Virus record (IMG/VR): IMGVR_UViG_3300028591_000093
Coordinates: 16,765-80,764 of that record
Direction: 5' to 3' (one strand)
DNA from: a virus
Taxonomy: Duplodnaviria > Heunggongvirae > Uroviricota > Caudoviricetes
DNA length: 64,000 bases
Of the stretch, positions 1 to 64,000 are shown one piece after another (positions within the stretch are counted from its first letter, which is position 1; each line of letters begins with the position of its first letter). The translations under genes and the position numbers were made by a program. A model generated the notes under the pieces. It made no database searches, had not been told where the DNA came from, and worked only from the letters and a program-made list of their open reading frames with translations.

Positions 1-99
1 CACTAGATAACCCATGCAAGTGGGTCATAGACCTAACTGTGCAGGTAGAACTTACATGTGTAAATGTAGCCATCTCTTTCTGTGCCCTCCTTCAAGACA

Positions 100-1722
100 T
101 CAATTCTCTTTGGGAACTTGCAACAGTAGAGCATTTCTACTAAACCACGAACTTGCTCTTCTAAACTGCTCATTTCTTTGTATCAATTGTTGTTTAGGAA
201 TTTTTCCAAATCTCTTATATCCATACTCATCTGTATACCAGCCTATCTGTTCTGTGGAAGCTTTGGGAGGTGCTTGTTGAATTGTCTTACCAATCATATC
301 TTCATTAGCAAGCATACACATACCAAAAGCTGCTACAATATCGAACTTTCTTTTGTTAGCATAAGAGTACCTAAGTAACTCATTAAGTAACTCAGGAAAT
401 TCAATATAACTACAGTAGTCTGTTATATAGTCATTGATGAGGTCTAATTGATGGTTAATAATATCATCTGTTGCAGGAGTACCATACTGATTAGGATTTG
501 CTTTCCTAATAGTAGGCATAGTAGCTCTAGGTCTTTTTAGCAATAAGTCCATGCACTTCTTTTCTTTAAAGTAAGTTACAAGACTTATCTTAGTAGCTTC
601 TATCAGTCCTTTGCAGTTATACATTCTCATCAGCTTAATAGCATTATCAAATGCAATTCTAATATCTCTAGGTCTGTCTTTATATATTGCTACAGGTTTT
701 GGCGGGTTTAACCCCATCATCCTTTTATATATAATAATACAGAATTCAGATACATCAGATTGACCTGAAGAAGTAGAAGTATCATTGTCAATAGAGTCAA
801 TACCTGCAACATACAGATTATATGGGATTTGCCCATTATCATCCTTAGTAGGTAACTCTACTATTCTAATCTTACTATGAGAATCATATTCAAACTCAGG
901 AGGAGCAAACCTATCAACTTGATGAGGGTCATTCTTCAAAGGTCTGAATCTTAAACTAATACCTTGTGGAGGGTCAATCAGTTTATGTATCTCAATATTA
1001 TTTAGTTGAGTAGAAAGAGCTTCTTTATCAAACTTGTTCTCACCTTCAAGAATAAGAGCTTCTTCAGGAGTAAAGCAGTACTCTGCTTTATACATCATTA
1101 AATCTTTAGGGGAGTTCTCCAAAAGAGCTCTTCTATCCATGTAGTACTTCTTAGCTCTTTCTTCATCAACAACTCCTCTATTATCATAGCCTATCTCACC
1201 TTTATCTTGCTCGCCAAACCACATGGTGTAAGCAGGAATAAAGTAACCAGTATAAGCTACTTCTTGCGCTTCATTATATCTATTTTTATAAGGAAGAACT
1301 TTATACTTTTTAGGCTCATAGAACATTTTGGTGAGGCCTTCGAGATTAGGGCCAGAGTCACCACCAGTTCCCCAAGCATATCTGATACCAAACTTAATAC
1401 CATTGATTTCTGTTAAAGCTTCTCCTTTAATCCATGAGGCAATAAGGTGTTTATTAGAACCTGCTTCTTCAAATAAAAGCTTGTCAGTTCTATCACCTCT
1501 GACCTTATCTGGTACATCTGCTACTTTACCTTCAATTTCTGACATCCATCCAGATTCATTTCTTTCCTCGTCTAGAACAGATGCTCTCTTAAAGTCAGCA
1601 GTATCAATTACCATTCTTTGATGGGCAAACATTCCTTTAGTCCTTGTATTAAGGAAGTTCAGTTGTGTCCATATCTTATCAAGCAACTTACTCACAAAGA
1701 AGTCATTTGGAGCAGTTGCCAT
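100..1722 (-). CDS. terL: terminase large subunit, C-terminal part (Walker B and motif III of the packaging ATPase plus RNase H-like nuclease domain)
   Basis: 540-aa ORF. DKVRGDRTDKLLFEEAGS...AWGTGGDSGP parallels T4 gp17 DAVRGNSFAMIYIDECAF...TTTPNG. LYVAGIDSIDND fits the nuclease hhhGhD Asp motif. No Walker A here; it lies in ORF 2024-2659. TGA stop. Confidence 0.6.
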   Translation of the reverse strand: MATAPNDFFVSKLLDKIWTQLNFLNTRTKGMFAHQRMVIDTADFKRASVLDEERNESGWMSEIEGKVADVPDKVRGDRTDKLLFEEAGSNKHLIASWIKGEALTEINGIKFGIRYAWGTGGDSGPNLEGLTKMFYEPKKYKVLPYKNRYNEAQEVAYTGYFIPAYTMWFGEQDKGEIGYDNRGVVDEERAKKYYMDRRALLENSPKDLMMYKAEYCFTPEEALILEGENKFDKEALSTQLNNIEIHKLIDPPQGISLRFRPLKNDPHQVDRFAPPEFEYDSHSKIRIVELPTKDDNGQIPYNLYVAGIDSIDNDTSTSSGQSDVSEFCIIIYKRMMGLNPPKPVAIYKDRPRDIRIAFDNAIKLMRMYNCKGLIEATKISLVTYFKEKKCMDLLLKRPRATMPTIRKANPNQYGTPATDDIINHQLDLINDYITDYCSYIEFPELLNELLRYSYANKRKFDIVAAFGMCMLANEDMIGKTIQQAPPKASTEQIGWYTDEYGYKRFGKIPKQQLIQRNEQFRRASSWFSRNALLLQVPKEN

Positions 1723-2023
1723 AACTCTAGTATTTTCAAAAGCTGTGTATAAATTGACTGATATTGAAGCACTAATTTCAGAAGCACCTCAATTTGTTAC
1801 CCTATAGGCTTTTTATCCCATAGCTCTTATAGTTTCCTATAAGTTCAGCATATATTTTCAGCCACTCAAAGGTTGGGCTGTCCAACACTCTTGGGAGAAT
1901 TATATTTATTCATCTCCTATGCGTTACACTACTTACTAGCCTTTCGCTATCTAGTAAGTTAGCTAGATGTTAGCATTTTCAGCCTTCTTCTATTTTGCTG
2001 GATTTATTACCCTAATGTTCCCA

Positions 2024-2659
2024 TTAAGGAGTGCAAGTCTTTACACCTCTGCTCTTGAAAGCAACAACATCTTGCTTCAATTTAGCAGCCAATTCCATGT
2101 AATGAAAATACTCATATTGTTTTGCAATAAATGTAGGAAAGGTCTCATTTCTACCAGTTGCAGCTCCTTTGATACCAACAACACTCTTCATTCTGTAGTA
2201 GTTCAACCAGAAGTAGTTATCACCAGTAATGTGATATTTACCAATGGTAAGACCATTCATACATCTATCTAATTCTCTATAACACAGGTCAGCAAACATT
2301 ACCGTTCCTGGGATAAGAGATGTATACTCCCCAGTTTCTTCATAAGTCCTAGCCATTTCAGTAAATGGCGTAGGGTCAAAGTCTAGACCTTGTGTAGCAC
2401 TAATAGGTCTATAACCAGTGAGTTCATAAGAAAGTTCTGGGTCAAAATACTCTATAGGGTCTCCTATATGTACATCCCAGTCATCCTCTTTCTCAACTTT
2501 CTTAGTTTCCTGAACAGTCTGCTATTCCTTTTTTATATCTTCCTGGGGGATGTCTAGAATAACAGCTCTTCTTTTCTCTCTTTTAGCATCAAGAGCAGCC
2601 GCCTCTTTAGACAACTGCTCTTTTAATGCTGTTTTTTCTTCAGGAGATAACTTACCCAT
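2024..2659 (-). CDS. terL: terminase large subunit, N-terminal ATPase fragment with a P-loop-like GIKGAATGR; one in-frame TAG at 2522-2524 read as sense
   Basis: Frame is open from the ATG at 2659 to the TAA at 2024-2026 apart from a single TAG. No alternative start lies downstream of the TAG before M at 2356. Distance to the P-loop (about 170 aa) matches T4 gp17. The ORF track shows only the post-TAG piece 2024-2356. TAATG overlap with the upstream gene. Confidence 0.5.
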
Positions 2660-3246
2660 TATCTCTTATCAAAGAATCCTGGAGTCCTACCCCCTCTTAA
2701 TCCAGTAGATTCTGATTGTTCAGTTTTAAACTTTTCTTCAGCTTCTCTCTTAGCATCAAAGAGTTTTGGTAATTTGATATAATCATCCATAATATCTTTA
2801 GATGTAGTGAGAAACTTACCAGTAACCTCATCTCTCTCAGAGAGGTCAAGATTTTTATATCTTGCTGTTAACTTATGAACTGCATCGTTCATTGCTGCTA
2901 ACAGAGGACCAAATAAAGAAGAACTATCTTGTAATTGGTTATATCTGTCAAATGCCGCTTTAAACAATGGGTCTTGTAACTCTTCTTTAGTAAGACCTGT
3001 CGAAGCTAATGCCATCTCATGTCTTTCTTGAGGAGTACTCTTATTACCTGGTGCTAACCAATCTATAGCAAGATATATGTATGTCAGTTCCTTATATGCC
3101 TTAAGTCTTTTCTTACCAGTAGGGTCTTCCTTACATTTATTTCTATCTACATCCCATAAATCTTTGAATTCCTTCACTAGTAAAATTTCAGGTTCATTAA
3201 GAGTTAAGGCATTGGACTTATTATCATATACAAAAAACTTAACCAT
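2659..3246 (-). CDS. hypothetical protein (position immediately upstream of terL; possible small terminase subunit)
   Basis: 195-aa ORF, charged and helical. Gene order only; no motif recognised. Confidence 0.35.
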   Translation of the reverse strand: MVKFFVYDNKSNALTLNEPEILLVKEFKDLWDVDRNKCKEDPTGKKRLKAYKELTYIYLAIDWLAPGNKSTPQERHEMALASTGLTKEELQDPLFKAAFDRYNQLQDSSSLFGPLLAAMNDAVHKLTARYKNLDLSERDEVTGKFLTTSKDIMDDYIKLPKLFDAKREAEEKFKTEQSESTGLRGGRTPGFFDKR

Positions 3247-3257
3247 ATAGTAAACAA

Positions 3258-3668
3258 TTAGTGTAAGACAGGCAGGCCAGTACAGCTATCTACTTCAATA
3301 AGCCTGCCTCCAACTCTCTTGAGCATACAAGGACATTTCTTCTTAGGTTTACCACCTTGTCTAAGTTTCTTATAATACTCAAGTTTCATACCACACTTAG
3401 CTTTTGCAACGGCTTGCTGTACAATCTGTACAATTTGTGCAGTAATGTCTTTAGGTTGTGCACCTTCAGCAGCTAACTTACTAACAGATTCTGCTGCTTC
3501 TTTTACACCGCCAGCTGTTTGAATAAAGGCTTGTGCAATCTCAGGAGCATCATTCTCAGAAAGACCACCATCAATCAGAATCTTAACAATTCCTTGCGCA
3601 AGTTCTTCCTCAGAAGGAGCTTGAGTTGCACCACCTTCTTTAAATTTCTGTCTATTAAAGTATTGCAT
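3258..3668 (-). CDS. hypothetical protein with Ala/Gln-rich N-terminus and C-terminal CG...CPC zinc-ribbon-like motif
   Basis: 136-aa ORF, TAA stop. Confidence 0.4.
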   Translation of the reverse strand: MQYFNRQKFKEGGATQAPSEEELAQGIVKILIDGGLSENDAPEIAQAFIQTAGGVKEAAESVSKLAAEGAQPKDITAQIVQIVQQAVAKAKCGMKLEYYKKLRQGGKPKKKCPCMLKRVGGRLIEVDSCTGLPVLH

Positions 3669-3680
3669 AGTTATAAAAAA

Positions 3681-3944
3681 TTAGTCTTCTCTTCCAGACT
3701 TAACAAGAACTAAATCCTTTGTGGAGAATAAATTCTCTTGGAAAGCTCCTTCAGAAGTAAACCAGAAACAACTGATTCCCTTCAAAGTAGAGATAGAATT
3801 ATCCTTCAATTTATAAAGATTCTTGTCAATCTTAGAAACAACCATAATTGGTCTATTAGGAATGTCCTGTCTCAATGTAACAACATCACCAGGAACAAAA
3901 TATACTTTCTCTTCCATATTATTATACATTAGGATTATTGTCAA
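3681..3944 (-). CDS. hypothetical protein (87 aa)
   Basis: ORF track. Its start overlaps the end of the groES-like gene. Confidence 0.35.
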   Translation of the reverse strand: MTIILMYNNMEEKVYFVPGDVVTLRQDIPNRPIMVVSKIDKNLYKLKDNSISTLKGISCFWFTSEGAFQENLFSTKDLVLVKSGRED

Positions 3945-4257
3945 CTAATAAGAGGTTTTGTTCTGCAACAACCATATATCCAGACTCAAAGAATACAGGT
4001 CTAGCTCCTCTCATATCAAATAAAACATTGTCACCTTTGTGGACAACTTCACATTTATTACCAACAGCAAGAACCTTGCCCCATTTAAAGGGTTGTTCCT
4101 TATAATCAAGCTGACCACTGTCAGGGTTCTCAAACTCACCACCTGTTATTTCAAATTCATCCTCAGCAGCTTTCTTCTCATAAGGATTGAATTCATAAGG
4201 GTCAACTAAAATGTTAGTGAACACTGGAATAAAATTTTCTGTCATATCATTAAGCAT
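3922..4257 (-). CDS. groS: GroES-like co-chaperonin (Cpn10) with expanded mobile loop
   Basis: IPVFTNILVDPYE then loop then WGKVLAVGNKCEVVHKGDNVLFD matches GroES IRPLHDRVIVKR...GEVLAVGNG...VKVGDIVIF. Lies directly upstream of the GroEL-like gene. Confidence 0.55.
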   Translation of the reverse strand: MLNDMTENFIPVFTNILVDPYEFNPYEKKAAEDEFEITGGEFENPDSGQLDYKEQPFKWGKVLAVGNKCEVVHKGDNVLFDMRGARPVFFESGYMVVAEQNLLLVDNNPNV

Positions 4258-5707
4258 TAAGAATTAAACAAGAGCATGTTAAAATAATAGAGGCTGTATT
4301 TACAGCATTCTCTAAAGAAGTCTTAACAACTTCATATGGGTCTATCACACCTTCATTATATAAGTCATTTACCCATTTTCTAGTTTTAAAGTTATAACCT
4401 TGCCAATCTTGTGGGCATGGAATAACTTGTTCATTAGGACCAAAACAGTTCTTATATAATATATAATAAGGAGTAGTCAATACTTCTCTCAAGTACTTCA
4501 ATTGACTACCTAAATTAGTAGAAGCATCAAAAAGTGCTGTTCCACCACCAGGAAGAACTCCTCCTCTTAAAGCGGCTCTAGTAGCACCTACAGCATCTTC
4601 TACTCTATCCAATCTTTCTTTAACTTCTATCTCAGAGTAACCACCTACATAAATAGTGGCAATGCCTGCTGTGAAGTTAGCAAGTCTCTTTCTCTGGAAT
4701 TCTAAGTCTCCTTCATCAAGATTACCTTTTTCTAAAAGTCCTTGAATTGCTGTTACTTTTTCAGATACAGCTTGTTCATTACTTTTATATCCTACAAAGG
4801 TACAAGTATCAGCAGTAGCTACAACTTTATCACAATAAAGTGTATCTCCAAGAATATCTCTAATATCAGAAAGCAGAATACTTCTCTGGATACCAAAGTT
4901 AGGAGCAACTACCATACAGGAGTCTAACTTATGTAAGTTATTTAAAAGATTTATTTTTATCTCAGAATCAAAATCTGGAGCAATAAGCAATAGAGCTTTT
5001 TTCTTTCTGAGAGCTTCATTAGCTACCTCAGCAATTTTGGTAATCTCACTAATCTTTGTATCTGAGATGTATATCATTACATTGTTAAGTACACAAGTGT
5101 TTTCAGCAGTATTTACAAATCTGGAATCAAAGTAACCATTGTCAAATTGAAAACCTTCAGAGAATTCAATACCATCTGAGTTAGTTTTAGATTTCTCAAA
5201 CTTAACAATTCCATTCTTGCCTACTTTCTTAAAAGCTTCAGCAACAAGTGCACCTATTTTAATATCGTTGTTTGCAGAAAGTGTAGCAACTTTAGTTAAG
5301 TCATCAAGAGTAATATCTCTTTTATGTTCTTTTAACCAATCTACAACTTTCTTGCAATCTTCTTGTAAATCTCTTTGTATCTCTATAGGATTTTCCTTAC
5401 TATTACAAAGACTATTTACAATCTTGTTAGAAAGAATGGTAGCAGTAGTGCTACCATCTCCAATATCATTAGAAGTTTTTCTTGAAATATCTCTAACTGC
5501 ATCTATACCCATTTGAACAAAAGGATTCTCATGAGTAACATAAGTTGCTACAGTACTACCATCTTTAGTAACATGTAAATGTCTGCCAAGCTTAATCATT
5601 ACATTCTTACCACTTGGACCATAAGTAGCAGCAACACAATTAGAAACTAAATTTACACCTTTAATTAAAGATTCTCTGCATTCTTCAGTAAATTGTACAT
5701 TTTCCAT
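4250..5707 (-). CDS. groL: GroEL-like chaperonin (Cpn60), shortened C-terminus
   Basis: 485 aa. ATYGPSGKNVMIKL...VTKDGSTVA...NDIGDGSTTATILS parallels GroEL TLGPKGRNVVL...ITKDGVSVA...NDAAGDGTTTATVLA. Confidence 0.75.
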   Translation of the reverse strand: MENVQFTEECRESLIKGVNLVSNCVAATYGPSGKNVMIKLGRHLHVTKDGSTVATYVTHENPFVQMGIDAVRDISRKTSNDIGDGSTTATILSNKIVNSLCNSKENPIEIQRDLQEDCKKVVDWLKEHKRDITLDDLTKVATLSANNDIKIGALVAEAFKKVGKNGIVKFEKSKTNSDGIEFSEGFQFDNGYFDSRFVNTAENTCVLNNVMIYISDTKISEITKIAEVANEALRKKKALLLIAPDFDSEIKINLLNNLHKLDSCMVVAPNFGIQRSILLSDIRDILGDTLYCDKVVATADTCTFVGYKSNEQAVSEKVTAIQGLLEKGNLDEGDLEFQRKRLANFTAGIATIYVGGYSEIEVKERLDRVEDAVGATRAALRGGVLPGGGTALFDASTNLGSQLKYLREVLTTPYYILYKNCFGPNEQVIPCPQDWQGYNFKTRKWVNDLYNEGVIDPYEVVKTSLENAVNTASIILTCSCLILNA

Positions 5708-5713
5708 AATTTA

Positions 5714-6004
5714 TTACCATTTATTAAGAGGACACTTCTTAGAAGCTACCCTCAATGCTGCCTCATGTGGGCAGCCACATCCATTTATAAAACCTATTTT
5801 GTATTCCATAGACAATTCTCCTGTCTTTGGATTATACCATTTCATTCTATCACATTTACCTCCACCTACTGTATCAGTATGTAGAGGACAAGCTAAACAA
5901 ATTGGTTTTCTTTTATCGACAAGCTCCTGTTCTTTTTTAAGAACTCTGTTTGTCCACCCTTCTGCAATTTGTTCAACCTATTCAAAAGATTCTATACCAA
6001 ACAT
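5714..6004 (-). CDS. small Cys-rich protein (6 Cys) with in-frame TAG at codon 9
   Basis: ATG at 6004, TAG at 5978-5980, then an 86-codon open frame to TAATAA at 5711-5716. Missed by the ORF track because of the TAG. Confidence 0.45.
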
Positions 6005-6005
6005 T

Positions 6006-6557
6006 TTATCTTCTTTTTATTGGTCCACCTATACCTATCCCAGCATGTATACCAGCTTCAGGACCATGACCAAAAGTTCCATTGTTTACATTTCCATGTC
6101 CACCATAACCAGCTGAAAAACCAACAAACCAAACAATAGTAACTTTCTTAGGTGGTAAAACTACAGTTTCTTTCTTTTCATAATAGTTATGTTTCAAGCC
6201 AACCTCTTCAATGTTAGCATTAAAACCACTATACTTAATGTTAATTTCTGTAGATGTTGAATCTGTAGAAATTGTATCTTTATACTCTTTATGTTCTATT
6301 GGTAAATCTTGTACATAGACTGTATCACCATTATAAACATAAAAAGTATCAATTCTATCTATATATTTTACTTTTGTCTTTTCAACAATTCTTTCTTGAG
6401 TAACAGTTACTGTATCATGTACAGGAATATACTCAACTTTTGTAGTAGGTTCAGAACCTCTACAATTAGACATCAAACATATACACAAGATTATATTGAT
6501 TATAAATGATGCAATAAAATACTTGTGTTTATTCAGATAAGTCATTATCTTGCTCAT
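6006..6557 (-). CDS. lipoprotein with Gly/His-rich C-terminus
   Basis: N-terminal signal peptide with lipobox LMSNC. Start may be the second ATG at 6545. Confidence 0.5.
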   Translation of the reverse strand: MSKIMTYLNKHKYFIASFIINIILCICLMSNCRGSEPTTKVEYIPVHDTVTVTQERIVEKTKVKYIDRIDTFYVYNGDTVYVQDLPIEHKEYKDTISTDSTSTEINIKYSGFNANIEEVGLKHNYYEKKETVVLPPKKVTIVWFVGFSAGYGGHGNVNNGTFGHGPEAGIHAGIGIGGPIKRR

Positions 6558-6978
6558 GTTTCTTTCTCATTTTATGTAAAGCATAAGCTCCACCTAACAA
6601 AAATAAACAGAAAGGAGAGCCAACTGGAAATGTCTTACTGTTATATTCTACAAGGGCTACTTGTATAGCAGCTAAGAGACTTGCTTCACTTCGATAAGTA
6701 TTTTGTAAATCTAAACCTCCATCATTAAGAACATGTGCTATGTTATAATCAATTAGAAGTCCTGCACCAACCCAGTAAGTAACAGTAAAAGAGGTGCCAT
6801 CATTGGCAACTACTGTAACTGAGTGGTATCCAGGAGATTTGAGAGCTTGAGACTATTGATAATTTATATTATAACCAATAGCCTCACTCTATTTAAATCC
6901 CATGTTCTTTTGTATCTGTTCATTGCTAACTGGCTCTATAAGTAAAAGAATAGATAATAGCAATACTTTTAAATTCAT
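6529..6978 (-). CDS. secreted or membrane protein with two in-frame TAG codons (6889-6891 and 6853-6855)
   Basis: ATG at 6978 with signal-like MNLKVLLLSILLLI. Continuous 149-codon frame to TAA at 6529-6531. ATGA overlap with the upstream small gene. Confidence 0.45.
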
Positions 6979-7088
6979 TCTGCTTCTTTAGTTAAATTTT
7001 CAGGTACTTTTCTACCAGTAAATATTAAACTATATACAATCATTGCAATGCATAATTGTTTAAGTAACCATTTCCAAAACTTTTTCAT
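6975..7088 (-). CDS. small single-TM membrane protein (37 aa)
   Basis: MKKFWKWLLKQLCIAMIVYSLIF. ATGA overlaps at both ends link it to its neighbours. Confidence 0.4.
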   Translation of the reverse strand: MKKFWKWLLKQLCIAMIVYSLIFTGRKVPENLTKEAE

Positions 7089-7897
7089 AACATAATTGGA
7101 TTACATTGTTCTAAATCCTTTTTTAACTTTAAATCATTTATATGAAACCTAATCAATTTCTCAACTGTATTTTTAAGATATTCTACAGGATAAATAGCTT
7201 TTGGTTTCATATCTCTTACATGTACAATCTCTAACTTATCTATAATTAAATCTGGGTCTAATTGTTGTAAACACCAAGCATAAATAGAAAGTTGGAGATT
7301 ATAATGTGTGCCATTTACATCAGGTAGAGTATTCAGTGGGTATCTCATGTTTTTAGTCTTCATCCTACCTGTATCAAATCTACCCTTAAAAGATATTTTA
7401 TCAACATCTTTCCAATCAATAATGGAAATGTGTTTTCCTTGTTTGACAACTAAATCAGCTACTCCAACAAGAATATAGTCACCTACATTAACTTCCATCT
7501 TAAACTCTGGAAATAGTCCTGATTCAGTTACCATAAAATTATCAATCTGACAAACTGGAAGTTTTGCAATACCAAAAGTATTTTGTAGAGCTGCAACATC
7601 TTTAGTAAACATTTTCTCTAAAGCTTCATGAGTAGCAAGACCAGCTGCTTTAGCTTCATCGTTCTTATCTTTCCACTCTTTATTTATCTCTTCTAAAGCT
7701 TTCTCATATTCTTCTTTACCAACATCAGCAATGTACATTGGGAGAATTTTCTTACTTCTTAATAAACCTGTCTTAATTTCTGCAAATCTATCAGGTTCCA
7801 TTAACTTCTCTAAAGCTTTATATCCAGCCCAGAAATCACCATCAAAACAGTGATACTGTTGGAGTAATACAGTTGTTGCAATTCTATTGTCTTCCAT
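7085..7897 (-). CDS. PD-(D/E)xK nuclease, RecB/Cas4-like exonuclease family
   Basis: GVADLVV...IIDWKDVDK gives the D...ExK core. QLSIYAW gives a RecB-family QxxxY motif. Confidence 0.5.
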   Translation of the reverse strand: MEDNRIATTVLLQQYHCFDGDFWAGYKALEKLMEPDRFAEIKTGLLRSKKILPMYIADVGKEEYEKALEEINKEWKDKNDEAKAAGLATHEALEKMFTKDVAALQNTFGIAKLPVCQIDNFMVTESGLFPEFKMEVNVGDYILVGVADLVVKQGKHISIIDWKDVDKISFKGRFDTGRMKTKNMRYPLNTLPDVNGTHYNLQLSIYAWCLQQLDPDLIIDKLEIVHVRDMKPKAIYPVEYLKNTVEKLIRFHINDLKLKKDLEQCNPIML

Positions 7898-7900
7898 TTA

Positions 7901-8506
7901 TCATTTAACATTTGAAAAATCAAGGAGGGTTGAAATCTGTTGAGCTTTCTTGCTCAAGTCACCAGTAATAAATGATTTAGCAACTTTATGCTCACTCATG
8001 AATCCAACAATAATAAAACCTATAGGAGTATGCACACCTTGAAGAGGACAGACTACTACAGATTTAAAGCCATCCTCACTAAGTTCTTTATACATACCAG
8101 GGAATACAGATTTTAAGTCTTTGATGTCATCATACCAGACAATACCTTCCTTATCAATCCTATTTATAAAATGAGGTATTGATGAAAGTAACATATTACT
8201 AAACTGATTAGTCAACTCATCAATACCTAGTTTGTTCTGTTGAATAGTAGGAGTCATATGTAAGAATTGTAAACCTGTCAGATTAGCACCACCATTGTGA
8301 TATTCAAACACAATAGCTCTGTCAGCATCTGTTCTGTCTACAAGGTCCTTCATAACTTCCTTAACAAGCAATACTTTTTCTTTTCTTGCTTTTAATGACT
8401 TGGCATGAGTATCTTCTTTAGCATACTCTTCATGCCTTTTTTCAAAGTAGGGTTTCCAACTTGTAATGTAGGTTACAATGGCAAATACTATAAAGAAAAG
8501 TATCAC
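7901..8506 (-). CDS. membrane-anchored hypothetical protein
   Basis: 201 aa with an N-terminal TM helix MILFFIVFAIVTYI. Confidence 0.4.
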   Translation of the reverse strand: MILFFIVFAIVTYITSWKPYFEKRHEEYAKEDTHAKSLKARKEKVLLVKEVMKDLVDRTDADRAIVFEYHNGGANLTGLQFLHMTPTIQQNKLGIDELTNQFSNMLLSSIPHFINRIDKEGIVWYDDIKDLKSVFPGMYKELSEDGFKSVVVCPLQGVHTPIGFIIVGFMSEHKVAKSFITGDLSKKAQQISTLLDFSNVK

Positions 8507-8576
8507 ACCTAGAATACCCCACTAATTAAAAAAATCTAACACTGTACTAATGTTCATCTTTGTTCTTATTTTCTAG

Positions 8577-8648
8577 AGCACCTTTCCAGAATCGAACTGA
8601 AATCATCGGGTTACAAAGCCGAGGTAATAACCATTATACTAAAAGTGC
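8577..8648 (-). tRNA. tRNA-Thr(TGT)
   Basis: Manual cloverleaf. Acceptor GCACTTT/AAGGTGC, T-loop TTCGATT, anticodon loop TTTGTAA. One C-C mismatch closes the anticodon stem. Confidence 0.65.
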
Positions 8649-8652
8649 AAAT

Positions 8653-8727
8653 GCTGGCAGTACTGGACTCGAACCAGTAATCCCCTGATTAACAGTCAGG
8701 TGCAGTAACCATTTTGCTAACTACCAG
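8653..8727 (-). tRNA. tRNA-Asn(GTT)
   Basis: Acceptor CTGGTAG/CTGCCAG, anticodon arm CCTGA-CTGTTAA-TCAGG, T-loop TTCGAGT. Confidence 0.75.
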
Positions 8728-8733
8728 TAAAAG

Positions 8734-8806
8734 TAGTCTGGGATGGAGTTGAACCACCGACCTTCATCTTATCAGGATGACAATCTAACCACTGATATAC
8801 CAGACC
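8734..8806 (-). tRNA. tRNA-Ile(GAT)
   Basis: Acceptor GGTCTGG/CCAGACT, anticodon arm TCATC-CTGATAA-GATGA, T-loop TTCAACT. Confidence 0.75.
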
Positions 8807-8812
8807 AAAAAG

Positions 8813-8886
<74 letters not shown>

Positions 8887-8893
8887 ATATAAG

Positions 8894-8967
8894 ACACACT
8901 GATGAGATTTGAACTCATGAATAGCAGTTTTGCAGACTGCCCCCTTAGACCACTTGGGTACAGTGTG
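8894..8967 (-). tRNA. tRNA-Cys(GCA)
   Basis: Acceptor CACACTG/CAGTGTG, anticodon arm GCAGT-CTGCAAA-ACTGC, T-loop TTCAAAT. Confidence 0.8.
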
Positions 8968-8971
8968 AGAG

Positions 8972-9066
8972 TGGGAAGAGAGGGACTTGAACCCCCCTAC
9001 TGCAAAGGCCAATACAACAATTTGTTAAAGCAGGTAAGTTTTACAGACTTGTGTTGTTATCTTCCC
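8972..9066 (-). tRNA. atypical 95-nt tRNA-like gene (long-arm type II or intron-containing; anticodon unresolved, possibly TAA)
   Basis: Perfect 7-bp acceptor GGGAAGA/TCTTCCC and canonical T-arm GGGGG-TTCAAGT-CCCTC. D-loop lacks GG. There are 46 nt between the D-arm and T-arm that do not fold into a standard anticodon arm. Confidence 0.4.
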
Positions 9067-9071
9067 AATTG

Positions 9072-9144
9072 TCTAGATAGAGAGGCTCGAACTCCCGCTC
9101 ACTTGCTCCCAAAGCAAGAATGTTACCCATTACACCATATCTAG
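9072..9144 (-). tRNA. tRNA-Pro(TGG)
   Basis: Acceptor CTAGATA/TATCTAG, anticodon arm CTTGC-TTTGGGA-GCAAG, T-loop TTCGAGC. Confidence 0.75.
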
Positions 9145-9149
9145 AGTTG

Positions 9150-9221
9150 TGCAGCAGAAAGGATTCAAACCCTCCACTCCTGGTTGGAGGCCAGGTATGT
9201 TGTCACTAACACCACTACTGC
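9150..9221 (-). tRNA. tRNA-Gly(TCC)
   Basis: Acceptor GCAGTAG/CTGCTGC with one GU pair, anticodon arm CCTGG-CCTCCAA-CCAGG, T-loop TTTGAAT. Confidence 0.7.
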
Positions 9222-9226
9222 ATTTG

Positions 9227-9298
9227 TGCAGATAACCAGAATCGAACTGACATTTCCAGGCTGGCAGTCTGGAGCACTAACCGTTGTGCTATATCTGC
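9227..9298 (-). tRNA. tRNA-Gly(GCC)
   Basis: Perfect acceptor GCAGATA/TATCTGC, D-arm GCAC-AACGGTTA-GTGC, anticodon loop CTGCCAG, T-loop TTCGATT. Confidence 0.65.
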
Positions 9299-9302
9299 AT
9301 TG

Positions 9303-9374
9303 TGGAATCATAGGGAATCGAACCCTAATGAATAGCTTGCAAAGCTACCATAATAACCATTATATGATGACCCC
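9303..9374 (-). tRNA. tRNA-Ala(TGC)
   Basis: Acceptor GGGGTCA/TGATTCC with GU pairs, anticodon arm GTAGC-TTTGCAA-GCTAT, T-arm TAGGG-TTCGATT-CCCTA. Confidence 0.75.
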
Positions 9375-9378
9375 AAAG

Positions 9379-9451
9379 TATCCCCATCCTGATTTGAACA
9401 GGACCCTGCACCTTGAAAGAGTGCTGACCTAACCAGCTAGTCTATGAGGAC
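9379..9451 (-). tRNA. tRNA-Glu(TTC)
   Basis: Acceptor GTCCTCA/TGGGGAT, D-arm GACT-AGCTGGTTA-GGTC, anticodon arm GCACT-CTTTCAA-GGTGC, T-loop TTCAAAT. Confidence 0.8.
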
Positions 9452-9456
9452 ATAAG

Positions 9457-9528
9457 TTGCAGGGGCAAGAATCGAACTTGCGACCGTCAGCTTATGAAAC
9501 TGCTTAGCTACCACTGCTACACCCTGCA
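9457..9528 (-). tRNA. tRNA-Met(CAT); could be initiator, elongator or Ile2-type
   Basis: Acceptor TGCAGGG/CCCTGCA, D-arm TAGC-AGTGGTA-GCTA, anticodon loop TTCATAA, T-arm GCAAG-TTCGATT-CTTGC. Confidence 0.7.
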
Positions 9529-9690
9529 TAAAAATTTGCTGCAAAATTACAACAAATTATTCACACAAAAAACCCAAAATATTATTTTATAAAATAAAGC
9601 TCCTATTCACAAATGAGAAGCTTAAATTAAGTTTTGATTTCCTGACTTTTTTAGAAGGTAAATTTGTAGTACCTTTGCAAGCAAATTGAA

Positions 9691-10569
9691 ATGAACATGG
9701 ACAACATCCAAGAACTAATGAAAGACCTGAAAACTCTTCCCATGTTCAAGACTGGTGGAGGGATACACATCAAGCCAGAAAATAAAGGGAAGTTTACAGA
9801 GACTATGAAAAGAACTGGCAAGACTGCTGAGGAACTTTCACATAGTAAAAATGAGTTGACTAGAAAGAGGGCACAATTTGCTCTTAATGCTAGAAAGTGG
9901 AAACATCAAGAAGGTGGTATACTTGGTAAAGTATATTATAAAAGTAGTGAGGTAAAGAAAGAAGAACCTTATAAATATTACAGACAGCCATTACCTGGAG
10001 AGGAGAATTATGAAGAACTTATAGAAGAAGCTCCTGAAGAGGTAGTAGCTGAAGTTGAGGAGAGACCTGTTACTAACCCCACTCCAACCTCACCTAAAAA
10101 AGAAACAAGCCTTTACTATAAAGCACCAAAGCCAACTAGTAAAGAGCAATGGGTAAAGGACATGTATACTGCTTATATAGCAGCAGGAGTAAGCCCATCA
10201 CTAGCTACAGTACTTATAGCACAAGATGCTACAGAGACAGCTTATGGAAGAAAAACAGTTGGTAATTACAATTATGGTAATATACATGCTGGTAAGAATT
10301 GGTCAGGAGCTGTAGCAGTAGCAAATGATAAAGATGCTAATGGCAATCCTTATAGTGCTAGATTTAGAAGTTATGCTAATCTTAACTCATACATTGCTGA
10401 CAAAGTAAGTCTACTTAACAGATTATATGACATTACTAACAGTGATACACCTGAAACAGTTAAAGCTAAACTTGAAGGAAATAACAGAAATGGATATAGA
10501 TATGCTGAGGCTGGACAAGCAAGTCTCTTAACAACAGCAGCAACTATTTCTAGAATGTTACAAGCATAA
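9691..10569 (+). CDS. peptidoglycan hydrolase with C-terminal glucosaminidase (mannosyl-glycoprotein endo-beta-N-acetylglucosaminidase) domain
   Basis: SLATVLIAQDATETAYGRK...GNYNYGNIHAGKNW...YSARFRSYANLNSYIADKVSLL fits the glucosaminidase family (GxxQAxLESxxG...NNxFGIK...FRxY). TAA stop. Confidence 0.6.
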   Translation: MNMDNIQELMKDLKTLPMFKTGGGIHIKPENKGKFTETMKRTGKTAEELSHSKNELTRKRAQFALNARKWKHQEGGILGKVYYKSSEVKKEEPYKYYRQPLPGEENYEELIEEAPEEVVAEVEERPVTNPTPTSPKKETSLYYKAPKPTSKEQWVKDMYTAYIAAGVSPSLATVLIAQDATETAYGRKTVGNYNYGNIHAGKNWSGAVAVANDKDANGNPYSARFRSYANLNSYIADKVSLLNRLYDITNSDTPETVKAKLEGNNRNGYRYAEAGQASLLTTAATISRMLQA

Positions 10570-10609
10570 AAAATACCCCAATAGGAACTCTCCTACTGGG
10601 GTATTTTCG
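10568..10609. terminator. bidirectional rho-independent terminator between convergent genes
   Basis: TACCCCAATAGGAACTCTCCTACTGGGGTA hairpin, flanked by a T-run on the plus strand and by an A-run (a T-run on the minus strand). Confidence 0.6.
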
Positions 10610-11806
10610 TTATACAGTATAAGTAATACTTACAATTTGGTCATCTGCTGTAAGTATTCTAGTTTCCAAAGAAGGTTTGAAGTTCTTATAATCTTCATGA
10701 AAATCCTCTTCTTTTACACTAAAGACCTTACTCTTAGTTTCAATATGGAACTTACTATAGTCAGCTTCATAAGGAAGAAAGATTATAGAAATAGCAACAG
10801 GTTCACCGTTTCTAAATACAACTCTTTCACAATCAACTGAACATAAGTTAATTCCTAACTTGTTTGGGAAGGTTTCTAACTTAATAGGAAATTCTTGATT
10901 AACAGTATCTTCTCTAATTGGAAGTTCAATGGATACTGTATCCTTACATTCTACACAAGGAGCTTCTTCCTTGTTTAAGTCTTCCATATCCTTAACAGGG
11001 ATAAGAGTGTATCCCTCTAATTCATTTCTGGTATCGCACAAGTAGTTACCTTCTACAATCTCTTTACCATCTACTTTGAAAGATGCTTCTACCTTTTCTT
11101 GAGAAGCTTGCATTTCAACATGTAAAGTCTTTACTTGTGGTTCTTTACCTTCTTTTACTACAACAACTTCATCAAATCCAACAGAAGTAATAACATTTCT
11201 CTTTGGCAAAACAAAGAAATCAATGCCAAAGAAATCAAGTACTTCTTGGAATTCTTCCATGTTCATGTTGTGCTTAATTTGAATACACTTAACATCTTCA
11301 TCTTTATTTACTACTGGAGCAGGTTCTGCTGGCAGTGTTTCTACACAAGGAGTAGTAGGCATGAACATTGCTTCTACCTCATCTGGAGTAAGATAATAGA
11401 TTTTATTATCTTTTAATACCAGAACATTACCTTCTACAAAACCAATTCCCTTGAAAGTCATATACAGACAGAAATTAGGTCTGAAGTAGTGATGTAAAAT
11501 CTGGATACTAAATTCTCCAGTAAATGCAGACTTACCATTGTGCAGTAAAATGTTTGCCTTACCTTCAACATCGAAAGGAATTATCTCATGTAGTTTCTTG
11601 CAGTAATCTTCAGCCTCTTCTGCACTAGTAAATACATTCTTAATAACAAGATGAGGACACCAATCAGGAATATACTTAATTGCATCATCACCATTTTCCA
11701 AATGAAAAGCGTCTGCTTCTCTCTTTGCTTCTTGCTCTCTTTCCTTTGAACTATTTTCAAGAGCTTGTGCAAAGGTTCTTAAAACTTCTTCAAAATTCAT
11801 ATTCAT
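10610..11806 (-). CDS. hypothetical protein (398 aa, acidic, Cys-containing)
   Basis: ORF track, TAA stop. No motif recognised. Confidence 0.45.
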   Translation of the reverse strand: MNMNFEEVLRTFAQALENSSKEREQEAKREADAFHLENGDDAIKYIPDWCPHLVIKNVFTSAEEAEDYCKKLHEIIPFDVEGKANILLHNGKSAFTGEFSIQILHHYFRPNFCLYMTFKGIGFVEGNVLVLKDNKIYYLTPDEVEAMFMPTTPCVETLPAEPAPVVNKDEDVKCIQIKHNMNMEEFQEVLDFFGIDFFVLPKRNVITSVGFDEVVVVKEGKEPQVKTLHVEMQASQEKVEASFKVDGKEIVEGNYLCDTRNELEGYTLIPVKDMEDLNKEEAPCVECKDTVSIELPIREDTVNQEFPIKLETFPNKLGINLCSVDCERVVFRNGEPVAISIIFLPYEADYSKFHIETKSKVFSVKEEDFHEDYKNFKPSLETRILTADDQIVSITYTV

Positions 11807-11830
11807 TTACATTTAATTGTTATTGAGTAA

Positions 11831-12226
11831 TTATATAGGAGTATAATATGGATACTTCTTTGGCTGTAAGATTTGTCCTGTTGCACTAACAGCACTATTT
11901 CCTATTTGCTCAGCAGTTTGAAGTGCATTGACACCAACATTACCTGCTGTTTGGATGCCATTTGCTGCAACAGACCCAGCTGCTTGCATTCCTGTATTAG
12001 CCAATTGTCCACCTGCTCTAATACCAGCATTTGCCACCTGAGCAGTTGTTTGGAGACCTGTACCTAATACATTAGCACCTACATCCAATGTAGTACCTAA
12101 AATAGAGCCAATTGCTTGACCACCTATCTTAAGGCCTTCTTTAATACCATTTCCAACCTTTTGCATGAAGTCCACAAAACCTCCTGCATCCAACTTCTTA
12201 GGTTGATAATATGTTAAATTACTCAT
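11831..12226 (-). CDS. Gly/Ala/Gln-rich low-complexity protein
   Basis: 131 aa with repeated G-x-Q-x-A-x-G units. TAA stop. Confidence 0.4.
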   Translation of the reverse strand: MSNLTYYQPKKLDAGGFVDFMQKVGNGIKEGLKIGGQAIGSILGTTLDVGANVLGTGLQTTAQVANAGIRAGGQLANTGMQAAGSVAANGIQTAGNVGVNALQTAEQIGNSAVSATGQILQPKKYPYYTPI

Positions 12227-12229
12227 ATC

Positions 12230-12787
12230 TTATAATGTGTTATCTTTAATAATGTTTTTAATAAGTTCTGCATGTAATTCTGCAACTCTTTGTCTACCTT
12301 CTTCAGACATTATGAACTTGCAGTCTTTTTCTGTATCCATAAAGAAATTCTCAGTTAAGATAGCAGGACATTTAGTATACTTAATTATTTGATAGTTAGC
12401 TTCTTTATGTCCCCTACACTTCCATTCTGGAAATCTTTTCTTGAACATATCTACCATTCTATTAGCAATGGTATCTGATTTTGTTTTACCAGTAGAAGTA
12501 AAGACTTCCCAGCCAGTACCTTTACCAGCATTAGCATGTACTGAAATAAGGAAGCAATCTTTTTCAACATTTGTTCTCCTACATCTCGCGTTTAAGGATA
12601 TATCAGAATCTTCTGGAACTAATATAGAATAAGGGATTTTATCCTTATCTAAAAGTCTAGCAATTCTCTTCACAATATCCCTAGTGAACTCCCATTCAAA
12701 TAACTAGGAGCCATCTTTCCAAACAGGACTTCTCTTTCCAGGAGTTTCCTTACCGTGTCCTGCATCAAGTAATACTTTCTTAATCAT
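12230..12787 (-). CDS. N-acetylmuramoyl-L-alanine amidase (Amidase_3 family) with in-frame TAG at 12704-12706
   Basis: MIKKVLLDAGHG...KDGS[TAG]LFEWEFTRDIVKRIARLL...FLISVHANAG. The His, Glu and SVHANA motifs of one Amidase_3 domain lie on both sides of the TAG. The ORF track only reports 12230-12673, starting at GTG. Confidence 0.65.
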
Positions 12788-12944
12788 TGTGGTCAATTGT
12801 AGATAAATAATTTAAAGAATCCTCAAAATTTAAGAACCATTGAGAGTCTGTTAACTCTTGTTTCTCAACAAGGATTACAAATACATCACACAGTAGAATC
12901 ACTGCTTTAGATAATTGTTTTAAAATCCATTCTTTCATAGTCAT
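12780..12944 (-). CDS. small hypothetical protein (54 aa)
   Basis: ATGA overlap with the upstream stop at 12941-12944. Its TAA overlaps the amidase ATG. Confidence 0.35.
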   Translation of the reverse strand: MTMKEWILKQLSKAVILLCDVFVILVEKQELTDSQWFLNFEDSLNYLSTIDHND

Positions 12945-13228
12945 TCTTCCTTACTTGGAACATATAAAGTACAAACACATTTGTCATGCAATCTATATTG
13001 CTCACATGGACAGTGCTTGTCTCCAGTATCTTCATGATGACAAGGACACTTACCATTACATCTATTGATGCCTCTGATGATTCCTTGCACTATCTTTTCA
13101 TTAGGGTTTAAAATAAAACCTTTCTTACATCCTTTCTTAACTGTTTCTAAATCAATAGAATGCTCTTGCATAACCTTTTCTTTTATCATGTTCTGCACCC
13201 TTATTTGCTCTTTCAAAAGTCTCTTCAA
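12941..13228 (-). CDS. Cys-rich protein with CPC...CPC...CxC arrangement resembling the ferredoxin-thioredoxin reductase catalytic subunit
   Basis: CNGKCPCHHEDTGDKHCPCEQYRLHDKCVCTLY. The true start may be an internal ATG (13189 or 13171), because the first 77 nt overlap the upstream gene. Confidence 0.4.
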   Translation of the reverse strand: MKRLLKEQIRVQNMIKEKVMQEHSIDLETVKKGCKKGFILNPNEKIVQGIIRGINRCNGKCPCHHEDTGDKHCPCEQYRLHDKCVCTLYVPSKEE

Positions 13229-13856
13229 AAAGTACTGTCAAATCATCAAGAGTAGTATCTGGGTTATTCCAAGCTGCTTTGAAATCAACAACAGGAAATA
13301 ATCTACCTTCTCTTTCCCTATCTCCATACATTTTGTCTGTATAAGCAGCAATTTCTTCATAAGACTTCTTTAGTCCTACATTATTAGGATATTTCTCATG
13401 TTCTGCTTTTGCTCTTTCTAAGAGTGCTTTTTGTTTGTTATAGCCATCCATATAAATGTCCTGACCATTGTTAATTACCCATAAGAAGTAATCTACTTCT
13501 GGGTATTTACCTGGCTTATTGTTTTTAAGCCATTCTTTATAGTGTCTAGTTCTATCTCCAAGCATTTGGAAAAGACCAGTAGCACTAGATGTAGTACTAG
13601 AAGCATTTGTGTCAAAGCTAGATTCTTGCATGATATTACCCATCATAGCAGCAGCATTTCTTCTGCTTACTCCTTTTTCCAATAAGTAATTCCACAAGTC
13701 TGCCATTAAATCATATTTAGCAGGAGAGAAGTATTGTTCATTACCAATTCCTTTTAAATAAGATTCAATATCTACCTTAGCTTTAAATGGGGTATTGTCT
13801 TTATTGACATTACCACCAACTTCTAATTTCCTAATTGGTGTATAAAATGTACTCAT
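13152..13856 (-). CDS. putative peptidoglycan hydrolase (phage tail-lysozyme-like GNxMQESSF motif)
   Basis: 234 aa. AAAMMGNIMQESSFDTNASS resembles the phage lysozyme and amidase-associated motif. Lies in the lysis gene block. Confidence 0.4.
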   Translation of the reverse strand: MSTFYTPIRKLEVGGNVNKDNTPFKAKVDIESYLKGIGNEQYFSPAKYDLMADLWNYLLEKGVSRRNAAAMMGNIMQESSFDTNASSTTSSATGLFQMLGDRTRHYKEWLKNNKPGKYPEVDYFLWVINNGQDIYMDGYNKQKALLERAKAEHEKYPNNVGLKKSYEEIAAYTDKMYGDREREGRLFPVVDFKAAWNNPDTTLDDLTVLFEETFERANKGAEHDKRKGYARAFY

Positions 13857-13872
13857 ATATTGTATAATTTAG

Positions 13873-13959
13873 TCGCCCCTGAGGGACTCGAACCCTCACT
13901 TCTTCCAACAGAAGGACATGGTTTTAGAGACCAGCACACTACCATTATGTTAAGGGGCA
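13873..13959 (-). tRNA. suppressor tRNA, anticodon CTA (reads UAG), type II with long variable arm, discriminator A
   Basis: Acceptor TGCCCCT/AGGGGCG, D-arm ACAT-AATGGTA-GTGT, anticodon arm CTGGT-CTCTAAA-ACCAT, variable arm CTTCT-GTTGGA-AGAAG, T-arm GAGGG-TTCGAGT-CCCTC. Confidence 0.7.
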
Positions 13960-13986
13960 GAAAAATCCTCCAATAAGGAGGATGGA

Positions 13987-14157
13987 TTATTCACAAACTT
14001 TATCTGCAATTGCATATCCTGCTAAAGCACCTAAGCCAGCCGCTACAACTGTAAATAACCCTACATACCAGGTAATTGCAAATCCCACAAGTGCGAGGAT
14101 AACAGCTCCTGCACCACCAACCAGCTTTTGCCAGTTTTTCTTAAACCATTCTTTCAT
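13987..14157 (-). CDS. small two-TM membrane protein (holin-like position next to lysis genes)
   Basis: MKEWFKKNWQKLVGGAGAVILALVGFAITWYVGLFTVVAAGLGALAGYAIADKVCE. Replaces the spurious plus-strand ORF 13982-14167. Confidence 0.45.
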   Translation of the reverse strand: MKEWFKKNWQKLVGGAGAVILALVGFAITWYVGLFTVVAAGLGALAGYAIADKVCE

Positions 14158-14291
14158 AACTTCTTAACTTTAATTTATCATTCTTAATTTCTGTAAGAGC
14201 TTGCGCTATCTTGAAGTAAGCATCATCTCTTACCTTATCTCCTAGTAAGTGTTGATAACAGTATAGTATACAACTTTCTAGGAATTCTATT

Positions 14292-14447
14292 TCATTTAAC
14301 TGATTCATATTTATCTATCATTGTTGCCATTCCACTTAATCCTATAAAGAACCAAGTTGGAACCATTACTAAGCAAATAATTGCAATAATAAAAAATACT
14401 AAACCTGCATACCAGGCATAAGCTAAATCCTTAAAATACTTTCTCAT
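14292..14447 (-). CDS. small membrane protein (51 aa)
   Basis: MRKYFKDLAYAWYAGLVFFIIAIICLVMVPTWFFIGL. ATGA overlap with the stop of gene 14444-14674. Confidence 0.4.
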   Translation of the reverse strand: MRKYFKDLAYAWYAGLVFFIIAIICLVMVPTWFFIGLSGMATMIDKYESVK

Positions 14448-14674
14448 TTCTTTCTACTTGCTACATTTAAAATATAATCTATTGCTTCAGCTGCATAAGC
14501 AAACTTAACTCTTAATACAATATGAGTAAGAGAACTTACTATAATTGTACCATTAACATGGTTAAATACTACTTTAGGCCATCCTTTCTGAGAATATACC
14601 TGGCTGAACTCTTTATCTTCTCTAATATACCCAAACATTATGAGTAATTCCTTAAGATTATTTACATCATTCAT
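14444..14674 (-). CDS. hypothetical protein (76 aa)
   Basis: ORF track, TGA stop. Confidence 0.4.
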   Translation of the reverse strand: MNDVNNLKELLIMFGYIREDKEFSQVYSQKGWPKVVFNHVNGTIIVSSLTHIVLRVKFAYAAEAIDYILNVASRKK

Positions 14675-14793
14675 AACACATTAGTTTAATAATTATGATG
14701 CAAAATTACTATAAAATTAAGCAATAAAAAACCCAAACTATTAAAAATAAATTTAGCCCCCTCATTGTGTAATGAGAGAGCTAAATTTTTTGG

Positions 14794-15621
14794 TTATGCT
14801 CCACCTGAATGAGAACATCCTTCTGGAACAGATGAAGATAGTTGATTTATAGTATGGAATCCTGTACTATCATAAGTAAATACATGCCACCAAAGTTCAC
14901 CGTTTTCTACAGTTGGTGGGTATATTGTTTGAGATGTACCATCATCAAAAGTTACCTCAACTCTAGCCCCCATACTTGAAATTGTGCCACTTCCTGTATA
15001 GAAATGTACATAAAATTTAGTAGTATATTTATTATTATTCCAGGTACCAGACCTTAAATATAAAGAAGATGTTTCTACTGCATAATCTACATCAGCATGT
15101 TTATAGTGAGTTCCAGCTCCTGGTAAATCATCAGTATCCAATGAAATATATGCATTGTCTCCTACTGGCAATTCAGTATTAACATGTCCGTCTGCATAGT
15201 TAGCATATGCCGTTTTTGTATGAGGATTATCATCTTCATTCCACACAATCAAATGACTATCAAGGTCTTGACTTGTAGGAGGTTTGCCATCACACCATTT
15301 TAGAATAGCACTCATGAATGCTCCAATAAGATAAATAATCACATCACCATCTATACTTGGTACTGTAAATGTAGTATTTTTATATTGATTTTGTTCATCA
15401 ACAAATGTAACAGTTCTACCAATCCAGATGCTGTCAAATATAATTTTAGAAAAGTCAGAACTGTATGAAATTCCATCTGTTGTAATTCCTTGTGAATTAG
15501 ATAGAACTGTTGCACCACCATATGTTATAGAAGTATAATGATTATCGTGAGCATTACCAGTATTCTGTTCTATAAATTGTATTTTACAACCTTTAGGATA
15601 TAAATATTTCTTACAAATCAT
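14794..15621 (-). CDS. tail fibre or receptor-binding-like protein (Ser/Thr/Gly/Tyr-rich, beta-rich)
   Basis: 275-aa ORF. Composition only. ATGA overlap with the upstream gene. Confidence 0.4.
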   Translation of the reverse strand: MICKKYLYPKGCKIQFIEQNTGNAHDNHYTSITYGGATVLSNSQGITTDGISYSSDFSKIIFDSIWIGRTVTFVDEQNQYKNTTFTVPSIDGDVIIYLIGAFMSAILKWCDGKPPTSQDLDSHLIVWNEDDNPHTKTAYANYADGHVNTELPVGDNAYISLDTDDLPGAGTHYKHADVDYAVETSSLYLRSGTWNNNKYTTKFYVHFYTGSGTISSMGARVEVTFDDGTSQTIYPPTVENGELWWHVFTYDSTGFHTINQLSSSVPEGCSHSGGA

Positions 15622-16511
15622 TTTAATATTGGGTTAAAAAACAAACTCCTGGAGTTACCAGTTCTTAATGTGAAATCATTTAACTAAGGTACTACAAGTT
15701 GCCAAGTATTTGAAGAAATTTTGGTAGCTGTCACAACTGTGGTTTTAGTTTCTGATATTGATATTGGGTCAGTAAGTAATTCAAAACCATCAAGAATATC
15801 AGTATCTGAGGTTGTTATAGTAATAGTATCTCCATAACCAAATCCTGTATAACTAGCATAACCTGTCTGGGAATCATAAAGGGGTTGAGAAGATTCTCCT
15901 CCTGAAGAAAAACTTGTAGACCAAGTTTGACTCCAAGCTTGCCCATCTAATCCTATAGCTGAAAATGTAAAAGAATAAGATGTCTTATCTGTCTATAAAC
16001 TACCTTTTAGCCTAGACCTGTTATATCTAAATATACCATCTCTAGTTAACTTGAAAGTATTAACAACATCAGAAGAACCAATAGTACCAGAACTGTTTGT
16101 TTGAGATGAATATGTGTAACCAGATTTAGCGACATAAGAAAAAGTAAAGTAATCTCCTGTGTGTACAATAGTAGAGTTATTAGTAGCTACATCTCTACCA
16201 TTAACTCTAATTGTATAACTGGTTAAAGCTTTTAAACAACCAGCAGCAGAGAGATTATACCTATATAATTGATTAAATGTTGCATAATAATCTTGGTCTT
16301 GTGTTACTATTGCAATAGCTGGATTCCAACCATTGAAGGTATAATCATATATGGAATCACTAGCTTTCGTTGGTGTAGCACCTTTATAAGAAGGTGTTTG
16401 ACCACTTACATAAGTTTCTGTATCTAAAAGTGAGTCACCACCTGACAAGGATTGTAACCATCTAATTGTATATTCTGCAAAATTATATAAATATTTCTTT
16501 GAATATAACAT
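15618..16511 (-). CDS. tail fibre-like protein with two in-frame TAG codons (15993-15995 and 15684-15686)
   Basis: Frame is continuous for 297 codons from the ATG at 16511 to the TGA at 15618-15620. The ORF track truncates at the first TAG (15993-16511). Ser/Thr-rich composition is maintained across both TAGs. Confidence 0.55.
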
Positions 16512-16837
16512 TACTTTGTGGGTTTAATAGTTATTTCTGGAAGTACATTACCAGGAATACCAATATGTTTAAGTTTACTTAATTTATTGAGTCTATCTTT
16601 ATGATAATTATAAGCTTCTGGATTCTTTTTCTTATAAAAAGAATATGCTGTTTCATTACCTAAATCAATGTTTACAAGGTCTGGTGTAATTACAGTAGAT
16701 TCTGAACCAAGAGAACTTGTAAATGTATAATTCTTATCTTTACCTGTATTTGTAAGAGATGTGATTTGATAGCTCATTTTATTAGGATTATTTGATAACC
16801 ATTGATATATAATAGAGTTTACATCATATGGTGCCAA
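16511..16837 (-). CDS. hypothetical structural protein (108 aa)
   Basis: ORF track. TAATG overlap with the downstream gene. Confidence 0.4.
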   Translation of the reverse strand: MAPYDVNSIIYQWLSNNPNKMSYQITSLTNTGKDKNYTFTSSLGSESTVITPDLVNIDLGNETAYSFYKKKNPEAYNYHKDRLNKLSKLKHIGIPGNVLPEITIKPTK

Positions 16838-16875
16838 ACCTCCTTGCTATAATTTATAAGGTTTATAATATGTCA

Positions 16876-17214
16876 TTATTTAAAAAGTTTAATTATTTTA
16901 CTCCACAAAGAAAGTTTATCTTCAGCATTTTTCCATGCTTGTCTAGCTTGATTTAACCACATTTCTTTAGAATCAAAATCCTAGTCTTCTTTAAATCCTC
17001 CCCATTCATATGGGTCAGCCATGTAAACTTTTGGTTCTGTTTTAGAACCTATTGCTGGCCAAGTTACTTTATGTGTTGTTCCTCTAACACTTTTAGGTGT
17101 AATTAAAACAGTAGTATCACTAGGTGTAGCAGATAATAATTGTATGTCTGCCTTGATTGTATCAGTGGTATTACTATTTGACTTAGTGTACCAAGTTTGT
17201 TTTGTTTTACTCAT
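16876..17214 (-). CDS. hypothetical protein with in-frame TAG at 16981-16983
   Basis: The ORF-track ORF 16981-17214 ends in TAG. The frame continues 34 codons to TAA at 16876-16878. Confidence 0.4.
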
Positions 17215-17533
17215 ATCTGTACATGTATAAATAGTTATCTTCTATTTCTCCTTCTTCAAAGCCTAATCTCTTATAATAGGCAATTAACTTACTTAAATCT
17301 TCCTTAACTCTCAAGTAAGGAATCTTACCAGGGTATATACTAATTGCTTTTTCCAGTAAAAGCCTGCTATAACCCCTCCCCCTCTCTCCTGGAAAAATCC
17401 AAAGGTCAGAAAGACATACATATTTAGGGTCATCACTAAACACACTAGCTCTTATCATACTCAACATACTTTCTGTAAAGATATAAGTAGTGTGCATATC
17501 TCCCCAATCTTGAGTGTGTGTTATAAATTCCAT
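17207..17533 (-). CDS. GNAT-family N-acetyltransferase-like protein
   Basis: GERGRGYSRLLLEKAI resembles GNAT motif A (R/QxxGxG/A). Confidence 0.4.
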   Translation of the reverse strand: MEFITHTQDWGDMHTTYIFTESMLSMIRASVFSDDPKYVCLSDLWIFPGERGRGYSRLLLEKAISIYPGKIPYLRVKEDLSKLIAYYKRLGFEEGEIEDNYLYMYRYE

Positions 17534-17886
17534 ATAATATAAAATTTGGGTACAAAAGTACTATAAAAAGAGTAAAAGAAAAAGTCAAAATAATAAATAA
17601 TAAAATAAGCTTCTCATTGATAAATAAGACTGTTAATCTCATCTTTTAGTAAAAGAAGTATAAGTAGCCCTCACACATGTGTGTGCACATGTATATATAA
17701 TAAGGTGTAAAATAATGAGCAAAAAGAGGTGTTTTTGTGCAAGATTGTGAGCAAAAATATACAAGATTTAAAATTGTATATATGAATTAGATGTGCAAAG
17801 TGTATGGTAATCGGCCCCCTCCCCTCAACGGAGGAAAACCCAAAACTGAATCCTCTTTTAATTTTACAATCCAAAATAAAACCATT

Positions 17887-18177
17887 ATGAGACTCATTGG
17901 CATTCACAGTGGAGACTGCATTATTTGCACTGACTCTACTAGACTTATCTTTGTGGTTAATCCCACAAAGCGTTTTGACTACAACTCTAACCTTGCTACC
18001 TTAAAGGTTATGGCCATAGATATGGCATTGAAGGGAGAGTTAAATCCTGCACGCTCTTTGAAGAAGTTGCACACTATTGTGCACTTACAAGAGGAGCAGT
18101 ATGCTTTGGTGCTTAGAGCAGCAGAGACACACAATGCAGAGATATTTGAGAGTGTGGCAGAGATGATTCTGCCATAA
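17887..18177 (+). CDS. hypothetical protein
   Basis: Internal ATG of ORF 17791-18177. Lies in a GC-richer segment. Confidence 0.3.
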   Translation: MRLIGIHSGDCIICTDSTRLIFVVNPTKRFDYNSNLATLKVMAIDMALKGELNPARSLKKLHTIVHLQEEQYALVLRAAETHNAEIFESVAEMILP

Positions 18178-18290
18178 TCTCTGAGCCTATGCTTCCTTGA
18201 TTGGGGGCATAGGCACTTATTTATTTAGTTAACTGAACAGTGTCCGCATTGGGCTGTTCTAATTATTTACCTTTTTAAACTAGTTTTAAT

Positions 18291-18848
18291 ATGAAATTAG
18301 ATGAACTGAAAGCCTCTGAGGCCAAGTTGGCTGCTATGGGCTACAAAATTGATGATGGTTCCAAGAACCTGAATCAGGCATTTATGCCTCAGTCTTTTGC
18401 TGAGGGAGATACTATTGAGTCTCTTGACACTGCAATGGTTGCCAATGATGTAGAAATCAATGGTGAGACTCGTACTGTGATTGGTGTAGTCTGCAAGATT
18501 ACCAACAAAGCAGGTGTCAGCAGAACTCAGGTTGTTGCTTACAACACTCTGACAGGTTCTCTGATTATGGAGAAGAATGCTCTGACCACTGCTCCTCGCA
18601 AGCCTCGCTTTGCTGCACTGTTTGGTGCTCAATTTGAGGAGGTTAAGAATGAGGAAGGTAAGACTGTTGGTCGCAACTTCCCATTCAACTTCAAGTTGAA
18701 GATTGACCAGGAGGTTGATGCATTCAACACTGTCTTCCAGGATGGTTCTACCATCTATGAGGATGAGAATGGTGCTAAACACTATCGCACTGCTGAGGAG
18801 CCTGTTAAGAAGGGCATTTCCACAGGTGCTAACTTGATTAAGCACTAA
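18291..18848 (+). CDS. hypothetical, probably very highly expressed protein (strong codon bias: CTG, CGC/CGT, GCT; local GC about 45%)
   Basis: 185-aa ORF, TAA stop. Codon usage and GC content differ from the rest of the window. Confidence 0.5.
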   Translation: MKLDELKASEAKLAAMGYKIDDGSKNLNQAFMPQSFAEGDTIESLDTAMVANDVEINGETRTVIGVVCKITNKAGVSRTQVVAYNTLTGSLIMEKNALTTAPRKPRFAALFGAQFEEVKNEEGKTVGRNFPFNFKLKIDQEVDAFNTVFQDGSTIYEDENGAKHYRTAEEPVKKGISTGANLIKH

Positions 18849-19087
18849 TGAGGACACTTAGGACTGTAAAGGCATTCCACCATTGTGGTTGTGCCTTTAC
18901 TCTCCTACCTCAACTTCCTTATGGGGAGAAATCAAGTATTAGTCCAACCTTAGGTAAGACTTCTGAGATACTAGGAGTACAGCCATATATTTTACCCACA
19001 CTACAAGACAACAGGTATTACTACATCTTGTTAAAAGGTAAAGTTGTTATTGGTGCTATCTTATGTACAGAAGATGAGGAAGGTTAG
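18848..19087 (+). CDS. hypothetical protein (79 aa)
   Basis: ORF track. Confidence 0.3.
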   Translation: MRTLRTVKAFHHCGCAFTLLPQLPYGEKSSISPTLGKTSEILGVQPYILPTLQDNRYYYILLKGKVVIGAILCTEDEEG

Positions 19088-19312
19088 ACATATAGGTACA
19101 GGTTATTGGTTTAATCTGTACTTTCTAGGTTTGTTCATGATGGTTATTTAAGGTGCAAGGGTGTTTCTGTCTGTGAAGATAGAGCACCCAAGATTGGTTT
19201 TTGAGGTCTCATCTCAGTGTAATGGAATGGGCTGGTTGGCACTTGGCTGGAATCTCTTTTTTTATTTTCTCTATTAAGTTTAGTTCTATAAGTTTAGGTA
19301 AGTATAGTTAGA

Positions 19313-19420
19313 GTAAAGAAATTTTAGACAACCAGTAAAAAATTTTTAGGTAAGCAGTATTATTTTTTTAGGTAACCAGTAAAGAAATTTTAGGTGGTAA
19401 AGAAACTAGTAAAGTTTATT
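19313..19420 (+). repeat. array of 4-5 direct repeats CCAGTAAAGAAATTTTAGG (iteron-like) upstream of the winged-helix gene
   Basis: Repeat units at about 19316, 19336, 19356, 19377 and 19397. Confidence 0.5.
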
Positions 19421-19596
19421 TTAAAAACTGACTGCTTATTTGATAATGAGGAGCTTAATTTAACATTATTTACTCTGGCTTTTTTCTTTTGTAAAAATGT
19501 ATTACCTTTGCAGTATATTTTAAATACTATAATATTATGGAAGAAAGTAAGCAACATGTTTAGGTTCCAAGTATTCCTTCTCTTAAAGAAGAAGGT

Positions 19597-20289
19597 TTGA
19601 ACAACATTGACCCTTATGTATATGCACTTATTGCAGATTGTAAGAATGCAGAAACAGGAGAGTCATTTCCAAGTATTGAATATTTGATGTCTAAAAGTAA
19701 GTTAAGTAAACCTACAATCTTAAATGCAATTAACAGACTTGAACAAGCTCATTATTTGCATATAAGAAAAACTTTTGGTAAACCAAATATTTATACTTTT
19801 AATCAAAACAAGAAATTTGAGATATTTTCTAGAGAGTTTCTTTATAATGATGCTCTCACTGCTAAAGAGAAAGCATATTGGATTTCTACACAACAATTTA
19901 TGTTTAAAAATCCAGATTTGCACACAGGTAAGATAAGCTATAATACAGAAGTATTAGCACAAAAAATAAATTTATCTGTACCTACACTTATGCAAAGAGA
20001 ACAATCCTTAATTAAGAAAAATATCTTAACAATAGTTCCTTTAGAAAAAAGAGATAATATAACAGGTTTAGAGAAACAAGAAAGAATCTATAATTATGAT
20101 GAAGCTTTTAATATTGTAGCTCTTAAATTCATAGAAACTGATTCTAGACTTGAGAATTTGGAAAATACTAAGGTTGATAAAGCTGATTATGATAAGCTCT
20201 TAGAAGCTGTTAAACAACAACAACAGACTATTGAAGAATTGAAAAAGGAGTTGTACATGCAAAAGCCTCTGATTATGGGAAATTGTTAA
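19597..20289 (+). CDS. winged-helix DNA-binding protein (two wH-like repeats; replication initiator or transcription regulator-like)
   Basis: ETGESFPSIEYLMSKSKLSKPTILNAINRLEQAHYLHI has a wHTH-like pattern. C-terminal coiled coil. Iteron-like repeats lie upstream. Confidence 0.4.
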   Translation: MNNIDPYVYALIADCKNAETGESFPSIEYLMSKSKLSKPTILNAINRLEQAHYLHIRKTFGKPNIYTFNQNKKFEIFSREFLYNDALTAKEKAYWISTQQFMFKNPDLHTGKISYNTEVLAQKINLSVPTLMQREQSLIKKNILTIVPLEKRDNITGLEKQERIYNYDEAFNIVALKFIETDSRLENLENTKVDKADYDKLLEAVKQQQQTIEELKKELYMQKPLIMGNC

Positions 20290-20591
20290 TAAAGCTTGAC
20301 TTTGTTAAAGTTGTATGTGAGGTAAAGTGTGTAACTGACTGATACATAACACATTACAACCTTTCAACTTTCTCTTTTTCATCTCTCAGGCAGGGTCCAA
20401 CTCGGGGCAGTTTGGAATCAGAAAAATTATTTCCTATTAAAATTATAGTCTTTTTAGATATGTTTAGGTGGGTTTAAGAATTTTGAAAATTTCAAATTGG
20501 TTGTTTTTCTCTTCTTTTGTAGGTTTTTCCAGTATTTTTCTCTTTTGAATATTTCAAACTTAGGTTTAACAGCCTGAGTACACATTTTTAT

Positions 20592-20984
20592 ATGTCACAA
20601 ATTACTAAAGTCCTTCTGACCATTAACTTGGAGGGAGGCCTCACTGGAGCAGTGAGCAATGCAGGTTCTAAGAAAGAAAAGAACCGAATGAAGAAGTCAC
20701 CTATGTGGCTTGGTAAAGGACCACTTCCTAAAGGGTATTATCACTCTCAGGAGAAGTACAATGAGAGACCTCAGACTCAGTGTATTCAGAAGGTCAGAAT
20801 TTCTGAGGAGAATTATCGGGCTTATATTGCTCCTGTACCAAAGGAGAAATTTGAGACCAAGCAACAAGCAGCCAAGAGAGTTTGGTGGAACAAGTTAGAG
20901 CCGAAGCAGAGGCTTGAGTTCCATTTGGAACAAATTTCCTCTTCCCTTGGAGGTAAGTCTTACACTTATGAGATGATTGACTAA
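20592..20984 (+). CDS. hypothetical basic protein (130 aa)
   Basis: ORF track, TAA stop. TAATG overlap with the next gene. Confidence 0.4.
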   Translation: MSQITKVLLTINLEGGLTGAVSNAGSKKEKNRMKKSPMWLGKGPLPKGYYHSQEKYNERPQTQCIQKVRISEENYRAYIAPVPKEKFETKQQAAKRVWWNKLEPKQRLEFHLEQISSSLGGKSYTYEMID

Positions 20985-21229
20985 TGGCAACTGGAAGTAC
21001 TCTGCTTTGTAGACATGGCAGAATAAACCAGAAAGTTGCTATGCCTGTTAATCCTATTGGGTATATGTCTACTATGCCCAAAGGTACAGTTCTTGAACAT
21101 TGTGTTAAGACTGGCAGGCCTGGAAGATTTGCTTATAAGAAGACTTATTGGTCTTCTATGGGTAATGGAAAGGTTATTAGAACTCAAGAATATTCAAATT
21201 GTGAATAGTCATGTTTAGTCTTGGTGTAA
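20984..21229 (+). CDS. hypothetical Cys-containing protein; the ORF ends at TAG 21206-21208 and may read through 7 codons to TAA
   Basis: ORF track 20984-21208, extended. Confidence 0.3.
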
Positions 21230-21468
21230 TCTTGTGCATTATTGCCTTTCTTCTCTTAATCTTCTTATGTATTGTTTTGGGTTGTACTCATTATAATACT
21301 ATTATAGAGATTGGAGATTACAAGGTATTTTTCCATCTTATTGGTACAAGTATTTTCAGTACTAATGGTGCTAAAGTAATTCACCTCTCTTATTGGGATA
21401 TGATATTACTTTTGGTAGCTTTGGTATCATGTTCTATATTTGGACCTATGATTCTAGTTCTAGTTTAA
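21211..21468 (+). CDS. small membrane protein (two TM helices)
   Basis: MFSLGVILCIIAFLLLIFLCIVLG...MILLLVALVSCSIFGPMILVLV. Confidence 0.4.
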   Translation: MFSLGVILCIIAFLLLIFLCIVLGCTHYNTIIEIGDYKVFFHLIGTSIFSTNGAKVIHLSYWDMILLLVALVSCSIFGPMILVLV

Positions 21469-21734
21469 CTAGAGCTTGTTAGGGGTGTGTCTATTGGTTT
21501 AGGCACACCTTTCTTTTTTCATTCAATGTAGCCATTTTGATTGAACTTGCTTGCTTGTGATAAGTAGGCAAGGACTTACACTTGATAGGAGATTTTGGAT
21601 TAGACTATCCGAGGCTGTTTTTATCCTATTATTGAACTTACAAAACAGTTGATTAGTTTAGGTTTTGGCTGCCCTAACAGACTGGAAACCGACATCCTTT
21701 AAGATTTAGGGTATTATAGGATGTATAAAAACAG

Positions 21735-21804
21735 AGTATATTAGCTCAGTTGGTAGAGCACTACAGAGATGTAGCGGTCGGAGGTTCAAGTCCTTCATAT
21801 ACTC
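21735..21804 (+). ncRNA. tRNA-like RNA with canonical acceptor, D- and T-arms but a truncated anticodon arm (5-bp stem, 4-nt loop); pseudo-tRNA or Y-RNA-like
   Basis: AGTATAT/ATATACT acceptor, GCTC-AGTTGGTA-GAGC, CTACA-GAGA-TGTAG, GGAGG-TTCAAGT-CCTTC. Only 70 nt long. Confidence 0.45.
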
Positions 21805-21888
21805 CTTTGGTGAGAGTGGGGTTAGACTCACAAACAAAACAGATATGTGCTCACAGAATCTATATTACTAAAAAGTATATAAACTACA

Positions 21889-22749
21889 ATGAGAGAACAA
21901 TTTTTTGGACAAACTGGTTTGACTAGTACCAGTGCTAATCACACTGCTAATCTTGCTAAGGAGTTTATCCAATCTCAGAAGATGTATCTTAACAATCTTT
22001 GCTTTGTAGGTAAGACTACACAAGCAGGAGGTAACTCTTATGAGACTGGTGTTGCTACTCCAAGAGAGCAGTTTACTAGTATTAGTGTTGTTCTTGATAA
22101 GATTGCTCTTGCTACCCAGCTTATTGCTTGGTTAAGAGAAGCACTTAAAGAGAAGACTGATGCTTCTAACAACATCATGGATTTTGATGCTTGGTGTGTG
22201 GCTAATAAGGTAGAACTTACTAGACCTGTTAGGGAAGCTTATCTTACTGAAGCACAGGTTATTAAGTCTTGGGACATCAATAAGCTTAATGCTTATCTCC
22301 AAGCTCAGACTTATGCATCTGTAATTGGTGAATTTGTACATCCTGCTGGTCAGTATAGTAGTGCTAGAAAGCATCTTACTGATGTCATTGCTAATCCTAT
22401 TGAGGTAGAAGGTACTGGTCAGGATATTACTGTTATTACCTATAACCCTGTTTATTCACTTGAAGAAGTGGATAAGAAGTTCTTTGAACTCCAGGGTTCT
22501 CAAAGGGAACATCAGGCTAAGTTTAACCAGTATCAGCATGAGATTACTTCTGCTGTAGAAGCAGACAAAGCTAAGAAAGACAATGAGTTTGCTAAGGCAT
22601 ATTCTGAGTATTCTAAAGCTTTTGATAAGGCTTATGCTGAATATACTGCTTGGAAGACATCTGAGGGTCAGCACATAGCAGACCTTAAGATAGTTGTTCC
22701 TGAGGCTCTTGCAGGTATCTACAAAGAGATTCAGGGACTTGGTAAGTAA
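21889..22749 (+). CDS. hypothetical protein (286 aa, helical, Lys/Ala/Glu-rich C-terminus)
   Basis: ORF track, TAA stop. Confidence 0.45.
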   Translation: MREQFFGQTGLTSTSANHTANLAKEFIQSQKMYLNNLCFVGKTTQAGGNSYETGVATPREQFTSISVVLDKIALATQLIAWLREALKEKTDASNNIMDFDAWCVANKVELTRPVREAYLTEAQVIKSWDINKLNAYLQAQTYASVIGEFVHPAGQYSSARKHLTDVIANPIEVEGTGQDITVITYNPVYSLEEVDKKFFELQGSQREHQAKFNQYQHEITSAVEADKAKKDNEFAKAYSEYSKAFDKAYAEYTAWKTSEGQHIADLKIVVPEALAGIYKEIQGLGK

Positions 22750-23024
22750 CATTCTGGATTGCCAGAGGAATTACTGTATATGTAAGTAAGTAAGTGTATC
22801 TGTATTACTAATAACACTGTTTTATCATAACTGCAAGTTATTCAGCCCTGATGTCTTTTTAGGAGGACTGGTCTCGGGGCTATCATGAGCTTTGGGTTTA
22901 CCAAAGTGTTTTTCAAAGGAATATCAATAAAGAATCTTTTTCTTTGCTCTTGCTTTTGTAGATATTCCTTGCTTTTGTACTTGTTATTGTTATTGGTCAT
23001 TATTACACTGAAAACTTACATAGC

Positions 23025-23058
23025 CACCCCCAGGGAGAAGTAGTTGGTTCTACTTCTC
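23025..23058 (+). terminator. stem-loop GGAGAAGTAG-TTGGTT-CTACTTCTCC followed by TTTCT (possible terminator)
   Basis: Perfect 10-bp hairpin. Weak T-run. Confidence 0.35.
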
Positions 23059-23386
23059 CTTTCTAGTGCAGGCATAACCAATGTACACTTACCCCCAAGT
23101 TAAGTATACATTCCTGCCAAAAGTGGTAAGCTTGGGCAGTTTCAAACCTCCTGATGTGCAGCTGAAAACTGGGTTGATGGAGGTTCTAACTTGTTTATTA
23201 TGATTTTACAACACAATATTCTTTTTACTCTTAAAGATGGTTCAGTTAAGAAAGTCTCTACTTGTGTGGAGATAGGTTCTTTTGTTATACCAATTAAGAC
23301 AGTTTGTGACTTTGATGCTATACCTATACAGGATGTAGTAAATATAGCCACAGAAACAAAGTTAGACCAAATAATTGAGTGCTAGT

Positions 23387-23518
23387 ATGAAATACAAAAA
23401 GAAACTTGAGAAGCTTGCAGCAAGGCAGGCTTTTTATGAGCTGCATCCTAATAGTGCAGCAGGTGCAGGTGTAGCAAAGAAAGCTTTTAAGTTTACTAAA
23501 CCTGGGAGTATTAAGTAA
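23387..23518 (+). CDS. small basic protein (43 aa)
   Basis: MKYKKKLEKLAARQAFYELHPNSAAGAGVAKKAFKFTKPGSIK. TAATG overlap with the next gene. Confidence 0.35.
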   Translation: MKYKKKLEKLAARQAFYELHPNSAAGAGVAKKAFKFTKPGSIK

Positions 23519-23721
23519 TGACAAACAAGCAACTACAAAAACTTCTCTCTCATTATGCAGATGATGAAGAGATATTTATCTTTACTGGTAATTGGCCTAC
23601 TGAGATGCATGAACCTGTTGTAGGTACTAGAATTCAGGATGTCAACACCAATAAAGGTAAAGGAAGAGATAAGTTAGGAAAATGCTATAATGCCATTGTT
23701 TTAACTACTGTCAAAAGCTAG
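23518..23721 (+). CDS. hypothetical protein (67 aa)
   Basis: ORF track. Confidence 0.35.
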   Translation: MTNKQLQKLLSHYADDEEIFIFTGNWPTEMHEPVVGTRIQDVNTNKGKGRDKLGKCYNAIVLTTVKS

Positions 23722-23817
23722 GCATCTTAATGTCTCAAAGCTCAATTTGGCAGTAGGAGTATAAAGAGGTGACACAAAGCCAATTCCTCTTGGATTAGGT
23801 GTTCTAAACATCTCAAA

Positions 23818-24168
23818 GTGCAGTTGTGGCCGTTGGCACCATTAGAGTTGAAGAAGCCAAGACTCTTTGCTCATGTTTTCTTGGTTGAAAATGTGAGCTC
23901 TATGAAAACAGACTATGAAATTTTTAAGGAATTATCTCTCATACAGAAAACTTCTTTCTTAAAGAAGCATCCTGAATATGATAAAAGTTATTATGTCTCT
24001 TATGCTTTTAACAGAGATGGTTTTATGGGATTTGGTAGTACTACTTTAAGTGGCACTATACCTCTTCTACAGTATGGACCATCAAAAGGACATTTAGCAG
24101 AATATTTTGAGAAAGAGTTAAGAAAAAACTATTCTCATGTTGTCATAGTCAACTTTTGGGAGATATAA
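23818..24168 (+). CDS. hypothetical protein (116 aa)
   Basis: ORF track. Confidence 0.35.
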   Translation: MQLWPLAPLELKKPRLFAHVFLVENVSSMKTDYEIFKELSLIQKTSFLKKHPEYDKSYYVSYAFNRDGFMGFGSTTLSGTIPLLQYGPSKGHLAEYFEKELRKNYSHVVIVNFWEI

Positions 24169-25739
24169 CTATCCCTTCAGAACAATAGAAGGGTGTCAAG
24201 GAAGCTGAGGTTGTATGCTAGCTTAAAGCTAAAGCAGCATTCTAAGGTCGAGGTTGTGGATGAAAGTGTAGGTTTCCTTTTACTAAAAACTACTTGAGAG
24301 AGTTGCCAGGTTCCCCTCTCTCAGAATTACCTTACTGTCTGGAGTTAAGGTATGGGACAGTTTGAGTAGTGACTGTCACCTTTATTTGTAGTTCTCTACA
24401 AATCTTCTTAAGGTTGTCCAACAATGAGGACAATCTGACATGTGGGAAAGACCACAGCCTTATACAAAGTTTTGTTTGGAAGGTAATTCTTAGTTGCAAA
24501 TAAGGATTATTGAGTAGGACATTATGGAGTAAATGTTACTAGGGTGACTAGTATATAATGACTAGTGTTTGTAGCATTAACTAGTAAAAACATCTCTAAT
24601 TTAGCTCAAGGAAAGTAAATAGAGATATGAGGTATGAGTTTTGCTGAGTTTCTAGAGCTCAAAGTTTATAAGCCTCTTTACCATAACAGTTTACAGTCTG
24701 TTTAAAACTGTCCCTTTTCTCAATTAAAGTCCTATGAATATCCATTGTAGACTCTAATCTATATTATGGTAATGAAGGAAGATGTTTGGGTAAGAACCAA
24801 CTTCATAGGCAATTAGTCAAGATACTTCTAGTCACAATTCTTGACACAAATCTACAAAGATGTGAGTAGGTTTTTATTTAAATTAAAAATTCAGACCTTT
24901 TTATTATAGTTAAAGGAAAATAACTTTAAAAACCATTAAAAAGTAAGACATGCATGGTTAACTCCCTCCTGTCCACGAGAGATTGTTTACTTCTTATAAG
25001 AATACTAGTAAAACTTATAAGTTTCTTTATCGTGGAGTCAATAGTTGAAAGATACAACTATAAAAATATATAAGGATATTGCAGAGTGATTACTAGATTA
25101 GTCAAGACTGTCATGAAGGCCAAGGTGGTGAGAATCCTCAATAATAGAGTCTTATATCCTTATTAACCAAGTTGAAGGACATACAACTTAAATAAACCCC
25201 TTGACAGTTGGTCGTTAGTAAATTGTACAAAGTGTGTAGAGGAATAGTGGAAAAAAGACACCAAGAGAGATGAAATTCTAGGCTCTCAATTTTTTATAAC
25301 TTTAATTTTGTCTATCAGTTAAAACTATGACAACCCTATGATTGTTGTGGGATAGTAAATGGGAACTTATATAACCAAGCAAATTAAAGTTTTAATTTTA
25401 TTAGATTAGTTTTATCTTTCTGTAATTTGTAGGTTGGGCGACCTTAAAAACAGATGGCTGATAGGAAAGACTATCAATTTTGTAATCCGAGGTAGGAAAT
25501 TGTAGTAATACAAGAAGGTTAGGGATATAAAAATCCTTTACTAAAAGGATAATATATCATTAGGAAAGAAGTTGGGAATTGCGCAACTGTGTAGGATTAC
25601 ATTATTTTTACTTAAAAATTATATCTTCTCAAAGAATAAATAGGAGTAATTGCCCTATTCATGTAGCAAACCACTATTACACGCTTTGAAAACAGTATAG
25701 GAGAGATGTGGGAATCTCCTATACTTGAAGATATTATAC

Positions 25740-25815
25740 TCTCCATTAGCTCAGTTGGTCCAGTAGCAATACACTCATAATGTAGAGGTCCCTGGTTCAA
25801 GTCCAGGATGGAGAA
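25740..25815 (+). tRNA. tRNA-Met(CAT) with enlarged D-loop
   Basis: Acceptor TCTCCAT/ATGGAGA, anticodon arm ATACA-CTCATAA-TGTAG, T-arm CCTGG-TTCAAGT-CCAGG. Confidence 0.65.
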
Positions 25816-26008
25816 CTATCAACATAACAGAAACAAGGCTGAGATACTAATAGGGAAAAGTGATAAGGCTAACAGAAACATTGTTGATATTTACAGTGGC
25901 AGAGTGGAACGCATAAGCTTAACTAATCATTAGGCAAAAACCATCAGAGGCTCATAACCTCTGGATAGCAGGTTGGACTCCTGTTGCCGCAACTAAAAAC
26001 AGAAACAA

Positions 26009-26266
26009 ATGAAAGCAATTAAAGATAAAATTGTAATGAGTGATGCATATTATTTTGTGCTAGCTTATTTGAATGCAACAAATTTTGCTCCTGTTCAAGC
26101 AAAAGGTTTTTGTAAAATTGACCAAAGAACAGGACATCCAATATTTAGAATGAATATGCTTGATTATGAAACATTCAAAGAATTGTTTTATGATGGTATG
26201 CATTGGATGTTAAGCAAATCACAAGAGTTGACATTAGAAAATATTGACAAATACAATCTTGAATAA
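26009..26266 (+). CDS. hypothetical protein (85 aa)
   Basis: ORF track, TAA stop. Confidence 0.4.
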   Translation: MKAIKDKIVMSDAYYFVLAYLNATNFAPVQAKGFCKIDQRTGHPIFRMNMLDYETFKELFYDGMHWMLSKSQELTLENIDKYNLE

Positions 26267-26267
26267 T

Positions 26268-27083
26268 ATGGAAATCAACAAACAGTTATTTGAAGATGTA
26301 CTTGCTGGTAAATTAGAGGGGAATTTTGTACTTAAAAATGGATTTAGAGTTAATAGTAGTAGACTCTGTAAAAAAGAAGGAAAAAGAGCTATTTATTGTT
26401 ATTGGTTAAAAGGATTTTCTCCTTTATATACAGTAAATGGTATTCCTAACTCTATATTTGCTAGAAACTATACTATTGTAGATTTTATACCCAAATATCG
26501 AACAATAGATTTGGAAATGCTAGAATATTGCAGAAAAGATTTTGAGTTTTCACAAATGTTATCAAAAGCAATAAATAATATGAATACACTTGAAATTGAG
26601 ATTCCAGAAGGAAAAGAGATTGACTGGAAAGAATCTGAAAAACAAAATAGGATTATTCTGAAAGATAAGCAGTTGACTTATAAGGATATTTGTGAGAAAT
26701 TGTTTAAGTATAAAGAATTTTTCTTTACAAACAATACTGGAGTGATTCAAAGTAGTTCTCCTACTTCCAAAGAATATTTAGCTAATGCAGCAAATAATTC
26801 AACTTCCTATCATCAACTTGAGTGTATTCTTGCAAAAAATATGCTTGCTAATGTTGCAAAGTATCTAAATAATGGATGGAAGCCATCATATACCAGTGAA
26901 GGTCACTATGATGCCTGGATTTTATTCACAACTCCAGATAAAAATTACATAGGTACATTTAAAATAAATAATTGTAGTCAAAATAGTAATGTAATATTCA
27001 AGTCCTTTGAACTTGCACAACAAGCAATAAAAATCCTTGGAGAGGAAACTGTTAAACTTGCATTAGAACCTTTAGGAATATGA
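26268..27083 (+). CDS. hypothetical protein, member of a three-gene paralogous family (with 27343-27819 and 48265-48783)
   Basis: Shares LEIEIPEGKEIDWKESEKQNRIIL with 27343, and LANVAKYLNNGWKP / KSFELAQQAIKILGEETVKLALEPLGI with 48265. Confidence 0.45.
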   Translation: MEINKQLFEDVLAGKLEGNFVLKNGFRVNSSRLCKKEGKRAIYCYWLKGFSPLYTVNGIPNSIFARNYTIVDFIPKYRTIDLEMLEYCRKDFEFSQMLSKAINNMNTLEIEIPEGKEIDWKESEKQNRIILKDKQLTYKDICEKLFKYKEFFFTNNTGVIQSSSPTSKEYLANAANNSTSYHQLECILAKNMLANVAKYLNNGWKPSYTSEGHYDAWILFTTPDKNYIGTFKINNCSQNSNVIFKSFELAQQAIKILGEETVKLALEPLGI

Positions 27084-27361
27084 TAATAGCACAATATATC
27101 TGTGGAGGACTTATTATTCTTTTATCACTAATTCTTATCGGTATTGGAATATATGTCATTTGTAAAGGAGAAAGAAATGGATTTCTTCCAATACTGTTAG
27201 GCATTATGTTTACTTCTCCTGGTGTGGTGATTATTACTGATAAACCTATTCCTACTAAACAAGATGTTCTTGATGGTAAAGCAATTTATCAGGAGAGTAT
27301 TCACATTAGAAATAATGATACTATTAAGACTTATGAAATAGTATGGAAACAAAAGAATTAA
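27080..27361 (+). CDS. membrane protein (two TM helices)
   Basis: ORF track. Hydrophobic N-terminal half. Confidence 0.4.
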   Translation: MIIAQYICGGLIILLSLILIGIGIYVICKGERNGFLPILLGIMFTSPGVVIITDKPIPTKQDVLDGKAIYQESIHIRNNDTIKTYEIVWKQKN

Positions 27362-27819
27362 AAATTACAATTCCTGAAGGACAAGAAATTGATTGGCAAG
27401 AAAGTGCTAAGCAAGAGAAAATAGTGTTTAAGAAGAAGGATACTAAACCAAGAAGTTGGGAAGAGTATTTGAGGTTAAACACTGGATTTGATGGTATAGG
27501 AATTGATTGGAATATAGTTGGTGGTATTCAAGCAACTGGATTACATCACAGAGGTAAAGCAATTGTTCCAACTAAGTATGGTGCTCCATTTATTGCCATG
27601 ATGCAACTCATGTCTGTGAGAGAAGACTGGATTGGTAATTGGGAGCCTAATTGGAAAAATCCTGATACAAAGAAATGGTGTATTATCTTTGAATGTGAAT
27701 TAAAAGTTAGCTACTTTTATTCTAATTCAAGAGCTTTATCTTTTCCAACAGAAGAAATGGCAGTGGACTTTATAAATTGCTTCAAAGATTTGTTAGGAAT
27801 TGCAAAGTCATTGATTTAA
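27343..27819 (+). CDS. hypothetical protein, paralog family member
   Basis: LKITIPEGQEIDWQESAKQEKIVF matches 26268-27083. Confidence 0.45.
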   Translation: METKELKITIPEGQEIDWQESAKQEKIVFKKKDTKPRSWEEYLRLNTGFDGIGIDWNIVGGIQATGLHHRGKAIVPTKYGAPFIAMMQLMSVREDWIGNWEPNWKNPDTKKWCIIFECELKVSYFYSNSRALSFPTEEMAVDFINCFKDLLGIAKSLI

Positions 27820-27997
27820 AACAAATTACAAACTATCGGACAAGGCTTAGGCAGGTGATATTGAAGTGAATCAGGAGAATACTAGACTCAAAAGGTTTGG
27901 TGTAGGAATTCATTTGTACTGAATAGTTTCAATAAACAAACTGGTGGGATGCGAGTGGATAGTTTGTAGTTTTAAGTAACTAATTTTTCAAAAACAT

Positions 27998-28306
27998 ATG
28001 TTAATCTTGTTAAGACTTCTTTTTGTAATCCTAGGAATTGTATTATTTCCTATTTGGTTGATTACATGTCTAATCTGTGGTATTTACTCTATTCTTAGGT
28101 ACATACTTGTACCATTTGTTTGGATAGCAGGTGGTGGAGATGTCACAGATGATTATCTTGAGAAGAGTAGTATGGAATACATTGATGAGTATCTCTTTAA
28201 TGATTCTATCTCACCATGTTTTCCTATGTGGTATCCTTCTCTTCTAGAAAAAGTATACTCATATATCTATGAGTTGGATGAACAAAAACAAAAGAAAAAG
28301 AAATGA
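27998..28306 (+). CDS. membrane protein
   Basis: ORF track with N-terminal TM helices. Confidence 0.4.
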   Translation: MLILLRLLFVILGIVLFPIWLITCLICGIYSILRYILVPFVWIAGGGDVTDDYLEKSSMEYIDEYLFNDSISPCFPMWYPSLLEKVYSYIYELDEQKQKKKK

Positions 28307-28872
28307 AAAAGTTTATTTCACTATTAGTTGTATGCTTGTTAAGCATTACACTATTTGCAAAGACAAACGATGCTGAGATTGTCAAGGAAGCATCAGGAAA
28401 TTTTGTTGATGCTGTTAGTACAGTTCATCAAGATGTAAACACTGTAGTTGGTACAGTTTATAATGATGCTAAGTCTGTAACTACAACTCTTTATGAGGAT
28501 GGTAAGGATTTTGCTAAGGACCTCTATCCAGAGGTAAAAGCAGCTGTTATTTCTATTGCTAAAGGCCTTGGAGTAGCAGCAGAACATCTTTACACAGTTT
28601 TGGTAAAGAAATATGTAGTTGAAGGACTTGTACAACTCATACCATTTATAATTGGTCTTATCTTGGTAATAGTTGGTTGGATAAAGACAGAGAAATACTT
28701 TAAGACTGCTGAAAAGATTAAGTGGCAGTGTCTTTATCCAATTAGTCTCTTAGTTGTTGGTGCTATTACTCTTTCTTGTGTAGATTATAACACAATGTTT
28801 ATGGGTATCATCAATCCTGAATATGGAGCAATTAACTATATTCTTGAATATGCAAAAGAGATGATAAAATGA
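28303..28872 (+). CDS. secreted or membrane protein (signal peptide and C-terminal TM)
   Basis: MKKFISLLVVCLLSITLFA signal. ATGA overlap. Confidence 0.4.
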   Translation: MKKFISLLVVCLLSITLFAKTNDAEIVKEASGNFVDAVSTVHQDVNTVVGTVYNDAKSVTTTLYEDGKDFAKDLYPEVKAAVISIAKGLGVAAEHLYTVLVKKYVVEGLVQLIPFIIGLILVIVGWIKTEKYFKTAEKIKWQCLYPISLLVVGAITLSCVDYNTMFMGIINPEYGAINYILEYAKEMIK

Positions 28873-29384
28873 TAAGGCAATTCATAAATTGGGGTCTTTT
28901 CATATTATTTATTGTTCTTAATGTACTTATCTGGAAACCTACTTGGATTTACAAAGAAAAAGGAACTATCTGTAGTAAAGTTGTTAAGACTGAACAAGAT
29001 AGATTTATTGATGGTAATCCAACAGGTAGAAAGAACATTTCCTATGAATTTTCCTATAAAACACCTAAAGGAAGAACTGTCAAGGAGTCTGTAGACTATG
29101 TAGATGAACCTGATGGTTATGATAGGTATAAACTTAGGAAAATCACAGAAGAACATAAATATTATGGATGTAATGGCTGGATTATTTTTGGCAATATTCT
29201 CTTTATTATCTGGAGTGTTATTTGGTTAATCTTCTGTATATTCTCCACTTGTTGTTGGAGTGATATATTAGATAGAGGACTAACTCACTGTCATGAAGAA
29301 GATTGTTTCTTATACTTTATGTGTAGTGGCAAAAATGACATTAAAGAAGAATCTCAGAAAATAAGAGAATTCTGGGGGTACTAA
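28869..29384 (+). CDS. membrane protein, Cys-rich C-terminus
   Basis: ORF track. ATGA overlap. Confidence 0.4.
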   Translation: MIRQFINWGLFILFIVLNVLIWKPTWIYKEKGTICSKVVKTEQDRFIDGNPTGRKNISYEFSYKTPKGRTVKESVDYVDEPDGYDRYKLRKITEEHKYYGCNGWIIFGNILFIIWSVIWLIFCIFSTCCWSDILDRGLTHCHEEDCFLYFMCSGKNDIKEESQKIREFWGY

Positions 29385-29391
29385 CCCTGGA

Positions 29392-29463
29392 TGGCCCATT
29401 CTTCTATCGGTTAGGAAGGTAGGTTTTCATCCTAATAAGAGCAGTTCGACTCTGCTATGGGCT
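29392..29463 (+). tRNA. tRNA-Glu(TTC), second copy
   Basis: Acceptor GGCCCAT/ATGGGCT, D-arm TTCT-ATCGGTTA-GGAA, anticodon loop TTTTCAT, T-arm AGCAG-TTCGACT-CTGCT. Confidence 0.55.
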
Positions 29464-29577
29464 TCTTCCCATACAATGTCAAAAATTTGTCAAATTACAG
29501 GCAAGAAAGCCAAGAGTTCTTTCTGGGTGGTTAGGGTCAATTGAGTTTGGCCCTAATCTCTAAAAAATTAAACAACA

Positions 29578-29781
29578 ATGAAAAAGATTATTATTTGTGC
29601 AATTTGTGTTCTTGGACTAATTTTGTGTGCATTTGGTCCTAAATTAAGAGGAACATCACAAAGAGTTGCTTCTGGTAGCAGAGTTGAGGTAGAAGAAGTA
29701 AAGATAGATACTTGTGTTTATCATGCTTTCTATAACTGTTACAATGGTACAGGAGGAATTTTTGTAATTAGAGTCAAATAA
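29578..29781 (+). CDS. small secreted protein
   Basis: Signal peptide MKKIIICAICVLGLILCAFG. Confidence 0.4.
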   Translation: MKKIIICAICVLGLILCAFGPKLRGTSQRVASGSRVEVEEVKIDTCVYHAFYNCYNGTGGIFVIRVK

Positions 29782-29799
29782 CTTAAAAATCAAAAAATT

Positions 29800-29964
29800 A
29801 TGAGTTTTACAATTTATGACATCAAGGCTAAAAATCGCCGTGGTAGAAGAGCAGGTTTGAATATGCCTAGGAGAGCTAACTGTAGAAAAATGACTAAAGC
29901 TAGAATAGCTAATGGTCAACATGGTTATCTCTGTCACACTGGTGGTATTGTGCCTTCAAAGTAA
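29800..29964 (+). CDS. small basic Cys/His protein (54 aa)
   Basis: MSFTIYDIKAKNRRGRRAGLNMPRRANCRKMTKARIANGQHGYLCHTGGIVPSK. Not in the ORF track (under 60 aa). Confidence 0.35.
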   Translation: MSFTIYDIKAKNRRGRRAGLNMPRRANCRKMTKARIANGQHGYLCHTGGIVPSK

Positions 29965-30081
29965 ATAACAACTGAGTAATAAGAGTTCTAACTTGACAAA
30001 GAGAGTGAATGACTGTCTTTTGGATTGTAGCATATATTTTAAAAAAAGAATCAGTCAAGGATTCTCTCTTATTACTAAACT

Positions 30082-30219
30082 GGGGAGATGGTGAAATTTT
30101 TGAACAACCTCTTATGTATTTCTTCCTGAAAGGGATTGTCAACATGAGAGTTACTTCTATGGTTATACACGCTTTTTATTGGAAAAAAGATTCTCCTGGT
30201 TCGAGTCCAGGTCTCCCCA
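30082..30219 (+). ncRNA. 138-nt tRNA-like RNA: perfect 7-bp acceptor GGGGAGA/TCTCCCC with discriminator A and canonical T-arm, but about 107 nt in place of the D and anticodon arms (Y-RNA-like or tRNA with a large insertion)
   Basis: CCTGG-TTCGAGT-CCAGG T-arm. Internal 8-bp helix CTCTTATG/CATGAGAG. Contains a copy of the GGATTGTCA-N7-AGTTACTTC motif. D-region lacks GG. Confidence 0.45.
30132..30156 (+). promoter_or_regulatory. copy of the conserved motif GG(T/A)TGTCA-N6-7-(G/A)GTTACTTC
   Basis: One of four copies. This one lies inside the tRNA-like element. Confidence 0.3.
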
Positions 30220-30243
30220 CTTAATTTAAAAACAATTAAAAAT

Positions 30244-30549
30244 ATGAGTAATTTGCTTGCTTGTATTGTAGTAATTCTTCTTATAATCTTCTTTATAGGA
30301 ATAATTGTACTACAAGTTCATGAAAAAGTTAAGAATTTCCCACAAAGTATTTATGAGGTAATTACCCCATTACATACTGGGATTCTTCTAGTTATCTGTG
30401 CCATATTTTCTGGTTTAATGGGTCTATTATTTGACTATAATTGCCATGATTTTTGGGCAGAATTCTTGTTGTTGATAGCTTTAGTAGTTATCTGGGATTT
30501 TATTGTGAAATGTATTGCTTGGTTAATCTGTAAAATTAAATACAAATGA
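30244..30549 (+). CDS. membrane protein
   Basis: ORF track. Multiple TM helices. Confidence 0.4.
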   Translation: MSNLLACIVVILLIIFFIGIIVLQVHEKVKNFPQSIYEVITPLHTGILLVICAIFSGLMGLLFDYNCHDFWAEFLLLIALVVIWDFIVKCIAWLICKIKYK

Positions 30550-31052
30550 CTTGGTATTATGCACTAACTGGTACTGTTTATGCTATTTTTCTAATTCAGT
30601 TTTTGTTAGCTCTTCTTGGAGCTGATGCAGATGTGGATATAGATTTTGATGCAGATGGTACTGCTGATATAGGATGGTCAGACATTCTATCATTTAAAGG
30701 TCTTATTCATTTCCTTATGGGATTTGGTGGTTGGTTATCAGTTATGGGTTACAACAGAGGAACTCTTGTCTGGTATGATTACCTAATTGCCTTAGGCTTT
30801 GGTATCTGTTTCTTCTTATCTCTTTACTATCTTGGTAAGAGCATGTTAAAGTTGGAAAGTAAACCTACTCAACTAACAGGTAAAGACCTTATTGGCTCAG
30901 AAGCAATAGTTACAGTTGTATCAGCTGACTCTAATTATTACATTGGTCTGGTTGATGGTAGAGAATATATGGCAAAAGCCTGTAAGAAATTTTCACCTGG
31001 AGACAAAGTAGTAATTGCTGACTATGTTAATGGAATGTACATTATTCAATAA
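30546..31052 (+). CDS. NfeD-like membrane protein (TM helices plus C-terminal OB-fold-like domain), partner of the flotillin-like gene
   Basis: Architecture and position directly upstream of the SPFH gene. ATGA overlap. Confidence 0.45.
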   Translation: MTWYYALTGTVYAIFLIQFLLALLGADADVDIDFDADGTADIGWSDILSFKGLIHFLMGFGGWLSVMGYNRGTLVWYDYLIALGFGICFFLSLYYLGKSMLKLESKPTQLTGKDLIGSEAIVTVVSADSNYYIGLVDGREYMAKACKKFSPGDKVVIADYVNGMYIIQ

Positions 31053-31067
31053 TAAAATCAAACAAGT

Positions 31068-32948
31068 ATGAATTGGACAATTTTTGCTGTAATTGCAGTG
31101 ATTTTAGTAGTCCTAGTCATATCTGCTATCTGGCTTCTGTCCAGGTATCGGAGATGTCCTAGTGATGAAATTTTAGTAGTCTTTGGTAAGGCTGGTAAGA
31201 AAGAAGTAATGGTAAATGGAGAGAAGATTGAAACAATCTTACCTTCTAAAATTATTCATGGTGGTGGTACATTTGTATGGCCTGTAATCCAAGATTATAG
31301 GATGATGCAGTTGACACCTCATAAGATTCAACCTACTGTTACTGGTCTTTCTTCACAGAATATTAAGGTTACTATTCCTGTAACTCTTACCACTGGTATT
31401 GGTACAACTGATAATCTCATGCAGAATGCTGCTAGTAGATTCTTGAGTTCTTCTGTTCAACAGATGGATAATCAGTTGGAAGATATTATCATTGGTGAGG
31501 TTCGTTCCTTGATGGCTACAATGACCATTGAGGAAATCAATGCTGACAGAAATAAATTCCTGGATGAGGCCAAGAAAAGAATTGAGGTAGAACTGAACAA
31601 AGTAGGTTTCACTATCATTAACATCAATGTAGCTGACATTTCAGATAATGCTAACTACATCAACAATCTTGGTAAGAAAGCTGCAACTCAAGCACAAGCA
31701 CAGGCTGAGGCTGACATTGCAGAACAGGAGAAACAAGGTCAGGTAAAGATTGCTAACACCCAAAAGGAGAAAGAAATCCAAGTAGCTGCTGCTGAAAAGG
31801 AGAAAGCTACAACTGTAGCAAAGACTAAGCAAGAAGAAAGAGTAACTGTTGCTGAGGTAAACAAAGAACAGGATATTCAACTTGCTGAGGCTGCTAGAGC
31901 TAAAGCAGAAGGTGTTGCAATTGCCCAATCAGAACAAGCTATTGCTGTTGCTAAAGCAGAGCAGAAAGCACAATCTGAGCAGGCAGCACAGGAATCTATT
32001 AAGCAGATTAACATTGCTAAAGCAAAGGCAGAAGCAGCAGCAAAAGCCGCAGCTGCTGAGCAAGCAAAAGAATCTGCTGTTGCAGAAGCTACACAAGAGA
32101 AAGAGGCAAAGATTGCAGAGTATGAGTCTAATAAAAGACAAGTAGCTGCTGAAGCTTCTAAGAAAGCAGGTGTAGCAGAGCAAATGGCTACTATTGATGT
32201 AGCCAAAGCAAAAGCTGAAGCTGGTAAAGCAGAAGCTGATGCACAAAAAATAACAGGCATGGCCAAAGTTGAGGCTGAAATGGCAGTTGCTCAGAAAGAG
32301 CAGGAACAAAGAATTAAGGTCAATGAGACTACTGCAAAAGCCAAAGAGGCTGAAATGCAGGCAACAATGATTGTTCCTACTCAGAAAGCAAAAGAAAAAG
32401 CTGTCATTGAAGCTGAGAAAGTAAAACAAGTAGCAGTACTTGAAGCAGAAGCAAAAGCTGCACAAATCTTGAAAGAAGCTGAGGCTCAAGCTGAAGCAAT
32501 CAAGATTAAACAGTTAGCTGAGGCTGAAGGTAAAAGAAAAGTTTTACTTGCTGAAGCAGAAGGTAAGAGAGCATCTCTTATGGCTGAAGCAGAACAGCAA
32601 CAAGCTATTGCACTTGCACCAGCTCTCGCATTTGAGAAGATGGTTCAAACAGCAGGTGGTAATCCTGATGTAGTTGTTCAGTACATGATGACTGACAAGT
32701 ATGAAGGTATTGTAGGACAGCAAGTTAAGGCTCTTGAGCATATTCAGCTTGGTAATGTAAATGTGTATGGTGATGCCAACACAGGTGCACAATTCATGCA
32801 GAGTATGATTAAGAACTTTGCTCCTATGATGGATGGATTTAATGTAGGATTGAAAGACAAAGTTAAGAGTCTGTTCTTGGGCTCTAGTCCTAGTACTACT
32901 AATCCTCCTGTTACTGAAACAAAGGTGGAAATGCCTGAAGTAAAGTAA
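31068..32948 (+). CDS. SPFH/Band-7 (flotillin-like) membrane protein with long Ala/Glu/Lys/Gln-rich coiled coil
   Basis: N-terminal TM, SPFH-like region (EVRSLMATMTIEEINADRNKFLDEAKK), then about 300 aa of EA-type coiled-coil repeats typical of flotillins. Confidence 0.55.
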   Translation: MNWTIFAVIAVILVVLVISAIWLLSRYRRCPSDEILVVFGKAGKKEVMVNGEKIETILPSKIIHGGGTFVWPVIQDYRMMQLTPHKIQPTVTGLSSQNIKVTIPVTLTTGIGTTDNLMQNAASRFLSSSVQQMDNQLEDIIIGEVRSLMATMTIEEINADRNKFLDEAKKRIEVELNKVGFTIININVADISDNANYINNLGKKAATQAQAQAEADIAEQEKQGQVKIANTQKEKEIQVAAAEKEKATTVAKTKQEERVTVAEVNKEQDIQLAEAARAKAEGVAIAQSEQAIAVAKAEQKAQSEQAAQESIKQINIAKAKAEAAAKAAAAEQAKESAVAEATQEKEAKIAEYESNKRQVAAEASKKAGVAEQMATIDVAKAKAEAGKAEADAQKITGMAKVEAEMAVAQKEQEQRIKVNETTAKAKEAEMQATMIVPTQKAKEKAVIEAEKVKQVAVLEAEAKAAQILKEAEAQAEAIKIKQLAEAEGKRKVLLAEAEGKRASLMAEAEQQQAIALAPALAFEKMVQTAGGNPDVVVQYMMTDKYEGIVGQQVKALEHIQLGNVNVYGDANTGAQFMQSMIKNFAPMMDGFNVGLKDKVKSLFLGSSPSTTNPPVTETKVEMPEVK

Positions 32949-32974
32949 GTTAGGTAACTAACATGAGAACTGTA

Positions 32975-33017
32975 GTGAGGAAGCATACCATAAGAACTGC
33001 TCCTCACTCTTTCTCTC
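32975..33017 (+). terminator. hairpin GTGAGGAAGCA...TGCTCCTCAC followed by T/C-rich run
   Basis: Downstream of the flotillin gene stop. Confidence 0.35.
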
Positions 33018-33018
33018 T

Positions 33019-33092
33019 GACCCAGTAGCTCAGTTGGATAGAGCAACAGCCTTCTAAGCTGTGGGTCGAGTGTTCGAGTCACTCCTGGGCCA
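33019..33092 (+). tRNA. tRNA-Arg(TCT)
   Basis: Acceptor GACCCAG/CTGGGCC (one A-C mismatch), D-arm GCTC-AGTTGGATA-GAGC, anticodon arm ACAGC-CTTCTAA-GCTGT, T-arm GAGTG-TTCGAGT-CACTC. Confidence 0.75.
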
Positions 33093-33109
33093 CATAAAAC
33101 AAAAACAAT

Positions 33110-33331
33110 ATGAAAAAGGAAATAATTGAAAAATTAAAATCTCATAAACTTTTTAGAAATCCAAACATTATTAGTAATTTAGTGTTTGAACCTCTAGAAG
33201 TTGATGAAGAAAAGAAAACAATTAAAGTAAATTGTATTGATAGAGTATCAGGTTATTCTCATATAGAAGTATGGGATGATTGGGATATTACTCTCAATGC
33301 TTTTCTACTTGGTGAATATAAATTTCTTTAA
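33110..33331 (+). CDS. hypothetical protein (73 aa)
   Basis: ORF track. Confidence 0.35.
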   Translation: MKKEIIEKLKSHKLFRNPNIISNLVFEPLEVDEEKKTIKVNCIDRVSGYSHIEVWDDWDITLNAFLLGEYKFL

Positions 33332-33332
33332 T

Positions 33333-33980
33333 ATGGGATGTCATACATGGTTTTATGTTTATCTTGAACAAAAACAAAAGGAATTAAAGGAAGAATATTT
33401 TAACAGAATAGTAGATGGTGCTAGATTACTGTTAAAATTATATAAAGAAACAACTGAAGAGGAATGGAATAAAGATTTTACATCTTATGAAAAGGATGAT
33501 AATAGAGCTTATTGGAAAGATAAGACTTATCCTGAATGTAAATCTTTATCAGAACTTAAAGGTTGGTCTGATAAGAGTATACTTGAAGAAATCAAGCTTG
33601 CACAAACAAAAACTTGGCAAGAGTATAGAGATTTCTTCATTGGTTTAAACTCTTTACTTGTTGAAAGTCTTGAAACAAATTGTCATTGTCTAGAAGATGT
33701 AGCAAATTTGTTACCTGAACAATTGCATAGTGTAACGGGTCTTAAATATAAGAATGGTAAAGTTTACATAGATGCTAGTTCAGAAATTGCTGATAAATAT
33801 CTATCTAGAAGAATATGTGACATCTTTAGAATACATGATTATAGTGCAAAACCTTGCTACAGTGTAGCAGATTGTGTACAAAGATGTAAAGAACATAATG
33901 TTATTCTAAAAGATGAAGAGTTTCAAGAATTAAAAGAATGGTACCAGGAATATCCTGATACTATGATTACTTTTGGTTAA
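33333..33980 (+). CDS. hypothetical protein (about 215 aa, Cys-containing)
   Basis: Internal ATG of ORF 33276-33980, placed just after the stop of the upstream gene. Confidence 0.4.
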   Translation: MGCHTWFYVYLEQKQKELKEEYFNRIVDGARLLLKLYKETTEEEWNKDFTSYEKDDNRAYWKDKTYPECKSLSELKGWSDKSILEEIKLAQTKTWQEYRDFFIGLNSLLVESLETNCHCLEDVANLLPEQLHSVTGLKYKNGKVYIDASSEIADKYLSRRICDIFRIHDYSAKPCYSVADCVQRCKEHNVILKDEEFQELKEWYQEYPDTMITFG

Positions 33981-33988
33981 TCTAAGGA

Positions 33989-34013
33989 GGGTTGTCACAG
34001 AGAGGGTTACTTC
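33989..34013 (+). promoter_or_regulatory. conserved motif GGTTGTCA-CAGAGAG-GGTTACTTC abutting the tRNA-Thr 5' end
   Basis: Motif copy. The tRNA position 1 follows directly. Confidence 0.35.
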
Positions 34014-34087
34014 GTTTTATTAGCTCATTTGGTAGAGCACAAAAATTGGTAATTTTGGGGTACCTTGTTCAACTCAAGGATGAAACT
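34014..34087 (+). tRNA. tRNA-Thr(GGT)
   Basis: Acceptor GTTTTAT/ATGAAAC, D-arm GCTC-ATTTGGTA-GAGC, anticodon loop region ATTGGTAA, T-arm CCTTG-TTCAACT-CAAGG. Confidence 0.65.
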
Positions 34088-34132
34088 TTTATATCCCTTT
34101 CTACCTCTCTCCCTCCTTTTTACTATAAAGCA

Positions 34133-34156
34133 GGTTGTCAAATATGGAGTTACTTC
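34133..34156 (+). promoter_or_regulatory. conserved motif GGTTGTCA-AATATG-GAGTTACTTC overlapping the tRNA-Arg(CCT) 5' end
   Basis: Motif copy. Confidence 0.35.
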
Positions 34157-34226
34157 TTTTAGCTCAGCTGGATAGAGCATTTGCCTCCTAAGCAAAGTGT
34201 CGGTGGTTCAATTCCACTAAAGAAAT
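34153..34226 (+). tRNA. tRNA-Arg(CCT)
   Basis: D-arm GCTC-AGCTGGATA-GAGC, anticodon arm TTTGC-CTCCTAA-GCAAA, T-arm GGTGG-TTCAATT-CCACT. First acceptor pair is mismatched. Confidence 0.65.
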
Positions 34227-34267
34227 CCTTAAACACTCTATATTATTTCTCCTGCTTTTCCCATAGG

Positions 34268-34290
34268 GGATGTCAGTGTAAAGTTACTTC
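34268..34290 (+). promoter_or_regulatory. conserved motif GGATGTCA-GTGTAA-AGTTACTTC, about 108 nt upstream of the tmRNA
   Basis: Motif copy. Confidence 0.3.
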
Positions 34291-34397
34291 TATAATTAGC
34301 GTCATGGTTTGCCAATAACTGAAAAATACTTTGCTCTTTTTCTCCCCTTTTTACAATAGGAGAGGGTGGAGTTAATACCTCATCCTCTTTCTTATTA

Positions 34398-34771
34398 GGG
34401 CCTATTTGGTTTTGACAGCATTATATGATTAATGGGAACATGCAAAGAGAGTACTGCTCTAAATTACGGTACAAAAAATAAATGCTAGCAGAAGAAGACC
34501 TGTTAGATTGGTTGCCTAAGCTTAGGCTTACTTAACTGTAAACTAGCTTATTATGGCATAACCTGGGTAATTATACCTGGAAACAGAAAATAATTGACAT
34601 TGTGGAAAGACACATTTAACTTTCTTCAAAGTATAAATGAAGTGGTGGAGTGGCTAGTTGCCAAACCAATTAGCCCCTGTGGGTAAAGTAACCACATTAA
34701 AAAGAACTAAGCATGTAAAGTTTCCTATTAGTTGATATTGTTGGACCTGGGTTCGACTCCCAGTAGGTCCA
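34398..34771 (+). ncRNA. ssrA: tmRNA (SsrA), about 374 nt. Predicted tag reading frame GCT AGC AGA AGA AGA CCT GTT AGA TTG GTT GCC TAA, giving (A)SRRRPVRLVA
   Basis: 5' GGGCCTA pairs with 3' TAGGTCC plus discriminator A next to the T-arm CTGGG-TTCGACT-CCCAG. The segment AACTAAGCATGTA matches the conserved E. coli tmRNA segment CUAAGCAUGUAG. Resume codon lies at nt 87, preceded by AAAAAATAAAT as in E. coli AAAAAAUAGUC. Confidence 0.6.
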
Positions 34772-35307
34772 CTGGTCCTTGAGGTTTTTGTTTCTCTGTT
34801 AGTTTTTCTACGATTTTTCCTAGCAGAGTTTTTGTTTTTCCTCAAGAGTAGGTCTCTCCATCCCTATATAAAAAAGATGGTATCTATATAGACATAAGTC
34901 CACAATTAAGGAGGTCATTGTAGTGATACAGAATAGGCAAAAGCTATTTGTCAGAGAGCCTTGCTCACTAGGTTAAGACAAACTACATAATAAGCTAGAA
35001 TAAAAGTATGGAGACTCAGAGCACCTAGTATGGCAGTCTATAACCATAGGTATTTATATACTTTATTTTACTGTGTTTGGGCAAACACTTGAAACGGCAT
35101 CCTAGTTTGGAGGTTTAAAAGTTAAAACCTTCTGCGAGCATAGGCATCCCTTCACTGGGAAAGTTATGCTCAACATCTGGTGTTAAGTAGCACCTAAAAT
35201 ATACTTCTTATGTGATTCAATGGTTAATATTGTGTTTTTGTTTGCGCGGTGACTCTAGGCAAGATGGGTTGTGAAACTAGTCTTGCCACCTTCTTTTTCT
35301 AAAGTTT

Positions 35308-36519
35308 ATGAAAAATGTAAAAATATATGCAAAAACAGTTGAAGATGAGGCAATGTTACAAATTCAAAACATGTCTTTATCTGATGCTTATGGAGAATGT
35401 CCTGTAAGAATAATGCCTGATTGTCATGCAGGTGCAGGATGTACAATTGGTACTGTAATAGGTATTAAAGATAGAGTTGTACCTAATACAGTTGGAGTAG
35501 ATATAGGATGTGGAATGTTGGTTGTTCCTTTAGGTAATATTGAGATTGATTTAGCAGCTCTAGATAATTTCATTAAAACTGAAATACCTTCTGGATTCAA
35601 TATCAATGAACAGTTTCTTGGTAAAAGTTTTTATCATCCTAGTACACTTACTCAATTTAAATGTCAAGAAGTTATAGATGCTGATATGGCTTTAAAGTCT
35701 ATTGGTAGTCTTGGAGGAGGTAATCATTTTATTGAAGTTGATATAAATGAAAATGATGAAAAATTTCTTGTAATTCATACTGGTAGTAGAAATCTTGGTG
35801 TAAGAGTATGTAAGTATTATCAAGAAAAAGCTATAAAGAGTTGTAAAGCAAAGAGAACTGATTTTATAGAAATTATTAACAGTCTTAAAGAACAAGGAAG
35901 ACAGTCTGAAATCAATGCTACTCTTGCACAAATTAAAGCAACTCAATCACCTTTCAATGCTGAATTGGCATATCTTGAAGGTAAAGACCTTGAGGATTAT
36001 CTTAATGATATGAGATTATGTCAAGGATATGCTTCTTGTAATAGAAGAGCAATTGCTATTAGAATTCTTGATTTCTTAGGACTTTCTAATCTTCTTTCTG
36101 ATTTCTTAGAAGGACATGATAAATCTTTTACAACTATTCATAATTATATTGATTTACCACATAAGATTCTTAGAAAAGGTGCTGTGAGTGCACTTAATGG
36201 AGAAAAGCTTATTATTCCTATTAACATGAGAGATGGTTCTCTTATCTGTATAGGTAAAGGTAATCTTGATTGGTTGTATTCTGCACCTCATGGAGCAGGT
36301 AGACTTATGTCTAGAAAGAAAGCAAAAGAAAGTCTTAAAGAAGAGGACTTTATTGAAGCAATGAAAGGTATTTATACAACTACAGCAACTAAAGATACTA
36401 TTGATGAAGCACCTATGGTATATAAACCGATGGATGAAATCATGGAGTGTATCAAAGATACTGTAGATGTTGTAGATATTATTAAACCTATATATAATTT
36501 TAAAGCAGCAGAGCAATGA
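35308..36519 (+). CDS. rtcB: RtcB-family RNA 3'-phosphate/2',3'-cyclic phosphate ligase
   Basis: 403 aa. RIMPDCHAGAGCTIG and VGVDIGCGM match the RtcB metal-binding motifs. Confidence 0.75.
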   Translation: MKNVKIYAKTVEDEAMLQIQNMSLSDAYGECPVRIMPDCHAGAGCTIGTVIGIKDRVVPNTVGVDIGCGMLVVPLGNIEIDLAALDNFIKTEIPSGFNINEQFLGKSFYHPSTLTQFKCQEVIDADMALKSIGSLGGGNHFIEVDINENDEKFLVIHTGSRNLGVRVCKYYQEKAIKSCKAKRTDFIEIINSLKEQGRQSEINATLAQIKATQSPFNAELAYLEGKDLEDYLNDMRLCQGYASCNRRAIAIRILDFLGLSNLLSDFLEGHDKSFTTIHNYIDLPHKILRKGAVSALNGEKLIIPINMRDGSLICIGKGNLDWLYSAPHGAGRLMSRKKAKESLKEEDFIEAMKGIYTTTATKDTIDEAPMVYKPMDEIMECIKDTVDVVDIIKPIYNFKAAEQ

Positions 36520-36968
36520 TAAATAATCAAATTGATAAACTTATCATGGAGGCTATGAAGTCTCATGAGAATGTAAGAAAAGAGGCTTTAAGAGCAATTA
36601 AAGCTGCTTTCTTATTATGGAGAACTCAGAAAGAAAATGTTAATAAACCATTTACTGATGAAGTAGAAATTCAAATCATCAAGAAAATGGTAAAACAAAG
36701 AGAGGATTCTATTGAGCAATTTAAACAGGCTAATAGAATGGATTTAGTTGAGGCAGAAGAAGCACAACTTAAAGTTCTTAAAGAGTTTTTACCAGTAGAA
36801 GCAACTAGGGAAGACATTTTGAAATGTTTCAATGATGTAATTGGACAAGATGGTTTTGAGCCTGTAAAGAAGAACATGGGTGTCATTATCAAAACAATAA
36901 AAGGTTCACTTCCTAATGCTGATGGCAAATTAGTTGCAGAAGTTGTACAAGAATTTTTAAACAAATGA
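36516..36968 (+). CDS. GatB/YqeY-domain protein
   Basis: 150 aa. NVRKEALRAIKAAFLL and overall size and pattern match YqeY. ATGA overlap with rtcB. Confidence 0.5.
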   Translation: MINNQIDKLIMEAMKSHENVRKEALRAIKAAFLLWRTQKENVNKPFTDEVEIQIIKKMVKQREDSIEQFKQANRMDLVEAEEAQLKVLKEFLPVEATREDILKCFNDVIGQDGFEPVKKNMGVIIKTIKGSLPNADGKLVAEVVQEFLNK

Positions 36969-37561
36969 AAAAGACATTATTTGTTTTTAATATTCAAAGT
37001 ATTTCTGATGTTATTACTAATAGTTCTAGTGAACTGTTTGTTTTTGACAATAAAAATACTGTTGCAGAAGTAATAGCAATTCTTGATAGTATTTATCCTA
37101 ATTGGTCAACTGAGTATAATGACCCAGTTCTCCTTAGAGATGCAGATGATGAAGAGGTTGAAACCTACTTTGATTATAGTATGGCTTATTCAGATATTGA
37201 GGATTATGGTACATACTATAGAGAAGAAGATGGAAACCCCATTGAGTATGCTAAAAAGAGAGCTAAGACTTATAAATCTGCAATAACTAAGTTCCTTAAA
37301 AAGAATTGGAATCTTGATGTAAAATTCTCTGATTTCTACAAAGATGCAGATGATTGTTATAAGAAGTTTTTACCACACCATATGGAACAATTCAGAGGTT
37401 CTCTTAATATGTGGTGGTATCCTCAAATAACTGATTCTGGACTTTCTATGTTAAGAGAAAAGAATGGTGACAGAATTCTTTTGTTCTCTAAGGATGAGAA
37501 TCCTAATTGGGATTATCAAGAAAAGTTAATGGAAGTAGCAGAAAGGTATCATTTAGGATGA
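36965..37561 (+). CDS. hypothetical protein, paralog of 37558-38001
   Basis: Shares the N-terminal block FNIQSISDVITNSSSELFVF with the next gene. Confidence 0.4.
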   Translation: MKKTLFVFNIQSISDVITNSSSELFVFDNKNTVAEVIAILDSIYPNWSTEYNDPVLLRDADDEEVETYFDYSMAYSDIEDYGTYYREEDGNPIEYAKKRAKTYKSAITKFLKKNWNLDVKFSDFYKDADDCYKKFLPHHMEQFRGSLNMWWYPQITDSGLSMLREKNGDRILLFSKDENPNWDYQEKLMEVAERYHLG

Positions 37562-38001
37562 TTACATTCATTATACCTATTCAAAGTATATCTGACATAA
37601 TAACCAATAGTTCATCTGAACTCTTTGTAGCATTTGCAAATCCTGAACAAGAATTTACTAGTACTATTGTTGCTAAGAAATTACAGGAAATTTGGGATAA
37701 TGATGATAAAAAGAGAGAGGAGCTTTGGAACCAATACTGTAGTAGAGGTAAAAATAACTGGGATAAATATGATGAAGCTTTATACAAGTTAGGACTTGAT
37801 GAGTCTTCAGGTGATGCAGCAGAATGTGAAGTCACTACACTTTCTTATAAAGATATTGCTCATGATGTTAAAAGACATTTCAGGGGTAATGTTGATAAGA
37901 AAAATGGTTTGTTCTTACAAATTAGAATTGACCATAATAGAAGACATTCAATTGATTGGATTAGAAATAATCTGTCTGTTGTATCTAGTTACAGTTGTTA
38001 A
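37558..38001 (+). CDS. hypothetical protein, paralog of 36965-37561
   Basis: Starts MITFIIPIQSISDIITNSSSELFVAF. ATGA overlap. Confidence 0.4.
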   Translation: MITFIIPIQSISDIITNSSSELFVAFANPEQEFTSTIVAKKLQEIWDNDDKKREELWNQYCSRGKNNWDKYDEALYKLGLDESSGDAAECEVTTLSYKDIAHDVKRHFRGNVDKKNGLFLQIRIDHNRRHSIDWIRNNLSVVSSYSC

Positions 38002-38894
38002 TTATGAAAGATTTTACTCACTTTGGTATTAAACAGAGGAATTTTTCAGAATATAACTATAATGCTATATGGCAAAATCTAAAAACAGTAAGATTAGGAC
38101 AAGGAGTAGCTCAAGAGTTACCACCTATCTGTTCTGAGTTTTATGATGTAAGTCTTGGTACTAAGTGTAATCTAGAATGTCCTTTCTGTTATACTAATGC
38201 ATTACATACAGGTGTATTCTATAAGGATGTATGTGAGAAAGCAAAAAAGTTCTTTGGAGAGATGGATGAAAATTCCAAACCTTTTCAAATAGCAATAGGG
38301 AGTGAAGGTGAGCCAACAATTCATCCTGAATTCATTCCTTTCTTACAAACTATATATAACTTAGGAATAGTACCTAACTACACTACCAATGGTATAACTC
38401 TAGCTTCTGAAGACAATAAAGAATTGTTGGAAGCAACAGAGAAGTACTGTGGTGGTGTAGCTGTAAGTGCAAACACTTGGAATGAAAATATCAATAAGAC
38501 TTGGAAGAAAGCTGTTGATAATTTAAAAGGTATAGACATTAACATTAACATTCATTACATAATTTCAGATAAAGCTTCTGTTGACAAATTTGTCAGTGAA
38601 GTATATCCATATGTAAATGATATATTGTATTTTGTTCTATTACCACTTATGCCTTCTGGTAGAAGTGTTTGCAAATATACACAAGAAGAATTTGAGTATT
38701 TGTTAAGTAAAAATTTAAATTGGTCTAAAATAGCTTTTGGAGCACATTTCTATGACTTACTTAAACAACAAAATAAAATCAAATGCTGGTTGTATCCTCC
38801 TGAGAGTTTCTCAAAGAATTTAATTTTGGGAAATCCTATAAAAATAACAAAAAGTTCTTTTCACAAAGAGCCAATCTGGCAAAAAGATGTATGA
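37995..38894 (+). CDS. radical SAM enzyme (299 aa)
   Basis: CNLECPFC gives the Cx3Cx2C cluster motif. GSEGEPTIHPEF...TTNGITL is the SAM-binding glycine-rich motif. Confidence 0.55.
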   Translation: MLIMKDFTHFGIKQRNFSEYNYNAIWQNLKTVRLGQGVAQELPPICSEFYDVSLGTKCNLECPFCYTNALHTGVFYKDVCEKAKKFFGEMDENSKPFQIAIGSEGEPTIHPEFIPFLQTIYNLGIVPNYTTNGITLASEDNKELLEATEKYCGGVAVSANTWNENINKTWKKAVDNLKGIDININIHYIISDKASVDKFVSEVYPYVNDILYFVLLPLMPSGRSVCKYTQEEFEYLLSKNLNWSKIAFGAHFYDLLKQQNKIKCWLYPPESFSKNLILGNPIKITKSSFHKEPIWQKDV

Positions 38895-39487
38895 GAAGTG
38901 GTGTTTTCTGTTTAGACACTTATATGGAACCCTTTGAGCGGGGTCAGTGGAAAGACTACAGAGAACCTCAAGGAGTTCTTGTAATGAAGGATGATTATGG
39001 TATTATATTACCACCTGCTCCTCCATTTAGAGCTGCTTGGGGAGTTCCTGGAAGTAATGAAAGACTCATTACTGATGTGGAAACTATCAGTGGTCTTGGA
39101 GCTACTTTAAGAATGCATGAAGTTCTAAAAGATAAAGAATATACTGTTCAAGGAGAACCTTTCTCTTATTTTAAAGGTTCACCTGCTGCACAAGGAGCAC
39201 TTAACTTAAGTTATGGTTCTATTGGTAAAGGTAGATGGTATGTTCCTAGTAAGATAGAACTTAACATGGTATTCTTTAACAATTGGTTAGAGGAAATAAA
39301 TAAATGCTATCTAGTAATGGGTATTCCAGTAATCAGATATGGTTATTATTGGAGTAGTATTGCTAGAGAAGGATACCAGTCTAATGCCTGGTATGTGTAC
39401 CAGAGTTACGCTGACTATGCTCTCTGGGACAATGGTAGCAAGCGTTACCAGGATGGTGTGCTGGCCTGTGCTTCTTTTATCCTTTAA
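38891..39487 (+). CDS. hypothetical protein (198 aa)
   Basis: ORF track. ATGA overlap with the radical SAM gene. Confidence 0.4.
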   Translation: MRSGVFCLDTYMEPFERGQWKDYREPQGVLVMKDDYGIILPPAPPFRAAWGVPGSNERLITDVETISGLGATLRMHEVLKDKEYTVQGEPFSYFKGSPAAQGALNLSYGSIGKGRWYVPSKIELNMVFFNNWLEEINKCYLVMGIPVIRYGYYWSSIAREGYQSNAWYVYQSYADYALWDNGSKRYQDGVLACASFIL

Positions 39488-39551
39488 TCTTGTTACCGAC
39501 CCACTCACTTTAATGAGTGGGTAAATAAATATAAACTAACAATATAGACTT

Positions 39552-40397
39552 ATGAAATATAGGTTTTTAGCTAAAGAAACAACTGAAGCTCTTATAAAGT
39601 ATTTACAATCTTGGTTTGAACAAAATGGACCAGGATGTAATGCTGTAATAGGTATATCAGGAGGTAAAGACTCTACTATTGCAGCAGCACTCTGTGTAAA
39701 AGCTTTAGGTGCTGAAAGAGTCATAGGTGTATTGTTGCCAAATGGTGTTCAACATGATTTCAATATAGCACAGAAAGTGTGTGAAACTCTTGGAATCAAG
39801 AACCTGTCTATTCCTATTGGGACTATCTTTGAAGAATTCCAGGATAGATATAAGATGGCAAATGTACACAATACTCTTAATGAAGTAACTGAGCAAGCAA
39901 GAATTAACTTAGCTCCTAGAATTAGGATGACTATGTTAAGATATGTAGCACAAGCAAATAATGGCAGATTGATTAACACTTCTAACTTATCTGAAGACTG
40001 GGTTGGTTATGCAACTGTTGATGGAGATAGTGCAGGAGATGTATCACCATTATGTATGCTTACTGTACAAGAAGTAAAAGCTATTGGACATGAACTTGGA
40101 CTTCCTGCTGAACTTGTTGAGAAAGTTCCTGAAGATGGACTTGTTGGTACATCTGATGAACAAACACTTGGAATCACTTACAAAGATATAGACACCTATA
40201 TCAGAGAAGGTGAAGGAAGTGCTGAAGTAATTGAAAAGATTAACAAAAAGTTTGAAGCAAACAAGTTCAAGATTTATAGAATGGCAAGTATGCCTTGCTT
40301 CTGGCCTGAAATTGAAATGTTGTTTGACTTAACTGAAAAGCCTACCAATGTAGAGATAATGTCTCTAGGTATGGCTAAAGACCCAAGATTCCAATGA
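39552..40397 (+). CDS. nadE: NH3-dependent NAD+ synthetase
   Basis: 281 aa. VIGISGGKDSTIAAAL gives the PP-loop SGGxDS. Overall NadE pattern. Confidence 0.7.
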   Translation: MKYRFLAKETTEALIKYLQSWFEQNGPGCNAVIGISGGKDSTIAAALCVKALGAERVIGVLLPNGVQHDFNIAQKVCETLGIKNLSIPIGTIFEEFQDRYKMANVHNTLNEVTEQARINLAPRIRMTMLRYVAQANNGRLINTSNLSEDWVGYATVDGDSAGDVSPLCMLTVQEVKAIGHELGLPAELVEKVPEDGLVGTSDEQTLGITYKDIDTYIREGEGSAEVIEKINKKFEANKFKIYRMASMPCFWPEIEMLFDLTEKPTNVEIMSLGMAKDPRFQ

Positions 40398-40945
40398 GAA
40401 AGGTTCTTATTTTGATTGATTGTCAAAATGATTTCTGTGCACAAGGTGGTGTTTTGGCAAATAAAGAGTCTATTGCAATTGCAAAAGACATTGCTAAAAC
40501 ATTACCTGAGCTTATTTCTGAAAAAGGTTTTGACTATATTCTTGCTACAAGAGATACTCATTATAGGCAATCTTATGATGTCACAGTAGAAGGTAAACAT
40601 TTACCTGTTTTACATTGTATATGTGAAACTGCTGGTTGGTGTCTAAGAGATGATATTATGGAAGCTCTTGACAATTGTCAAGTTCCTAAAAAGTTTATAA
40701 ACAAACATACATTTGGTTATAACAATTGGGAACAAATAATTGGTTCAGATAAGTCAGAAATAAGAGAGTTCTATTTAGTAGGATTCTGTACTGATATTTG
40801 TGTTGTTACCAATGCTCTTGTTCTCAAGACATTATACCCTAATTCAGAAGTGTATGTCTATGAAGGACTGACAGCAGGTGTAACTCCTGAAAAGAAAGAG
40901 GCAGCTATTGAGACAATGAGAAGCTGCCACATAAACATTATTTGA
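40394..40945 (+). CDS. pncA: nicotinamidase/pyrazinamidase (isochorismatase fold)
   Basis: LILIDCQNDF (Asp), GFCTDICV (catalytic Cys), 183 aa. ATGA overlap with nadE. Confidence 0.65.
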   Translation: MRKVLILIDCQNDFCAQGGVLANKESIAIAKDIAKTLPELISEKGFDYILATRDTHYRQSYDVTVEGKHLPVLHCICETAGWCLRDDIMEALDNCQVPKKFINKHTFGYNNWEQIIGSDKSEIREFYLVGFCTDICVVTNALVLKTLYPNSEVYVYEGLTAGVTPEKKEAAIETMRSCHINII

Positions 40946-41020
40946 TATGGACAATATTGTTGAGATGGCAAGTTTTATTGCAGGTGTAACAGTTGGTTTC
41001 GCTTCAATGTTTCTTTTCTT

Positions 41021-41230
41021 ATGAGTGAAAATGCTAAAACAAATATAACTATAAGTTTCAATCTTCCACTTATTTTAACAATTGCTTTCTTTATTGCTAA
41101 GGTGACAGAGAAAATTGATTGGAATTGGTGGTGGGTATTTAGTCCTTTGTGGATTACTGGAACTTTAGTTGTTTTAATGTTTATAATCTACATAATTATT
41201 CAATGCTTTTCGTCAACAAAATACCTGTAA
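41021..41230 (+). CDS. small membrane protein (69 aa)
   Basis: ORF track. Two TM helices. Confidence 0.35.
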   Translation: MSENAKTNITISFNLPLILTIAFFIAKVTEKIDWNWWWVFSPLWITGTLVVLMFIIYIIIQCFSSTKYL

Positions 41231-42033
41231 AGGTAGAACATTTCCAGGATGGTACTCAAAAGATAAATATGCCAGATTTTGGTGTAAATGCTTTTCATAT
41301 AGTATGGAAGTATCATTGTGATGAAGAATTAGTCACATTGATATTTGTTTGTGGTTATCTCAGAGATAATTATCAAGACTGTACTATATCTCTGGAAATG
41401 TTGTATGTTCCTAATGCTAGAATGGACAGAGTAGAAGAAAGAGGAGATGTCTTTACCCTTAAGTATTTCTGCAATGTTATTAACAGTTTACAGTTTGAAA
41501 GTGTAACAGTTTTTGATACTCATTCAAAAGTAACTGATGCTCTAGTTGATAGGATGTGTAAAATACCAACTGATGTATCATTGAAAGAAGCCCTTGATGT
41601 TATACATAGTGGGATGTTTGATGATAAATTCAGTAAGGTTACAATTGTATTTCCTGATAGAGGTGCTTATGATAGATACAGTTCTCTTGAAATCTTAAAG
41701 CCTTTTAGAAAGGTAATAGGAAACAAATCAAGAGACTGGAAAACTGGCACTTTGCAAGACCAGGAGCTATATGGAGTAGATACATTGGAGACAGGTATTC
41801 CTGTTCTGATTATTGATGACATATTATCCTCAGGTGGTACCATCTGTAAGACTATTGCAAATATCAGGGAAAAAGTGAATTGTCCAATTTATGTATATGC
41901 TTCCCACTGTGAGAATAAACTTATAGAAGATAATACAGAGAATTGGCAATACATTCTAAGTAATGTAACAAAATTGTTTACAACAAATGGGATATATTCT
42001 CATGAAATTGAAAAGGTTGTGATATTATGGTAG
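41203..42033 (+). CDS. prs: ribose-phosphate pyrophosphokinase (PRPP synthetase)
   Basis: FQDGTQKINM, YVPNARMDRVEERG (compare Prs YARQDRK), VFDTHS (compare DLHA) and PRPP-binding VLIIDDILSSGGTICK. Start taken at the internal ATG 41203. Confidence 0.6.
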   Translation: MLFVNKIPVKVEHFQDGTQKINMPDFGVNAFHIVWKYHCDEELVTLIFVCGYLRDNYQDCTISLEMLYVPNARMDRVEERGDVFTLKYFCNVINSLQFESVTVFDTHSKVTDALVDRMCKIPTDVSLKEALDVIHSGMFDDKFSKVTIVFPDRGAYDRYSSLEILKPFRKVIGNKSRDWKTGTLQDQELYGVDTLETGIPVLIIDDILSSGGTICKTIANIREKVNCPIYVYASHCENKLIEDNTENWQYILSNVTKLFTTNGIYSHEIEKVVILW

Positions 42034-43208
42034 CAATAAACCCTGCAAGTATGTTGGATAATGACCTCTATAAGTTTAGCATGAGCTATGCTTATATGAA
42101 GTTATTTCCTGAAGCAGAGGGTACATTTGTTTTCTGTGATAGAGGTAAAACAGAGTATACTGCTAAATTTGTAACCGCTTTGCAACAAGAGTTACATAGA
42201 CTGGCAGAAAGAATGTTGTCTAATGCAGAGAGACAATGGTGTGTACAAAACATACCATACATTCCTGAGTGGTATTGGGAATGGTTAGAGTCTTTCTATT
42301 TTAATCCAAACTTAATTAAACTTTCCCTTGAGAAAGATGGTGAGTTGAAGATTGAAGTTACAGATAAACTTTATAAAGTTACTCTGTATGAGGTACCTAT
42401 TCTCTATACAGTTGCAGAAACATACTATAAAATCTATGGTAAATCTCTAACTGTTGACCAGTATCAAGAGATATGTAGAAAAACTGAAGAGAAATGTAAG
42501 ATTGCTGAAGAAGCAGGATTTAAATTCTCTGAGTTTGGTACCAGAAGAAGATATAGTTATGAAGTACAAGATACAGTTGTAGCTGTTTGTAAGAACTCTA
42601 CATCCTGCGTCGGTACTTCAAATGTACATCTTGCAATGAAATATGACATGAAACCTATTGGAACTGTAGCACATGAATGGGTAATGTTTCATGGTGCTAT
42701 GTATGGTTACAATGAGGCTAACTACATGGCATATAAAAACTGGGTAAAGGTTTATGATGGCAATCTTGGTATTGCTTTAACTGATACCTATACTTCTAAA
42801 GTCTTTTTCAAGAATTTTTCTTTACAACATGCAAAATTGTTTGATGGTATAAGACAAGATTCTGGAGATGAGAAAGACTTTGTTGAGAGAGCACTAGTTA
42901 GATATGATGAGTTAGGTATCAACCCACTCACAAAAACTATAGTGTTCTCTAATGCTTTGGATTTTCCAAAAGCTGCTCAAATTGCTGAATACTGTAAAGG
43001 AAAGATAAAAGCTTCCTTTGGTATAGGCACTAATCTTACCAATGATATTGAAGGTGTACAGCCTAGAAATATTGTCATGAAGTTAATGCATTGCAGAATG
43101 AACCCAAGACAAGAATGGGTAAATTGTGTAAAGATTTCTGATGACATTGGTAAAGTAATGGGAGCAGATGAGGAAGTAAAAACTGCTATTTATAAATTAG
43201 GTCTATGA
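42027..43208 (+). CDS. pncB: nicotinate phosphoribosyltransferase
   Basis: 393 aa. N-terminal LDNDLYKFSM and EFGTRRR signature of PncB. Confidence 0.65.
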   Translation: MVAINPASMLDNDLYKFSMSYAYMKLFPEAEGTFVFCDRGKTEYTAKFVTALQQELHRLAERMLSNAERQWCVQNIPYIPEWYWEWLESFYFNPNLIKLSLEKDGELKIEVTDKLYKVTLYEVPILYTVAETYYKIYGKSLTVDQYQEICRKTEEKCKIAEEAGFKFSEFGTRRRYSYEVQDTVVAVCKNSTSCVGTSNVHLAMKYDMKPIGTVAHEWVMFHGAMYGYNEANYMAYKNWVKVYDGNLGIALTDTYTSKVFFKNFSLQHAKLFDGIRQDSGDEKDFVERALVRYDELGINPLTKTIVFSNALDFPKAAQIAEYCKGKIKASFGIGTNLTNDIEGVQPRNIVMKLMHCRMNPRQEWVNCVKISDDIGKVMGADEEVKTAIYKLGL

Positions 43209-43681
43209 GAAATTTTCCAGTAGAACATGAAGGAAAAACCTACTGGATAAGTAGGTCTGTAGCAGTTGCAGGTTTCATCTTCACCAAAGATAGTCAAGGA
43301 AATTGGTTAGTTCTTGCAAATAAGAGAGGACCAGGTTGTCCTGATAATGTTGGTAAATGGGTTTGTCCTTGTGGATACCTAGATTATGATGAAACCCTCA
43401 AAACAGCTATTATAAGAGAAGTTTATGAGGAAACAGGAGTTCTTGTACCTGCTGATAAACTTCAATTTGCAGGTATAGATGATGTACCTGAAGGTAGACA
43501 AAACTTAACAGTAAAATTTACTGCATATCTTGGTTCTGATTCACCTGCTGTGAAGATGTTATCTAAAGAGCATTGTGAACCAGATGAGGTAGATGAAGTT
43601 ATGTGGATACCAGTAGCTAAAGCAGGTGAGTATGATTGGGCTTTTGGACATTATGAACTAATTAGGAGTTTTGTACCATGA
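43205..43681 (+). CDS. Nudix hydrolase (ADP-ribose/NADH pyrophosphatase-like)
   Basis: Nudix box GYLDYDETLKTAIIREVYEETGV. ATGA overlap. Confidence 0.65.
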   Translation: MRNFPVEHEGKTYWISRSVAVAGFIFTKDSQGNWLVLANKRGPGCPDNVGKWVCPCGYLDYDETLKTAIIREVYEETGVLVPADKLQFAGIDDVPEGRQNLTVKFTAYLGSDSPAVKMLSKEHCEPDEVDEVMWIPVAKAGEYDWAFGHYELIRSFVP

Positions 43682-44265
43682 ACCCAAAAGTAGCTCATCT
43701 ATTTCTTACAGACAAGTGCACTAATCAGTGTCCTATGTGCTGTAACAACAACTACACTGTAGACAGTATTCCTTTTATAACAAAAGAGGAGTTGTCTACA
43801 GTGGAAACTGTTTGTTTAACAGGTGGTGAACCTTTTCTTCTAGATAATCTTTATGGGATTGTAAATGTAATAAGTTCTTTTGCTAAGAATATCTATGTTT
43901 ATACTTCAGGTTATGAGTTACTCTATTACTTGAAAAAACATACCTTACCTTGTATAACTGGAATTTCCATTTGTCCAAAAGGTAAAAAAGATTGGGATGC
44001 ATTACAAGAACTTATACACAATACAAGAGCTAGATTGAGGATTTCAGAATGTAGTAATAGACTATATGTTCTTTTAAAACAAGAAGATAGAGCTAACTAT
44101 GTTACTGAAACTGATATTAGTTTGAGGGCAATTGAACATTTTGCTGAAGAGTTAAATGCTAAGATATTGTTCAGAACTTGGCTTCCTGAAATTACATCTC
44201 CAGATGGAGAGATATTTAGAAGAGTTAATTTAGAGGATTTAAAACAATGGAAATCAGAACTATAA
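43678..44265 (+). CDS. small radical SAM protein (QueE/NrdG-size)
   Basis: CTNQCPMC Cx3Cx2C motif and LTGGEPFL SAM motif. 195 aa. ATGA overlap. Confidence 0.5.
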   Translation: MNPKVAHLFLTDKCTNQCPMCCNNNYTVDSIPFITKEELSTVETVCLTGGEPFLLDNLYGIVNVISSFAKNIYVYTSGYELLYYLKKHTLPCITGISICPKGKKDWDALQELIHNTRARLRISECSNRLYVLLKQEDRANYVTETDISLRAIEHFAEELNAKILFRTWLPEITSPDGEIFRRVNLEDLKQWKSEL

Positions 44266-44879
44266 GAGGAAGAGCTGTCTTATATGGAGGTTCTTTCAAT
44301 CCTATACATAATGGACATATAGAAGCAATACAAATGCTCTTAGATAGAAGAGATACCAATGGTATGTACTATTATAATAAGGTAATTGTAGCTCCAAGCT
44401 TTGCAAGTCCTTTTAAGGAGTTTAATGTGTGTTTTGCAGACAGATTTGAAATGGCTGCAACTTCTATAAAAAGAGTAATAGGAGATGAAAGAGTAGAAGT
44501 CATCTTTGATAGTAATGCATCGCCATTATTTCAATATACTTACTATTTCCTAAAGCATCTATCTCTTAAGTATTCTGATTATTCCATTGATTTAGCTATA
44601 GGTGCAGATTGTCTTGCACAAATAACTAAATGGGCATGTTTTAAAGACATACTTTATCAGTTTGATATTGTAGTAATACCTAGAGAAGGAGTTGAAATGA
44701 AAGTTCCTGAGGGATTAACTCTAGCTAGAAGTATTACTAAAATGTCAGAAATTCCTTCTAATATAAGTTCAACCTATATCAGACAATGTATTGATGAGTG
44801 TAATCCAGAATGGAAAACACTTGTTCCTAAATATGTTGCTGATTATATTCAAAAACATCATCTATATGACTGTAGTTAA
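44247..44879 (+). CDS. nadD: nicotinate-nucleotide adenylyltransferase
   Basis: YGGSFNPIHNGH (HxGH nucleotidyltransferase motif) and C-terminal ISSTYIR (NadD ISSTxIR motif). 210 aa. Confidence 0.7.
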   Translation: MEIRTIRGRAVLYGGSFNPIHNGHIEAIQMLLDRRDTNGMYYYNKVIVAPSFASPFKEFNVCFADRFEMAATSIKRVIGDERVEVIFDSNASPLFQYTYYFLKHLSLKYSDYSIDLAIGADCLAQITKWACFKDILYQFDIVVIPREGVEMKVPEGLTLARSITKMSEIPSNISSTYIRQCIDECNPEWKTLVPKYVADYIQKHHLYDCS

Positions 44880-45372
44880 TCGGACAGGAAATCTATTAGA
44901 TTCAGAAGCACAGATAATCATGCACCAAGTAAATGATGCTGGTGTAATGGGGAGTGGAGTTGCTGCTGCTATTGCACACAAGTGGCCTTATGTACAAGAA
45001 CAATACACTGTTCTTATGCAACAAGGTGGCCTTAAACTAGGTGTTGTACAGGTTGTTGAGCATGAACAATGTGTAGAAGGACAGGAAGAACCAAACTATC
45101 CTTACATTGCAAATTTGTGTGCTCAAGACTTATACCAAAAAGAGCATTCTTTCTTGAGTATAGGATGTCCTACAAGTTATGATGCTTTGTGGATGTGCCT
45201 AGTTAAATTGGCAAAAATCTGTGAAGAAAACAAAATAAGAACAATTGCAATGCCTTATCTCATGAGTTCTTGTAGAGGTGGTGCTAACTGGAATGTAGTA
45301 CATTCTATGGTTCTAGCAGCATTTGAAAACCTTGATATTACTATTGAGATTTGGCAGTTGCCAAAAGAATAG
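44866..45372 (+). CDS. macro-domain protein (ADP-ribose binding or hydrolysing)
   Basis: IMHQVNDAGVMGSGVAAAIAHKWP resembles the macro-domain NAANxxLxGGGGVxGAI motif. Start at the internal ATG 44866 just before the nadD stop. Confidence 0.55.
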   Translation: MTVVNRTGNLLDSEAQIIMHQVNDAGVMGSGVAAAIAHKWPYVQEQYTVLMQQGGLKLGVVQVVEHEQCVEGQEEPNYPYIANLCAQDLYQKEHSFLSIGCPTSYDALWMCLVKLAKICEENKIRTIAMPYLMSSCRGGANWNVVHSMVLAAFENLDITIEIWQLPKE

Positions 45373-45641
45373 CAATGATAACAATAAAGGTAGTATTTGT
45401 TCAGCAACCAGTACCTGAACAACAAGCTTCACGGCTAAGGCAGTATACTTTTGCAGCTGAAACTGAAGAAGGTATGGAACTACATGTAGGAGATTGCATA
45501 CAATCTCCAAGATATGATTCCCTACTTCAAGTTTGTGAAATAATCAATGAGCAGTATCTGTTCTATAGCCCTATAACAGGAGCTTTGAGCAGAGAAGCTG
45601 GACCAGGTTATTTGCCTTTAAAGTTGCTAAAAGTTCATTGA
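45351..45641 (+). CDS. hypothetical protein (96 aa)
   Basis: ORF track. Confidence 0.35.
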   Translation: MAVAKRIAMITIKVVFVQQPVPEQQASRLRQYTFAAETEEGMELHVGDCIQSPRYDSLLQVCEIINEQYLFYSPITGALSREAGPGYLPLKLLKVH

Positions 45642-46189
45642 AATATTGCTGGCTCATAGCCTTTCTGTAAAGAAACAAGCATACATGAGCCTGTCCATAG
45701 GGACTGCACCCAGTCATAGGGTAAAGAAAAAATATATGAATACTGTGCTCTCCTAACAGGAAATTTTAATACTTATTTGGTGTATCTTGAATTAGTAATT
45801 CCCTATTACAAAAGGGGACTAAGGATGGTGTGCCCAGGAGTCCTGGTAGAGTTTAAAAGAACAAGTAGCCTTGTAGTTCCTGCCAAAAGAAAAAAATCCA
45901 TAGCCCAAAAGTACCTAATATATTTTAGCGGGGTAAGCAAATAATGTATGGCTATGAGAAAGTTAAGGTAACTCACTATTGGCAATAGTGAAGTTTGTAT
46001 AGTAAAGTGCCAATTGTTATAAGTATATCTCCAGACATATTAAAAAGTAAGGCTGTGTTGAGCTTTATTTCTTCTGTAAAGTGACAGTGCAGAGATGTGC
46101 TACTGGGGTTTGCAGTTATGCTTCTGCATAGGCTCTGGGATAACAATTTATAGGGTAGAGGGATTAGTTTCTCTCTGCCCTTCTATTAT

Positions 46190-46262
46190 GCATGTGTAGC
46201 TCAATTGGTAGAGTGCTAGTCTCCAAAACTAGTTGTTGTGGGTTCGAGTCCTTCCACATGTG
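46190..46262 (+). tRNA. tRNA-Trp(CCA)
   Basis: Acceptor GCATGTG/CACATGT, D-arm GCTC-AATTGGTA-GAGT, anticodon arm CTAGT-CTCCAAA-ACTAG, T-loop TTCGAGT. Confidence 0.75.
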
Positions 46263-46283
46263 CTAACTAAAAACAACAAAAAT

Positions 46284-46700
46284 ATGTGTTTACTTGATAC
46301 AAGAAGATTCAGGTTTACTCTGAAAAGAATACCTGTATATAAAGTGGTTGTAGAAAGAGATAATCATTATAGGTCTCCATATAAAAGTGGATTTATTTCT
46401 AAATGTTTACCTTTTATACAGAAAAGCATTACAGATAATTCACCACATTACATTAAATATTATAAATGTTATGAATATGGTCCTGGATTTGTATTTGCTT
46501 TTGCTTCAAAGTCAATGGCAGAACTCAGAAAATTTCATTTAGAGGCAGAAGATGAATTTAACTTTCTTAATGAAAATACAGAAATTGCTCATTTTGTAAT
46601 TCTTGAAGGATATATTCCTGCATTTACAAGATATGCAATTGATGGCAGATGCCAAATTTGTGCTAGAGAAATGGTATTTACAAAAGTGTTACAATCATGA
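46284..46700 (+). CDS. hypothetical protein (138 aa)
   Basis: Internal ATG of ORF 46233-46700, placed downstream of tRNA-Trp. Confidence 0.4.
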   Translation: MCLLDTRRFRFTLKRIPVYKVVVERDNHYRSPYKSGFISKCLPFIQKSITDNSPHYIKYYKCYEYGPGFVFAFASKSMAELRKFHLEAEDEFNFLNENTEIAHFVILEGYIPAFTRYAIDGRCQICAREMVFTKVLQS

Positions 46701-47053
46701 ATATATATTGGTTAAAGAAGCTTAGAAAAGAAGCTAAGAAAAATGTCTGTGCTGTTGTAAATCAGGATTTAGATAGTTGGGCAGTAGTTTGTGACAACTA
46801 TTTTAAAGAAAGACATTTTTTAAGAATCTATATGGATGATTCTTGGCGATGTAAGCAGCCTACAGAAAGGTTAGAGTGGAATACAGAAAGATATAACTAC
46901 AGTAGCTTTGATTCTGTAGAAAAAGTCAAAGAAGCTCTTACTAAAGCTAGAAGATTTTATATATCTACTAGACTAGAAGCTTTAAAGAAAGCAAGAATTA
47001 AACAACAAAAGGCTGTTGAAGCTGATAAAGTTCTTAAAGCTTTAAACGGATAA
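46697..47053 (+). CDS. hypothetical basic protein (118 aa)
   Basis: ORF track. ATGA overlap. Confidence 0.4.
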   Translation: MNIYWLKKLRKEAKKNVCAVVNQDLDSWAVVCDNYFKERHFLRIYMDDSWRCKQPTERLEWNTERYNYSSFDSVEKVKEALTKARRFYISTRLEALKKARIKQQKAVEADKVLKALNG

Positions 47054-47059
47054 AGTGAT

Positions 47060-47130
47060 TGCCCTTTAGCATAGTGGTAGTGCATCAGATTTTGGTTCTG
47101 GGTAGGTAGGTTCGATTCCTGCAAGGGCAA
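47060..47130 (+). tRNA. tRNA-Gln(TTG)
   Basis: Acceptor TGCCCTT/AAGGGCA, D-arm GCAT-AGTGGTA-GTGC, anticodon arm TCAGA-TTTTGGT-TCTGG, T-arm GTAGG-TTCGATT-CCTGC. Confidence 0.7.
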
Positions 47131-47147
47131 CTAAATTTAAAAACATT

Positions 47148-47483
47148 ATGGCAGACTTAGATATAATAGTTAGAGCACAAAATCAGTCATATGAAAATAT
47201 TATGAAGACTTATGAGTTACTAGTTGAGAGTATTAGACAATACTTATCTAGAATGCTCATGTTTCATGATGAAAATAATCCATTAGACTGTAACTTTATT
47301 ATTTCTACTTCTGAAGATTGTGGACTTAGTGAATTGGAAAAGCCTACAGTCATTAGTATGTATCAAATGTCAGGTGAAGGTATCATCTATCTCAAGTTTG
47401 AAGGAGATAATGATTATATTGAACTTGATGAGTTAGAGGTAGAGATACAGTTAAGTATTCTTGAAGCAATTGAAAATAGCTAA
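47148..47483 (+). CDS. hypothetical acidic protein (111 aa)
   Basis: ORF track. Confidence 0.4.
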   Translation: MADLDIIVRAQNQSYENIMKTYELLVESIRQYLSRMLMFHDENNPLDCNFIISTSEDCGLSELEKPTVISMYQMSGEGIIYLKFEGDNDYIELDELEVEIQLSILEAIENS

Positions 47484-47856
47484 TATGTTTGGAATATTAC
47501 AAGACAGAATTGATAAGTTACAGAAAGATGTAGAATCTTTGACTATCAAGGAAATAGACAAAATTAACAAACAAGGTGGTGCTTTAATTGCTATTAGAGG
47601 TCACAGAGATAGTTATTATGGTTTTGTAGACAAGATTGTAACAGATGACTTGAGAAATGCTGTACAGTTCCATTTTACAACAGTTGTATGCAATGTACCA
47701 GGTCATGGTGAAGAAGGTTATAAGTATGTATTTGAAAAAGATTTTGATATGATAATCAGTATTTCTATCAAAGATTCAAATACTGTAGAGTATATTACTC
47801 CTAAAACTTTTGCAAATATTGTTGCAGCTTGTCTTACAGAAAATAAAATTTGTTAA
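47461..47856 (+). CDS. hypothetical protein (131 aa)
   Basis: ORF track. Confidence 0.4.
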   Translation: MKQLKIANMFGILQDRIDKLQKDVESLTIKEIDKINKQGGALIAIRGHRDSYYGFVDKIVTDDLRNAVQFHFTTVVCNVPGHGEEGYKYVFEKDFDMIISISIKDSNTVEYITPKTFANIVAACLTENKIC

Positions 47857-48275
47857 TTGTGGATGTAACTAATGAAAAAATCAGTAAACTTCTTAAAAAG
47901 AAAGAACAACTAACTGAATTTTTAAGAGATGTTGAAAACGAGTTAAGAGCAGTTCAAGCACAAGAATATAATGATAAATATAAAGGACATTACATTATTG
48001 TTCAAAGACAAGGTGAGACTTATTATGGCCTTGTAACAGAAGTAATGAAACTTAACCCTAATTGTTGTTCTTTTTATGTATCTTTTGGTATTATAGAAAG
48101 ACATACTTTAATAGGCAAAAGTGCATATAGTTTTGTTGATGATAGCTGTTTTTCACTTAGCTCAACTGATAACATAAAAATTATTAGCAAAGAATCTTTT
48201 AAGGAAGCTATTGAAGCATTTAAAAGAAGTTTAAGTGAAAGTATAGATAAATATCTAGATTCAGATGGAAAGTGA
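47850..48275 (+). CDS. hypothetical protein (141 aa)
   Basis: ORF track. Confidence 0.4.
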   Translation: MLIVDVTNEKISKLLKKKEQLTEFLRDVENELRAVQAQEYNDKYKGHYIIVQRQGETYYGLVTEVMKLNPNCCSFYVSFGIIERHTLIGKSAYSFVDDSCFSLSSTDNIKIISKESFKEAIEAFKRSLSESIDKYLDSDGK

Positions 48276-48783
48276 TACTACAAGACAAGTTGAAATTAGT
48301 TTTACAACTGCTAAAGAGTGGTACAATAAAGGAGGTTTCCTTAAATCAGTAGCTTTACAAGCATTTACTGAGGAAGAATTAAAATCTCCAACATATGAAG
48401 ATATTGCTAAAGAAATGTTTAAGAATAATAGAGGAGTATACATTACATTCAGAGGTACTATTCTAAATAATTATAATAGAACACCTTTTGAAGGTCAAAC
48501 AGTTGCTCCAAATAATTCTTTACATAAGTCTAATTTAGAAGCACTACTTGCAAAGAATAAACTCATCAATGTTGCTAATTATTTGAACGGTGATTGGAAA
48601 CCAGAACCCTGTACAAAAGTGTATTATCTTGCAGGATGTAATCCTATTACTGTAAAACCAGCAATGTTTAATCATATTGATTTTGATGCAGTTGTCTTTA
48701 AAAGTGCTAACCTAGCAATACAAGCCAAATTTATATTAGGAGATAGAACTATTAGATTAGCTTTATCTCCTTTAGGCTTTTAA
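48265..48783 (+). CDS. hypothetical protein, paralog family member (with 26268 and 27343)
   Basis: C-terminal LINVANYLNGDWKP...VFKSANLAIQAKFILGDRTIRLALSPLGF matches 26268-27083. Confidence 0.45.
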   Translation: MESDTTRQVEISFTTAKEWYNKGGFLKSVALQAFTEEELKSPTYEDIAKEMFKNNRGVYITFRGTILNNYNRTPFEGQTVAPNNSLHKSNLEALLAKNKLINVANYLNGDWKPEPCTKVYYLAGCNPITVKPAMFNHIDFDAVVFKSANLAIQAKFILGDRTIRLALSPLGF

Positions 48784-48790
48784 ATAAGGA

Positions 48791-48863
48791 GCCTCTATAG
48801 CTTAGTTGGTAAAGCATCTGACTCTTAATCAGAGGAGCCTAGGTTCGAGTTCTAGTGGAGGCA
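48791..48863 (+). tRNA. tRNA-Lys(CTT)
   Basis: Acceptor GCCTCTA/TGGAGGC, D-arm GCTT-AGTTGGTA-AAGC, anticodon arm TCTGA-CTCTTAA-TCAGA, T-arm CTAGG-TTCGAGT-TCTAG. Confidence 0.8.
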
Positions 48864-48968
48864 CATGAGTAAATTAAGAACATGTAAAAATTGTTGGCAT
48901 GACTATCATTGTCCTGCAAGGCAGGAAGGATTAGATTTAGCACCAACTTGTGAAGATTATTCAGAGGT

Positions 48969-49322
48969 ATGAGTAATGTAGTAATTTTGATTATCCTCAT
49001 CTTTATCATGGTTGGACTTCCAGCAATGTTAGTTTATGAGGATGAAAAGAAAATGGAAAAAGTTGATAAGTTATATGAAGAATTGAAAGAAAGTCAAGTA
49101 CTTCATATTACTGATGAGAACAGATTCCCAAAAACAACGTTTTACATTTATCATAAGGTAACAAAGAGAGATGACATTCAAGCTTTAATTCTAGATGTAG
49201 ATACAATTACATATGAAGGAACAAAGCCTCAGCAATCTGTTGTACCTATGATAATCTCTTATAGGGAAATTACTTCTGGTAAGAAGACCTATAAAGTAAC
49301 AAATAAGTATTTAAATGTTTGA
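48969..49322 (+). CDS. hypothetical protein with N-terminal TM (117 aa)
   Basis: ORF track. Confidence 0.4.
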   Translation: MSNVVILIILIFIMVGLPAMLVYEDEKKMEKVDKLYEELKESQVLHITDENRFPKTTFYIYHKVTKRDDIQALILDVDTITYEGTKPQQSVVPMIISYREITSGKKTYKVTNKYLNV

Positions 49323-49608
49323 TGGTAGAACACTTTCTGAAATGTTTGAGGATACTATGGCAAATTTTCTAGATAATGTAGAGAATATGCACAAAGCAGC
49401 TCTCAAACAACTTCAGAATCAATTAAATATAGCACTTACTTTCAATCAAACTCTATTGTCTGTTATACAAAGAGCTTACAATGAGGGTAAGCTTGATAAG
49501 GAATACTATGATATAATTTGTGTCATGGTAAATGGTCCTGAAGAGAAAGAAGAAGAACCAAAACAGGTTATTATACCATTACATAAACCAAATGAAAGTC
49601 AAGTATGA
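49315..49608 (+). CDS. hypothetical protein (97 aa)
   Basis: ORF track. Confidence 0.4.
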   Translation: MFDGRTLSEMFEDTMANFLDNVENMHKAALKQLQNQLNIALTFNQTLLSVIQRAYNEGKLDKEYYDIICVMVNGPEEKEEEPKQVIIPLHKPNESQV

Positions 49609-49799
49609 TAACAGTATATTATCCACTTTGTTCATGTAGGAATAATAAATGTTCATATAACACAATAGCTTATGATTTAACAGGAACTTATAGTGCTTTT
49701 AGTGATATAAGAGATTTCTTTAAGTTCTTTGTTAAATGTTTCTTCTCAAAAAAGAGATGTGATAAGTTTTGTGAGAAATTAAATAAGGAATATGGCTAA
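49605..49799 (+). CDS. hypothetical Cys-rich protein (64 aa)
   Basis: ORF track. ATGA overlap. Confidence 0.35.
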   Translation: MITVYYPLCSCRNNKCSYNTIAYDLTGTYSAFSDIRDFFKFFVKCFFSKKRCDKFCEKLNKEYG

Positions 49800-50037
49800 T
49801 GCAATATTTAATCCATCTTTTTCTATAACAGCAAGAGAATCTGCTCAACTAGAAAAAGAGTATGAAATAAACAATATTCTTTATTATCTTAATAGGGCAA
49901 GTATGTTAGTTGGAGGTGGACATAAGACAATCAATGAAGCAATTGATATTCTTAAACCTCAAACTAGATTTGCAAAAGAAGTTGAAAAACAAATCAATAG
50001 TGCATGGAGTTATGAAACCGAACATAAAACAGTGTAA
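49792..50037 (+). CDS. hypothetical protein (81 aa)
   Basis: ORF track. Confidence 0.35.
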   Translation: MANAIFNPSFSITARESAQLEKEYEINNILYYLNRASMLVGGGHKTINEAIDILKPQTRFAKEVEKQINSAWSYETEHKTV

Positions 50038-50272
50038 AGATTTAATCAAGAAACATAAACAAATTCTTGAAAAAGAAGTACAAATTGAAGAACAAAAACA
50101 AAAGTTCTTCAAACAGCAATTGGAAGATTCCAGAACTGGGATTCATAACCACAAACTGTTGAATCACATAAGTGATGACACTTCTGTCATGATAAACTCT
50201 CTTAAAGTTCTTAATAAAGAATTTAACTTACTTATGGAAGAGTTTGAAAAAGTAGTAAACCAAAAAGAATAA
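50012..50272 (+). CDS. hypothetical coiled-coil protein
   Basis: Internal ATG (MKPNIKQ) of ORF 49910-50272, chosen to limit overlap with the upstream gene. Confidence 0.3.
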   Translation: MKPNIKQCKDLIKKHKQILEKEVQIEEQKQKFFKQQLEDSRTGIHNHKLLNHISDDTSVMINSLKVLNKEFNLLMEEFEKVVNQKE

Positions 50273-50274
50273 TT

Positions 50275-50679
50275 ATGAATCAAGAACAAGTATTACAACT
50301 TGCTAATTTGCAGTTAGCACTTGAACAAAGAGTTGAAGAAATCAGAGATATTCTTGGTGGATGTAAAAAGTATGAGGCTGCTAATTATGTAAAGGGTGAC
50401 GCTTGTACTCTTTATGTATATAAGAATCAAAATAACACACTTGATATAAATGTAACAGGTAGTGGTTATGGTAATTGTTGCATGGGAGAATGTGAGCATT
50501 TTGAACTTTGGTTTCCTGCTGAATATCTTTGGATGTCAAAAGAAGAACTTATCTCAACTATAGAAAAAATTAAGGAGGAGGAAAAACAATCTGAACTTCT
50601 TCTTGAGAAAAAGAGAAAAGAGTGTATTGAAGCAAATGAAAGAGCTCAATATGAGAAGTTAAAAGCAAAATATGGCTAA
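50275..50679 (+). CDS. hypothetical protein (134 aa)
   Basis: ORF track. Confidence 0.4.
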   Translation: MNQEQVLQLANLQLALEQRVEEIRDILGGCKKYEAANYVKGDACTLYVYKNQNNTLDINVTGSGYGNCCMGECEHFELWFPAEYLWMSKEELISTIEKIKEEEKQSELLLEKKRKECIEANERAQYEKLKAKYG

Positions 50680-50929
50680 TATGATATACAGATTACTATT
50701 TTTATGGTTACTTTTACATTTGATTGCTATTTTACATGAAGTAGCTCAGTATAGTAGAAGTAAAAAGTGGGGAATTAAATGGTGGATGGACAACCATTTA
50801 GGAGGTCTTTCTGGAGCTCTTTTAGCTATAGATGTAATTGGTTTAGGTATATTAGCAATTCTTCTTATAATAGCTTTTGTTGCTGAAGGATTAGAAGGCA
50901 TTGTCAAAATATTTAGATTTATATTCTAA
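50672..50929 (+). CDS. membrane protein (85 aa)
   Basis: ORF track. TM helices. Confidence 0.4.
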   Translation: MANMIYRLLFLWLLLHLIAILHEVAQYSRSKKWGIKWWMDNHLGGLSGALLAIDVIGLGILAILLIIAFVAEGLEGIVKIFRFIF

Positions 50930-51041
50930 TGAGTAGAATTTTTGATGTATGCTTTCCAAAATGTCCATTGTTTTATATGTGTGAGAATTTCCATATACAT
51001 AACAGTTTAAATCAATGTGCAGGATTTAAGCTTAGAAAAGA

Positions 51042-51446
51042 ATGGAAAAGAATTTACAAGAATTGATTATGGAACATGAACCTCATGTATCATTAGATAC
51101 TGCAAACCTTCTTAAACAGGCAGGATTTGATTGGAATTGTCAAGGCTTCTATAAAGAAAATGTCTTCTATAGTGGTTCTATAGAATACTGTTCTAATTAT
51201 CATTATCAAGAGTCTGTTTATGCAAAAGCTCCAACTCTCGATGTAGCACAAAGATGGTTAAGAGAAGTACATCATTTACATATAACTATCTTTTCATCAT
51301 CACAAGAGTCTTGGATGTTTAGAATTACCAAACAACATCAAAGTTTAGAAGATGGTGTTTATGGAGAAGATTTTTATACTTATGAAGAAGCTCAAGAAGC
51401 AAGTATAAAGAAAGCACTTGAAATAATTTTGGAAAAAGGAGAATAA
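51042..51446 (+). CDS. hypothetical protein, paralog of 52605-53012
   Basis: VSLDTANLLKQAGF...APTLDVAQRWLREVHH parallels VSLETAKMLKEAGF...APTLATAQRWLQQVHH. Confidence 0.4.
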   Translation: MEKNLQELIMEHEPHVSLDTANLLKQAGFDWNCQGFYKENVFYSGSIEYCSNYHYQESVYAKAPTLDVAQRWLREVHHLHITIFSSSQESWMFRITKQHQSLEDGVYGEDFYTYEEAQEASIKKALEIILEKGE

Positions 51447-51448
51447 TT

Positions 51449-51685
51449 ATGTCAGAATTAGGATTAGATATGCTTGATGGTTGTCTAAAAGCATTTGCAT
51501 GGATAGCTGGAATTTGCATAATCACTATGATATTAGGATTATGTATTTGGGACTTAGAAGTTCCTAAAGACCATTGTATTAAGTGTGGTAGGGTTATCTG
51601 CAATGAAAACTATTGTCCTAATTGTGGTATGTCAACAGATAGTGTTGATACATATAATTATTGGAATAATCCAAAGAGAAAATGA
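51449..51685 (+). CDS. small membrane protein with CxxC...CPNC zinc-ribbon
   Basis: ORF track. Confidence 0.4.
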   Translation: MSELGLDMLDGCLKAFAWIAGICIITMILGLCIWDLEVPKDHCIKCGRVICNENYCPNCGMSTDSVDTYNYWNNPKRK

Positions 51686-51689
51686 AGTT

Positions 51690-51830
51690 ATGACAAGCAA
51701 TCAAAAATTTGGGAGACTTGTTGCTAACCTAATGTGGAATACTGGATGGGAAAAATGTCCATTTATTTTAAACATGGAGCAGACAGTGGCATGTTGGAGT
51801 AGATGGAAAGAATTAAAGAAAGGACAATAA
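51690..51830 (+). CDS. small hypothetical protein (46 aa)
   Basis: Internal ATG of ORF 51585-51830, placed after the upstream TGA. Confidence 0.3.
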   Translation: MTSNQKFGRLVANLMWNTGWEKCPFILNMEQTVACWSRWKELKKGQ

Positions 51831-51833
51831 GTT

Positions 51834-51980
51834 ATGATAGCTAAGGAATTAGCAGAAATTTTATTGCAAAATCCAGACAAAGAAGTTCATTTTGCAACTG
51901 GTGATGGTGGATGTTCTGGTGCACTTCCAGTAGAAACAGTCGAAATATTTAATAATAATATTTTATTAGATTGTAAATAA
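51834..51980 (+). CDS. small hypothetical protein (48 aa)
   Basis: MIAKELAEILLQNPDKEVHFATGDGGCSGALPVETVEIFNNNILLDCK. Fills the gap between called ORFs. Confidence 0.3.
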   Translation: MIAKELAEILLQNPDKEVHFATGDGGCSGALPVETVEIFNNNILLDCK

Positions 51981-51982
51981 TC

Positions 51983-52192
51983 ATGGAAGAGACAATTACT
52001 GCTTGGATAGCAAGAGATAAAGTTGAGAATAGAATATACTTATATCTTTACAAACCACATAAAAATCCTAAGGGATGGTGGTATTTAGAAAATGACAAAG
52101 ATAAGGTAATTGATTCTAATTTATTTCCTGAAGTCAAATGGGAAGATAAAGAACCTACTAAAGTGGAATTGACCATTAAAATTTGTGAATAA
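51983..52192 (+). CDS. hypothetical protein (69 aa)
   Basis: ORF track. Confidence 0.35.
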   Translation: MEETITAWIARDKVENRIYLYLYKPHKNPKGWWYLENDKDKVIDSNLFPEVKWEDKEPTKVELTIKICE

Positions 52193-52194
52193 AC

Positions 52195-52404
52195 ATGAAA
52201 ACTTTATTTGAAATTTTACCAGATTTTCTTAATGGTAAGAAAATTCGTAGAGTATCTTGGAATCAAAATCTTTGGCTTGAAACTACAGATGGTACATTAA
52301 CTAGGTTAATGATTAAAGAAGATTCTGGTATTAGACTGTTACATATAGGTGAAGGATTTTCTCTTGATGATGTTAAAGCAAAAGATTGGGAAATAGTACA
52401 ATAA
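52195..52404 (+). CDS. hypothetical protein (69 aa)
   Basis: ORF track. Confidence 0.35.
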   Translation: MKTLFEILPDFLNGKKIRRVSWNQNLWLETTDGTLTRLMIKEDSGIRLLHIGEGFSLDDVKAKDWEIVQ

Positions 52405-52420
52405 AAATAACAGTTAAAAT

Positions 52421-52618
52421 TTGTGGGTAATTATGACTAAGAAAGAATTTATATTAGCCATAAATGAGGAATATGGTACTCCTGGATTTAGCAGTATAAT
52501 CTGGCACCCTGAATGTAAAAAATGGAGAGCTAGGAAAGTTATAGGTGGTAATAATGTTTGTATGTGGCTTACAACAGCATATAAACATAAAATACAGAAA
52601 GAAAATGGTATGGGATAA
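52421..52618 (+). CDS. hypothetical protein (65 aa)
   Basis: ORF track. Confidence 0.35.
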   Translation: MWVIMTKKEFILAINEEYGTPGFSSIIWHPECKKWRARKVIGGNNVCMWLTTAYKHKIQKENGMG

Positions 52619-53012
52619 ATGTGTGAGTCTTGAAACTGCTAAAATGTTGAAAGAAGCAGGTTTCAATCTTGAATGTATGTCTTACTATCAGCATGGTATT
52701 TTCTATCAATATTCTGTAGATAGGGATAGGATTGTATTGTGTGATTGTAATGCAGCTCCTGCGTATATGGACCAATATTCTGCACCTACTTTGGCAACAG
52801 CTCAAAGATGGTTACAACAAGTTCACCATATTGAGGTATATGGCTGCAAGAATTTCTTTCCAAATGAGAAAGAGACAGCTAATACTTATGGAGCTTTCAT
52901 AGGAAATGTTGGTGTTGAGTGTATTGCTTTATATCCTGACTATGATTCTGCATTAGAAGCAGGAATACAATATGCACTTAATATAATCATAAAAGGTTTA
53001 CCATTTGCATGA
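52605..53012 (+). CDS. hypothetical protein, paralog of 51042-51446
   Basis: Internal ATG (MVWDKCVSLETAKM) of ORF 52545-53012. Confidence 0.4.
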   Translation: MVWDKCVSLETAKMLKEAGFNLECMSYYQHGIFYQYSVDRDRIVLCDCNAAPAYMDQYSAPTLATAQRWLQQVHHIEVYGCKNFFPNEKETANTYGAFIGNVGVECIALYPDYDSALEAGIQYALNIIIKGLPFA

Positions 53013-53185
53013 ATGAAACATTAAATAGTCTTATTAAGGCTGCAAGTAATTTTGGCTTAAATTATGTGTTTGTTGATAAGTATTTACTTGATAATGATAC
53101 AATTGAACACTTAAAAAGTCAGAATTATTCAATTTTAATAGGTCAAGGAACTGCTGCTAGGATAAAGATTAGCTGGTAAGTTACA

Positions 53186-53763
53186 GGGCACCTTGGCGAA
53201 ATTGGCAGACGCGCTAGACTTTATCTATAATTTGAGTGCTTATAAAGAAACTTATAGAGTAGAACCTCCCTAATTCGGTGAAGACTAAGTTAGAATAAAA
53301 AAGAAAGTGTAAGTTTTGAAGAAGATTTCACGAATCTCTGGACAATCCTGCATCCTCGCTGAGTTTTTCTTTTTCTAATATGTTAATACCGAGCCAATGT
53401 TAAAACTCAATGATAGGTCTCAATAAAATGGAAGAAGAGACTGATGATATGTCATCCTGAAAGAATTGAGATAATAGACAGTGTGTAGAGACTATACAGG
53501 AGGAACCTAAGTTAGAATTGTAAATTAGAGAACCATATGCATTCTGGGTAAACCGCTAGGTCAGTGAACATCTAATTTACATCTTGCAAGATTCTAATAA
53601 GGTTAAGATAGAGTCCAGACTACAACAAATAATTAGTTTACAGCCATGCAAAACGAGCTAGGTGAACATGCAATCGTTCTAGTTATTTGGCTATGGAAAC
53701 ATAGAGTAGTAAGAAAATCTAGTGGCCAGTGATGGCTGTGTGGGTTCAAGTCCCATAGGTGCT
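53186..53763 (+). tRNA. tRNA-Leu(TAA) interrupted by a group I intron: exon 1 53186-53220, exon 2 53713-53763
   Basis: Exons join to GGCACCT-TG-GCG-AAATTGGCAGA-CGC-G-CTAGA-CTTAAAA-TCTAG plus a 17-nt variable arm and GTGGG-TTCAAGT-CCCAT-AGGTGCT-A. The split lies between U34 and A35, the classical tRNA-Leu(UAA) intron site. Confidence 0.7.
53221..53712 (+). other. group I intron (492 nt, no ORF) in the anticodon loop of tRNA-Leu(UAA)
   Basis: Last exon-1 base is U and the intron ends in G. GGTGAAGACTAAGT (about 53278) resembles the group I R element. TAAGATAGAGTCC (about 53594) resembles the S element AAGATATAGTCC. Confidence 0.6.
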
Positions 53764-53769
53764 ACAATT

Positions 53770-54189
53770 ATGGAATTGACATTAGAACAATATCTTGAAA
53801 GAGAGAAAAGGTTTTTTGATAAGTATGATGAATATATCAGAAAACTTATAGCAATTAACAAATCAGAAAATGACAGTAATGAAGAGGAATGTGTGGAGAA
53901 GAGAAAAGCCTTAAAGAAAGAATATGAAGGTTATACTTCTATTTACCATTGTGACTTCTTTACTGAACTAACACAAAGTTATATTGATACTCATCCTGGA
54001 TGTGTCAATGCTCCTAAAATTCTAAAAGAAGTGGAGAAGAACAAGGGAAGAAAGTTTTTCTTTGGCGATAAAATCTGCACTATGACAAGAGCAATTGTTG
54101 GAACAGATGATTATTACTATGAACTTGTAGATAACAAACAAGGAAGACATTACTATACTTGTGTTGGATTTCCAACTAGAGCTGATTAA
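53770..54189 (+). CDS. hypothetical Cys-containing protein (139 aa)
   Basis: Internal ATG (MELTLEQ) of ORF 53722-54189, placed beyond the tRNA-Leu 3' end. Confidence 0.4.
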   Translation: MELTLEQYLEREKRFFDKYDEYIRKLIAINKSENDSNEEECVEKRKALKKEYEGYTSIYHCDFFTELTQSYIDTHPGCVNAPKILKEVEKNKGRKFFFGDKICTMTRAIVGTDDYYYELVDNKQGRHYYTCVGFPTRAD

Positions 54190-54194
54190 CTCTT

Positions 54195-54779
54195 ATGAAT
54201 TACATATTTGGAATAGATATTGATGAAGTACTTAGGAGTACTCTATCAAAGATGTTAGAGGTGTATAATAGAGAATTCAAAGACAATAAGACAATGGATG
54301 ATGTTCATAGTTTTGTTGTTGAGGAAAGTTTTCCAAGAATTCTTACTGAAACTGGTATAAAAGCTGGAGATTGGTTCTTCCAATTACACAGTAAGGAAAT
54401 CTTTGAAGATGCTGCTTTACTGCCTCATGTTGTAGAAGCAATAGAGATTCTCAAGAAGTTTGGTAAGATAGTCATTATATCCTACCAGAAAACACCTCTT
54501 AATAAAGAACAAGCTATTGAATGGCTTGACAAACATGGGATTACCTATGATGGATTATGTTTCCTTAAAGATAAATCATTGCTTCATGTAGATTATCTTA
54601 TTGATGATAATGATTGGAACTTTAAAGGAAGTACTGCTCAATATGGTGTACTTATTAAAGCACCATATAATAAAAATGTAGATGTTTCAGAACTCTGTAC
54701 ACACGGAGATTGTATGGACATCTACAGATTTGATACTTTGCATGATTTTGCTAAATGGTTTGAAATGTGTCATGAGTAA
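54195..54779 (+). CDS. HAD-superfamily phosphatase, 5'(3')-deoxyribonucleotidase-like
   Basis: HAD motif I FGIDIDEVL (DxDxV). Size (194 aa) and pattern are similar to the NT5C family. Confidence 0.45.
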   Translation: MNYIFGIDIDEVLRSTLSKMLEVYNREFKDNKTMDDVHSFVVEESFPRILTETGIKAGDWFFQLHSKEIFEDAALLPHVVEAIEILKKFGKIVIISYQKTPLNKEQAIEWLDKHGITYDGLCFLKDKSLLHVDYLIDDNDWNFKGSTAQYGVLIKAPYNKNVDVSELCTHGDCMDIYRFDTLHDFAKWFEMCHE

Positions 54780-55392
54780 AATTGTTGATAATATTGACAA
54801 AGTTATTCCTTTACTTGATTTTGAACCAGGCGGAAGGTCACTTATACTTGTATGGGTTGTAAGTAGACACAAAGATGGTAACACCACAGTAAAAGGAAGC
54901 AACAGAGTGAGAACTATTAAGTCTTATCATTTCCAATCTAAGGAACATTTCTTGGAGAAAGTAGATGAGATAAAGCAACTATGTAATATGTTCAATTGTA
55001 GAGCATATGTCTGCTTAAATAGTAAACACTTAATCAAGGTATTATTCAGACTATTAAGCATTATAACAGACAATATACAAGGTTTAATGTCTTCAAAACA
55101 GATTATATCTTTAAGAGGTACCATAGATTCGGCAATTATGAAAACTGAAGGTATCAAAGGACATAAATTTTGGTTGATAGATGTTGATACTAAAGATGAT
55201 GAAGTACTTAAAAAGGTTCTGGATGAAGTAAAATCTGCTCAAAGTGGATTTGAAAATCCTGTTGAAGCTGTTCTTGAAACTGTAAGTGGGAGACATGTTA
55301 TTACTAGACCTTTTGACAGAAGAGTACTTACATCATCTGATGTTGTTAGTTTGCAAACACAATGTTTAGCTTTACTATATTGTAATGTATAA
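54772..55392 (+). CDS. hypothetical protein (about 206 aa)
   Basis: Internal ATG (MSKIVDN) of ORF 54682-55392. Confidence 0.4.
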   Translation: MSKIVDNIDKVIPLLDFEPGGRSLILVWVVSRHKDGNTTVKGSNRVRTIKSYHFQSKEHFLEKVDEIKQLCNMFNCRAYVCLNSKHLIKVLFRLLSIITDNIQGLMSSKQIISLRGTIDSAIMKTEGIKGHKFWLIDVDTKDDEVLKKVLDEVKSAQSGFENPVEAVLETVSGRHVITRPFDRRVLTSSDVVSLQTQCLALLYCNV

Positions 55393-55655
55393 TGGCACAA
55401 TATCAAGGTAAAGAACTATTTGTGGAGAAATCTAAAAGGGATGGAAGATTGTTTACTCCAGAAGAGCAAATATCTGAAATTCCCTTTGTAGATGGCTCTG
55501 AACTAATTGAAACTACAGAGGATGAGATAAAAGCAGGAGTAGAGTATTACTTAAAGTACAAGCAATGTAAGTTGCATATGGTATATGATACTTCTTCTTG
55601 GATTTATCATGAAAGAATCTGTGGTATTTGTGGGCAACATATAGCATTTATTTGA
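55392..55655 (+). CDS. hypothetical protein (87 aa)
   Basis: ORF track. Confidence 0.35.
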   Translation: MAQYQGKELFVEKSKRDGRLFTPEEQISEIPFVDGSELIETTEDEIKAGVEYYLKYKQCKLHMVYDTSSWIYHERICGICGQHIAFI

Positions 55656-55656
55656 T

Positions 55657-55866
55657 ATGTGGATAGTACAAGATGGTAGAGGTAAACAGTTTATTACTGC
55701 AATAAGACCTACTGATTATGAATGTAAAGATATGTCTAACTGGTTGCCAAAGAAGTTATATGACTTTAAACAAGAACTTCATTGTGACTATGGTAGAATT
55801 AACTTTGCAGACCCTAATACTTGTGCAGTAGCTCAGTTAGAACCTACAAAACTAATGTATATATGA
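55657..55866 (+). CDS. hypothetical protein (69 aa)
   Basis: ORF track. ATGA overlap with the next gene. Confidence 0.35.
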   Translation: MWIVQDGRGKQFITAIRPTDYECKDMSNWLPKKLYDFKQELHCDYGRINFADPNTCAVAQLEPTKLMYI

Positions 55867-57086
55867 GTGAATTACATTTTACTGTTGGAACTAATATAGG
55901 AGAAATCCTGTATGATATAGCAACTGAGAAACTGTTACAAAAAGCAAATTATCAAGGATGTATAGATACCTATCTAAAGAGTTTTAGAGGAATTGAACTA
56001 GAAATGGTAAAAAGAATTCTTCTAGGAGAACTGGCTGTAGTAGGCAATAATGATTGTACAGTTAGTATAGGTAAATATAGTCCTGAGGAATTTCCTGATT
56101 TTACTCCTATTGATTTTAAGAATTGGATTACTGAAAAAGTAAACAAGTTAAAAGAGACTTCTCAAAGTGGTAGTTTACAAGTAGCTTGGAACAATCTGGA
56201 AATCTGTAGGAATGATTCAGTGACAGTAGAAGTAGAAAAGGATAACTTTGAGAAAATTTGTTTACTGTGTGGTTATGACTGTAAGTTACCAAATCTTAAT
56301 ATAGAGATTGGTGCTTATGTTAGATTTACTCCAATGAAGCTATTAGCAGCTTTAACTAGTCTTGAAACTCCTGAATTTCTATTTACTGATGCATTACTAG
56401 ATTATTGTGATGATGAAAAATTTAGAAGGTTATACTATCAAATGAAGTTCCTTTTAGGATATAGACTTGATTGTATACACTATTACAAAGTAAATGAAAT
56501 TCTGTTACAAGAACTTGGAGTAGATGCTGGTGTAAAGCCTTGGTTAGAAAATCAAATGGTAGATTGGAAGATAAAGTTTGATTACTATATCAGTTCTGAT
56601 TTTAGTGAAAGAGACCAAGTTAAAGATTCAATTAAGGCTTTTATAGCTGCTGAACTTGATTATGCTAAGATGGGTGCTATTGAACCTGTAAACATTAAAG
56701 ACAAATATGATGCTGGATGGATAAATCCAGATGGTCTGGTGTTTGCAATGAATGGTGAGATAAGCAACATGCTACACTGTAAAATTGCTGATAAAATAGC
56801 AGAAAAGTATGATATGAAATTTACTTATGCTTCTGAATCTGACAGATGGTTAGAGAAGGAAGGTTGGGTTAAGTTTCATAATGGTTGGGTGTTGTTTGAA
56901 GGCAGATGGGATGAAAGACATCCTGCTACTTGGAAGAAACTTACTGATGCACAAGTTAATGTAATTGCAGATTATATTGATACTTGTGAGGAAGGATGTA
57001 TCTTTGGTTTCAGAAGGATTCCTGTAACTCGCAATATGTGGATTAATATGGAACCTTTAATGAGAGAACAATTATTTATGTATTGA
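55863..57086 (+). CDS. hypothetical protein (407 aa)
   Basis: Internal ATG (MSELHF) of ORF 55821-57086, at the ATGA overlap. Confidence 0.45.
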   Translation: MSELHFTVGTNIGEILYDIATEKLLQKANYQGCIDTYLKSFRGIELEMVKRILLGELAVVGNNDCTVSIGKYSPEEFPDFTPIDFKNWITEKVNKLKETSQSGSLQVAWNNLEICRNDSVTVEVEKDNFEKICLLCGYDCKLPNLNIEIGAYVRFTPMKLLAALTSLETPEFLFTDALLDYCDDEKFRRLYYQMKFLLGYRLDCIHYYKVNEILLQELGVDAGVKPWLENQMVDWKIKFDYYISSDFSERDQVKDSIKAFIAAELDYAKMGAIEPVNIKDKYDAGWINPDGLVFAMNGEISNMLHCKIADKIAEKYDMKFTYASESDRWLEKEGWVKFHNGWVLFEGRWDERHPATWKKLTDAQVNVIADYIDTCEEGCIFGFRRIPVTRNMWINMEPLMREQLFMY

Positions 57087-57412
57087 TGAAAAAACAAATT
57101 ATATTTTTATTATTTGTACTATTTACATTAGTAGGATGTGGTAGTACAAAGAATCTTAACAAACCAAAATGGTTTGAAAGAGATTCTAGAATTGAAGTTG
57201 TTAATGAATCTACAGTCATCTTTAAAGATGTATTGAAGATTGAAATTAAAACTAATGACAAAAATCAAGTTACATATGTTTATAATTTAAATCATAGTAA
57301 ACTTGTAAAGGTAGCTAGAGGTTCTTTTGAAGTTGATTTGTCAAGAGGAGATTATCTTGTACAATCTGATAAAAGAATTACAAAAACAATTTATGAAGTT
57401 GTTATTGAATAA
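57083..57412 (+). CDS. lipoprotein
   Basis: Signal peptide with lipobox LVGC. Confidence 0.5.
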   Translation: MMKKQIIFLLFVLFTLVGCGSTKNLNKPKWFERDSRIEVVNESTVIFKDVLKIEIKTNDKNQVTYVYNLNHSKLVKVARGSFEVDLSRGDYLVQSDKRITKTIYEVVIE

Positions 57413-57433
57413 CATTTAAAATTTAGATATATT

Positions 57434-57775
57434 ATGAATTTACAATCTTTTGAAAAGGCATTGAATGCTTCTGCCGCTGATTTGCGGCAAACTAGAGTAA
57501 GTAACTTTGTGAAGAATGCAAAAGCTGATGCTGATTTGCTGATTCAGACAAAGGAGAGAACTATCCGCCAGATGGAAGACAGACTTTCTAGTTTGCTTGA
57601 CCTTGGTGAGGATAATACTATGTCCATTGCTAAGAAGGTACAGAATGTAAATACCAACCAGTTGATGAGTAAAATCTATCAGCTGTCTGTTGATATTGAA
57701 CTGGCTAAGCAGGACTTAGAGATTATGAAGAAAGTAAATGCACAACTGTTCCCTGAGAAGGAGGAAACAAAATGA
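57434..57775 (+). CDS. hypothetical coiled-coil protein (113 aa)
   Basis: ORF track. Confidence 0.4.
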   Translation: MNLQSFEKALNASAADLRQTRVSNFVKNAKADADLLIQTKERTIRQMEDRLSSLLDLGEDNTMSIAKKVQNVNTNQLMSKIYQLSVDIELAKQDLEIMKKVNAQLFPEKEETK

Positions 57776-58293
57776 AAACTTTTGAAGAGATAGATGCTAT
57801 CTTGATGAAAATTGGTACAGCAGAATATGCTTGTGCAACTCTTACTGATGGTAGTAAAATTTTATTTTATATACCAGATAGTTATGATAACTCTTTCTCA
57901 TCTAGATTCATGTTTTCTTGTTGTGCTCAAAGTACTGATGAAGTAGAAGATAAGTGTGATAATTTCTCTCATAGTTTCCTTATGCTACATCCAGAAGATA
58001 TTGCTAATATTGTAGCAATTGACTATTGTCAAATTGAAAAACTACTTACTGCTCCAGATAGTAGTTTTGACATTATGGATGATGACTTTGATTTTTGTAA
58101 CTTTGAGGATTATCTTATGGACTTCTTTTCTGAAGGAGGAACTGTTGCTTTTTATAGTAATCCTTTTGAATCCTTTGACCAACAAAGAAATCTTCCTAAC
58201 CCTTCTGTAGTAGTTGCTAAAGAAGCTCCTGTAACAAAAGATGTTACAACACAGTCTATTGTTATCGGTAGAAAAAGAAAACTTTTTGTATGA
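57772..58293 (+). CDS. hypothetical acidic protein (173 aa)
   Basis: ORF track. ATGA overlap. Confidence 0.4.
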   Translation: MKTFEEIDAILMKIGTAEYACATLTDGSKILFYIPDSYDNSFSSRFMFSCCAQSTDEVEDKCDNFSHSFLMLHPEDIANIVAIDYCQIEKLLTAPDSSFDIMDDDFDFCNFEDYLMDFFSEGGTVAFYSNPFESFDQQRNLPNPSVVVAKEAPVTKDVTTQSIVIGRKRKLFV

Positions 58294-58592
58294 TTAAACC
58301 AGAAGTCTGGAAATATCTTGCTAGAGTTTATCCAGAAATTGCATTAAAACCCTCTATAGACATATTGAGTGTTCTTGATGCATTAGCTAAAAGAGGCTGG
58401 GAGGTCACTGTTAACCATTTTCTTGAGTCTAGAGAGCATGGACCTGTTAAAAGGTATAAATATACCATTGAAGGTCAGATAACCTCTATACAGGGCTCTT
58501 TTGAGTCTTATACAGAAGCTTATGAAAATGCTCTCATAGAAATTGGTAAAACAGAGTACTGTCTTAGACAAAACTCTACTGCAAAAGATTAA
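58290..58592 (+). CDS. hypothetical protein (100 aa)
   Basis: ORF track. ATGA overlap. Confidence 0.4.
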   Translation: MIKPEVWKYLARVYPEIALKPSIDILSVLDALAKRGWEVTVNHFLESREHGPVKRYKYTIEGQITSIQGSFESYTEAYENALIEIGKTEYCLRQNSTAKD

Positions 58593-58674
58593 AAACTATG
58601 CACAAGAAGGGTAATACCTAATTGTGTTTACACCTGATTAAGTTCTTACTGTGTAAGTTTATAGGGTGTTGTGT

Positions 58675-58749
58675 GGTGTTGTTAGTTCAGTTGGTTAGAA
58701 TTCCTGTTTGTGGCACAGGAGGTCCTCAGTTCGAGTCTGAGACAATACC
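58675..58749 (+). tRNA. tRNA-His(GTG) with genomically encoded G-1
   Basis: G-1 paired to C73, acceptor GTGTTGT/ACAATAC, D-arm GTTC-AGTTGGTTA-GAAT, anticodon arm CCTGT-TTGTGGC-ACAGG, T-arm CTCAG-TTCGAGT-CTGAG. Confidence 0.75.
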
Positions 58750-58759
58750 CCACAAAAAT

Positions 58760-58833
58760 AGGGTAATAGTTCAGTTGATTAGAATGCTAGTTTTGGGAAC
58801 TAGTGGTCGCCAGTTTGAGTCTGGCTTACCCTA
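58760..58833 (+). tRNA. tRNA-Pro(TGG), second copy
   Basis: Acceptor AGGGTAA/TTACCCT, D-arm GTTC-AGTTGATTA-GAAT, anticodon arm CTAGT-TTTGGGA-ACTAG, T-arm GCCAG-TTTGAGT-CTGGC. Confidence 0.65.
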
Positions 58834-58854
58834 CTAATTAAAAACAAAGTTATT

Positions 58855-59778
58855 ATGCCAAAGGTAAGAGATTTAGAAGCTGATTATCTGCAAAGAAGTT
58901 CTAGTAAGAAAGCAGTAAGAGAAAGTACTCGCTATCATAAATGGTGGGGGCATGGTGATGAAAAATGGCATTATCTTTATACAGTTCTTGATGCTATGCT
59001 TGAAAAAGGTATAGGTAAGAATGTAGATGATGTCTTTTCTGAGTACTGTAAAAAGTTTGCTAGTGGTTGGGATAGTTTTGACTATAAGAAAATATTCTGG
59101 GATAATTTTAGACTTAAATACTATTATTATTTTAAACCTGAATATTACTTAGAAGGTAAGATTATCAGAAAAAGACCAACTACATCTAAGCATAGAAGAA
59201 GGACAATTACTGTTGGTGGTTATTGGAAAGAAGTAAAGATTTTCAAAAAGGATAAACCTTATTATACACATACTTATGACAAACAGAAATTTGTTGAGAA
59301 TTATTTTAGGCTTAGAAATTGGCCTTTAGATAAGTCTTTTGAGGTATGGGAAATGTCTGATGTAATTGAAGATATTGTTTCTTATTATAGAACACATCCT
59401 CAATTATGGATTGATGAAGGTAATAGTAACTTTCACAGAATTGTATATCCTGAAGAGATTAGATATTATCTACAAGGAGCTTTTTGTAAAGAATCTCTTT
59501 TAGTAGGTAGTCATGTGGTTGTTCCTGGAACAGCTGAATGGAGAAAAGTTAAAGCTAAAGAGAAAGGAGAAAGCCAAAGAGCTGCTCTTTCTAGAAAGTT
59601 AGCTGAAAAAGAAAGTGCTAAAACTTTTGATTATACTTTGTGGTATAAGAAAAAGACTAGACAAAATAAACTTCATGAAAGTGAAGACATAATAACAAGA
59701 GATAGATTAGGCTTTGATGAGTATTCATTCAAAGGAGAATTTTATCATGGATGCAAGAGAAAGAAAAAAAGCAGTTGA
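58855..59778 (+). CDS. hypothetical basic protein (307 aa, Lys/Tyr/Trp-rich)
   Basis: ORF track. Confidence 0.45.
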   Translation: MPKVRDLEADYLQRSSSKKAVRESTRYHKWWGHGDEKWHYLYTVLDAMLEKGIGKNVDDVFSEYCKKFASGWDSFDYKKIFWDNFRLKYYYYFKPEYYLEGKIIRKRPTTSKHRRRTITVGGYWKEVKIFKKDKPYYTHTYDKQKFVENYFRLRNWPLDKSFEVWEMSDVIEDIVSYYRTHPQLWIDEGNSNFHRIVYPEEIRYYLQGAFCKESLLVGSHVVVPGTAEWRKVKAKEKGESQRAALSRKLAEKESAKTFDYTLWYKKKTRQNKLHESEDIITRDRLGFDEYSFKGEFYHGCKRKKKSS

Positions 59779-60100
59779 ACTTCTTTCTGATGTTGGAGAT
59801 AGACACAATGCTTACAAGCATCTAAGAAAATCTATCTGTGATAATATGTACCAAGATTTCTTGAATTTCTTTTTACTAAATGGTCAAGAATTTCCTTGTG
59901 AATTTTGGGCTGGTGGTAGAGTTAAGATTACAAGTTTCTTTATTGAGAGAAACACTGTATATTGTAAATGTTTAGAGAATCCTTTATTTGGTTTTTCTAA
60001 AGTATCTACACCAAATGTAAGAAGACTAGATAGAGTCTTTGGTGATAAGACATTAGAGAAGTACCTTGAACTGTCACAACTGCTTATAAGCAAAATATAA
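59747..60100 (+). CDS. hypothetical protein (117 aa)
   Basis: Internal ATG (MDARERKK) of ORF 59714-60100. Confidence 0.35.
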   Translation: MDARERKKAVELLSDVGDRHNAYKHLRKSICDNMYQDFLNFFLLNGQEFPCEFWAGGRVKITSFFIERNTVYCKCLENPLFGFSKVSTPNVRRLDRVFGDKTLEKYLELSQLLISKI

Positions 60101-60103
60101 GAT

Positions 60104-60595
60104 ATGAAAGGTGCTGATTTATTAACTGCAAAAAGAATAGGAGAATTCCTTAAAAGTAAGTCCTGGACTATAGCAACAGCTGAATCTTGTACGGCAGGAG
60201 GTATATCTAATGCTTTAGCAAGAGTTGAAGGAGCTTCCCAATATCTCAAAGGTGGTGTTGTGTCCTATACTAATGAGATTAAAGAGAAAATCTTATGGGT
60301 AAATCCTAAAACAATTGAGAATTTTGATGTTGTTAGTCTTGAAGTAGCTCAAGAAATGGCTAGTTCAATTAGAAACCTTTACAATACAGATGTAGGAGTT
60401 GGAATTACAGGGTATGTAGGTCAAACTGGTGGTAATAGTAAGGTTCCTAATGGTACAGTTTGGATTAGTGTTAAATGTGAAGGTATTCAGAATACAGTTA
60501 GATGTAGTGTATGTAATTCCAGAAATGAAAACATAGATGAAATGATAGGAACTGCATTGAACTTAATTCTGGAAACACTTGAGTGTACTAACTAA
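60104..60595 (+). CDS. pncC: CinA C-terminal domain protein, NMN deamidase
   Basis: TIATAESCTAGGISNALARVEGASQYLKGGVVSYTNEIKEKIL matches the CinA/PncC core (ATAESCTGG...pGsS...gGvVaYsneaK). 163 aa. Confidence 0.6.
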   Translation: MKGADLLTAKRIGEFLKSKSWTIATAESCTAGGISNALARVEGASQYLKGGVVSYTNEIKEKILWVNPKTIENFDVVSLEVAQEMASSIRNLYNTDVGVGITGYVGQTGGNSKVPNGTVWISVKCEGIQNTVRCSVCNSRNENIDEMIGTALNLILETLECTN

Positions 60596-60776
60596 ATCCA
60601 TATCATTTCGAGACTTTGAAAGGATATTACTTAAAAATGGTTATACCTTAGACAGAAAGAAAGGAGACCATTTCATTTATACTAAACCTTCTGCTAATCA
60701 TATTAGTATTCCTAAAAACATATGTTTTATGATAGCAAGAAGATTGGTAAAAGAAAATAATTTAGATATAGACTGA
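60579..60776 (+). CDS. hicA: HicA-like mRNA interferase toxin domain protein
   Basis: FRDFERILLKNGYTLDRKKGDHFIYTKPSANHISIPKN fits the HicA pattern (...iLkkaGfelvrqkGSHhiy...vtvPvH). Confidence 0.5.
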   Translation: MSVLTKSISFRDFERILLKNGYTLDRKKGDHFIYTKPSANHISIPKNICFMIARRLVKENNLDID

Positions 60777-60779
60777 TAT

Positions 60780-61211
60780 ATGTTTTATAAAATTTTAAGA
60801 GGTAGACCTAGTAGTCACAGATGGGCAATTGCACTTGTATCATTACCAAAAGAGGCTGAATACGATGTTTGGCCACTTAAAGTAAGAGCTTCTGCAATTC
60901 ACATCAACCATATTTTTGAAGTAACAGCAAAAGACAACAAGTTTGCTTTTGTGCCAGTAAATGAGTTTGAACATGCTAATACTTTCAGTTTAGATGCTAC
61001 TCCAACTACCTTTGTTGTAGGTAAGGATTTTGTAGTTCAGAACTTTGAAAACAAACATTTGTTAACAGGTAATGGATATTACTTTCTGCAAACACCTGAT
61101 AACTTACAGAAGTTTTATAACATGATTTCAGGCTCTAACGATGACCATTGTATAATCAAAGCCTTTTTAAATGATAAAGGCGTTAAAAATGCTATGTGTC
61201 AATGCAAATAG
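60780..61211 (+). CDS. hypothetical protein (possible HicB-position antitoxin; no motif support)
   Basis: ORF track, directly downstream of the hicA-like gene. Confidence 0.3.
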   Translation: MFYKILRGRPSSHRWAIALVSLPKEAEYDVWPLKVRASAIHINHIFEVTAKDNKFAFVPVNEFEHANTFSLDATPTTFVVGKDFVVQNFENKHLLTGNGYYFLQTPDNLQKFYNMISGSNDDHCIIKAFLNDKGVKNAMCQCK

Positions 61212-61492
61212 ATGTTCCATACAGTATAGGTCAAGAGCTGTTTTATGTGAGACCTTGTAGTTATTTATCTTCTGAACCTGAAAACAAGGATAAGATAATA
61301 ACCAAGTATAATGTTGAGAAAGTACCTATTACTCACTTACATATTCATCTTACAAACAAAGAGATGGAAGTAGAAGTGTATGTTGAGATAAATAGATTAT
61401 CTATCAACAGAAAGCTTGCAGCAAATATCTTTGATACAGAGGAAGAAGCAATTGAAAAAGCTAATGAACTTAATTCTAAAAGGACATCTTAG
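61196..61492 (+). CDS. hypothetical protein (98 aa)
   Basis: ORF track. Confidence 0.35.
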   Translation: MSMQIDVPYSIGQELFYVRPCSYLSSEPENKDKIITKYNVEKVPITHLHIHLTNKEMEVEVYVEINRLSINRKLAANIFDTEEEAIEKANELNSKRTS

Positions 61493-61817
61493 CATCTTTA
61501 AACAGAAGTTGGAAGACATACAAGAATATCGAGAAAACTTGATAGGCAGTATTGAAGGTTTGTTTACCAACAATGTTGTTGAAAGTATTGTCTTTCCAAA
61601 AGATGTTGAAGTTGTAATGATTGGTACAAAATCTGTGCCTGTCAGAATTGACAAGGTTCTTTATGATTGGGAAGAAAATGAAGCATATGTAGTTGATAAC
61701 AAAGGAATTGCATATGGTTGGGATTGGATTTCCAATGATGAACTTGTAAAAATTGCTGAAGCAATAATTAAATTTTACAAAGATGAATCTGAAATACCGT
61801 TTCCTGTACAAGAATAA
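61464..61817 (+). CDS. hypothetical protein
   Basis: Internal ATG of ORF 61416-61817. Confidence 0.35.
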   Translation: MNLILKGHLSIFKQKLEDIQEYRENLIGSIEGLFTNNVVESIVFPKDVEVVMIGTKSVPVRIDKVLYDWEENEAYVVDNKGIAYGWDWISNDELVKIAEAIIKFYKDESEIPFPVQE

Positions 61818-61968
61818 TCCACAGGATAAGCAGAAAATGATTGTAGTTCAAGCACAAAGTAATGCTGAGGCATTTATTCAACTTAGAACTATTTGTGAGA
61901 AGAGAAAGTTAGACCCTAATGACTTTACTGGTTATTTAGGTGACAACTTGCAGTATGCTGTAAAGTAA
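61783..61968 (+). CDS. hypothetical protein (start uncertain; may be the internal ATG at 61837)
   Basis: ORF track. Confidence 0.3.
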   Translation: MNLKYRFLYKNNPQDKQKMIVVQAQSNAEAFIQLRTICEKRKLDPNDFTGYLGDNLQYAVK

Positions 61969-61995
61969 GCTAATTATTATTCTTTCTGTAAAGAA

Positions 61996-63612
61996 ATGTC
62001 AAGATTTAGCAAAATGAATGTAGGAGTTCTTGCTACTACTAAAGTACAAGCTCCTAACACTGTTAATAGACAAGGACATGCTGCTTATGCATTAGGAGAT
62101 GAGTTAAAACTTTTATCAGCACTGAATGTTCTCAAGTTAGAACAACAGTACTATAGAGGTGTTAACCAACAAATGCTAGAAGTTATTGAACTTGTTGAAA
62201 AAGTGGCAAGGAAAGACCCTTATTTGGCTGCACAATGTATTGTGTATTCTAGATGGGAGGGAGAAGGTTTAAGAAGTGTAAATCATTTAGCAGCAGCCGC
62301 ATTGGCTGATTACATTGCTGGAAGAGAATGGGCTAAGAGATTTTACAGTTCTTATGATAAAAAGAACAAGAGAGGTGGATGTATATGTAGACCTGATGAT
62401 ATGTCTGAGATTAAGATGATTTATTTCGCTATGAATGCTCCTCATAAACTCAGTATGGCAATGAAGAAAGGTTTCAAGAACTATATTGAAGCATTGTCAC
62501 CATATCAGATGTTTAAATATAAAAAGCCTGTTATTGATATATCTAACTTAGTACATCCAAATCCTAATGTTACAGAAGACATTGAGGCTGAAGGTAGAAG
62601 AGTTAAGTCATTAACTGCTCTCATGACTGGTATGCATGTTGCTGCTAATACATGGGAGACTAGACAGTCTGCTGCTGGACAAGAAATAGCAGAACAAGTA
62701 AAAAGAGGTGAAATATCTGCACAAGAGGCTGAGTTGGCTCTTGACCAGGCTAAGAGTGAAAACTGGAATGACATGTTGATGAACAATCAACTTGGTATTC
62801 TTGCTGCTCTTAGAAACATAAGAAACATTCTCAAGACTGCTAACATCAATTCTATCAAGAAACTTTGTGGAATGTTAGAAGATGCTAAAAGAATCAGAGA
62901 AGGTAATATTATGCCACAACAGATAGATGTAGCCTATGACATTGTTATGGATGAATTTGCAAGTACTCAGACTGGTAAATTGATAGCTGCTTCCTTGATA
63001 AAAGGATATGAACTGTCTACTACTAATCTTGGTCCTGCATTGCCAGGTAGAAATTTGGTTATCTTAGATTGCTCAGGCTCTATGGGTTGGAGTAATGTAT
63101 ATGACCTTAGAAAGAAATCTGCTGGTAGAAATACAGTTCTGGATAAAGCATCACTTGTAGCTGCTACTATTTTAAAAGCAACTGGTGGTGATTTAATTGT
63201 ATTTGGTAGTGGTGCAAGAGAAGGTACCTATAATCCTATGCAAAATGTATTTGAGATTGCAAGAAGTCTCAGAAATACCAGCATGGGTGGTACTAACTTA
63301 GCTTCTGCTTTTGATTTAGTAGCTAAGAATTGGAACAATATCAAGTATAACAGAATTTTCATTCTTTCTGACAATGAATGCAATCAGGGTAGTAATGTAC
63401 AAGCTTATAAGAGATTACTGTCTAAATGTAGTGCAGATGAAATGCCTTACATTTACTCAGTAGATATGGCTGCATATGGTACTACTCCTATTAAACATGA
63501 TGGTAGAGTTAACTACTATTATGGCTTTGGATATGCAATGTTTGATGATGTAGCTAAACTGGAGTTCAATCCACAAGCTCACATTGAAAAAGTTAAACAG
63601 ATTGTCATTTAA
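61996..63612 (+). CDS. rsr: Ro60-like ribonucleoprotein (TROVE domain plus C-terminal vWA domain)
   Basis: 538 aa. N-terminal NRQGHAAYALGDELKLLSAL...YYRGVN...DPYLAAQCIVYSRWEGE fits the TROVE pattern. C-terminal LVILDCSGSM gives the vWA MIDAS DxSxS motif. Confidence 0.6.
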   Translation: MSRFSKMNVGVLATTKVQAPNTVNRQGHAAYALGDELKLLSALNVLKLEQQYYRGVNQQMLEVIELVEKVARKDPYLAAQCIVYSRWEGEGLRSVNHLAAAALADYIAGREWAKRFYSSYDKKNKRGGCICRPDDMSEIKMIYFAMNAPHKLSMAMKKGFKNYIEALSPYQMFKYKKPVIDISNLVHPNPNVTEDIEAEGRRVKSLTALMTGMHVAANTWETRQSAAGQEIAEQVKRGEISAQEAELALDQAKSENWNDMLMNNQLGILAALRNIRNILKTANINSIKKLCGMLEDAKRIREGNIMPQQIDVAYDIVMDEFASTQTGKLIAASLIKGYELSTTNLGPALPGRNLVILDCSGSMGWSNVYDLRKKSAGRNTVLDKASLVAATILKATGGDLIVFGSGAREGTYNPMQNVFEIARSLRNTSMGGTNLASAFDLVAKNWNNIKYNRIFILSDNECNQGSNVQAYKRLLSKCSADEMPYIYSVDMAAYGTTPIKHDGRVNYYYGFGYAMFDDVAKLEFNPQAHIEKVKQIVI

Positions 63613-63926
63613 TGACTACTGAAGAAGCTATCCTAGCAAAAATTTTGAAGTTAAGAAGTGCATTAGTTCAAAGAGCTGTTATTACAAATCCTAATTTACT
63701 ACAAATGGTGATACTAGATATAGGAGATTTGACTCTAGAAGTTAAGTTAGCTGAATCTAGGAAGAAGATACCTTTGTGGGATATTTCTCTAAAAAGAAAT
63801 GGACAGTTTGTGTTTATTACACAAACAGAGGATAAACAGTACTTTGACTATTGTACTGTCTTAGCTCAAACTTGGAGACAACAAAATACTGAAATAGGAA
63901 TCCAAGAATTTCTCAGACTTGTATGA
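63612..63926 (+). CDS. hypothetical protein (104 aa)
   Basis: ORF track. TAATG overlap with rsr. Confidence 0.35.
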   Translation: MTTEEAILAKILKLRSALVQRAVITNPNLLQMVILDIGDLTLEVKLAESRKKIPLWDISLKRNGQFVFITQTEDKQYFDYCTVLAQTWRQQNTEIGIQEFLRLV

Positions 63927-64000
63927 GAGTATATAGATGTAGGGGTGCTGGTCATCCCAAGTTACTGTTAGCAATAATGATACTTGTATTTAGTATCTTT

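Follow-up and report, generated by a model that had tools for sequence, protein, structure and literature searches.

The locus described here, in which a gene for a tRNA with anticodon CUA lies within the lysis gene cluster of a ~169-kb gut-type phage, raises the question of whether this tRNA is a genuine amber suppressor and, if so, which amino acid it inserts and why it carries a long variable arm. The window analyzed is a 64,000-nt stretch of the phage genome. With ARAGORN, the minus strand of 13872..13959 was called as a tRNA gene whose anticodon is CTA, and the Rfam model RF00005 matched 13873..13959 on the same strand over model positions 1-71 of 71 with 51.2 bits, well above the gathering score of 29 (E = 4.6e-8 with the whole window as search space). 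Thus, the covariance model accepts the fold proposed in the first-pass annotation of this DNA, and the suppressor anticodon is confirmed as CUA in the folded loop. In the ~84 kb inspected of the ~169 kb, 24 tRNA genes were seen, and this is the sole one with anticodon CUA; the rest of the genome may encode a second suppressor, a GlnRS or a release factor. Its parts are located as follows.

13873..13959, minus strand: tRNA(CUA) amber suppressor, 87 nt up to A73, CCA not encoded
13925..13927, minus strand: anticodon CUA within the 7-nt loop C32-U33-C-U-A-A37-A38
13898..13917, minus strand: variable region of 20 nt, with GUC, a hairpin CUUCU/GUUGGA/AGAAG at 13899..13914, and then U

The acceptor stem has 7 bp, with UGCCCCU as the 5' strand and AGGGGCG as the 3' strand, and is followed by the discriminator A73. 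A UA linker leads to the D arm ACAU/AAUGGUA/GUGU, which has a 4-bp stem and a 7-nt loop containing GG and is of class-I architecture, and a single G leads from the D stem to the anticodon arm CUGGU/CUCUAAA/ACCAU. The T arm (GAGGG/UUCGAGU/CCCUC) is canonical, and the hairpin of the variable arm is present in both the MFE and the centroid structure (RNAfold). Pair 1:72 is a U.G wobble, and the anticodon stem is topped by a mismatch, C.U at 27:43; A15, U48, G18G19, A10-U25, G2-C71 and C3-G70 are also present. All the elements listed by the first-pass annotation, i.e. the 7-bp acceptor, the GG of the D loop, the loop CUCUAAA, the 5-bp/6-nt extra arm, the T arm and A73, were recovered. ARAGORN labels the gene as tRNA-Pyl, a label that reflects the anticodon only and that we reject: tRNA-Pyl has a 3-nt variable loop, an elongated anticodon stem and a small D loop without G18G19 (PMC7609411), whereas tRNA(CUA) has a 20-nt variable region, a 5-bp anticodon stem with a mismatch, and both GG and UUCGA.

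The tRNA gene is embedded in a lysis-type cassette whose features, from upstream to downstream, are listed here.

14749..14788, minus strand: strong terminator-like hairpin with 18 pairs and a T-run, dividing the fibre-like genes from the cassette
14701..14708, minus strand: candidate cassette promoter with a Bacteroidota-type -7 box, TAATTTTG, a consensus match only
14444..14674, minus strand: small gene, 76 aa, TAG-free
14292..14447, minus strand: small gene, 51 aa, strongly hydrophobic with a TM segment, TAG-free
14141..14308, minus strand: small gene, 55 aa, TAG-free
13987..14157, minus strand: strongly hydrophobic protein of 56 aa, ~40 of them hydrophobic, with two probable TM segments; only its position makes it holin-like
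13960..13983, minus strand: terminator-like element from a terminator scan, a 7-bp hairpin AUCCUCC-UUAUU-GGAGGAU (13965..13983) followed by UUUUC
13152..13856, minus strand: Phage_lysozyme2-domain protein, 234 aa (PF18013, E = 4.3e-18; weak SLT match)
12230..12787, minus strand: N-acetylmuramoyl-L-alanine amidase, 185 aa, with a TAG at 12704..12706 (codon 28)

A motif search put the TAATTTTG box upstream of the first small gene, at a distance of 34 nt. None of the 76-, 51- and 55-aa products has a match to a Pfam or PHROG family, and neither has the 56-aa protein, which has a Kyte-Doolittle maximum of 2.2 over 19 residues and is 71% identical in the relative L027. The 234-aa protein also has PHROG matches of transglycosylase and tail-lysozyme type, and together with the Amidase_3 protein it makes up the peptidoglycan-degrading part of the cassette. 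The tRNA gene is located between the small membrane-protein genes and the lysozyme-domain gene, as the first-pass annotation had placed it, the holin-like neighbor being a two-TM candidate; all are on one strand, and the spacers are very short. The lysozyme ATG lies 16 nt past the discriminator, and the TAG of the amidase gene lies ~1.2 kb downstream of the tRNA. On the other side, the hairpin and T-run directly abut position 1 of the tRNA. At the same place L027 has a hairpin of other sequence (GCUCUUC-UAU-GAAGAGC), and a hairpin also precedes the CUA tRNA of the relative L032. A point against a working suppressor is that most transcripts could end at this hairpin just 5' of the tRNA.

The first-pass annotation assumed that there are late genes with TAG for the suppressor to serve, and several were found: the amidase, the portal with three TAGs, a 1237-aa structural protein, the N-terminal part of the terminase and further late genes. 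Only with the TAG read through does the amidase cover Pfam Amidase_3 in full, at positions 1-174 of 174 (E = 3.8e-29). The remaining genes with mapped in-frame TAGs are the following.

2024..2659, minus strand: N-terminal part of the terminase, 211 aa, TAG at 2522..2524
6529..6978, minus strand: late gene, 149 aa, TAGs at 6889..6891 and 6853..6855
7901..8557, minus strand: late gene, 218 aa, TAG at 8522..8524
15618..16511, minus strand: fibre-like late gene, TAGs at 15993..15995 and 15684..15686
16876..17214, minus strand: late gene, 112 aa, TAG at 16981..16983

The 218-aa gene is present in the code-15 gene calls of L006 and L029, one of the two TAG sites of the 149-aa gene is CAG in another strain, and read-through of the fibre-like gene adds 124 codons that fill an otherwise non-coding stretch. 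The two strands differ in their use of TAG. Plus-strand genes end in TAA (35), TGA (25) or TAG (5), and each of the five TAG ends is followed by another stop 1-12 codons on; beyond the TAG “stops” of the minus strand, there are 34-124 more codons. No internal TAG was present in genuine plus-strand genes in the table of read-through ORFs. Thus, by in silico analysis, the late block on the minus strand, with its extension to the left, is the only place where in-frame TAGs occur. We used a per-gene analysis, as whole-window ORF totals with TAG, TGA or TAA as sense are dominated by shadow ORFs and uninformative.

The first-pass annotation had suggested that TAG may stand for a residue other than Gln, with a guess of Leu or Tyr. 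Instead, the TAG sites align overwhelmingly with Gln. Compared with the close relative L033, 8 of 11 TAG sites in genuine frames are Gln codons (5 CAA and 3 CAG), and the other three are E, K and S (TCG), with Tyr and Leu at none of the 11. The column that holds the amidase TAG is Gln in 117/120 homologs, among which P0027 (Q) and P0016 (R) were verified as using the standard code. The closest amidase homologs, P0001 to P0003, also have Q in this column; we rejected them as independent support, since their genes carry TAG and were called under code 15. For the portal, a TAG-free relative with a 95% identical portal has CAA, CAA and CAG at the three TAG sites, and the column of the second site is Gln in 120/120. 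In the reverse direction, the TAGs of the 54%-identical relative L032 correspond in this phage to Gln in 14 of 43 cases (10 of them CAA) against a background of 3.4%, and to Leu, Tyr and Ser in 0, 1 and 2 cases, respectively. In real genes, the six polymorphisms between strains all have CAG for TAG; alone they are weak evidence because this is also the easiest mutational path, and the argument for Gln is borne by the CAA cases and the conserved-column cases. Most TAG sites are at tolerant positions (E/Q/N) or in variable columns. Differences of TAG to TTG, TGG, TAC and TAA were rejected, the mapped ones being in shadow frames of the portal and chaperonin genes or before a start codon; one such difference (GIIQICL...) was left unmapped. 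Overall, the in silico alignments show the TAGs of this phage to correspond to Gln codons in its relatives.

The body of the tRNA points in the same direction. Its long arm and A73 had been taken as signs of Leu, Tyr or Ser ancestry, and the tRNA had been classified as type II. At 20 nt, the variable region is within the type II range (at least 10 nt), but the 4-bp D stem and 7-nt D loop are not those of type II tRNAs, which have a short D stem and a large D loop. In phages that have related long-arm suppressors (L037 and L043), the Leu, Tyr and Ser tRNAs have the usual large D loops, and their D arms are larger than and different from that of the suppressor. By contrast, the D arm is common to the suppressor and a tRNA-Gln of the phage.

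47060..47131, plus strand: tRNA-Gln(UUG) of the phage itself, to which, among non-suppressor tRNAs, the acceptor and D-arm half of the suppressor is most closely related

This tRNA-Gln(UUG) has U1-A72, A73, C3-G70 and the D arm GCAU-AGUGGUA-GUGC. It matches the 5' half of tRNA(CUA) at 21/25 positions and is the only one among 76 pooled non-CUA tRNAs with the same D arm; the short-arm CUA tRNAs of L010, L014 and L015 have this D arm as well, together with a mismatched U1:72. A global similarity ranking against the 76 tRNAs is suggestive of Gln ancestry, with tRNA-Gln narrowly first (totals of 38, 38 and 37 for tRNA-Gln and two Glu tRNAs). In L035-type phages, the suppressor adjoins tRNA-Gln(CUG) and tRNA-Gln(UUG). 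Pair 1:72 is U1.G72 here, U1.U72 in L027, L036 and L042, A1.C72 in L035 and U1-A72 in L037. It is, therefore, weak or mismatched in 5/6 family members, and the retention of a weak pair favors recognition by GlnRS.

The features used by GlnRS include U35 and an easily opened 1:72 pair (PMC9976931), and tRNA(CUA) has both U35 and a weak 1:72 pair with U1. With respect to the E. coli GlnRS determinants, G2-C71 is present, while G73, G3-C70 and G10 are missing, their places being taken by A73, C-G and A10-U25, and the 20-nt region with its 5-bp hairpin departs from the class-I variable loop of 4-5 nt. However, A73 and C3-G70 are found in tRNA-Gln(UUG) of the phage as well, and the E. coli set may, therefore, not hold for this host. 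In bacteria, A73 and U35 are critical TyrRS determinants and the long arm is also part of the TyrRS set, while the LeuRS set comprises A73 plus core tertiary pairs (PMC9976931); for SerRS, the main element is the long arm (PMC9976931, PMC7609411). The A73, U35 and long arm of tRNA(CUA) resemble the TyrRS set, and its A73, A15, U48 and G18G19 part of the LeuRS set. A worry about Tyr is, therefore, reasonable.

Based on these data, we consider it likely that the gene encodes a functional amber suppressor tRNA that inserts Gln at UAG. Among the alternatives, the one that survives best, although we regard it as improbable, is ambiguous decoding, in which the tRNA would be charged mainly with Gln and in part by a second synthetase, most plausibly TyrRS, making TAG a mixed codon. 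The identity elements do overlap, with the arm, A73 and U35 resembling the TyrRS set, the tRNA lacks G73, G10 and G3-C70 of the Gln determinants, and the tolerance of most TAG sites would accommodate a mixture. Yet the amidase TAG and the second portal TAG occupy near-invariant Gln columns, which argues for faithful insertion of Gln, and the 1:72 pair, kept weak throughout the family, favors GlnRS. Conceivably, dual charging with Gln and Tyr may even be deliberate.

A suppressor accepting Tyr, Leu or Ser, so that TAG would stand for one of these residues, is less probable still. It would account for the long arm, A73, U35, A15 and U48 as well as for the single TAG that is TCG (Ser) in L033. 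Against it, the genuine frames compared with L033 give Gln at 8/11 sites, Ser at 1/11 and no Tyr or Leu, and Gln is likewise found at 6/6 strain sites, in 117/120 amidases and in 120/120 sequences at portal site 2; related phages have Tyr, Ser and Leu tRNAs with D arms unlike this class-I one; U1.G72 or U1.U72 takes the place of G1-C72, the pair typical of bacterial tRNA-Tyr; and G73, which SerRS needs, is missing in the lineage. The comparative data decide against the Tyr reading, and the ancestry from Leu, Tyr or Ser proposed in the first-pass annotation is not supported.

The gene is conserved in the relatives of the phage. It is identical in three further assemblies of the same phage (L005, L006 and L007), and in L027 (~77% nucleotide identity in the region) it is present at the same position with G29-C41 changed to A-U, A50-U64 to U-A and G72 to U, while the variable arm is unchanged. 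Homologous arms, each folding as a hairpin of at least 5 bp, are found in L042, L036, L035 and L037, such that the long arm occurs in at least four further metagenomic phage lineages. Across the resulting six-member family, whose members are divergent and occupy different genomic contexts, the loop with U33, CUA and purine 37 is invariant, and all stem positions are paired in 6/6 with compensatory changes at 10 positions. This comparison relied on fixed-segment parsing; a MAFFT alignment put a gap wrongly in the anticodon stem. The arm helices are in different registers between members, and column-wise covariation of the arm is not countable. Together with the ARAGORN and Rfam calls, the kept stems and CUA loop support the earlier reading of a genuine amber-suppressor-type tRNA, and the in silico comparison shows the hallmarks of a bona fide tRNA under purifying selection. 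Exact-pattern matches in L001, L003 and L004 were rejected as tRNAs, being coding sequence. BLAST searches of deposited phages with the cassette, the tRNA and L010 gave no matches, and the lineage is, therefore, known only from metagenomes. A search of IMG/VR with the lysozyme gene found no related loci, and a scan of GTDB genomes for the long-arm pattern gave no matches and hence no sign of a bacterial source.

These data also bear on the remaining alternative, that the tRNA-like element is chiefly a processing and terminator module (an RNase P site plus the hairpin) dividing the membrane-protein from the endolysin part of the transcript, with TAG read by another suppressor or by the host. 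The hairpin and T-run at its 5' end, the lysozyme ATG 16 nt past its 3' end, the inspection of half of the genome, and surveys detecting suppressors in only ~40% of TAG-recoded phages (10.1101/2021.08.26.457843) would fit, but we hold this to be very unlikely: the invariant CUCUAAA and the four stems kept by compensation across divergent lineages and contexts are more than a mere processing signal would need, and no other CUA tRNA is among the 24 tRNA genes in the 84 kb.

We suggest the following model for how a Gln-inserting suppressor would operate in the infected cell. Transcription of the cassette would start from the Bacteroidota-type promoter near 14705, and part of the transcripts would pass the hairpin 5' of the tRNA. 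RNase P, together with an enzyme that processes the 3' end, would excise the tRNA, and a CCA-adding enzyme would supply its CCA. Host GlnRS would charge it on the basis of U35, the weak U1:72 pair and the approach of class-I synthetases from the side of the tRNA that faces away from the variable arm. The charged tRNA(CUA) would then compete with RF1, and the amidase, portal, terminase and fibre proteins would be completed only after the tRNA has accumulated.

In phages, TAG has been seen reassigned to Gln only, and recoded stops are enriched in phage lysis genes (10.1101/2021.08.26.457843); for crAss-like phages, proteomic proof of TAG to Gln is reported (PMC9523058). The code-15 phages (crAss-like, Lak, Garnet, Amethyst, Topaz and phAss-1; 10.1101/2021.08.26.457843, PMC9523058, PMC10607447) likewise pair CUA with TAG as Gln. 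Confinement of recoding to late structural and lysis genes, a standard code in early genes and the lack of a dedicated synthetase nearby are also common to them and the phage described here. Unlike the code-15 suppressors, which have a 4-5 nt variable loop and G73, tRNA(CUA) has a 20-nt region with a 5-bp hairpin, A73 and A10-U25, and its CCA is not encoded. In Jade phages, a “code change module” that contains a suppressor is situated immediately upstream of a lysis cassette (10.1101/2021.08.26.457843). The arrangement here is similar in having a standard-code suppressor at the lysis cassette and a recoded stop in downstream lysis genes. However, the codon is TAG and not TGA, an adjacent aaRS or release factor is absent, and the tRNA is inside the cassette, between the membrane-protein and lysozyme genes. 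Thus, TAG-to-Gln recoding of late and lysis genes is already established, and the cassette with its TAG-gated amidase matches the published model of such recoding; the novelty is the long arm.

Among cellular suppressors, E. coli supE (glnV/glnX with CUA) is likewise Gln-type with U35 and an easily opened 1:72 pair; unlike tRNA(CUA), it is a class-I tRNA of the ordinary kind, which has G73, G10 and a variable loop of 5 nt. In classical work on su+3 and su+7, amber suppressors were reportedly mischarged by GlnRS. The suppressors supF (tRNA-Tyr), supP (tRNA-Leu) and supD (tRNA-Ser) share the long variable arm with tRNA(CUA), and the Tyr and Leu ones also share A73; CUA is one step from the Tyr, Leu and Ser anticodons GUA, CAA and CGA. 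Unlike these tRNAs, tRNA(CUA) has a D arm that is not type II and a weak 1:72 pair, and its TAG codons do not align with Tyr, Leu or Ser. Nematode nev-tRNAs have a long arm with an anticodon that is not of Leu, Ser or Tyr. Allo-tRNAs and selC* tRNA-Cys also combine a long arm with an anticodon foreign to Leu, Ser and Tyr (PMC5389517, PMC7609411), and some such tRNAs occur in phages or act as suppressors. However, these have 8/4 or 9/3 acceptor/T branches and Ser (or Ala, Cys) identity, while tRNA(CUA) is 7/5 and Gln-type.

Judged by these comparisons, tRNA(CUA) has a class-I body of Gln type to which the long variable arm has been added. That it is a recent insertion relative to the short-arm tRNA of L032 is an idea weakened by the homologous long arms elsewhere. 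Its conservation within this phage lineage and its recurrence in at least four others make it probable that the arm is selected. The literature searched on code-15 phages makes no mention of a long variable arm on a suppressor. We tentatively raise the possibility, which we think less probable than its opposite, that the arm is a selected functional module on a Gln-type suppressor and that such tRNAs form an undescribed class with a type-I body and a type-II arm that recurs in large TAG-recoded phages. For its role, our leading guesses are that it serves as an anti-determinant or as a handle, either protective or for use by a phage factor. As such, the arm may confer resistance to host tRNA-targeting defenses or to unwanted host modification or editing, may allow a phage factor to control the time of the code switch, or may tune the competition with RF1. 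As to genes for tRNA-targeting defense or repair, RtcB is encoded by this phage.

Bacterial long variable arms are limited to Leu, Ser, Tyr and Sec-type tRNAs (PMC7609411), and a Gln-type, class-I-bodied suppressor with a long arm breaks this rule of the review. The arm is conserved, and several large phages without close relationship have homologous arms. Suppressors are detectable in about 35-40% of the recoded phages surveyed (10.1101/2021.08.26.457843), and atypical suppressors might explain part of the gap in detection; yet ARAGORN and Rfam did find tRNA(CUA). With the tRNA in the cassette, only nucleotides away from a hairpin and from the lysozyme start, and upstream of the TAG-gated amidase, the locus is a concrete example of the proposed lysis-timing circuit. 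If the arm is functional, it would show how phages insulate or control a code-switching tRNA, and it would provide a natural scaffold for the design of orthogonal suppressors.

The amber-type tRNA proposed in the first-pass annotation is real. Of the 23 tRNA and tmRNA genes that ARAGORN predicts in the window, one, at 13872..13959 (-), has the anticodon CTA. The Rfam tRNA model also scores this gene, with full-length coverage of 13873..13959 (-) and 51.2 bits (gathering score 29; E = 4.6e-8 over the whole window). The gene lies on the minus strand, which that annotation had not stated, and reads UGCCCCU-UA-ACAU-AAUGGUA-GUGU-G-CUGGU-CUCUAAA-ACCAU-GUC[CUUCU-GUUGGA-AGAAG]U-GAGGG-UUCGAGU-CCCUC-AGGGGCG-A. 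RNAfold reproduces the cloverleaf together with the extra hairpin, and all the structural features originally listed are present. Four further details of this gene, here called tRNA(CUA), had likewise gone unmentioned: a U.G pair at 1:72, a C.U mismatch at 27:43, a D arm made of a 4-bp stem and a loop of just 7 nt, and the absence of an encoded CCA. Three other assemblies of the phage (L005, L006 and L007) carry an identical copy. The relative L027, with an amidase 84% identical to that of the window and DNA about 77% identical in the tRNA(CUA) region, keeps the tRNA at the same position with compensatory changes in the anticodon stem (G-C to A-U) and T stem (A-U to U-A), one T-loop change, a G72 to U change that turns U1.G72 into U1.U72, and an unchanged variable arm.

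The placement between a lysozyme-like gene and a putative holin-like gene was also borne out, with genes for hydrophobic proteins upstream and a lysozyme-domain gene 16 nt downstream. The cassette is laid out as follows:

14788..14749 (-), strong terminator-like hairpin
14708..14701 (-), candidate Bacteroidota-type -7 box, TAATTTTG
14674..13987 (-), four small TAG-free genes, two of them for strongly hydrophobic proteins
13983..13965 (-), 7-bp hairpin, followed by UUUUC at 13964..13960
13959..13873 (-), tRNA(CUA)
13872..13857, 16-nt spacer between tRNA(CUA) and the lysozyme-domain gene
13856..13152 (-), lysozyme-domain gene
about 13228..12780 (-), two small genes
12787..12230 (-), amidase, TAG-gated

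A hairpin of different sequence is found at the same place in L027, and another precedes the CUA tRNA of the relative L032. After the amidase comes a Gly/Ala-rich repetitive 131-aa protein (11831..12226 (-)) that has no family match and may be a lysis accessory protein; a 112-aa protein containing one TAG, encoded close to the long-arm CUA tRNA of another phage (L042 2519..2857 (-)), resembles it by eye. Just upstream of the cassette, a fibre-like gene region (15618..16511 (-)) is hypervariable among close relatives (L027, L005) and is probably a host-range determinant; L027 is without the 297-aa gene, and what corresponds in L027 to the 275-aa protein is only 34% identical to it.

By GC skew, the window divides at about 17.6 kb into a minus-strand and a plus-strand block. 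Plus-strand genes stop at TAA (35), TGA (25) or TAG (5), and inspection of the read-through ORF table revealed no internal TAG in genuine plus-strand genes. The five TAG-ended genes, early or middle, are 18848..19087, 20984..21208, 41203..42033, 60780..61211 and 61202..61492 (+). A second in-frame stop lies 1-12 codons past each of these TAGs, an apparent safeguard against read-through after suppressor expression begins; by a rough estimate from base composition, the double stops (n = 5) are only marginally unusual. In the minus-strand block, 34-124 further codons past TAG "stops" occupy otherwise empty space, and at least seven genes have an in-frame TAG. The clearest case is the amidase: with its TAG at 12704..12706 translated, the product spans all of Pfam Amidase_3 (positions 1-174 of 174, E = 3.8e-29), while the code-11 alternative start, GTG 12673, would drop the N-terminal DAGHG motif. 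This motif lines up with D-x-GHG, conserved in amidases of solved structure, and we infer that it is catalytically required. Left of the window, the portal and a 1237-aa structural protein have three TAGs each, and TAGs also occur in the terminase of some strains. The two ends of a 169,149-bp ENA contig both match the window, which wraps around from one to the other, and this fits a circular, complete genome of roughly 169 kb.

Several comparisons bear on the amino acid inserted at TAG. At the amidase TAG column, 117 of 120 homologs have Q and two have R. The three closest homologs were set aside, as their Q came from gene callers using code 15 (TAG read as Gln). The more distant homologs do count as evidence: P0027 (Q) and P0016 (R) translate under the standard code, and some are from Bacteroidia genome records. 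The three portal TAGs correspond to CAA, CAA and CAG in the TAG-free, 95% identical portal of the relative L033. Among 120 portal homologs, in which some Q residues may themselves be TAG, site 1 has variable residues, site 2 has Q in 120/120 and site 3 has E in 88, Q in 19 and N in 13. Across genuine frames, TAG pairs with Gln in L033 at 8 of 11 sites, five of them CAA and so two mutations away; Glu, Lys and Ser account for one each of the remaining three, and neither Tyr nor Leu occurs at any of the 11. In strains of the same phage, TAG is polymorphic at six sites in real genes, and each time the alternative is CAG; those differences to TTG, TGG and TAA that could be mapped lie in shadow frames and were discounted. 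Finally, the TAGs of L032 (portal 54% identical) face Gln of the window phage in 14 of 43 cases, 10 of them CAA, against a Gln background of 3.4%, and most of the other partners are E, K, A or R (Leu 0, Tyr 1, Ser 2). Taken together, the amidase, portal, L033, strain and L032 comparisons indicate that TAG means Gln in the lineage of the window phage. The earlier guess that TAG may encode something else, such as Leu or Tyr, is not supported by the L033 sites, the amidase homologs and the strain changes. The Gln reading agrees with reports that TAG to Gln is the sole TAG reassignment observed in phages (10.1101/2021.08.26.457843) and that it is proven by metaproteomics in crAss-like phages (PMC9523058).

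The long arm and A73 had been taken to imply Leu, Tyr or Ser ancestry. This does not hold for the D arm, which tRNA(CUA) has in common with the phage's own tRNA-Gln(UUG) (47060..47131) and which is unlike type-II D arms. Positions 1-25 of the two are identical at 21 of 25, tRNA-Gln(UUG) likewise has U1 and A73, and it is, by a narrow margin, the nearest overall neighbour. Among 76 non-CUA tRNAs of the window and all fetched loci, it is the sole carrier of the D arm RCAU-ARUGGUA-GUGY. The same D arm, with mismatched U1:72 and G73, is found in the short-arm CUA tRNAs of other phages (L010, L014 and L015), which makes them classical Gln-type suppressors. Where phages have related long-arm suppressors, in contrast, their Tyr, Ser and Leu tRNAs show ordinary type-II D arms. 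tRNA(CUA) shows every testable feature of a tRNA and of an amber suppressor tRNA. Of Gln-tRNA features, it has U35, a weak U1:72 and G2-C71 and agrees in the comparative test; it lacks G73, G3-C70 and G10, all specific to E. coli, and by definition has no short variable loop. The phage's own tRNA-Gln likewise lacks G73 and G3-C70. Type-II features of tRNA(CUA) are the arm and A73, the latter shared with Leu and Tyr tRNAs; its D-arm architecture and the comparative test go against that class. Judged by its sequence, tRNA(CUA) is not a type-II tRNA. A tRNA-Pyl identity was rejected.

A pattern search (D arm of tRNA(CUA), CUA, long spacer and GGTTCGA) recovered additional tRNAs, 91-93 nt long, from IMG/VR and JGI metagenome contigs, the largest of them 193 kb, and had no match in 185,579 GTDB genomes. 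The long-arm family comprises six distinct sequences (window, L027, L036, L042, L035 type and L037), in all of which the four stems pair; 10 positions show compensatory changes. Five of the six have a weak or mismatched 1:72 pair, and 27:43 is C.U in all six with both bases invariant, which marks it as a conserved non-pair. In the window, this top anticodon-stem pair corresponds to 13918 and 13934 (-). In every member, the variable region forms a hairpin with 5 or more base pairs. The variable arms are homologous, as shown by UCCUUCUGUUGGA, which the window and L042 have in common; as the arms pair in different registers, it is the helix and not the sequence that is conserved. In L035-type phages, the suppressor adjoins tRNA-Gln(CUG) and tRNA-Gln(UUG), and Gln is the most frequent partner of TAG (5/18 overall; 3/8 in the well-aligned radical-SAM gene). 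The short-arm CUA tRNA of L032 has a similar acceptor stem (UGCCCUA), U1.U72 and A73, and also adjoins a hairpin and lysis cassette.

Two observations point to a Bacteroidota host: an SD-like core precedes only 4 of 68 genes, and the amidase homologs include Bacteroidia proteins. We suggest a model in which tRNA(CUA) would be co-transcribed with the lysis cassette, cut out by RNase P and a 3' processing enzyme, supplied with CCA, charged by host GlnRS and, once charged, would compete with RF1. As a result of this competition, the amidase and structural proteins would be completed only after tRNA(CUA) accumulates. The hairpin 5' of tRNA(CUA) may attenuate transcription or, once RNase P has cut, stabilise the mRNA upstream. 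Within the roughly 84 kb inspected, neither an aaRS nor a release factor gene was seen. When a synthetase binds the acceptor-stem minor-groove side, the variable region is said by Ruff et al. 1991 to point away from the enzyme. Class-I synthetases except TrpRS and TyrRS bind this side (PMC7373986). A long arm therefore need not block GlnRS.

The genome has other noteworthy genes. A tmRNA gene (34398..34772 (+); Rfam 93 bits; tag peptide ASRRRPVRLVA), an adjacent RtcB RNA ligase (35308..36519 (+); Pfam E = 1.5e-62), a VWA protein with weak TROVE (Ro60-like) similarity further along (61996..63612 (+)) and about 24 tRNA genes look like an RNA repair/translation-maintenance module, possibly a counter to host tRNA-cleaving defences. 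The tRNA-like gene 21735..21805 (+) (Rfam 53.4 bits; ARAGORN "tRNA-???", 6-nt anticodon loop, anticodon "ag") may be a non-canonical or degenerate tRNA, and the tRNA 9150..9221 (-) (Rfam 43 bits, missed by ARAGORN) has the loop CCUCCAA, with C33 in place of the universal U33, and anticodon UCC (Gly). NAD synthase, nicotinate phosphoribosyltransferase and a NADAR-domain protein (window 39552..40397, 42027..43208 (+); L047 13928..14491) are an NAD+ salvage set, and such sets are linked to countering NAD-depleting defences. Two ORFs about 300 nt apart encode the terminase large subunit, one of 211 aa for the N-terminal part (2024..2659 (-)) and one of 540 aa for the C-terminal part (100..1722 (-)), and Rfam found no intron between them; the subunit of 155-kb relatives (L031/L032 6405..9860) is one continuous protein of 1151 aa that contains an intein (Hom_end_hint). 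The late block also has a GroEL-like chaperonin (Cpn60_TCP1; 4250..5707 (-)) and the early block a 626-aa SPFH/Band_7 protein (31068..32948 (+)). L033 encodes a reverse transcriptase (RVT_1; 11907..13208) shortly after its large structural genes, and this may be a diversity-generating retroelement.

The window phage has the same system as the published late-gene recoding of TAG to Gln with a phage suppressor tRNA at the lysis genes. A limited search of the code-15 phage, tRNA-identity and non-canonical-tRNA literature found no Gln-type suppressor with a long arm, which is absence of evidence. The suppressor and its role are ordinary for the class of TAG-recoded phages, and the long arm is the interesting part of tRNA(CUA).

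What the first reader, a model, noticed from the sequence alone, without database searches (positions are those of the whole stretch)
30082..30219. 138-nt RNA gene with tRNA ends but about 107 nt replacing the D and anticodon arms
It has a perfect GGGGAGA/TCTCCCC acceptor, discriminator A and a canonical T-arm. There is no GG D-loop and no anticodon arm. There is an internal 8-bp helix (CTCTTATG/CATGAGAG) and an embedded copy of the motif that otherwise precedes tRNA genes. Candidates are a Y-RNA-like partner for Ro60, a tRNA with a non-canonical intron, or a decoy for tRNA-targeting enzymes.
Basis: seen in the sequence. Interest (0 to 1): 0.6.

Follow-up and report, generated by a model that had tools for sequence, protein, structure and literature searches.

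The report
tRNA carrying a Ro60-type Y-RNA stem
This 138-nt phage RNA gene is a complete tRNA body (Gln-type in relatives) whose D loop carries a 56-nt stem-bulge-stem hairpin, and that hairpin matches the RNA module found next to Ro60 genes in many other phages, so it is most likely a tRNA/Y-RNA hybrid that partners the phage's own Ro60 protein.

Summary
Acceptor stem, discriminator, T arm, the 9-bp inner helix and the repeated motif are all present. An anticodon arm, a 3-bp D stem and the D-loop GG are present too. Five ortholog variants from related phages pair at all 36 modelled positions, 10 of them with compensatory double changes.

Four variants carry a clean CUG (Gln) anticodon loop. 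The window copy has a derived UGG loop with one extra U.

The extra sequence is a 56-nt hairpin (30102-30157) in the D loop. The same module recurs three more times in the window, around tRNA-Thr, around tRNA-Arg, and as a minimal RNA just 5' of tmRNA.

In 14 loci fetched only by Ro60 protein similarity, its GUUACUUC signature occurs 48 times on the Ro60 strand against about 2 expected. A covariance model built from those foreign modules picks the D-loop insert as the best hit in the window.

Motif order matches published YrlA-type Y RNAs. The window also encodes Ro60 and RtcB.

Best reading: a tRNA/Y-RNA chimera with inverted topology. An intron removed before tRNA use is not excluded.

The parts
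30082..30219 (+). Whole RNA gene: tRNA body with a D-loop insertion. No CCA is encoded; the 3' flank is CTT.
   Evidence: Sequence. The MFE fold equals the cloverleaf plus extension. Five ortholog variants pair at 36 of 36 positions, 10 with compensatory changes.
30082..30088 (+). Acceptor stem 5' strand GGGGAGA. It pairs with 30212-30218 (TCTCCCC); discriminator A is 30219.
   Evidence: Three of the 7 pairs change on both sides among variants: GGGGAGA/UCUCCCC, GGGGGAG/CUCCCCC, GGGGGAA/UUCCCCC.
30091..30093 (+). D stem 5' strand GTG. It pairs with CAC at 30168-30170.
   Evidence: Invariant in all 5 variants, so it is uninformative for covariation. It is present in the MFE fold.
30102..30157 (+). 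Y-RNA-type module inserted in the D loop. In order: H0 GAA/UUC (30102-04 with 30155-57); loop CAAC opposite UUAC (30151-54); H1 (30109-17 with 30142-50); internal loop AUUUCU (30118-23) opposite UUGUCA (30136-41); H2 UCCU/GGGA (30124-27 with 30132-35); GAAA cap (30128-31).
   Evidence: Best hit in the whole window for covariance models built only from Ro60-adjacent modules of other phages: 24.5 bits, E about 0.004 with neutral linkers, and 32.4 bits with a GAAA linker. H1 and H2 show compensatory changes among orthologs.
30158..30167 (+). 3' part of the D loop, UAUGGUUAUA, with G18/G19-like GG at 30161-30162.
   Evidence: UGG(U) is conserved in all five variants. It resembles the AAUGGUUA D loops of other tRNAs of this phage.
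30172..30189 (+). Anticodon arm. In the window copy it reads C-U-UUUU / AUUGGAA / AAAAG: an extra U and anticodon position UGG (30180-30182). Relatives have CUUUU-AUCUGAA-AAAAG or CAAAA-UUCUGGU-UUUUG, both with anticodon CUG.
   Evidence: Four of the 5 stem pairs flip U-A to A-U between variants. Seven of the differences between lineages A and B fall within 28 nt here, against 2.3% background divergence.
30195..30211 (+). T arm CCTGG-TTCGAGT-CCAGG.
   Evidence: Canonical T-loop sequence; the stem is invariant in all variants.
33984..34118 (+). Second module copy in open topology. AAGGAGGG-UUGUCA-C-AGAGAGGG-UUAC-UUC, then the complete tRNA-Thr(GGU) at 34014-34087, then CCCUUUCU-ACCUCUCU-CCCUCCUU.
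34127..34258 (+). Third module copy enclosing tRNA-Arg(CCU) (34153-34228). AAAGCAGG-UUGUCA-AAUAUGGAG-UUAC ... CUCUAUAUU-AUUUCU-CCUGCUUU.
   Evidence: Both helices are perfectly complementary.
34266..34347 (+). Fourth copy, a minimal Y-like RNA with a 38-nt loop. It lies 51 nt 5' of tmRNA (34398-34772).
61996..63612 (+). Ro60 homolog (TROVE plus vWA domains), the presumed protein partner. It is on the same strand, 31.8 kb downstream.
   Evidence: Pfam VWA_2 2.9e-5 and TROVE 5.9e-4. BLASTP E = 1e-33 to the L096 Ro60, which itself hits TROVE at 4.8e-25. PDB 9KOP/9L5Y, the phage phiLo Ro60, at E = 8e-9.
35308..36519 (+). RtcB RNA ligase. Context gene for an RNA-repair island, and the ligase that the intron alternative would need.
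   Evidence: Pfam RtcB 1.5e-62.

Best explanation
**What it is.** The gene encodes a stable RNA of about 138 nt that is a hybrid of a tRNA and a Y RNA.

- The body is a tRNA cloverleaf: a 7-bp acceptor stem with free ends, a T arm, an anticodon arm, and a D stem with the GG.
- It derives from a tRNA-Gln(CUG). The window lineage has since altered the anticodon loop.
- A 56-nt stem-bulge-stem hairpin grows out of the D loop. It is the same module that forms the Ro60-binding stem of YrlA-type Y RNAs encoded beside Ro60 genes in other phages.
- The topology is inverted relative to those RNAs. There the tRNA-like part sits inside the Y stem; here the Y stem sits inside the tRNA.

**Proposed working.**
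1. RNase P and 3' trimming with CCA addition make the ends, as shown experimentally for the 7-bp 'acceptor' of M. smegmatis YrlA. This step is inferred.
2. The phage Ro60 (61996-63612) binds the UUGUCA/AUUUCU bulged helix. This is inferred from homology of the module.
3. The tRNA body serves as the effector or protective domain. It would link Ro60, and any exonuclease Ro60 recruits, to tRNA-handling machinery. This would be part of the phage's tRNA, tmRNA, RtcB and Ro60 RNA maintenance set. This step is speculative.

**Shown:** the fold, its conservation, the identity of the module, and its genomic linkage to Ro60 genes.
**Not shown:** the transcript, Ro60 binding, and any activity.
For: 1. 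**Real structured RNA.** All 36 pairs are 100% paired across 5 variants. Ten pairs carry double changes, located in the acceptor stem, the anticodon stem, H1 and H2. None of 500 shuffles matched this.
2. **The module is a repeated unit.** There are 4 copies in the window against 0 expected. All fold to the same H2 / loop / H1 / UUAC architecture, with unrelated helix sequences.
3. **Linkage to Ro60, found from both directions.**
   - A blind pattern scan of IMG/VR found contig L096. It carries 4 copies immediately 5' of, and on the same strand as, a Ro60 gene.
   - In 14 loci fetched only by Ro60 similarity, GTTACTTC occurs 48 times on the Ro60 strand (1.9 expected) and 2 times on the other strand. 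It is present in 13 of 14 loci, and 38 of the 48 lie within 2.5 kb of Ro60.
   - It is also present in the GenBank phages csAssE-Sib (OR575929) and LR745206, directly 5' of Ro60.
4. **Model test.** Covariance models built from 19 such foreign modules rank 30103-30157 first in the 64-kb window.
5. **Same element order as YrlA.** The published order is a 5' GNCGAAN0-1G motif, then a helix, then the conserved YUAY (PMC4201824 section 6). The Ro60-locus modules read UAGCGAA, UAGYAAN, UUGUAA or UUGUCA, then a helix, then UUAC. The phiLo Yrl RNAs are stem-bulge-stem with CGAA and bind phage Ro60 (PMC12135203).
6. **Partial Rfam YrlA hits** on module units with permuted tRNA-like cargo: 30.5 and 30 bits, E about 2e-4.
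7. **Precedent for free tRNA-like ends.** M. smegmatis YrlA is cut by RNase P and receives CCA while bound to Rsr (PMC4201824 section 8).
8. **The window lineage changed the anticodon arm but kept everything else.** Seven changes fall in 28 nt against 2.3% background. This argues for a function that does not depend on decoding.
9. **Ro60 and RtcB genes are in the window**.
Against: - No transcript or binding data exist for this RNA.
- In this phage the element lies 31.8 kb from the Ro60 gene, and no module lies within 8 kb of it. The published YrlA criterion of being within 4 kb is therefore not met here.
- The bulge motif is UUGUCA, not CGAA or GNCGAA.
- The Rfam YrlA model gives no hit on the element.
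- CUG with U33 is conserved in 4 of 5 variants despite flipped stems. This looks like selection on a real anticodon, and no other tRNA-Gln(CUG) is in the window. Both points fit a decoding tRNA, possibly after splicing.
- The covariance-model test is not fully independent. The training instances were ascertained through the UUACUUC tail, and their helices were chosen by complementarity.
Confidence: 0.55

Rival explanations
1. **Intron-containing tRNA.** The 56-64-nt insert is cut out of the D loop by an unknown endonuclease or ribozyme. The phage RtcB then joins the halves, giving a working tRNA-Gln(CUG), or tRNA-Pro(UGG) in the window lineage.
For: - Virtual deletion gives ARAGORN-valid tRNAs for many boundary pairs.
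- The CUG loop with U33 and a purine at 37 is conserved in 4 of 5 variants.
- This is the only Gln(CUG) candidate in the window.
- RtcB lies 5 kb downstream.
- In L096, joining at UUAC|UUC would recreate a perfect permuted tRNA-Arg(UCU).
- 'Enigmatic' tRNA introns have been reported in Lak megaphages (PMC6784885).
- The relative L166 has several tRNA genes with long insertions.
Against: - No bulge-helix-bulge motif is present.
- No Rfam ribozyme or intron family matches at E <= 10.
- No splicing endonuclease was found among 48 ORFs scanned.
- Cutting at the conserved module edges (GAA...UUC) leaves an 18-nt D loop that ARAGORN rejects.
- The same module encloses complete tRNAs and non-tRNA cargo, where splicing has no purpose.
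- The module clusters at Ro60 genes.
- All five variants keep the insert.
Confidence: 0.2
2. **Decoding tRNA that keeps the extension.** The RNA is aminoacylated and used on the ribosome. The D-loop hairpin acts as a protein handle, bound by Ro60 or another factor, that regulates or protects this tRNA, for example against host tRNA-targeting nucleases.
For: - The acceptor stem, T arm, GG and anticodon loop are all intact.
- The insert sits in the variable part of the D loop, between about positions 15 and 17. This placement is an inference from tRNA architecture.
- The phage carries many tRNAs and other tRNA mimics.
Against: - A 56-nt helix at the tRNA elbow would probably clash with ribosomal elbow contacts. 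This is an inference and was not tested.
- The window lineage has an irregular anticodon arm with an extra U.
- No tRNA model recognises the intact RNA.
Confidence: 0.1
3. **The module is not a Ro60 site.** It is instead a processing or stability signal for phage tRNA-cluster transcripts, such as an RNase III or RNase E site or the binding site of another protein. Its proximity to Ro60 genes would only reflect the fact that Ro60 genes sit inside tRNA arrays.
For: - Ro60 loci are embedded in large tRNA arrays.
- In the window the modules sit in the tRNA/tmRNA region, not beside Ro60.
Against: - In the Ro60 loci, 38 of 48 copies lie within 2.5 kb of Ro60, often immediately flanking it.
- The 11-tRNA array at 8.5-9.5 kb in the window has no module.
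- The motif order matches the experimentally Ro60-bound YrlA and Yrl RNAs (PMC4201824; PMC12135203).
Confidence: 0.1
4. **Dead tRNA gene or coding artefact.** Either a tRNA pseudogene disrupted by a stray repeat, or part of the 71-aa ORF at 30009-30224.
For: - Gene callers annotated a 71-aa ORF over the element on some contigs.
- The window copy has an aberrant anticodon loop.
Against: - Ten compensatory pairs are found across phages whose neighbouring proteins are only about 70% identical.
- Variant lengths differ by 1-5 nt, which is not a multiple of three, so no reading frame is kept.
- The ORF has no Pfam hit.
Confidence: 0.03

Closest known systems
YrlA-type bacterial and phage Y RNAs (Rfam RF02553; Chen et al. 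[quoted passage not shown]
   Same: - A Ro60-gene-linked RNA that combines a stem-bulge-stem Ro60 module with a tRNA-like domain (T arm and D-loop features).
- A YUAY (UUAC) follows the Ro60-side helix.
- M. smegmatis YrlA also ends up with an open 7-bp acceptor stem carrying CCA.
   Different: - The topology is inverted. The Y stem is a closed hairpin inside the D loop, and the RNA termini are the tRNA acceptor ends.
- A full anticodon arm is retained.
- The bulge motif is UUGUCA rather than GNCGAA.
- The Rfam model gives no hit.
- The gene is 31.8 kb from Ro60.
Phage phiLo Yrl1/Yrl2 with phiRo60 (PMC12135203; PDB 9KOP, 9L5Y)
   Same: - A phage-encoded Ro60 with phage-encoded stem-bulge-stem RNAs.
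- The window Ro60 is a detectable homolog of this protein (E = 8e-9).
   Different: - The phiLo RNAs are simple hairpins with a CGAA bulge, immediately 5' of the gene.
- They have no tRNA body.
Y-stem-embedded tRNAs and tRNA-like cargos in phage Ro60 loci (found here: window Thr and Arg units, L141-L155, csAssE-Sib tRNA-Tyr and tRNA-Lys)
   Same: The same module, with the same conserved loops and UUAC-UUC junction, and an association with tRNA sequences.
   Different: In those units the tRNA lies between the two strands of the stem. In the element the stem lies inside the tRNA.
Lak megaphage tRNA 'introns' (Devoto et al. 2019, PMC6784885, Table S6)
   Same: Oversized tRNA genes in large gut phages that are missed by bacterial tRNA finders. 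The insert is highly conserved.
   Different: - Lak inserts sit at position 37/38 of the anticodon loop.
- They are 79-114 nt long and contain a mini tRNA-like element.
- They lack GUUACUUC.
Archaeal and Cyanidioschyzon non-canonical tRNA introns and permuted tRNA genes (BHB / EndA / RtcB pathway)
   Same: - Insertions at non-anticodon positions, including the D loop.
- Permuted arrangements exist in related loci.
- An RtcB ligase is present.
   Different: - No bulge-helix-bulge geometry is present.
- No EndA homolog was found.
- This is a bacterial-type phage, since it encodes tmRNA.

Membership tests
Canonical tRNA (RF00005 / ARAGORN) | 7-bp acceptor stem, discriminator base, and T arm with a UUCRANY loop | tested here: met
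   Sequence. Compensatory changes occur in the acceptor stem.
Canonical tRNA (RF00005 / ARAGORN) | D arm with a 7-11-nt loop | tested here: not met
   The D stem (3 bp) and the GG are present, but the loop spans 74 nt: 18 nt plus the 56-nt hairpin.
Canonical tRNA (RF00005 / ARAGORN) | 5-bp anticodon stem with a 7-nt loop, U33 and a purine at 37 | tested here: inconclusive
   Met in variants B-E, which carry CUG. The window copy has an extra U, giving an 8-nt loop or a bulge, and UGG.
Canonical tRNA (RF00005 / ARAGORN) | Recognised by tRNA models | tested here: not met
   No ARAGORN call, even with introns allowed, and no Rfam tRNA hit at E <= 10. It is recognised only after virtual deletion of the insert.
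YrlA / bacterial Y RNA (RF02553) | Score at or above the Rfam gathering threshold (69 bits) | tested here: not met
   No hit on the element. Related units reach only 30 bits.
YrlA / bacterial Y RNA (RF02553) | Stem-bulge-stem with GNCGAAN0-1G / CGAA on one strand | tested here: inconclusive
   The architecture is present. The motif here is UUGUCA. Ro60-locus copies form a series UAGCGAA, UAGYAAN, UUGUAA, UUGUCA.
YrlA / bacterial Y RNA (RF02553) | Conserved YUAY after the Ro60-side helix, leading into the tRNA-like domain | tested here: met
   UUAC at 30151-30154. The position is UUAC or AUAC (YUAY/RUAY) in the collected copies, which were gathered through this very motif.
YrlA / bacterial Y RNA (RF02553) | RNA termini form the Ro60 stem, and the acceptor-like stem is closed | tested here: not met
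   Inverse arrangement: the termini are the acceptor stem, and the Ro60-type stem is capped by GAAA.
YrlA / bacterial Y RNA (RF02553) | Encoded within 4 kb of the Ro60 gene on the same strand | tested here: not met
   Same strand, but 31.8 kb away, and there is no module within 8 kb of Ro60. The feature is met by homologous modules in 13 of 14 other Ro60 loci.
YrlA / bacterial Y RNA (RF02553) | Bound by Ro60/Rsr | not testable with these tools
   Needs EMSA or RIP.
BHB-type tRNA intron (archaeal/eukaryal) | Bulge-helix-bulge motif (3-nt bulges flanking a 4-bp helix) at the splice sites | tested here: not met
   By inspection of the fold, the loops are 4x4 and 6x6 around a 9-bp helix.
BHB-type tRNA intron (archaeal/eukaryal) | Splicing endonuclease encoded or available | tested here: not met
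   None found among 48 window ORFs by Pfam. The host and the rest of the phage genome were not examined.
BHB-type tRNA intron (archaeal/eukaryal) | Excision restores a standard tRNA | tested here: inconclusive
   True for many arbitrary boundary pairs, but not for the conserved module edges.
Group I intron in tRNA / self-cleaving ribozymes | Match to the Rfam intron or ribozyme models | tested here: not met
   No such hit at E <= 10. The insert is only 56-64 nt.
Lak-phage tRNA introns | Insert at position 37/38 that contains a mini tRNA-like element | tested here: not met
   Table S6 sequences differ in position and content, and GTTACTTC does not occur in them.

The most novel reading that the evidence does not exclude
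Phage Ro60 may be a tRNA-handling factor. A family of phage Y RNAs physically fuses the Ro60-binding stem to real tRNAs, either with the tRNA inside the stem or with the stem inside the tRNA's D loop. Ro60, and the nucleases or RtcB it works with, would then be loaded directly onto specific phage tRNAs to mature, protect or repair them during infection. The element here could even be a chargeable tRNA-Gln that carries its own Ro60.
Probability: 0.3. Interest if true: 0.8.

Novelty: new variant of a known kind. Interest (0 to 1): 0.65.

Why it matters
**For Y-RNA biology.** What the tRNA-like domain of bacterial Y RNAs does is an open question. This finding adds two extreme forms of the idea: complete tRNAs enclosed by the Ro60 stem, and a Ro60 stem planted in a tRNA's D loop. 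Both occur in phages that also carry tmRNA and RtcB. Together they give concrete, testable RNAs for asking whether Ro60 acts on, or through, tRNAs.

**For annotation.**
- tRNA finders miss this class of gene.
- 'Plain' tRNAs next to phage Ro60 genes, such as tRNA-Tyr and tRNA-Lys in csAssE-Sib, are in fact embedded in Y-RNA stems.
- The 2014 YrlA census discarded hits that overlapped tandem tRNA genes. That filter may explain why this class has not been described.

Tried and rejected
- **blastn of the 1.5-kb region against INPHARED phages:** no match.
- **Exact 31-mer of the 3' end in IMG/VR:** no match.
- **The syntenic SPFH-gene relative L001:** no tRNA and no element there.
- **First motif scan (14 specified bases):** far too unspecific. 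It returned 119 or more chance loci, of which only L096 was real.
- **Promoter reading of the motif (TTGTCA as a -35 box):** rejected. The N8 segment always pairs with a partner strand, and the motif overlaps tRNA 5' ends.
- **Hammerhead or hairpin ribozyme reading:** rejected by inspection and by the absence of any Rfam ribozyme hit.
- **Permuted or split functional tRNA reading of the L096 unit:** weakened. Its ortholog in L142 has a degenerate closed acceptor stem. The equivalent hairpin in other loci has no fixed anticodon: UAA, UCA and UUA are seen.
- **Ro60 pattern scan of bacterial genomes:** found nothing.
- **Vibrio phage phiKT1024 Ro60 locus:** no module found by regex.
- **Lak phage intron sequences:** a different element.
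- **Protein-coding reading of ORF 30009-30224:** rejected because of frame-breaking indels.

Full report
**1. Observation**

The coordinates are exact.
- GGGGAGA (30082-30088) pairs with TCTCCCC (30212-30218), followed by discriminator A (30219).
- The T arm is CCTGG-TTCGAGT-CCAGG (30195-30211).
- ARAGORN finds 22 tRNAs and a tmRNA in the window but not this element. Rfam gives no hit on it, at gathering thresholds or at E <= 10.

- Directly 5' of a 5-nt variable loop (ATTCT) and the T arm lies a stem-loop at 30172-30189. That is where an anticodon arm belongs.
- GTG (30091-30093) pairs with CAC (30168-30170), closing a D region that still contains UAUGGUUAUA with the GG at 30161-30162.

The MFE fold of the 138 nt is exactly a cloverleaf with a long hairpin growing out of the D loop (-40.5 kcal/mol, z = -2.1).

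**2. Orthologs**

I fetched contigs through the neighbouring 101-aa and 168-aa proteins and their homologs at about 70% identity. This gave five distinct versions of the RNA.

On their alignment (A2), all 36 proposed pairs are paired in every sequence.
- Ten pairs change on both sides: 3 in the acceptor stem, 4 in the anticodon stem, 2 in H1 and 1 in H2.
- No shuffle of 500 reaches this.
- Sliding the partners drops pairing to 34-58%.

Lengths differ by 1-5 nt, so the overlapping 71-aa ORF is not conserved.

Four versions have a textbook anticodon loop, AUCUGAA or UUCUGGU. Both have U33 and anticodon CUG, on stems that are flipped between lineages (CUUUU/AAAAG versus CAAAA/UUUUG).

The window lineage is the exception. 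It has an extra U and reads AUUGGAA (UGG). Lineages A and B are 97.7% identical over 5.1 kb, yet 7 differences fall within 28 nt of this arm. B equals the more distant E here, so the window form is derived.

**3. What the insert is**

The 3' part of the insert, UUGUCA-N8-GUUACUUC, occurs four times in the window and never in 100 shuffles. The N8 segment always pairs with a partner strand, and a second helix follows. The common architecture is:

H2 - internal loop (UUGUCA opposite AUUUCU) - H1 - loop (UUAC opposite A-rich) - cargo.

- In the element the two strands are joined by a GAAA cap, and the 'cargo' is the tRNA on both sides.
- At 33984-34118 the strands flank a complete tRNA-Thr(GGU).
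- At 34127-34258 the strands flank a complete tRNA-Arg(CCU).
- At 34266-34347 they enclose only 38 nt, just 5' of tmRNA.

**4. Link to Ro60**

A blind pattern scan of IMG/VR returned mostly chance hits, plus contig L096.
- L096 carries four copies of the module at the end of a tRNA/tmRNA array.
- They lie immediately upstream of, and on the same strand as, a TROVE+vWA protein (TROVE 4.8e-25).
- That protein is 26% identical over its full length to the window's 538-aa protein.
- The window protein also matches the solved phage phiLo Ro60 (9KOP, E = 8e-9).

Going the other way, I fetched loci purely by Ro60 similarity.
- In 14 such loci (146,930 nt), GTTACTTC occurs 48 times on the Ro60 strand (1.9 expected) and twice on the other strand.
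- It is present in 13 of 14 loci. The fourteenth is truncated at the gene.
- 38 of the 48 copies lie within 2.5 kb of Ro60.

Each copy that duplex folding could parse has the same two-helix architecture. The cargos are of several kinds.
- Permuted T-arm / closed-stem / D-arm domains. These give partial Rfam YrlA hits of 30 bits, E about 2e-4.
- tRNA-like domains attached by a 4-bp CUUC/GAAG stem, whose 'anticodon' varies (UAA, UCA, UUA).
- Short loops.
- Complete tRNAs.

The published gut phage csAssE-Sib has three such units directly 5' of its annotated 'Ro sixty-related protein'. Two of them contain its annotated tRNA-Tyr and tRNA-Lys. The 635-kb phage LR745206 has two units.

**5. Model test**

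I took 19 modules from other phages, all parsed from loci carrying a Ro60 gene. I circularly permuted them into hairpins and built covariance models.
- With random linkers, the best hit in the whole 64-kb window, both strands, is 30103-30157. It aligns end to end at 24.5 bits, E about 0.004.
- With a GAAA linker the score is 32.4 bits, inflated by the linker.
- The next hits are the other module copies.

Caveats: the training copies were found through the UUACUUC tail, and their helices were picked by complementarity. The covariation table is therefore partly circular.

**6. Relation to known Y RNAs**

Chen et al. 2014 (PMC4201824) describe YrlA as follows.
- A 5' GNCGAAN0-1G Ro60 motif.
- A conserved YUAY that opens the tRNA-like domain.
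- T and D arms with a closed acceptor-like stem.
- Genes within 4 kb of Ro60 on the same strand, including in 22 phages.

They discarded hits that overlapped tandem tRNA genes.

The b strand of the module has the same order: [stem] - UAGCGAA / UAGYAAN / UUGUAA / UUGUCA - [helix] - UUAC. The phiLo Yrl RNAs, which bind phage Ro60 in vitro, are stem-bulge-stem with CGAA (PMC12135203).

M. smegmatis YrlA is cleaved by RNase P at its 7-bp acceptor-like stem and receives CCA while bound to Rsr. This produces a tRNA-like domain with free acceptor ends, which is the nearest described state to the present RNA.

The element fails several YrlA membership criteria: the Rfam score, the motif sequence, the topology and the distance to Ro60. 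I therefore file it as a new variant, not as a member.

**7. Intron alternative**

Deleting the insert in silico yields ARAGORN tRNA-Gln(CUG) for variants B, C and E, and tRNA-Pro(UGG) for the window copy.
- This works over a range of boundaries: 5' at nt 12-20, and 3' from -3 to +5 around the end of UUACUUC.
- It does not work for the conserved module edges.

In favour of splicing or decoding:
- RtcB is encoded 5 kb downstream.
- The anticodon is conserved in most variants.
- No other Gln(CUG) gene is in the window.

Against it:
- There is no BHB geometry and no ribozyme or intron family hit.
- No endonuclease was found among 48 ORFs.
- The module is used around complete tRNAs and non-tRNA cargo.
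- The window lineage has degraded the anticodon loop while keeping everything else.

Lak-phage tRNA introns are a different element.

**8. Verdict**

- Most likely (about 0.55): a stable tRNA/Y-RNA chimera that presents a Ro60-binding stem from the D loop of a tRNA-Gln-derived body.
- About 0.2: an intron that is removed.
- About 0.1: a decoding tRNA that keeps the handle.
- About 0.1: the module serves a protein other than Ro60.

The function beyond Ro60 binding is inferred only from context, namely the tRNAs, tmRNA, RtcB and Ro60 encoded together, and from the known roles of Ro60 and Y RNA with exonucleases.

Noticed in passing
window 33984-34118 and 34127-34258: Complete tRNA-Thr(GGU) and tRNA-Arg(CCU) genes are each enclosed by the two strands of the Y-type module. 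tRNA-Thr also has an extra A in its anticodon stem or loop, the same kind of irregularity as in the element.
   Followed up: partly
window 34266-34347: A minimal Y-like RNA (module plus a 38-nt loop containing CAUGGUUUG) lies 51 nt upstream of tmRNA (34398-34772). RtcB follows at 35308-36519.
   Followed up: partly
window 21735-21805: A tRNA-like gene scores 53 bits against the Rfam tRNA model, but its anticodon loop is replaced by a 4-nt GAGA loop on a 5-bp stem. ARAGORN reports 'tRNA-??? (ag)'. It looks like an anticodon-less tRNA mimic.
   Followed up: no
window 13872-13959 (- strand): An 88-nt tRNA with anticodon CUA and a long variable arm, which ARAGORN labels 'Pyl'. It is probably an amber suppressor and suggests TAG recoding, as in Lak-like gut phages. 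ORF calls made with code 11 may therefore be broken.
   Followed up: no
window 9150-9221 (- strand): A tRNA found by Rfam (43 bits) but missed by ARAGORN. Its anticodon loop is CCUCCAA, with C instead of U at position 33.
   Followed up: no
window 36516-36968: A YqeY / GatB-tail-like protein (Pfam 9.8e-30) sits directly after RtcB. From my own knowledge, the GatB tail domain reads the D loop of tRNA-Gln. That makes it a candidate partner for a tRNA-Gln-like RNA with an altered D loop.
   Followed up: no
window 39552-45372 and 60104-60595: A cluster of NAD-related genes: NAD synthase, isochorismatase/nicotinamidase-like, NAPRTase, NUDIX, a cytidylyltransferase-like (NMNAT-type) protein, a Macro domain protein and CinA. 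It looks like an NAD+ salvage or counter-defence set.
   Followed up: no
L166 2840-3970 and 6650-6990: A more distant relative has at least five oversized or permuted tRNA genes that ARAGORN misses. They include a D-loop insert in an Ile(GAU)-like gene, an anticodon-loop insert and a permuted Ser-like gene. All carry a related UAC-UUAC-AA motif.
   Followed up: partly
L146, L149, L151, L152, L154, L155 (within about 1 kb of Ro60): Ro60 genes in these IMG/VR phages are flanked by tandem arrays of 3-5 Y-like units with different cargo types. One recurrent type is a tRNA-like domain with a 4-bp CUUC/GAAG acceptor stem, followed by a CGCGAAAGCG hairpin.
   Followed up: partly
L172 (OR575929.1, csAssE-Sib) 4490-4990: The annotated tRNA-Tyr and tRNA-Lys directly 5' of the 'Ro sixty-related protein' are embedded in Y-type stems. 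A third unit is YrlA-like. None of this is annotated in the record.
   Followed up: partly
L157 1822-1883: An Rfam 'freshwater-1 RNA' hit (81.7 bits, above the gathering score) lies inside a phage tRNA array near a Ro60 gene.
   Followed up: no
window 30047-30065: The hairpin AGAATC-AGTCAAG-GATTCT lies 16 nt upstream of the element's 5' end. It could be a processing or terminator-like structure of the upstream gene.
   Followed up: no
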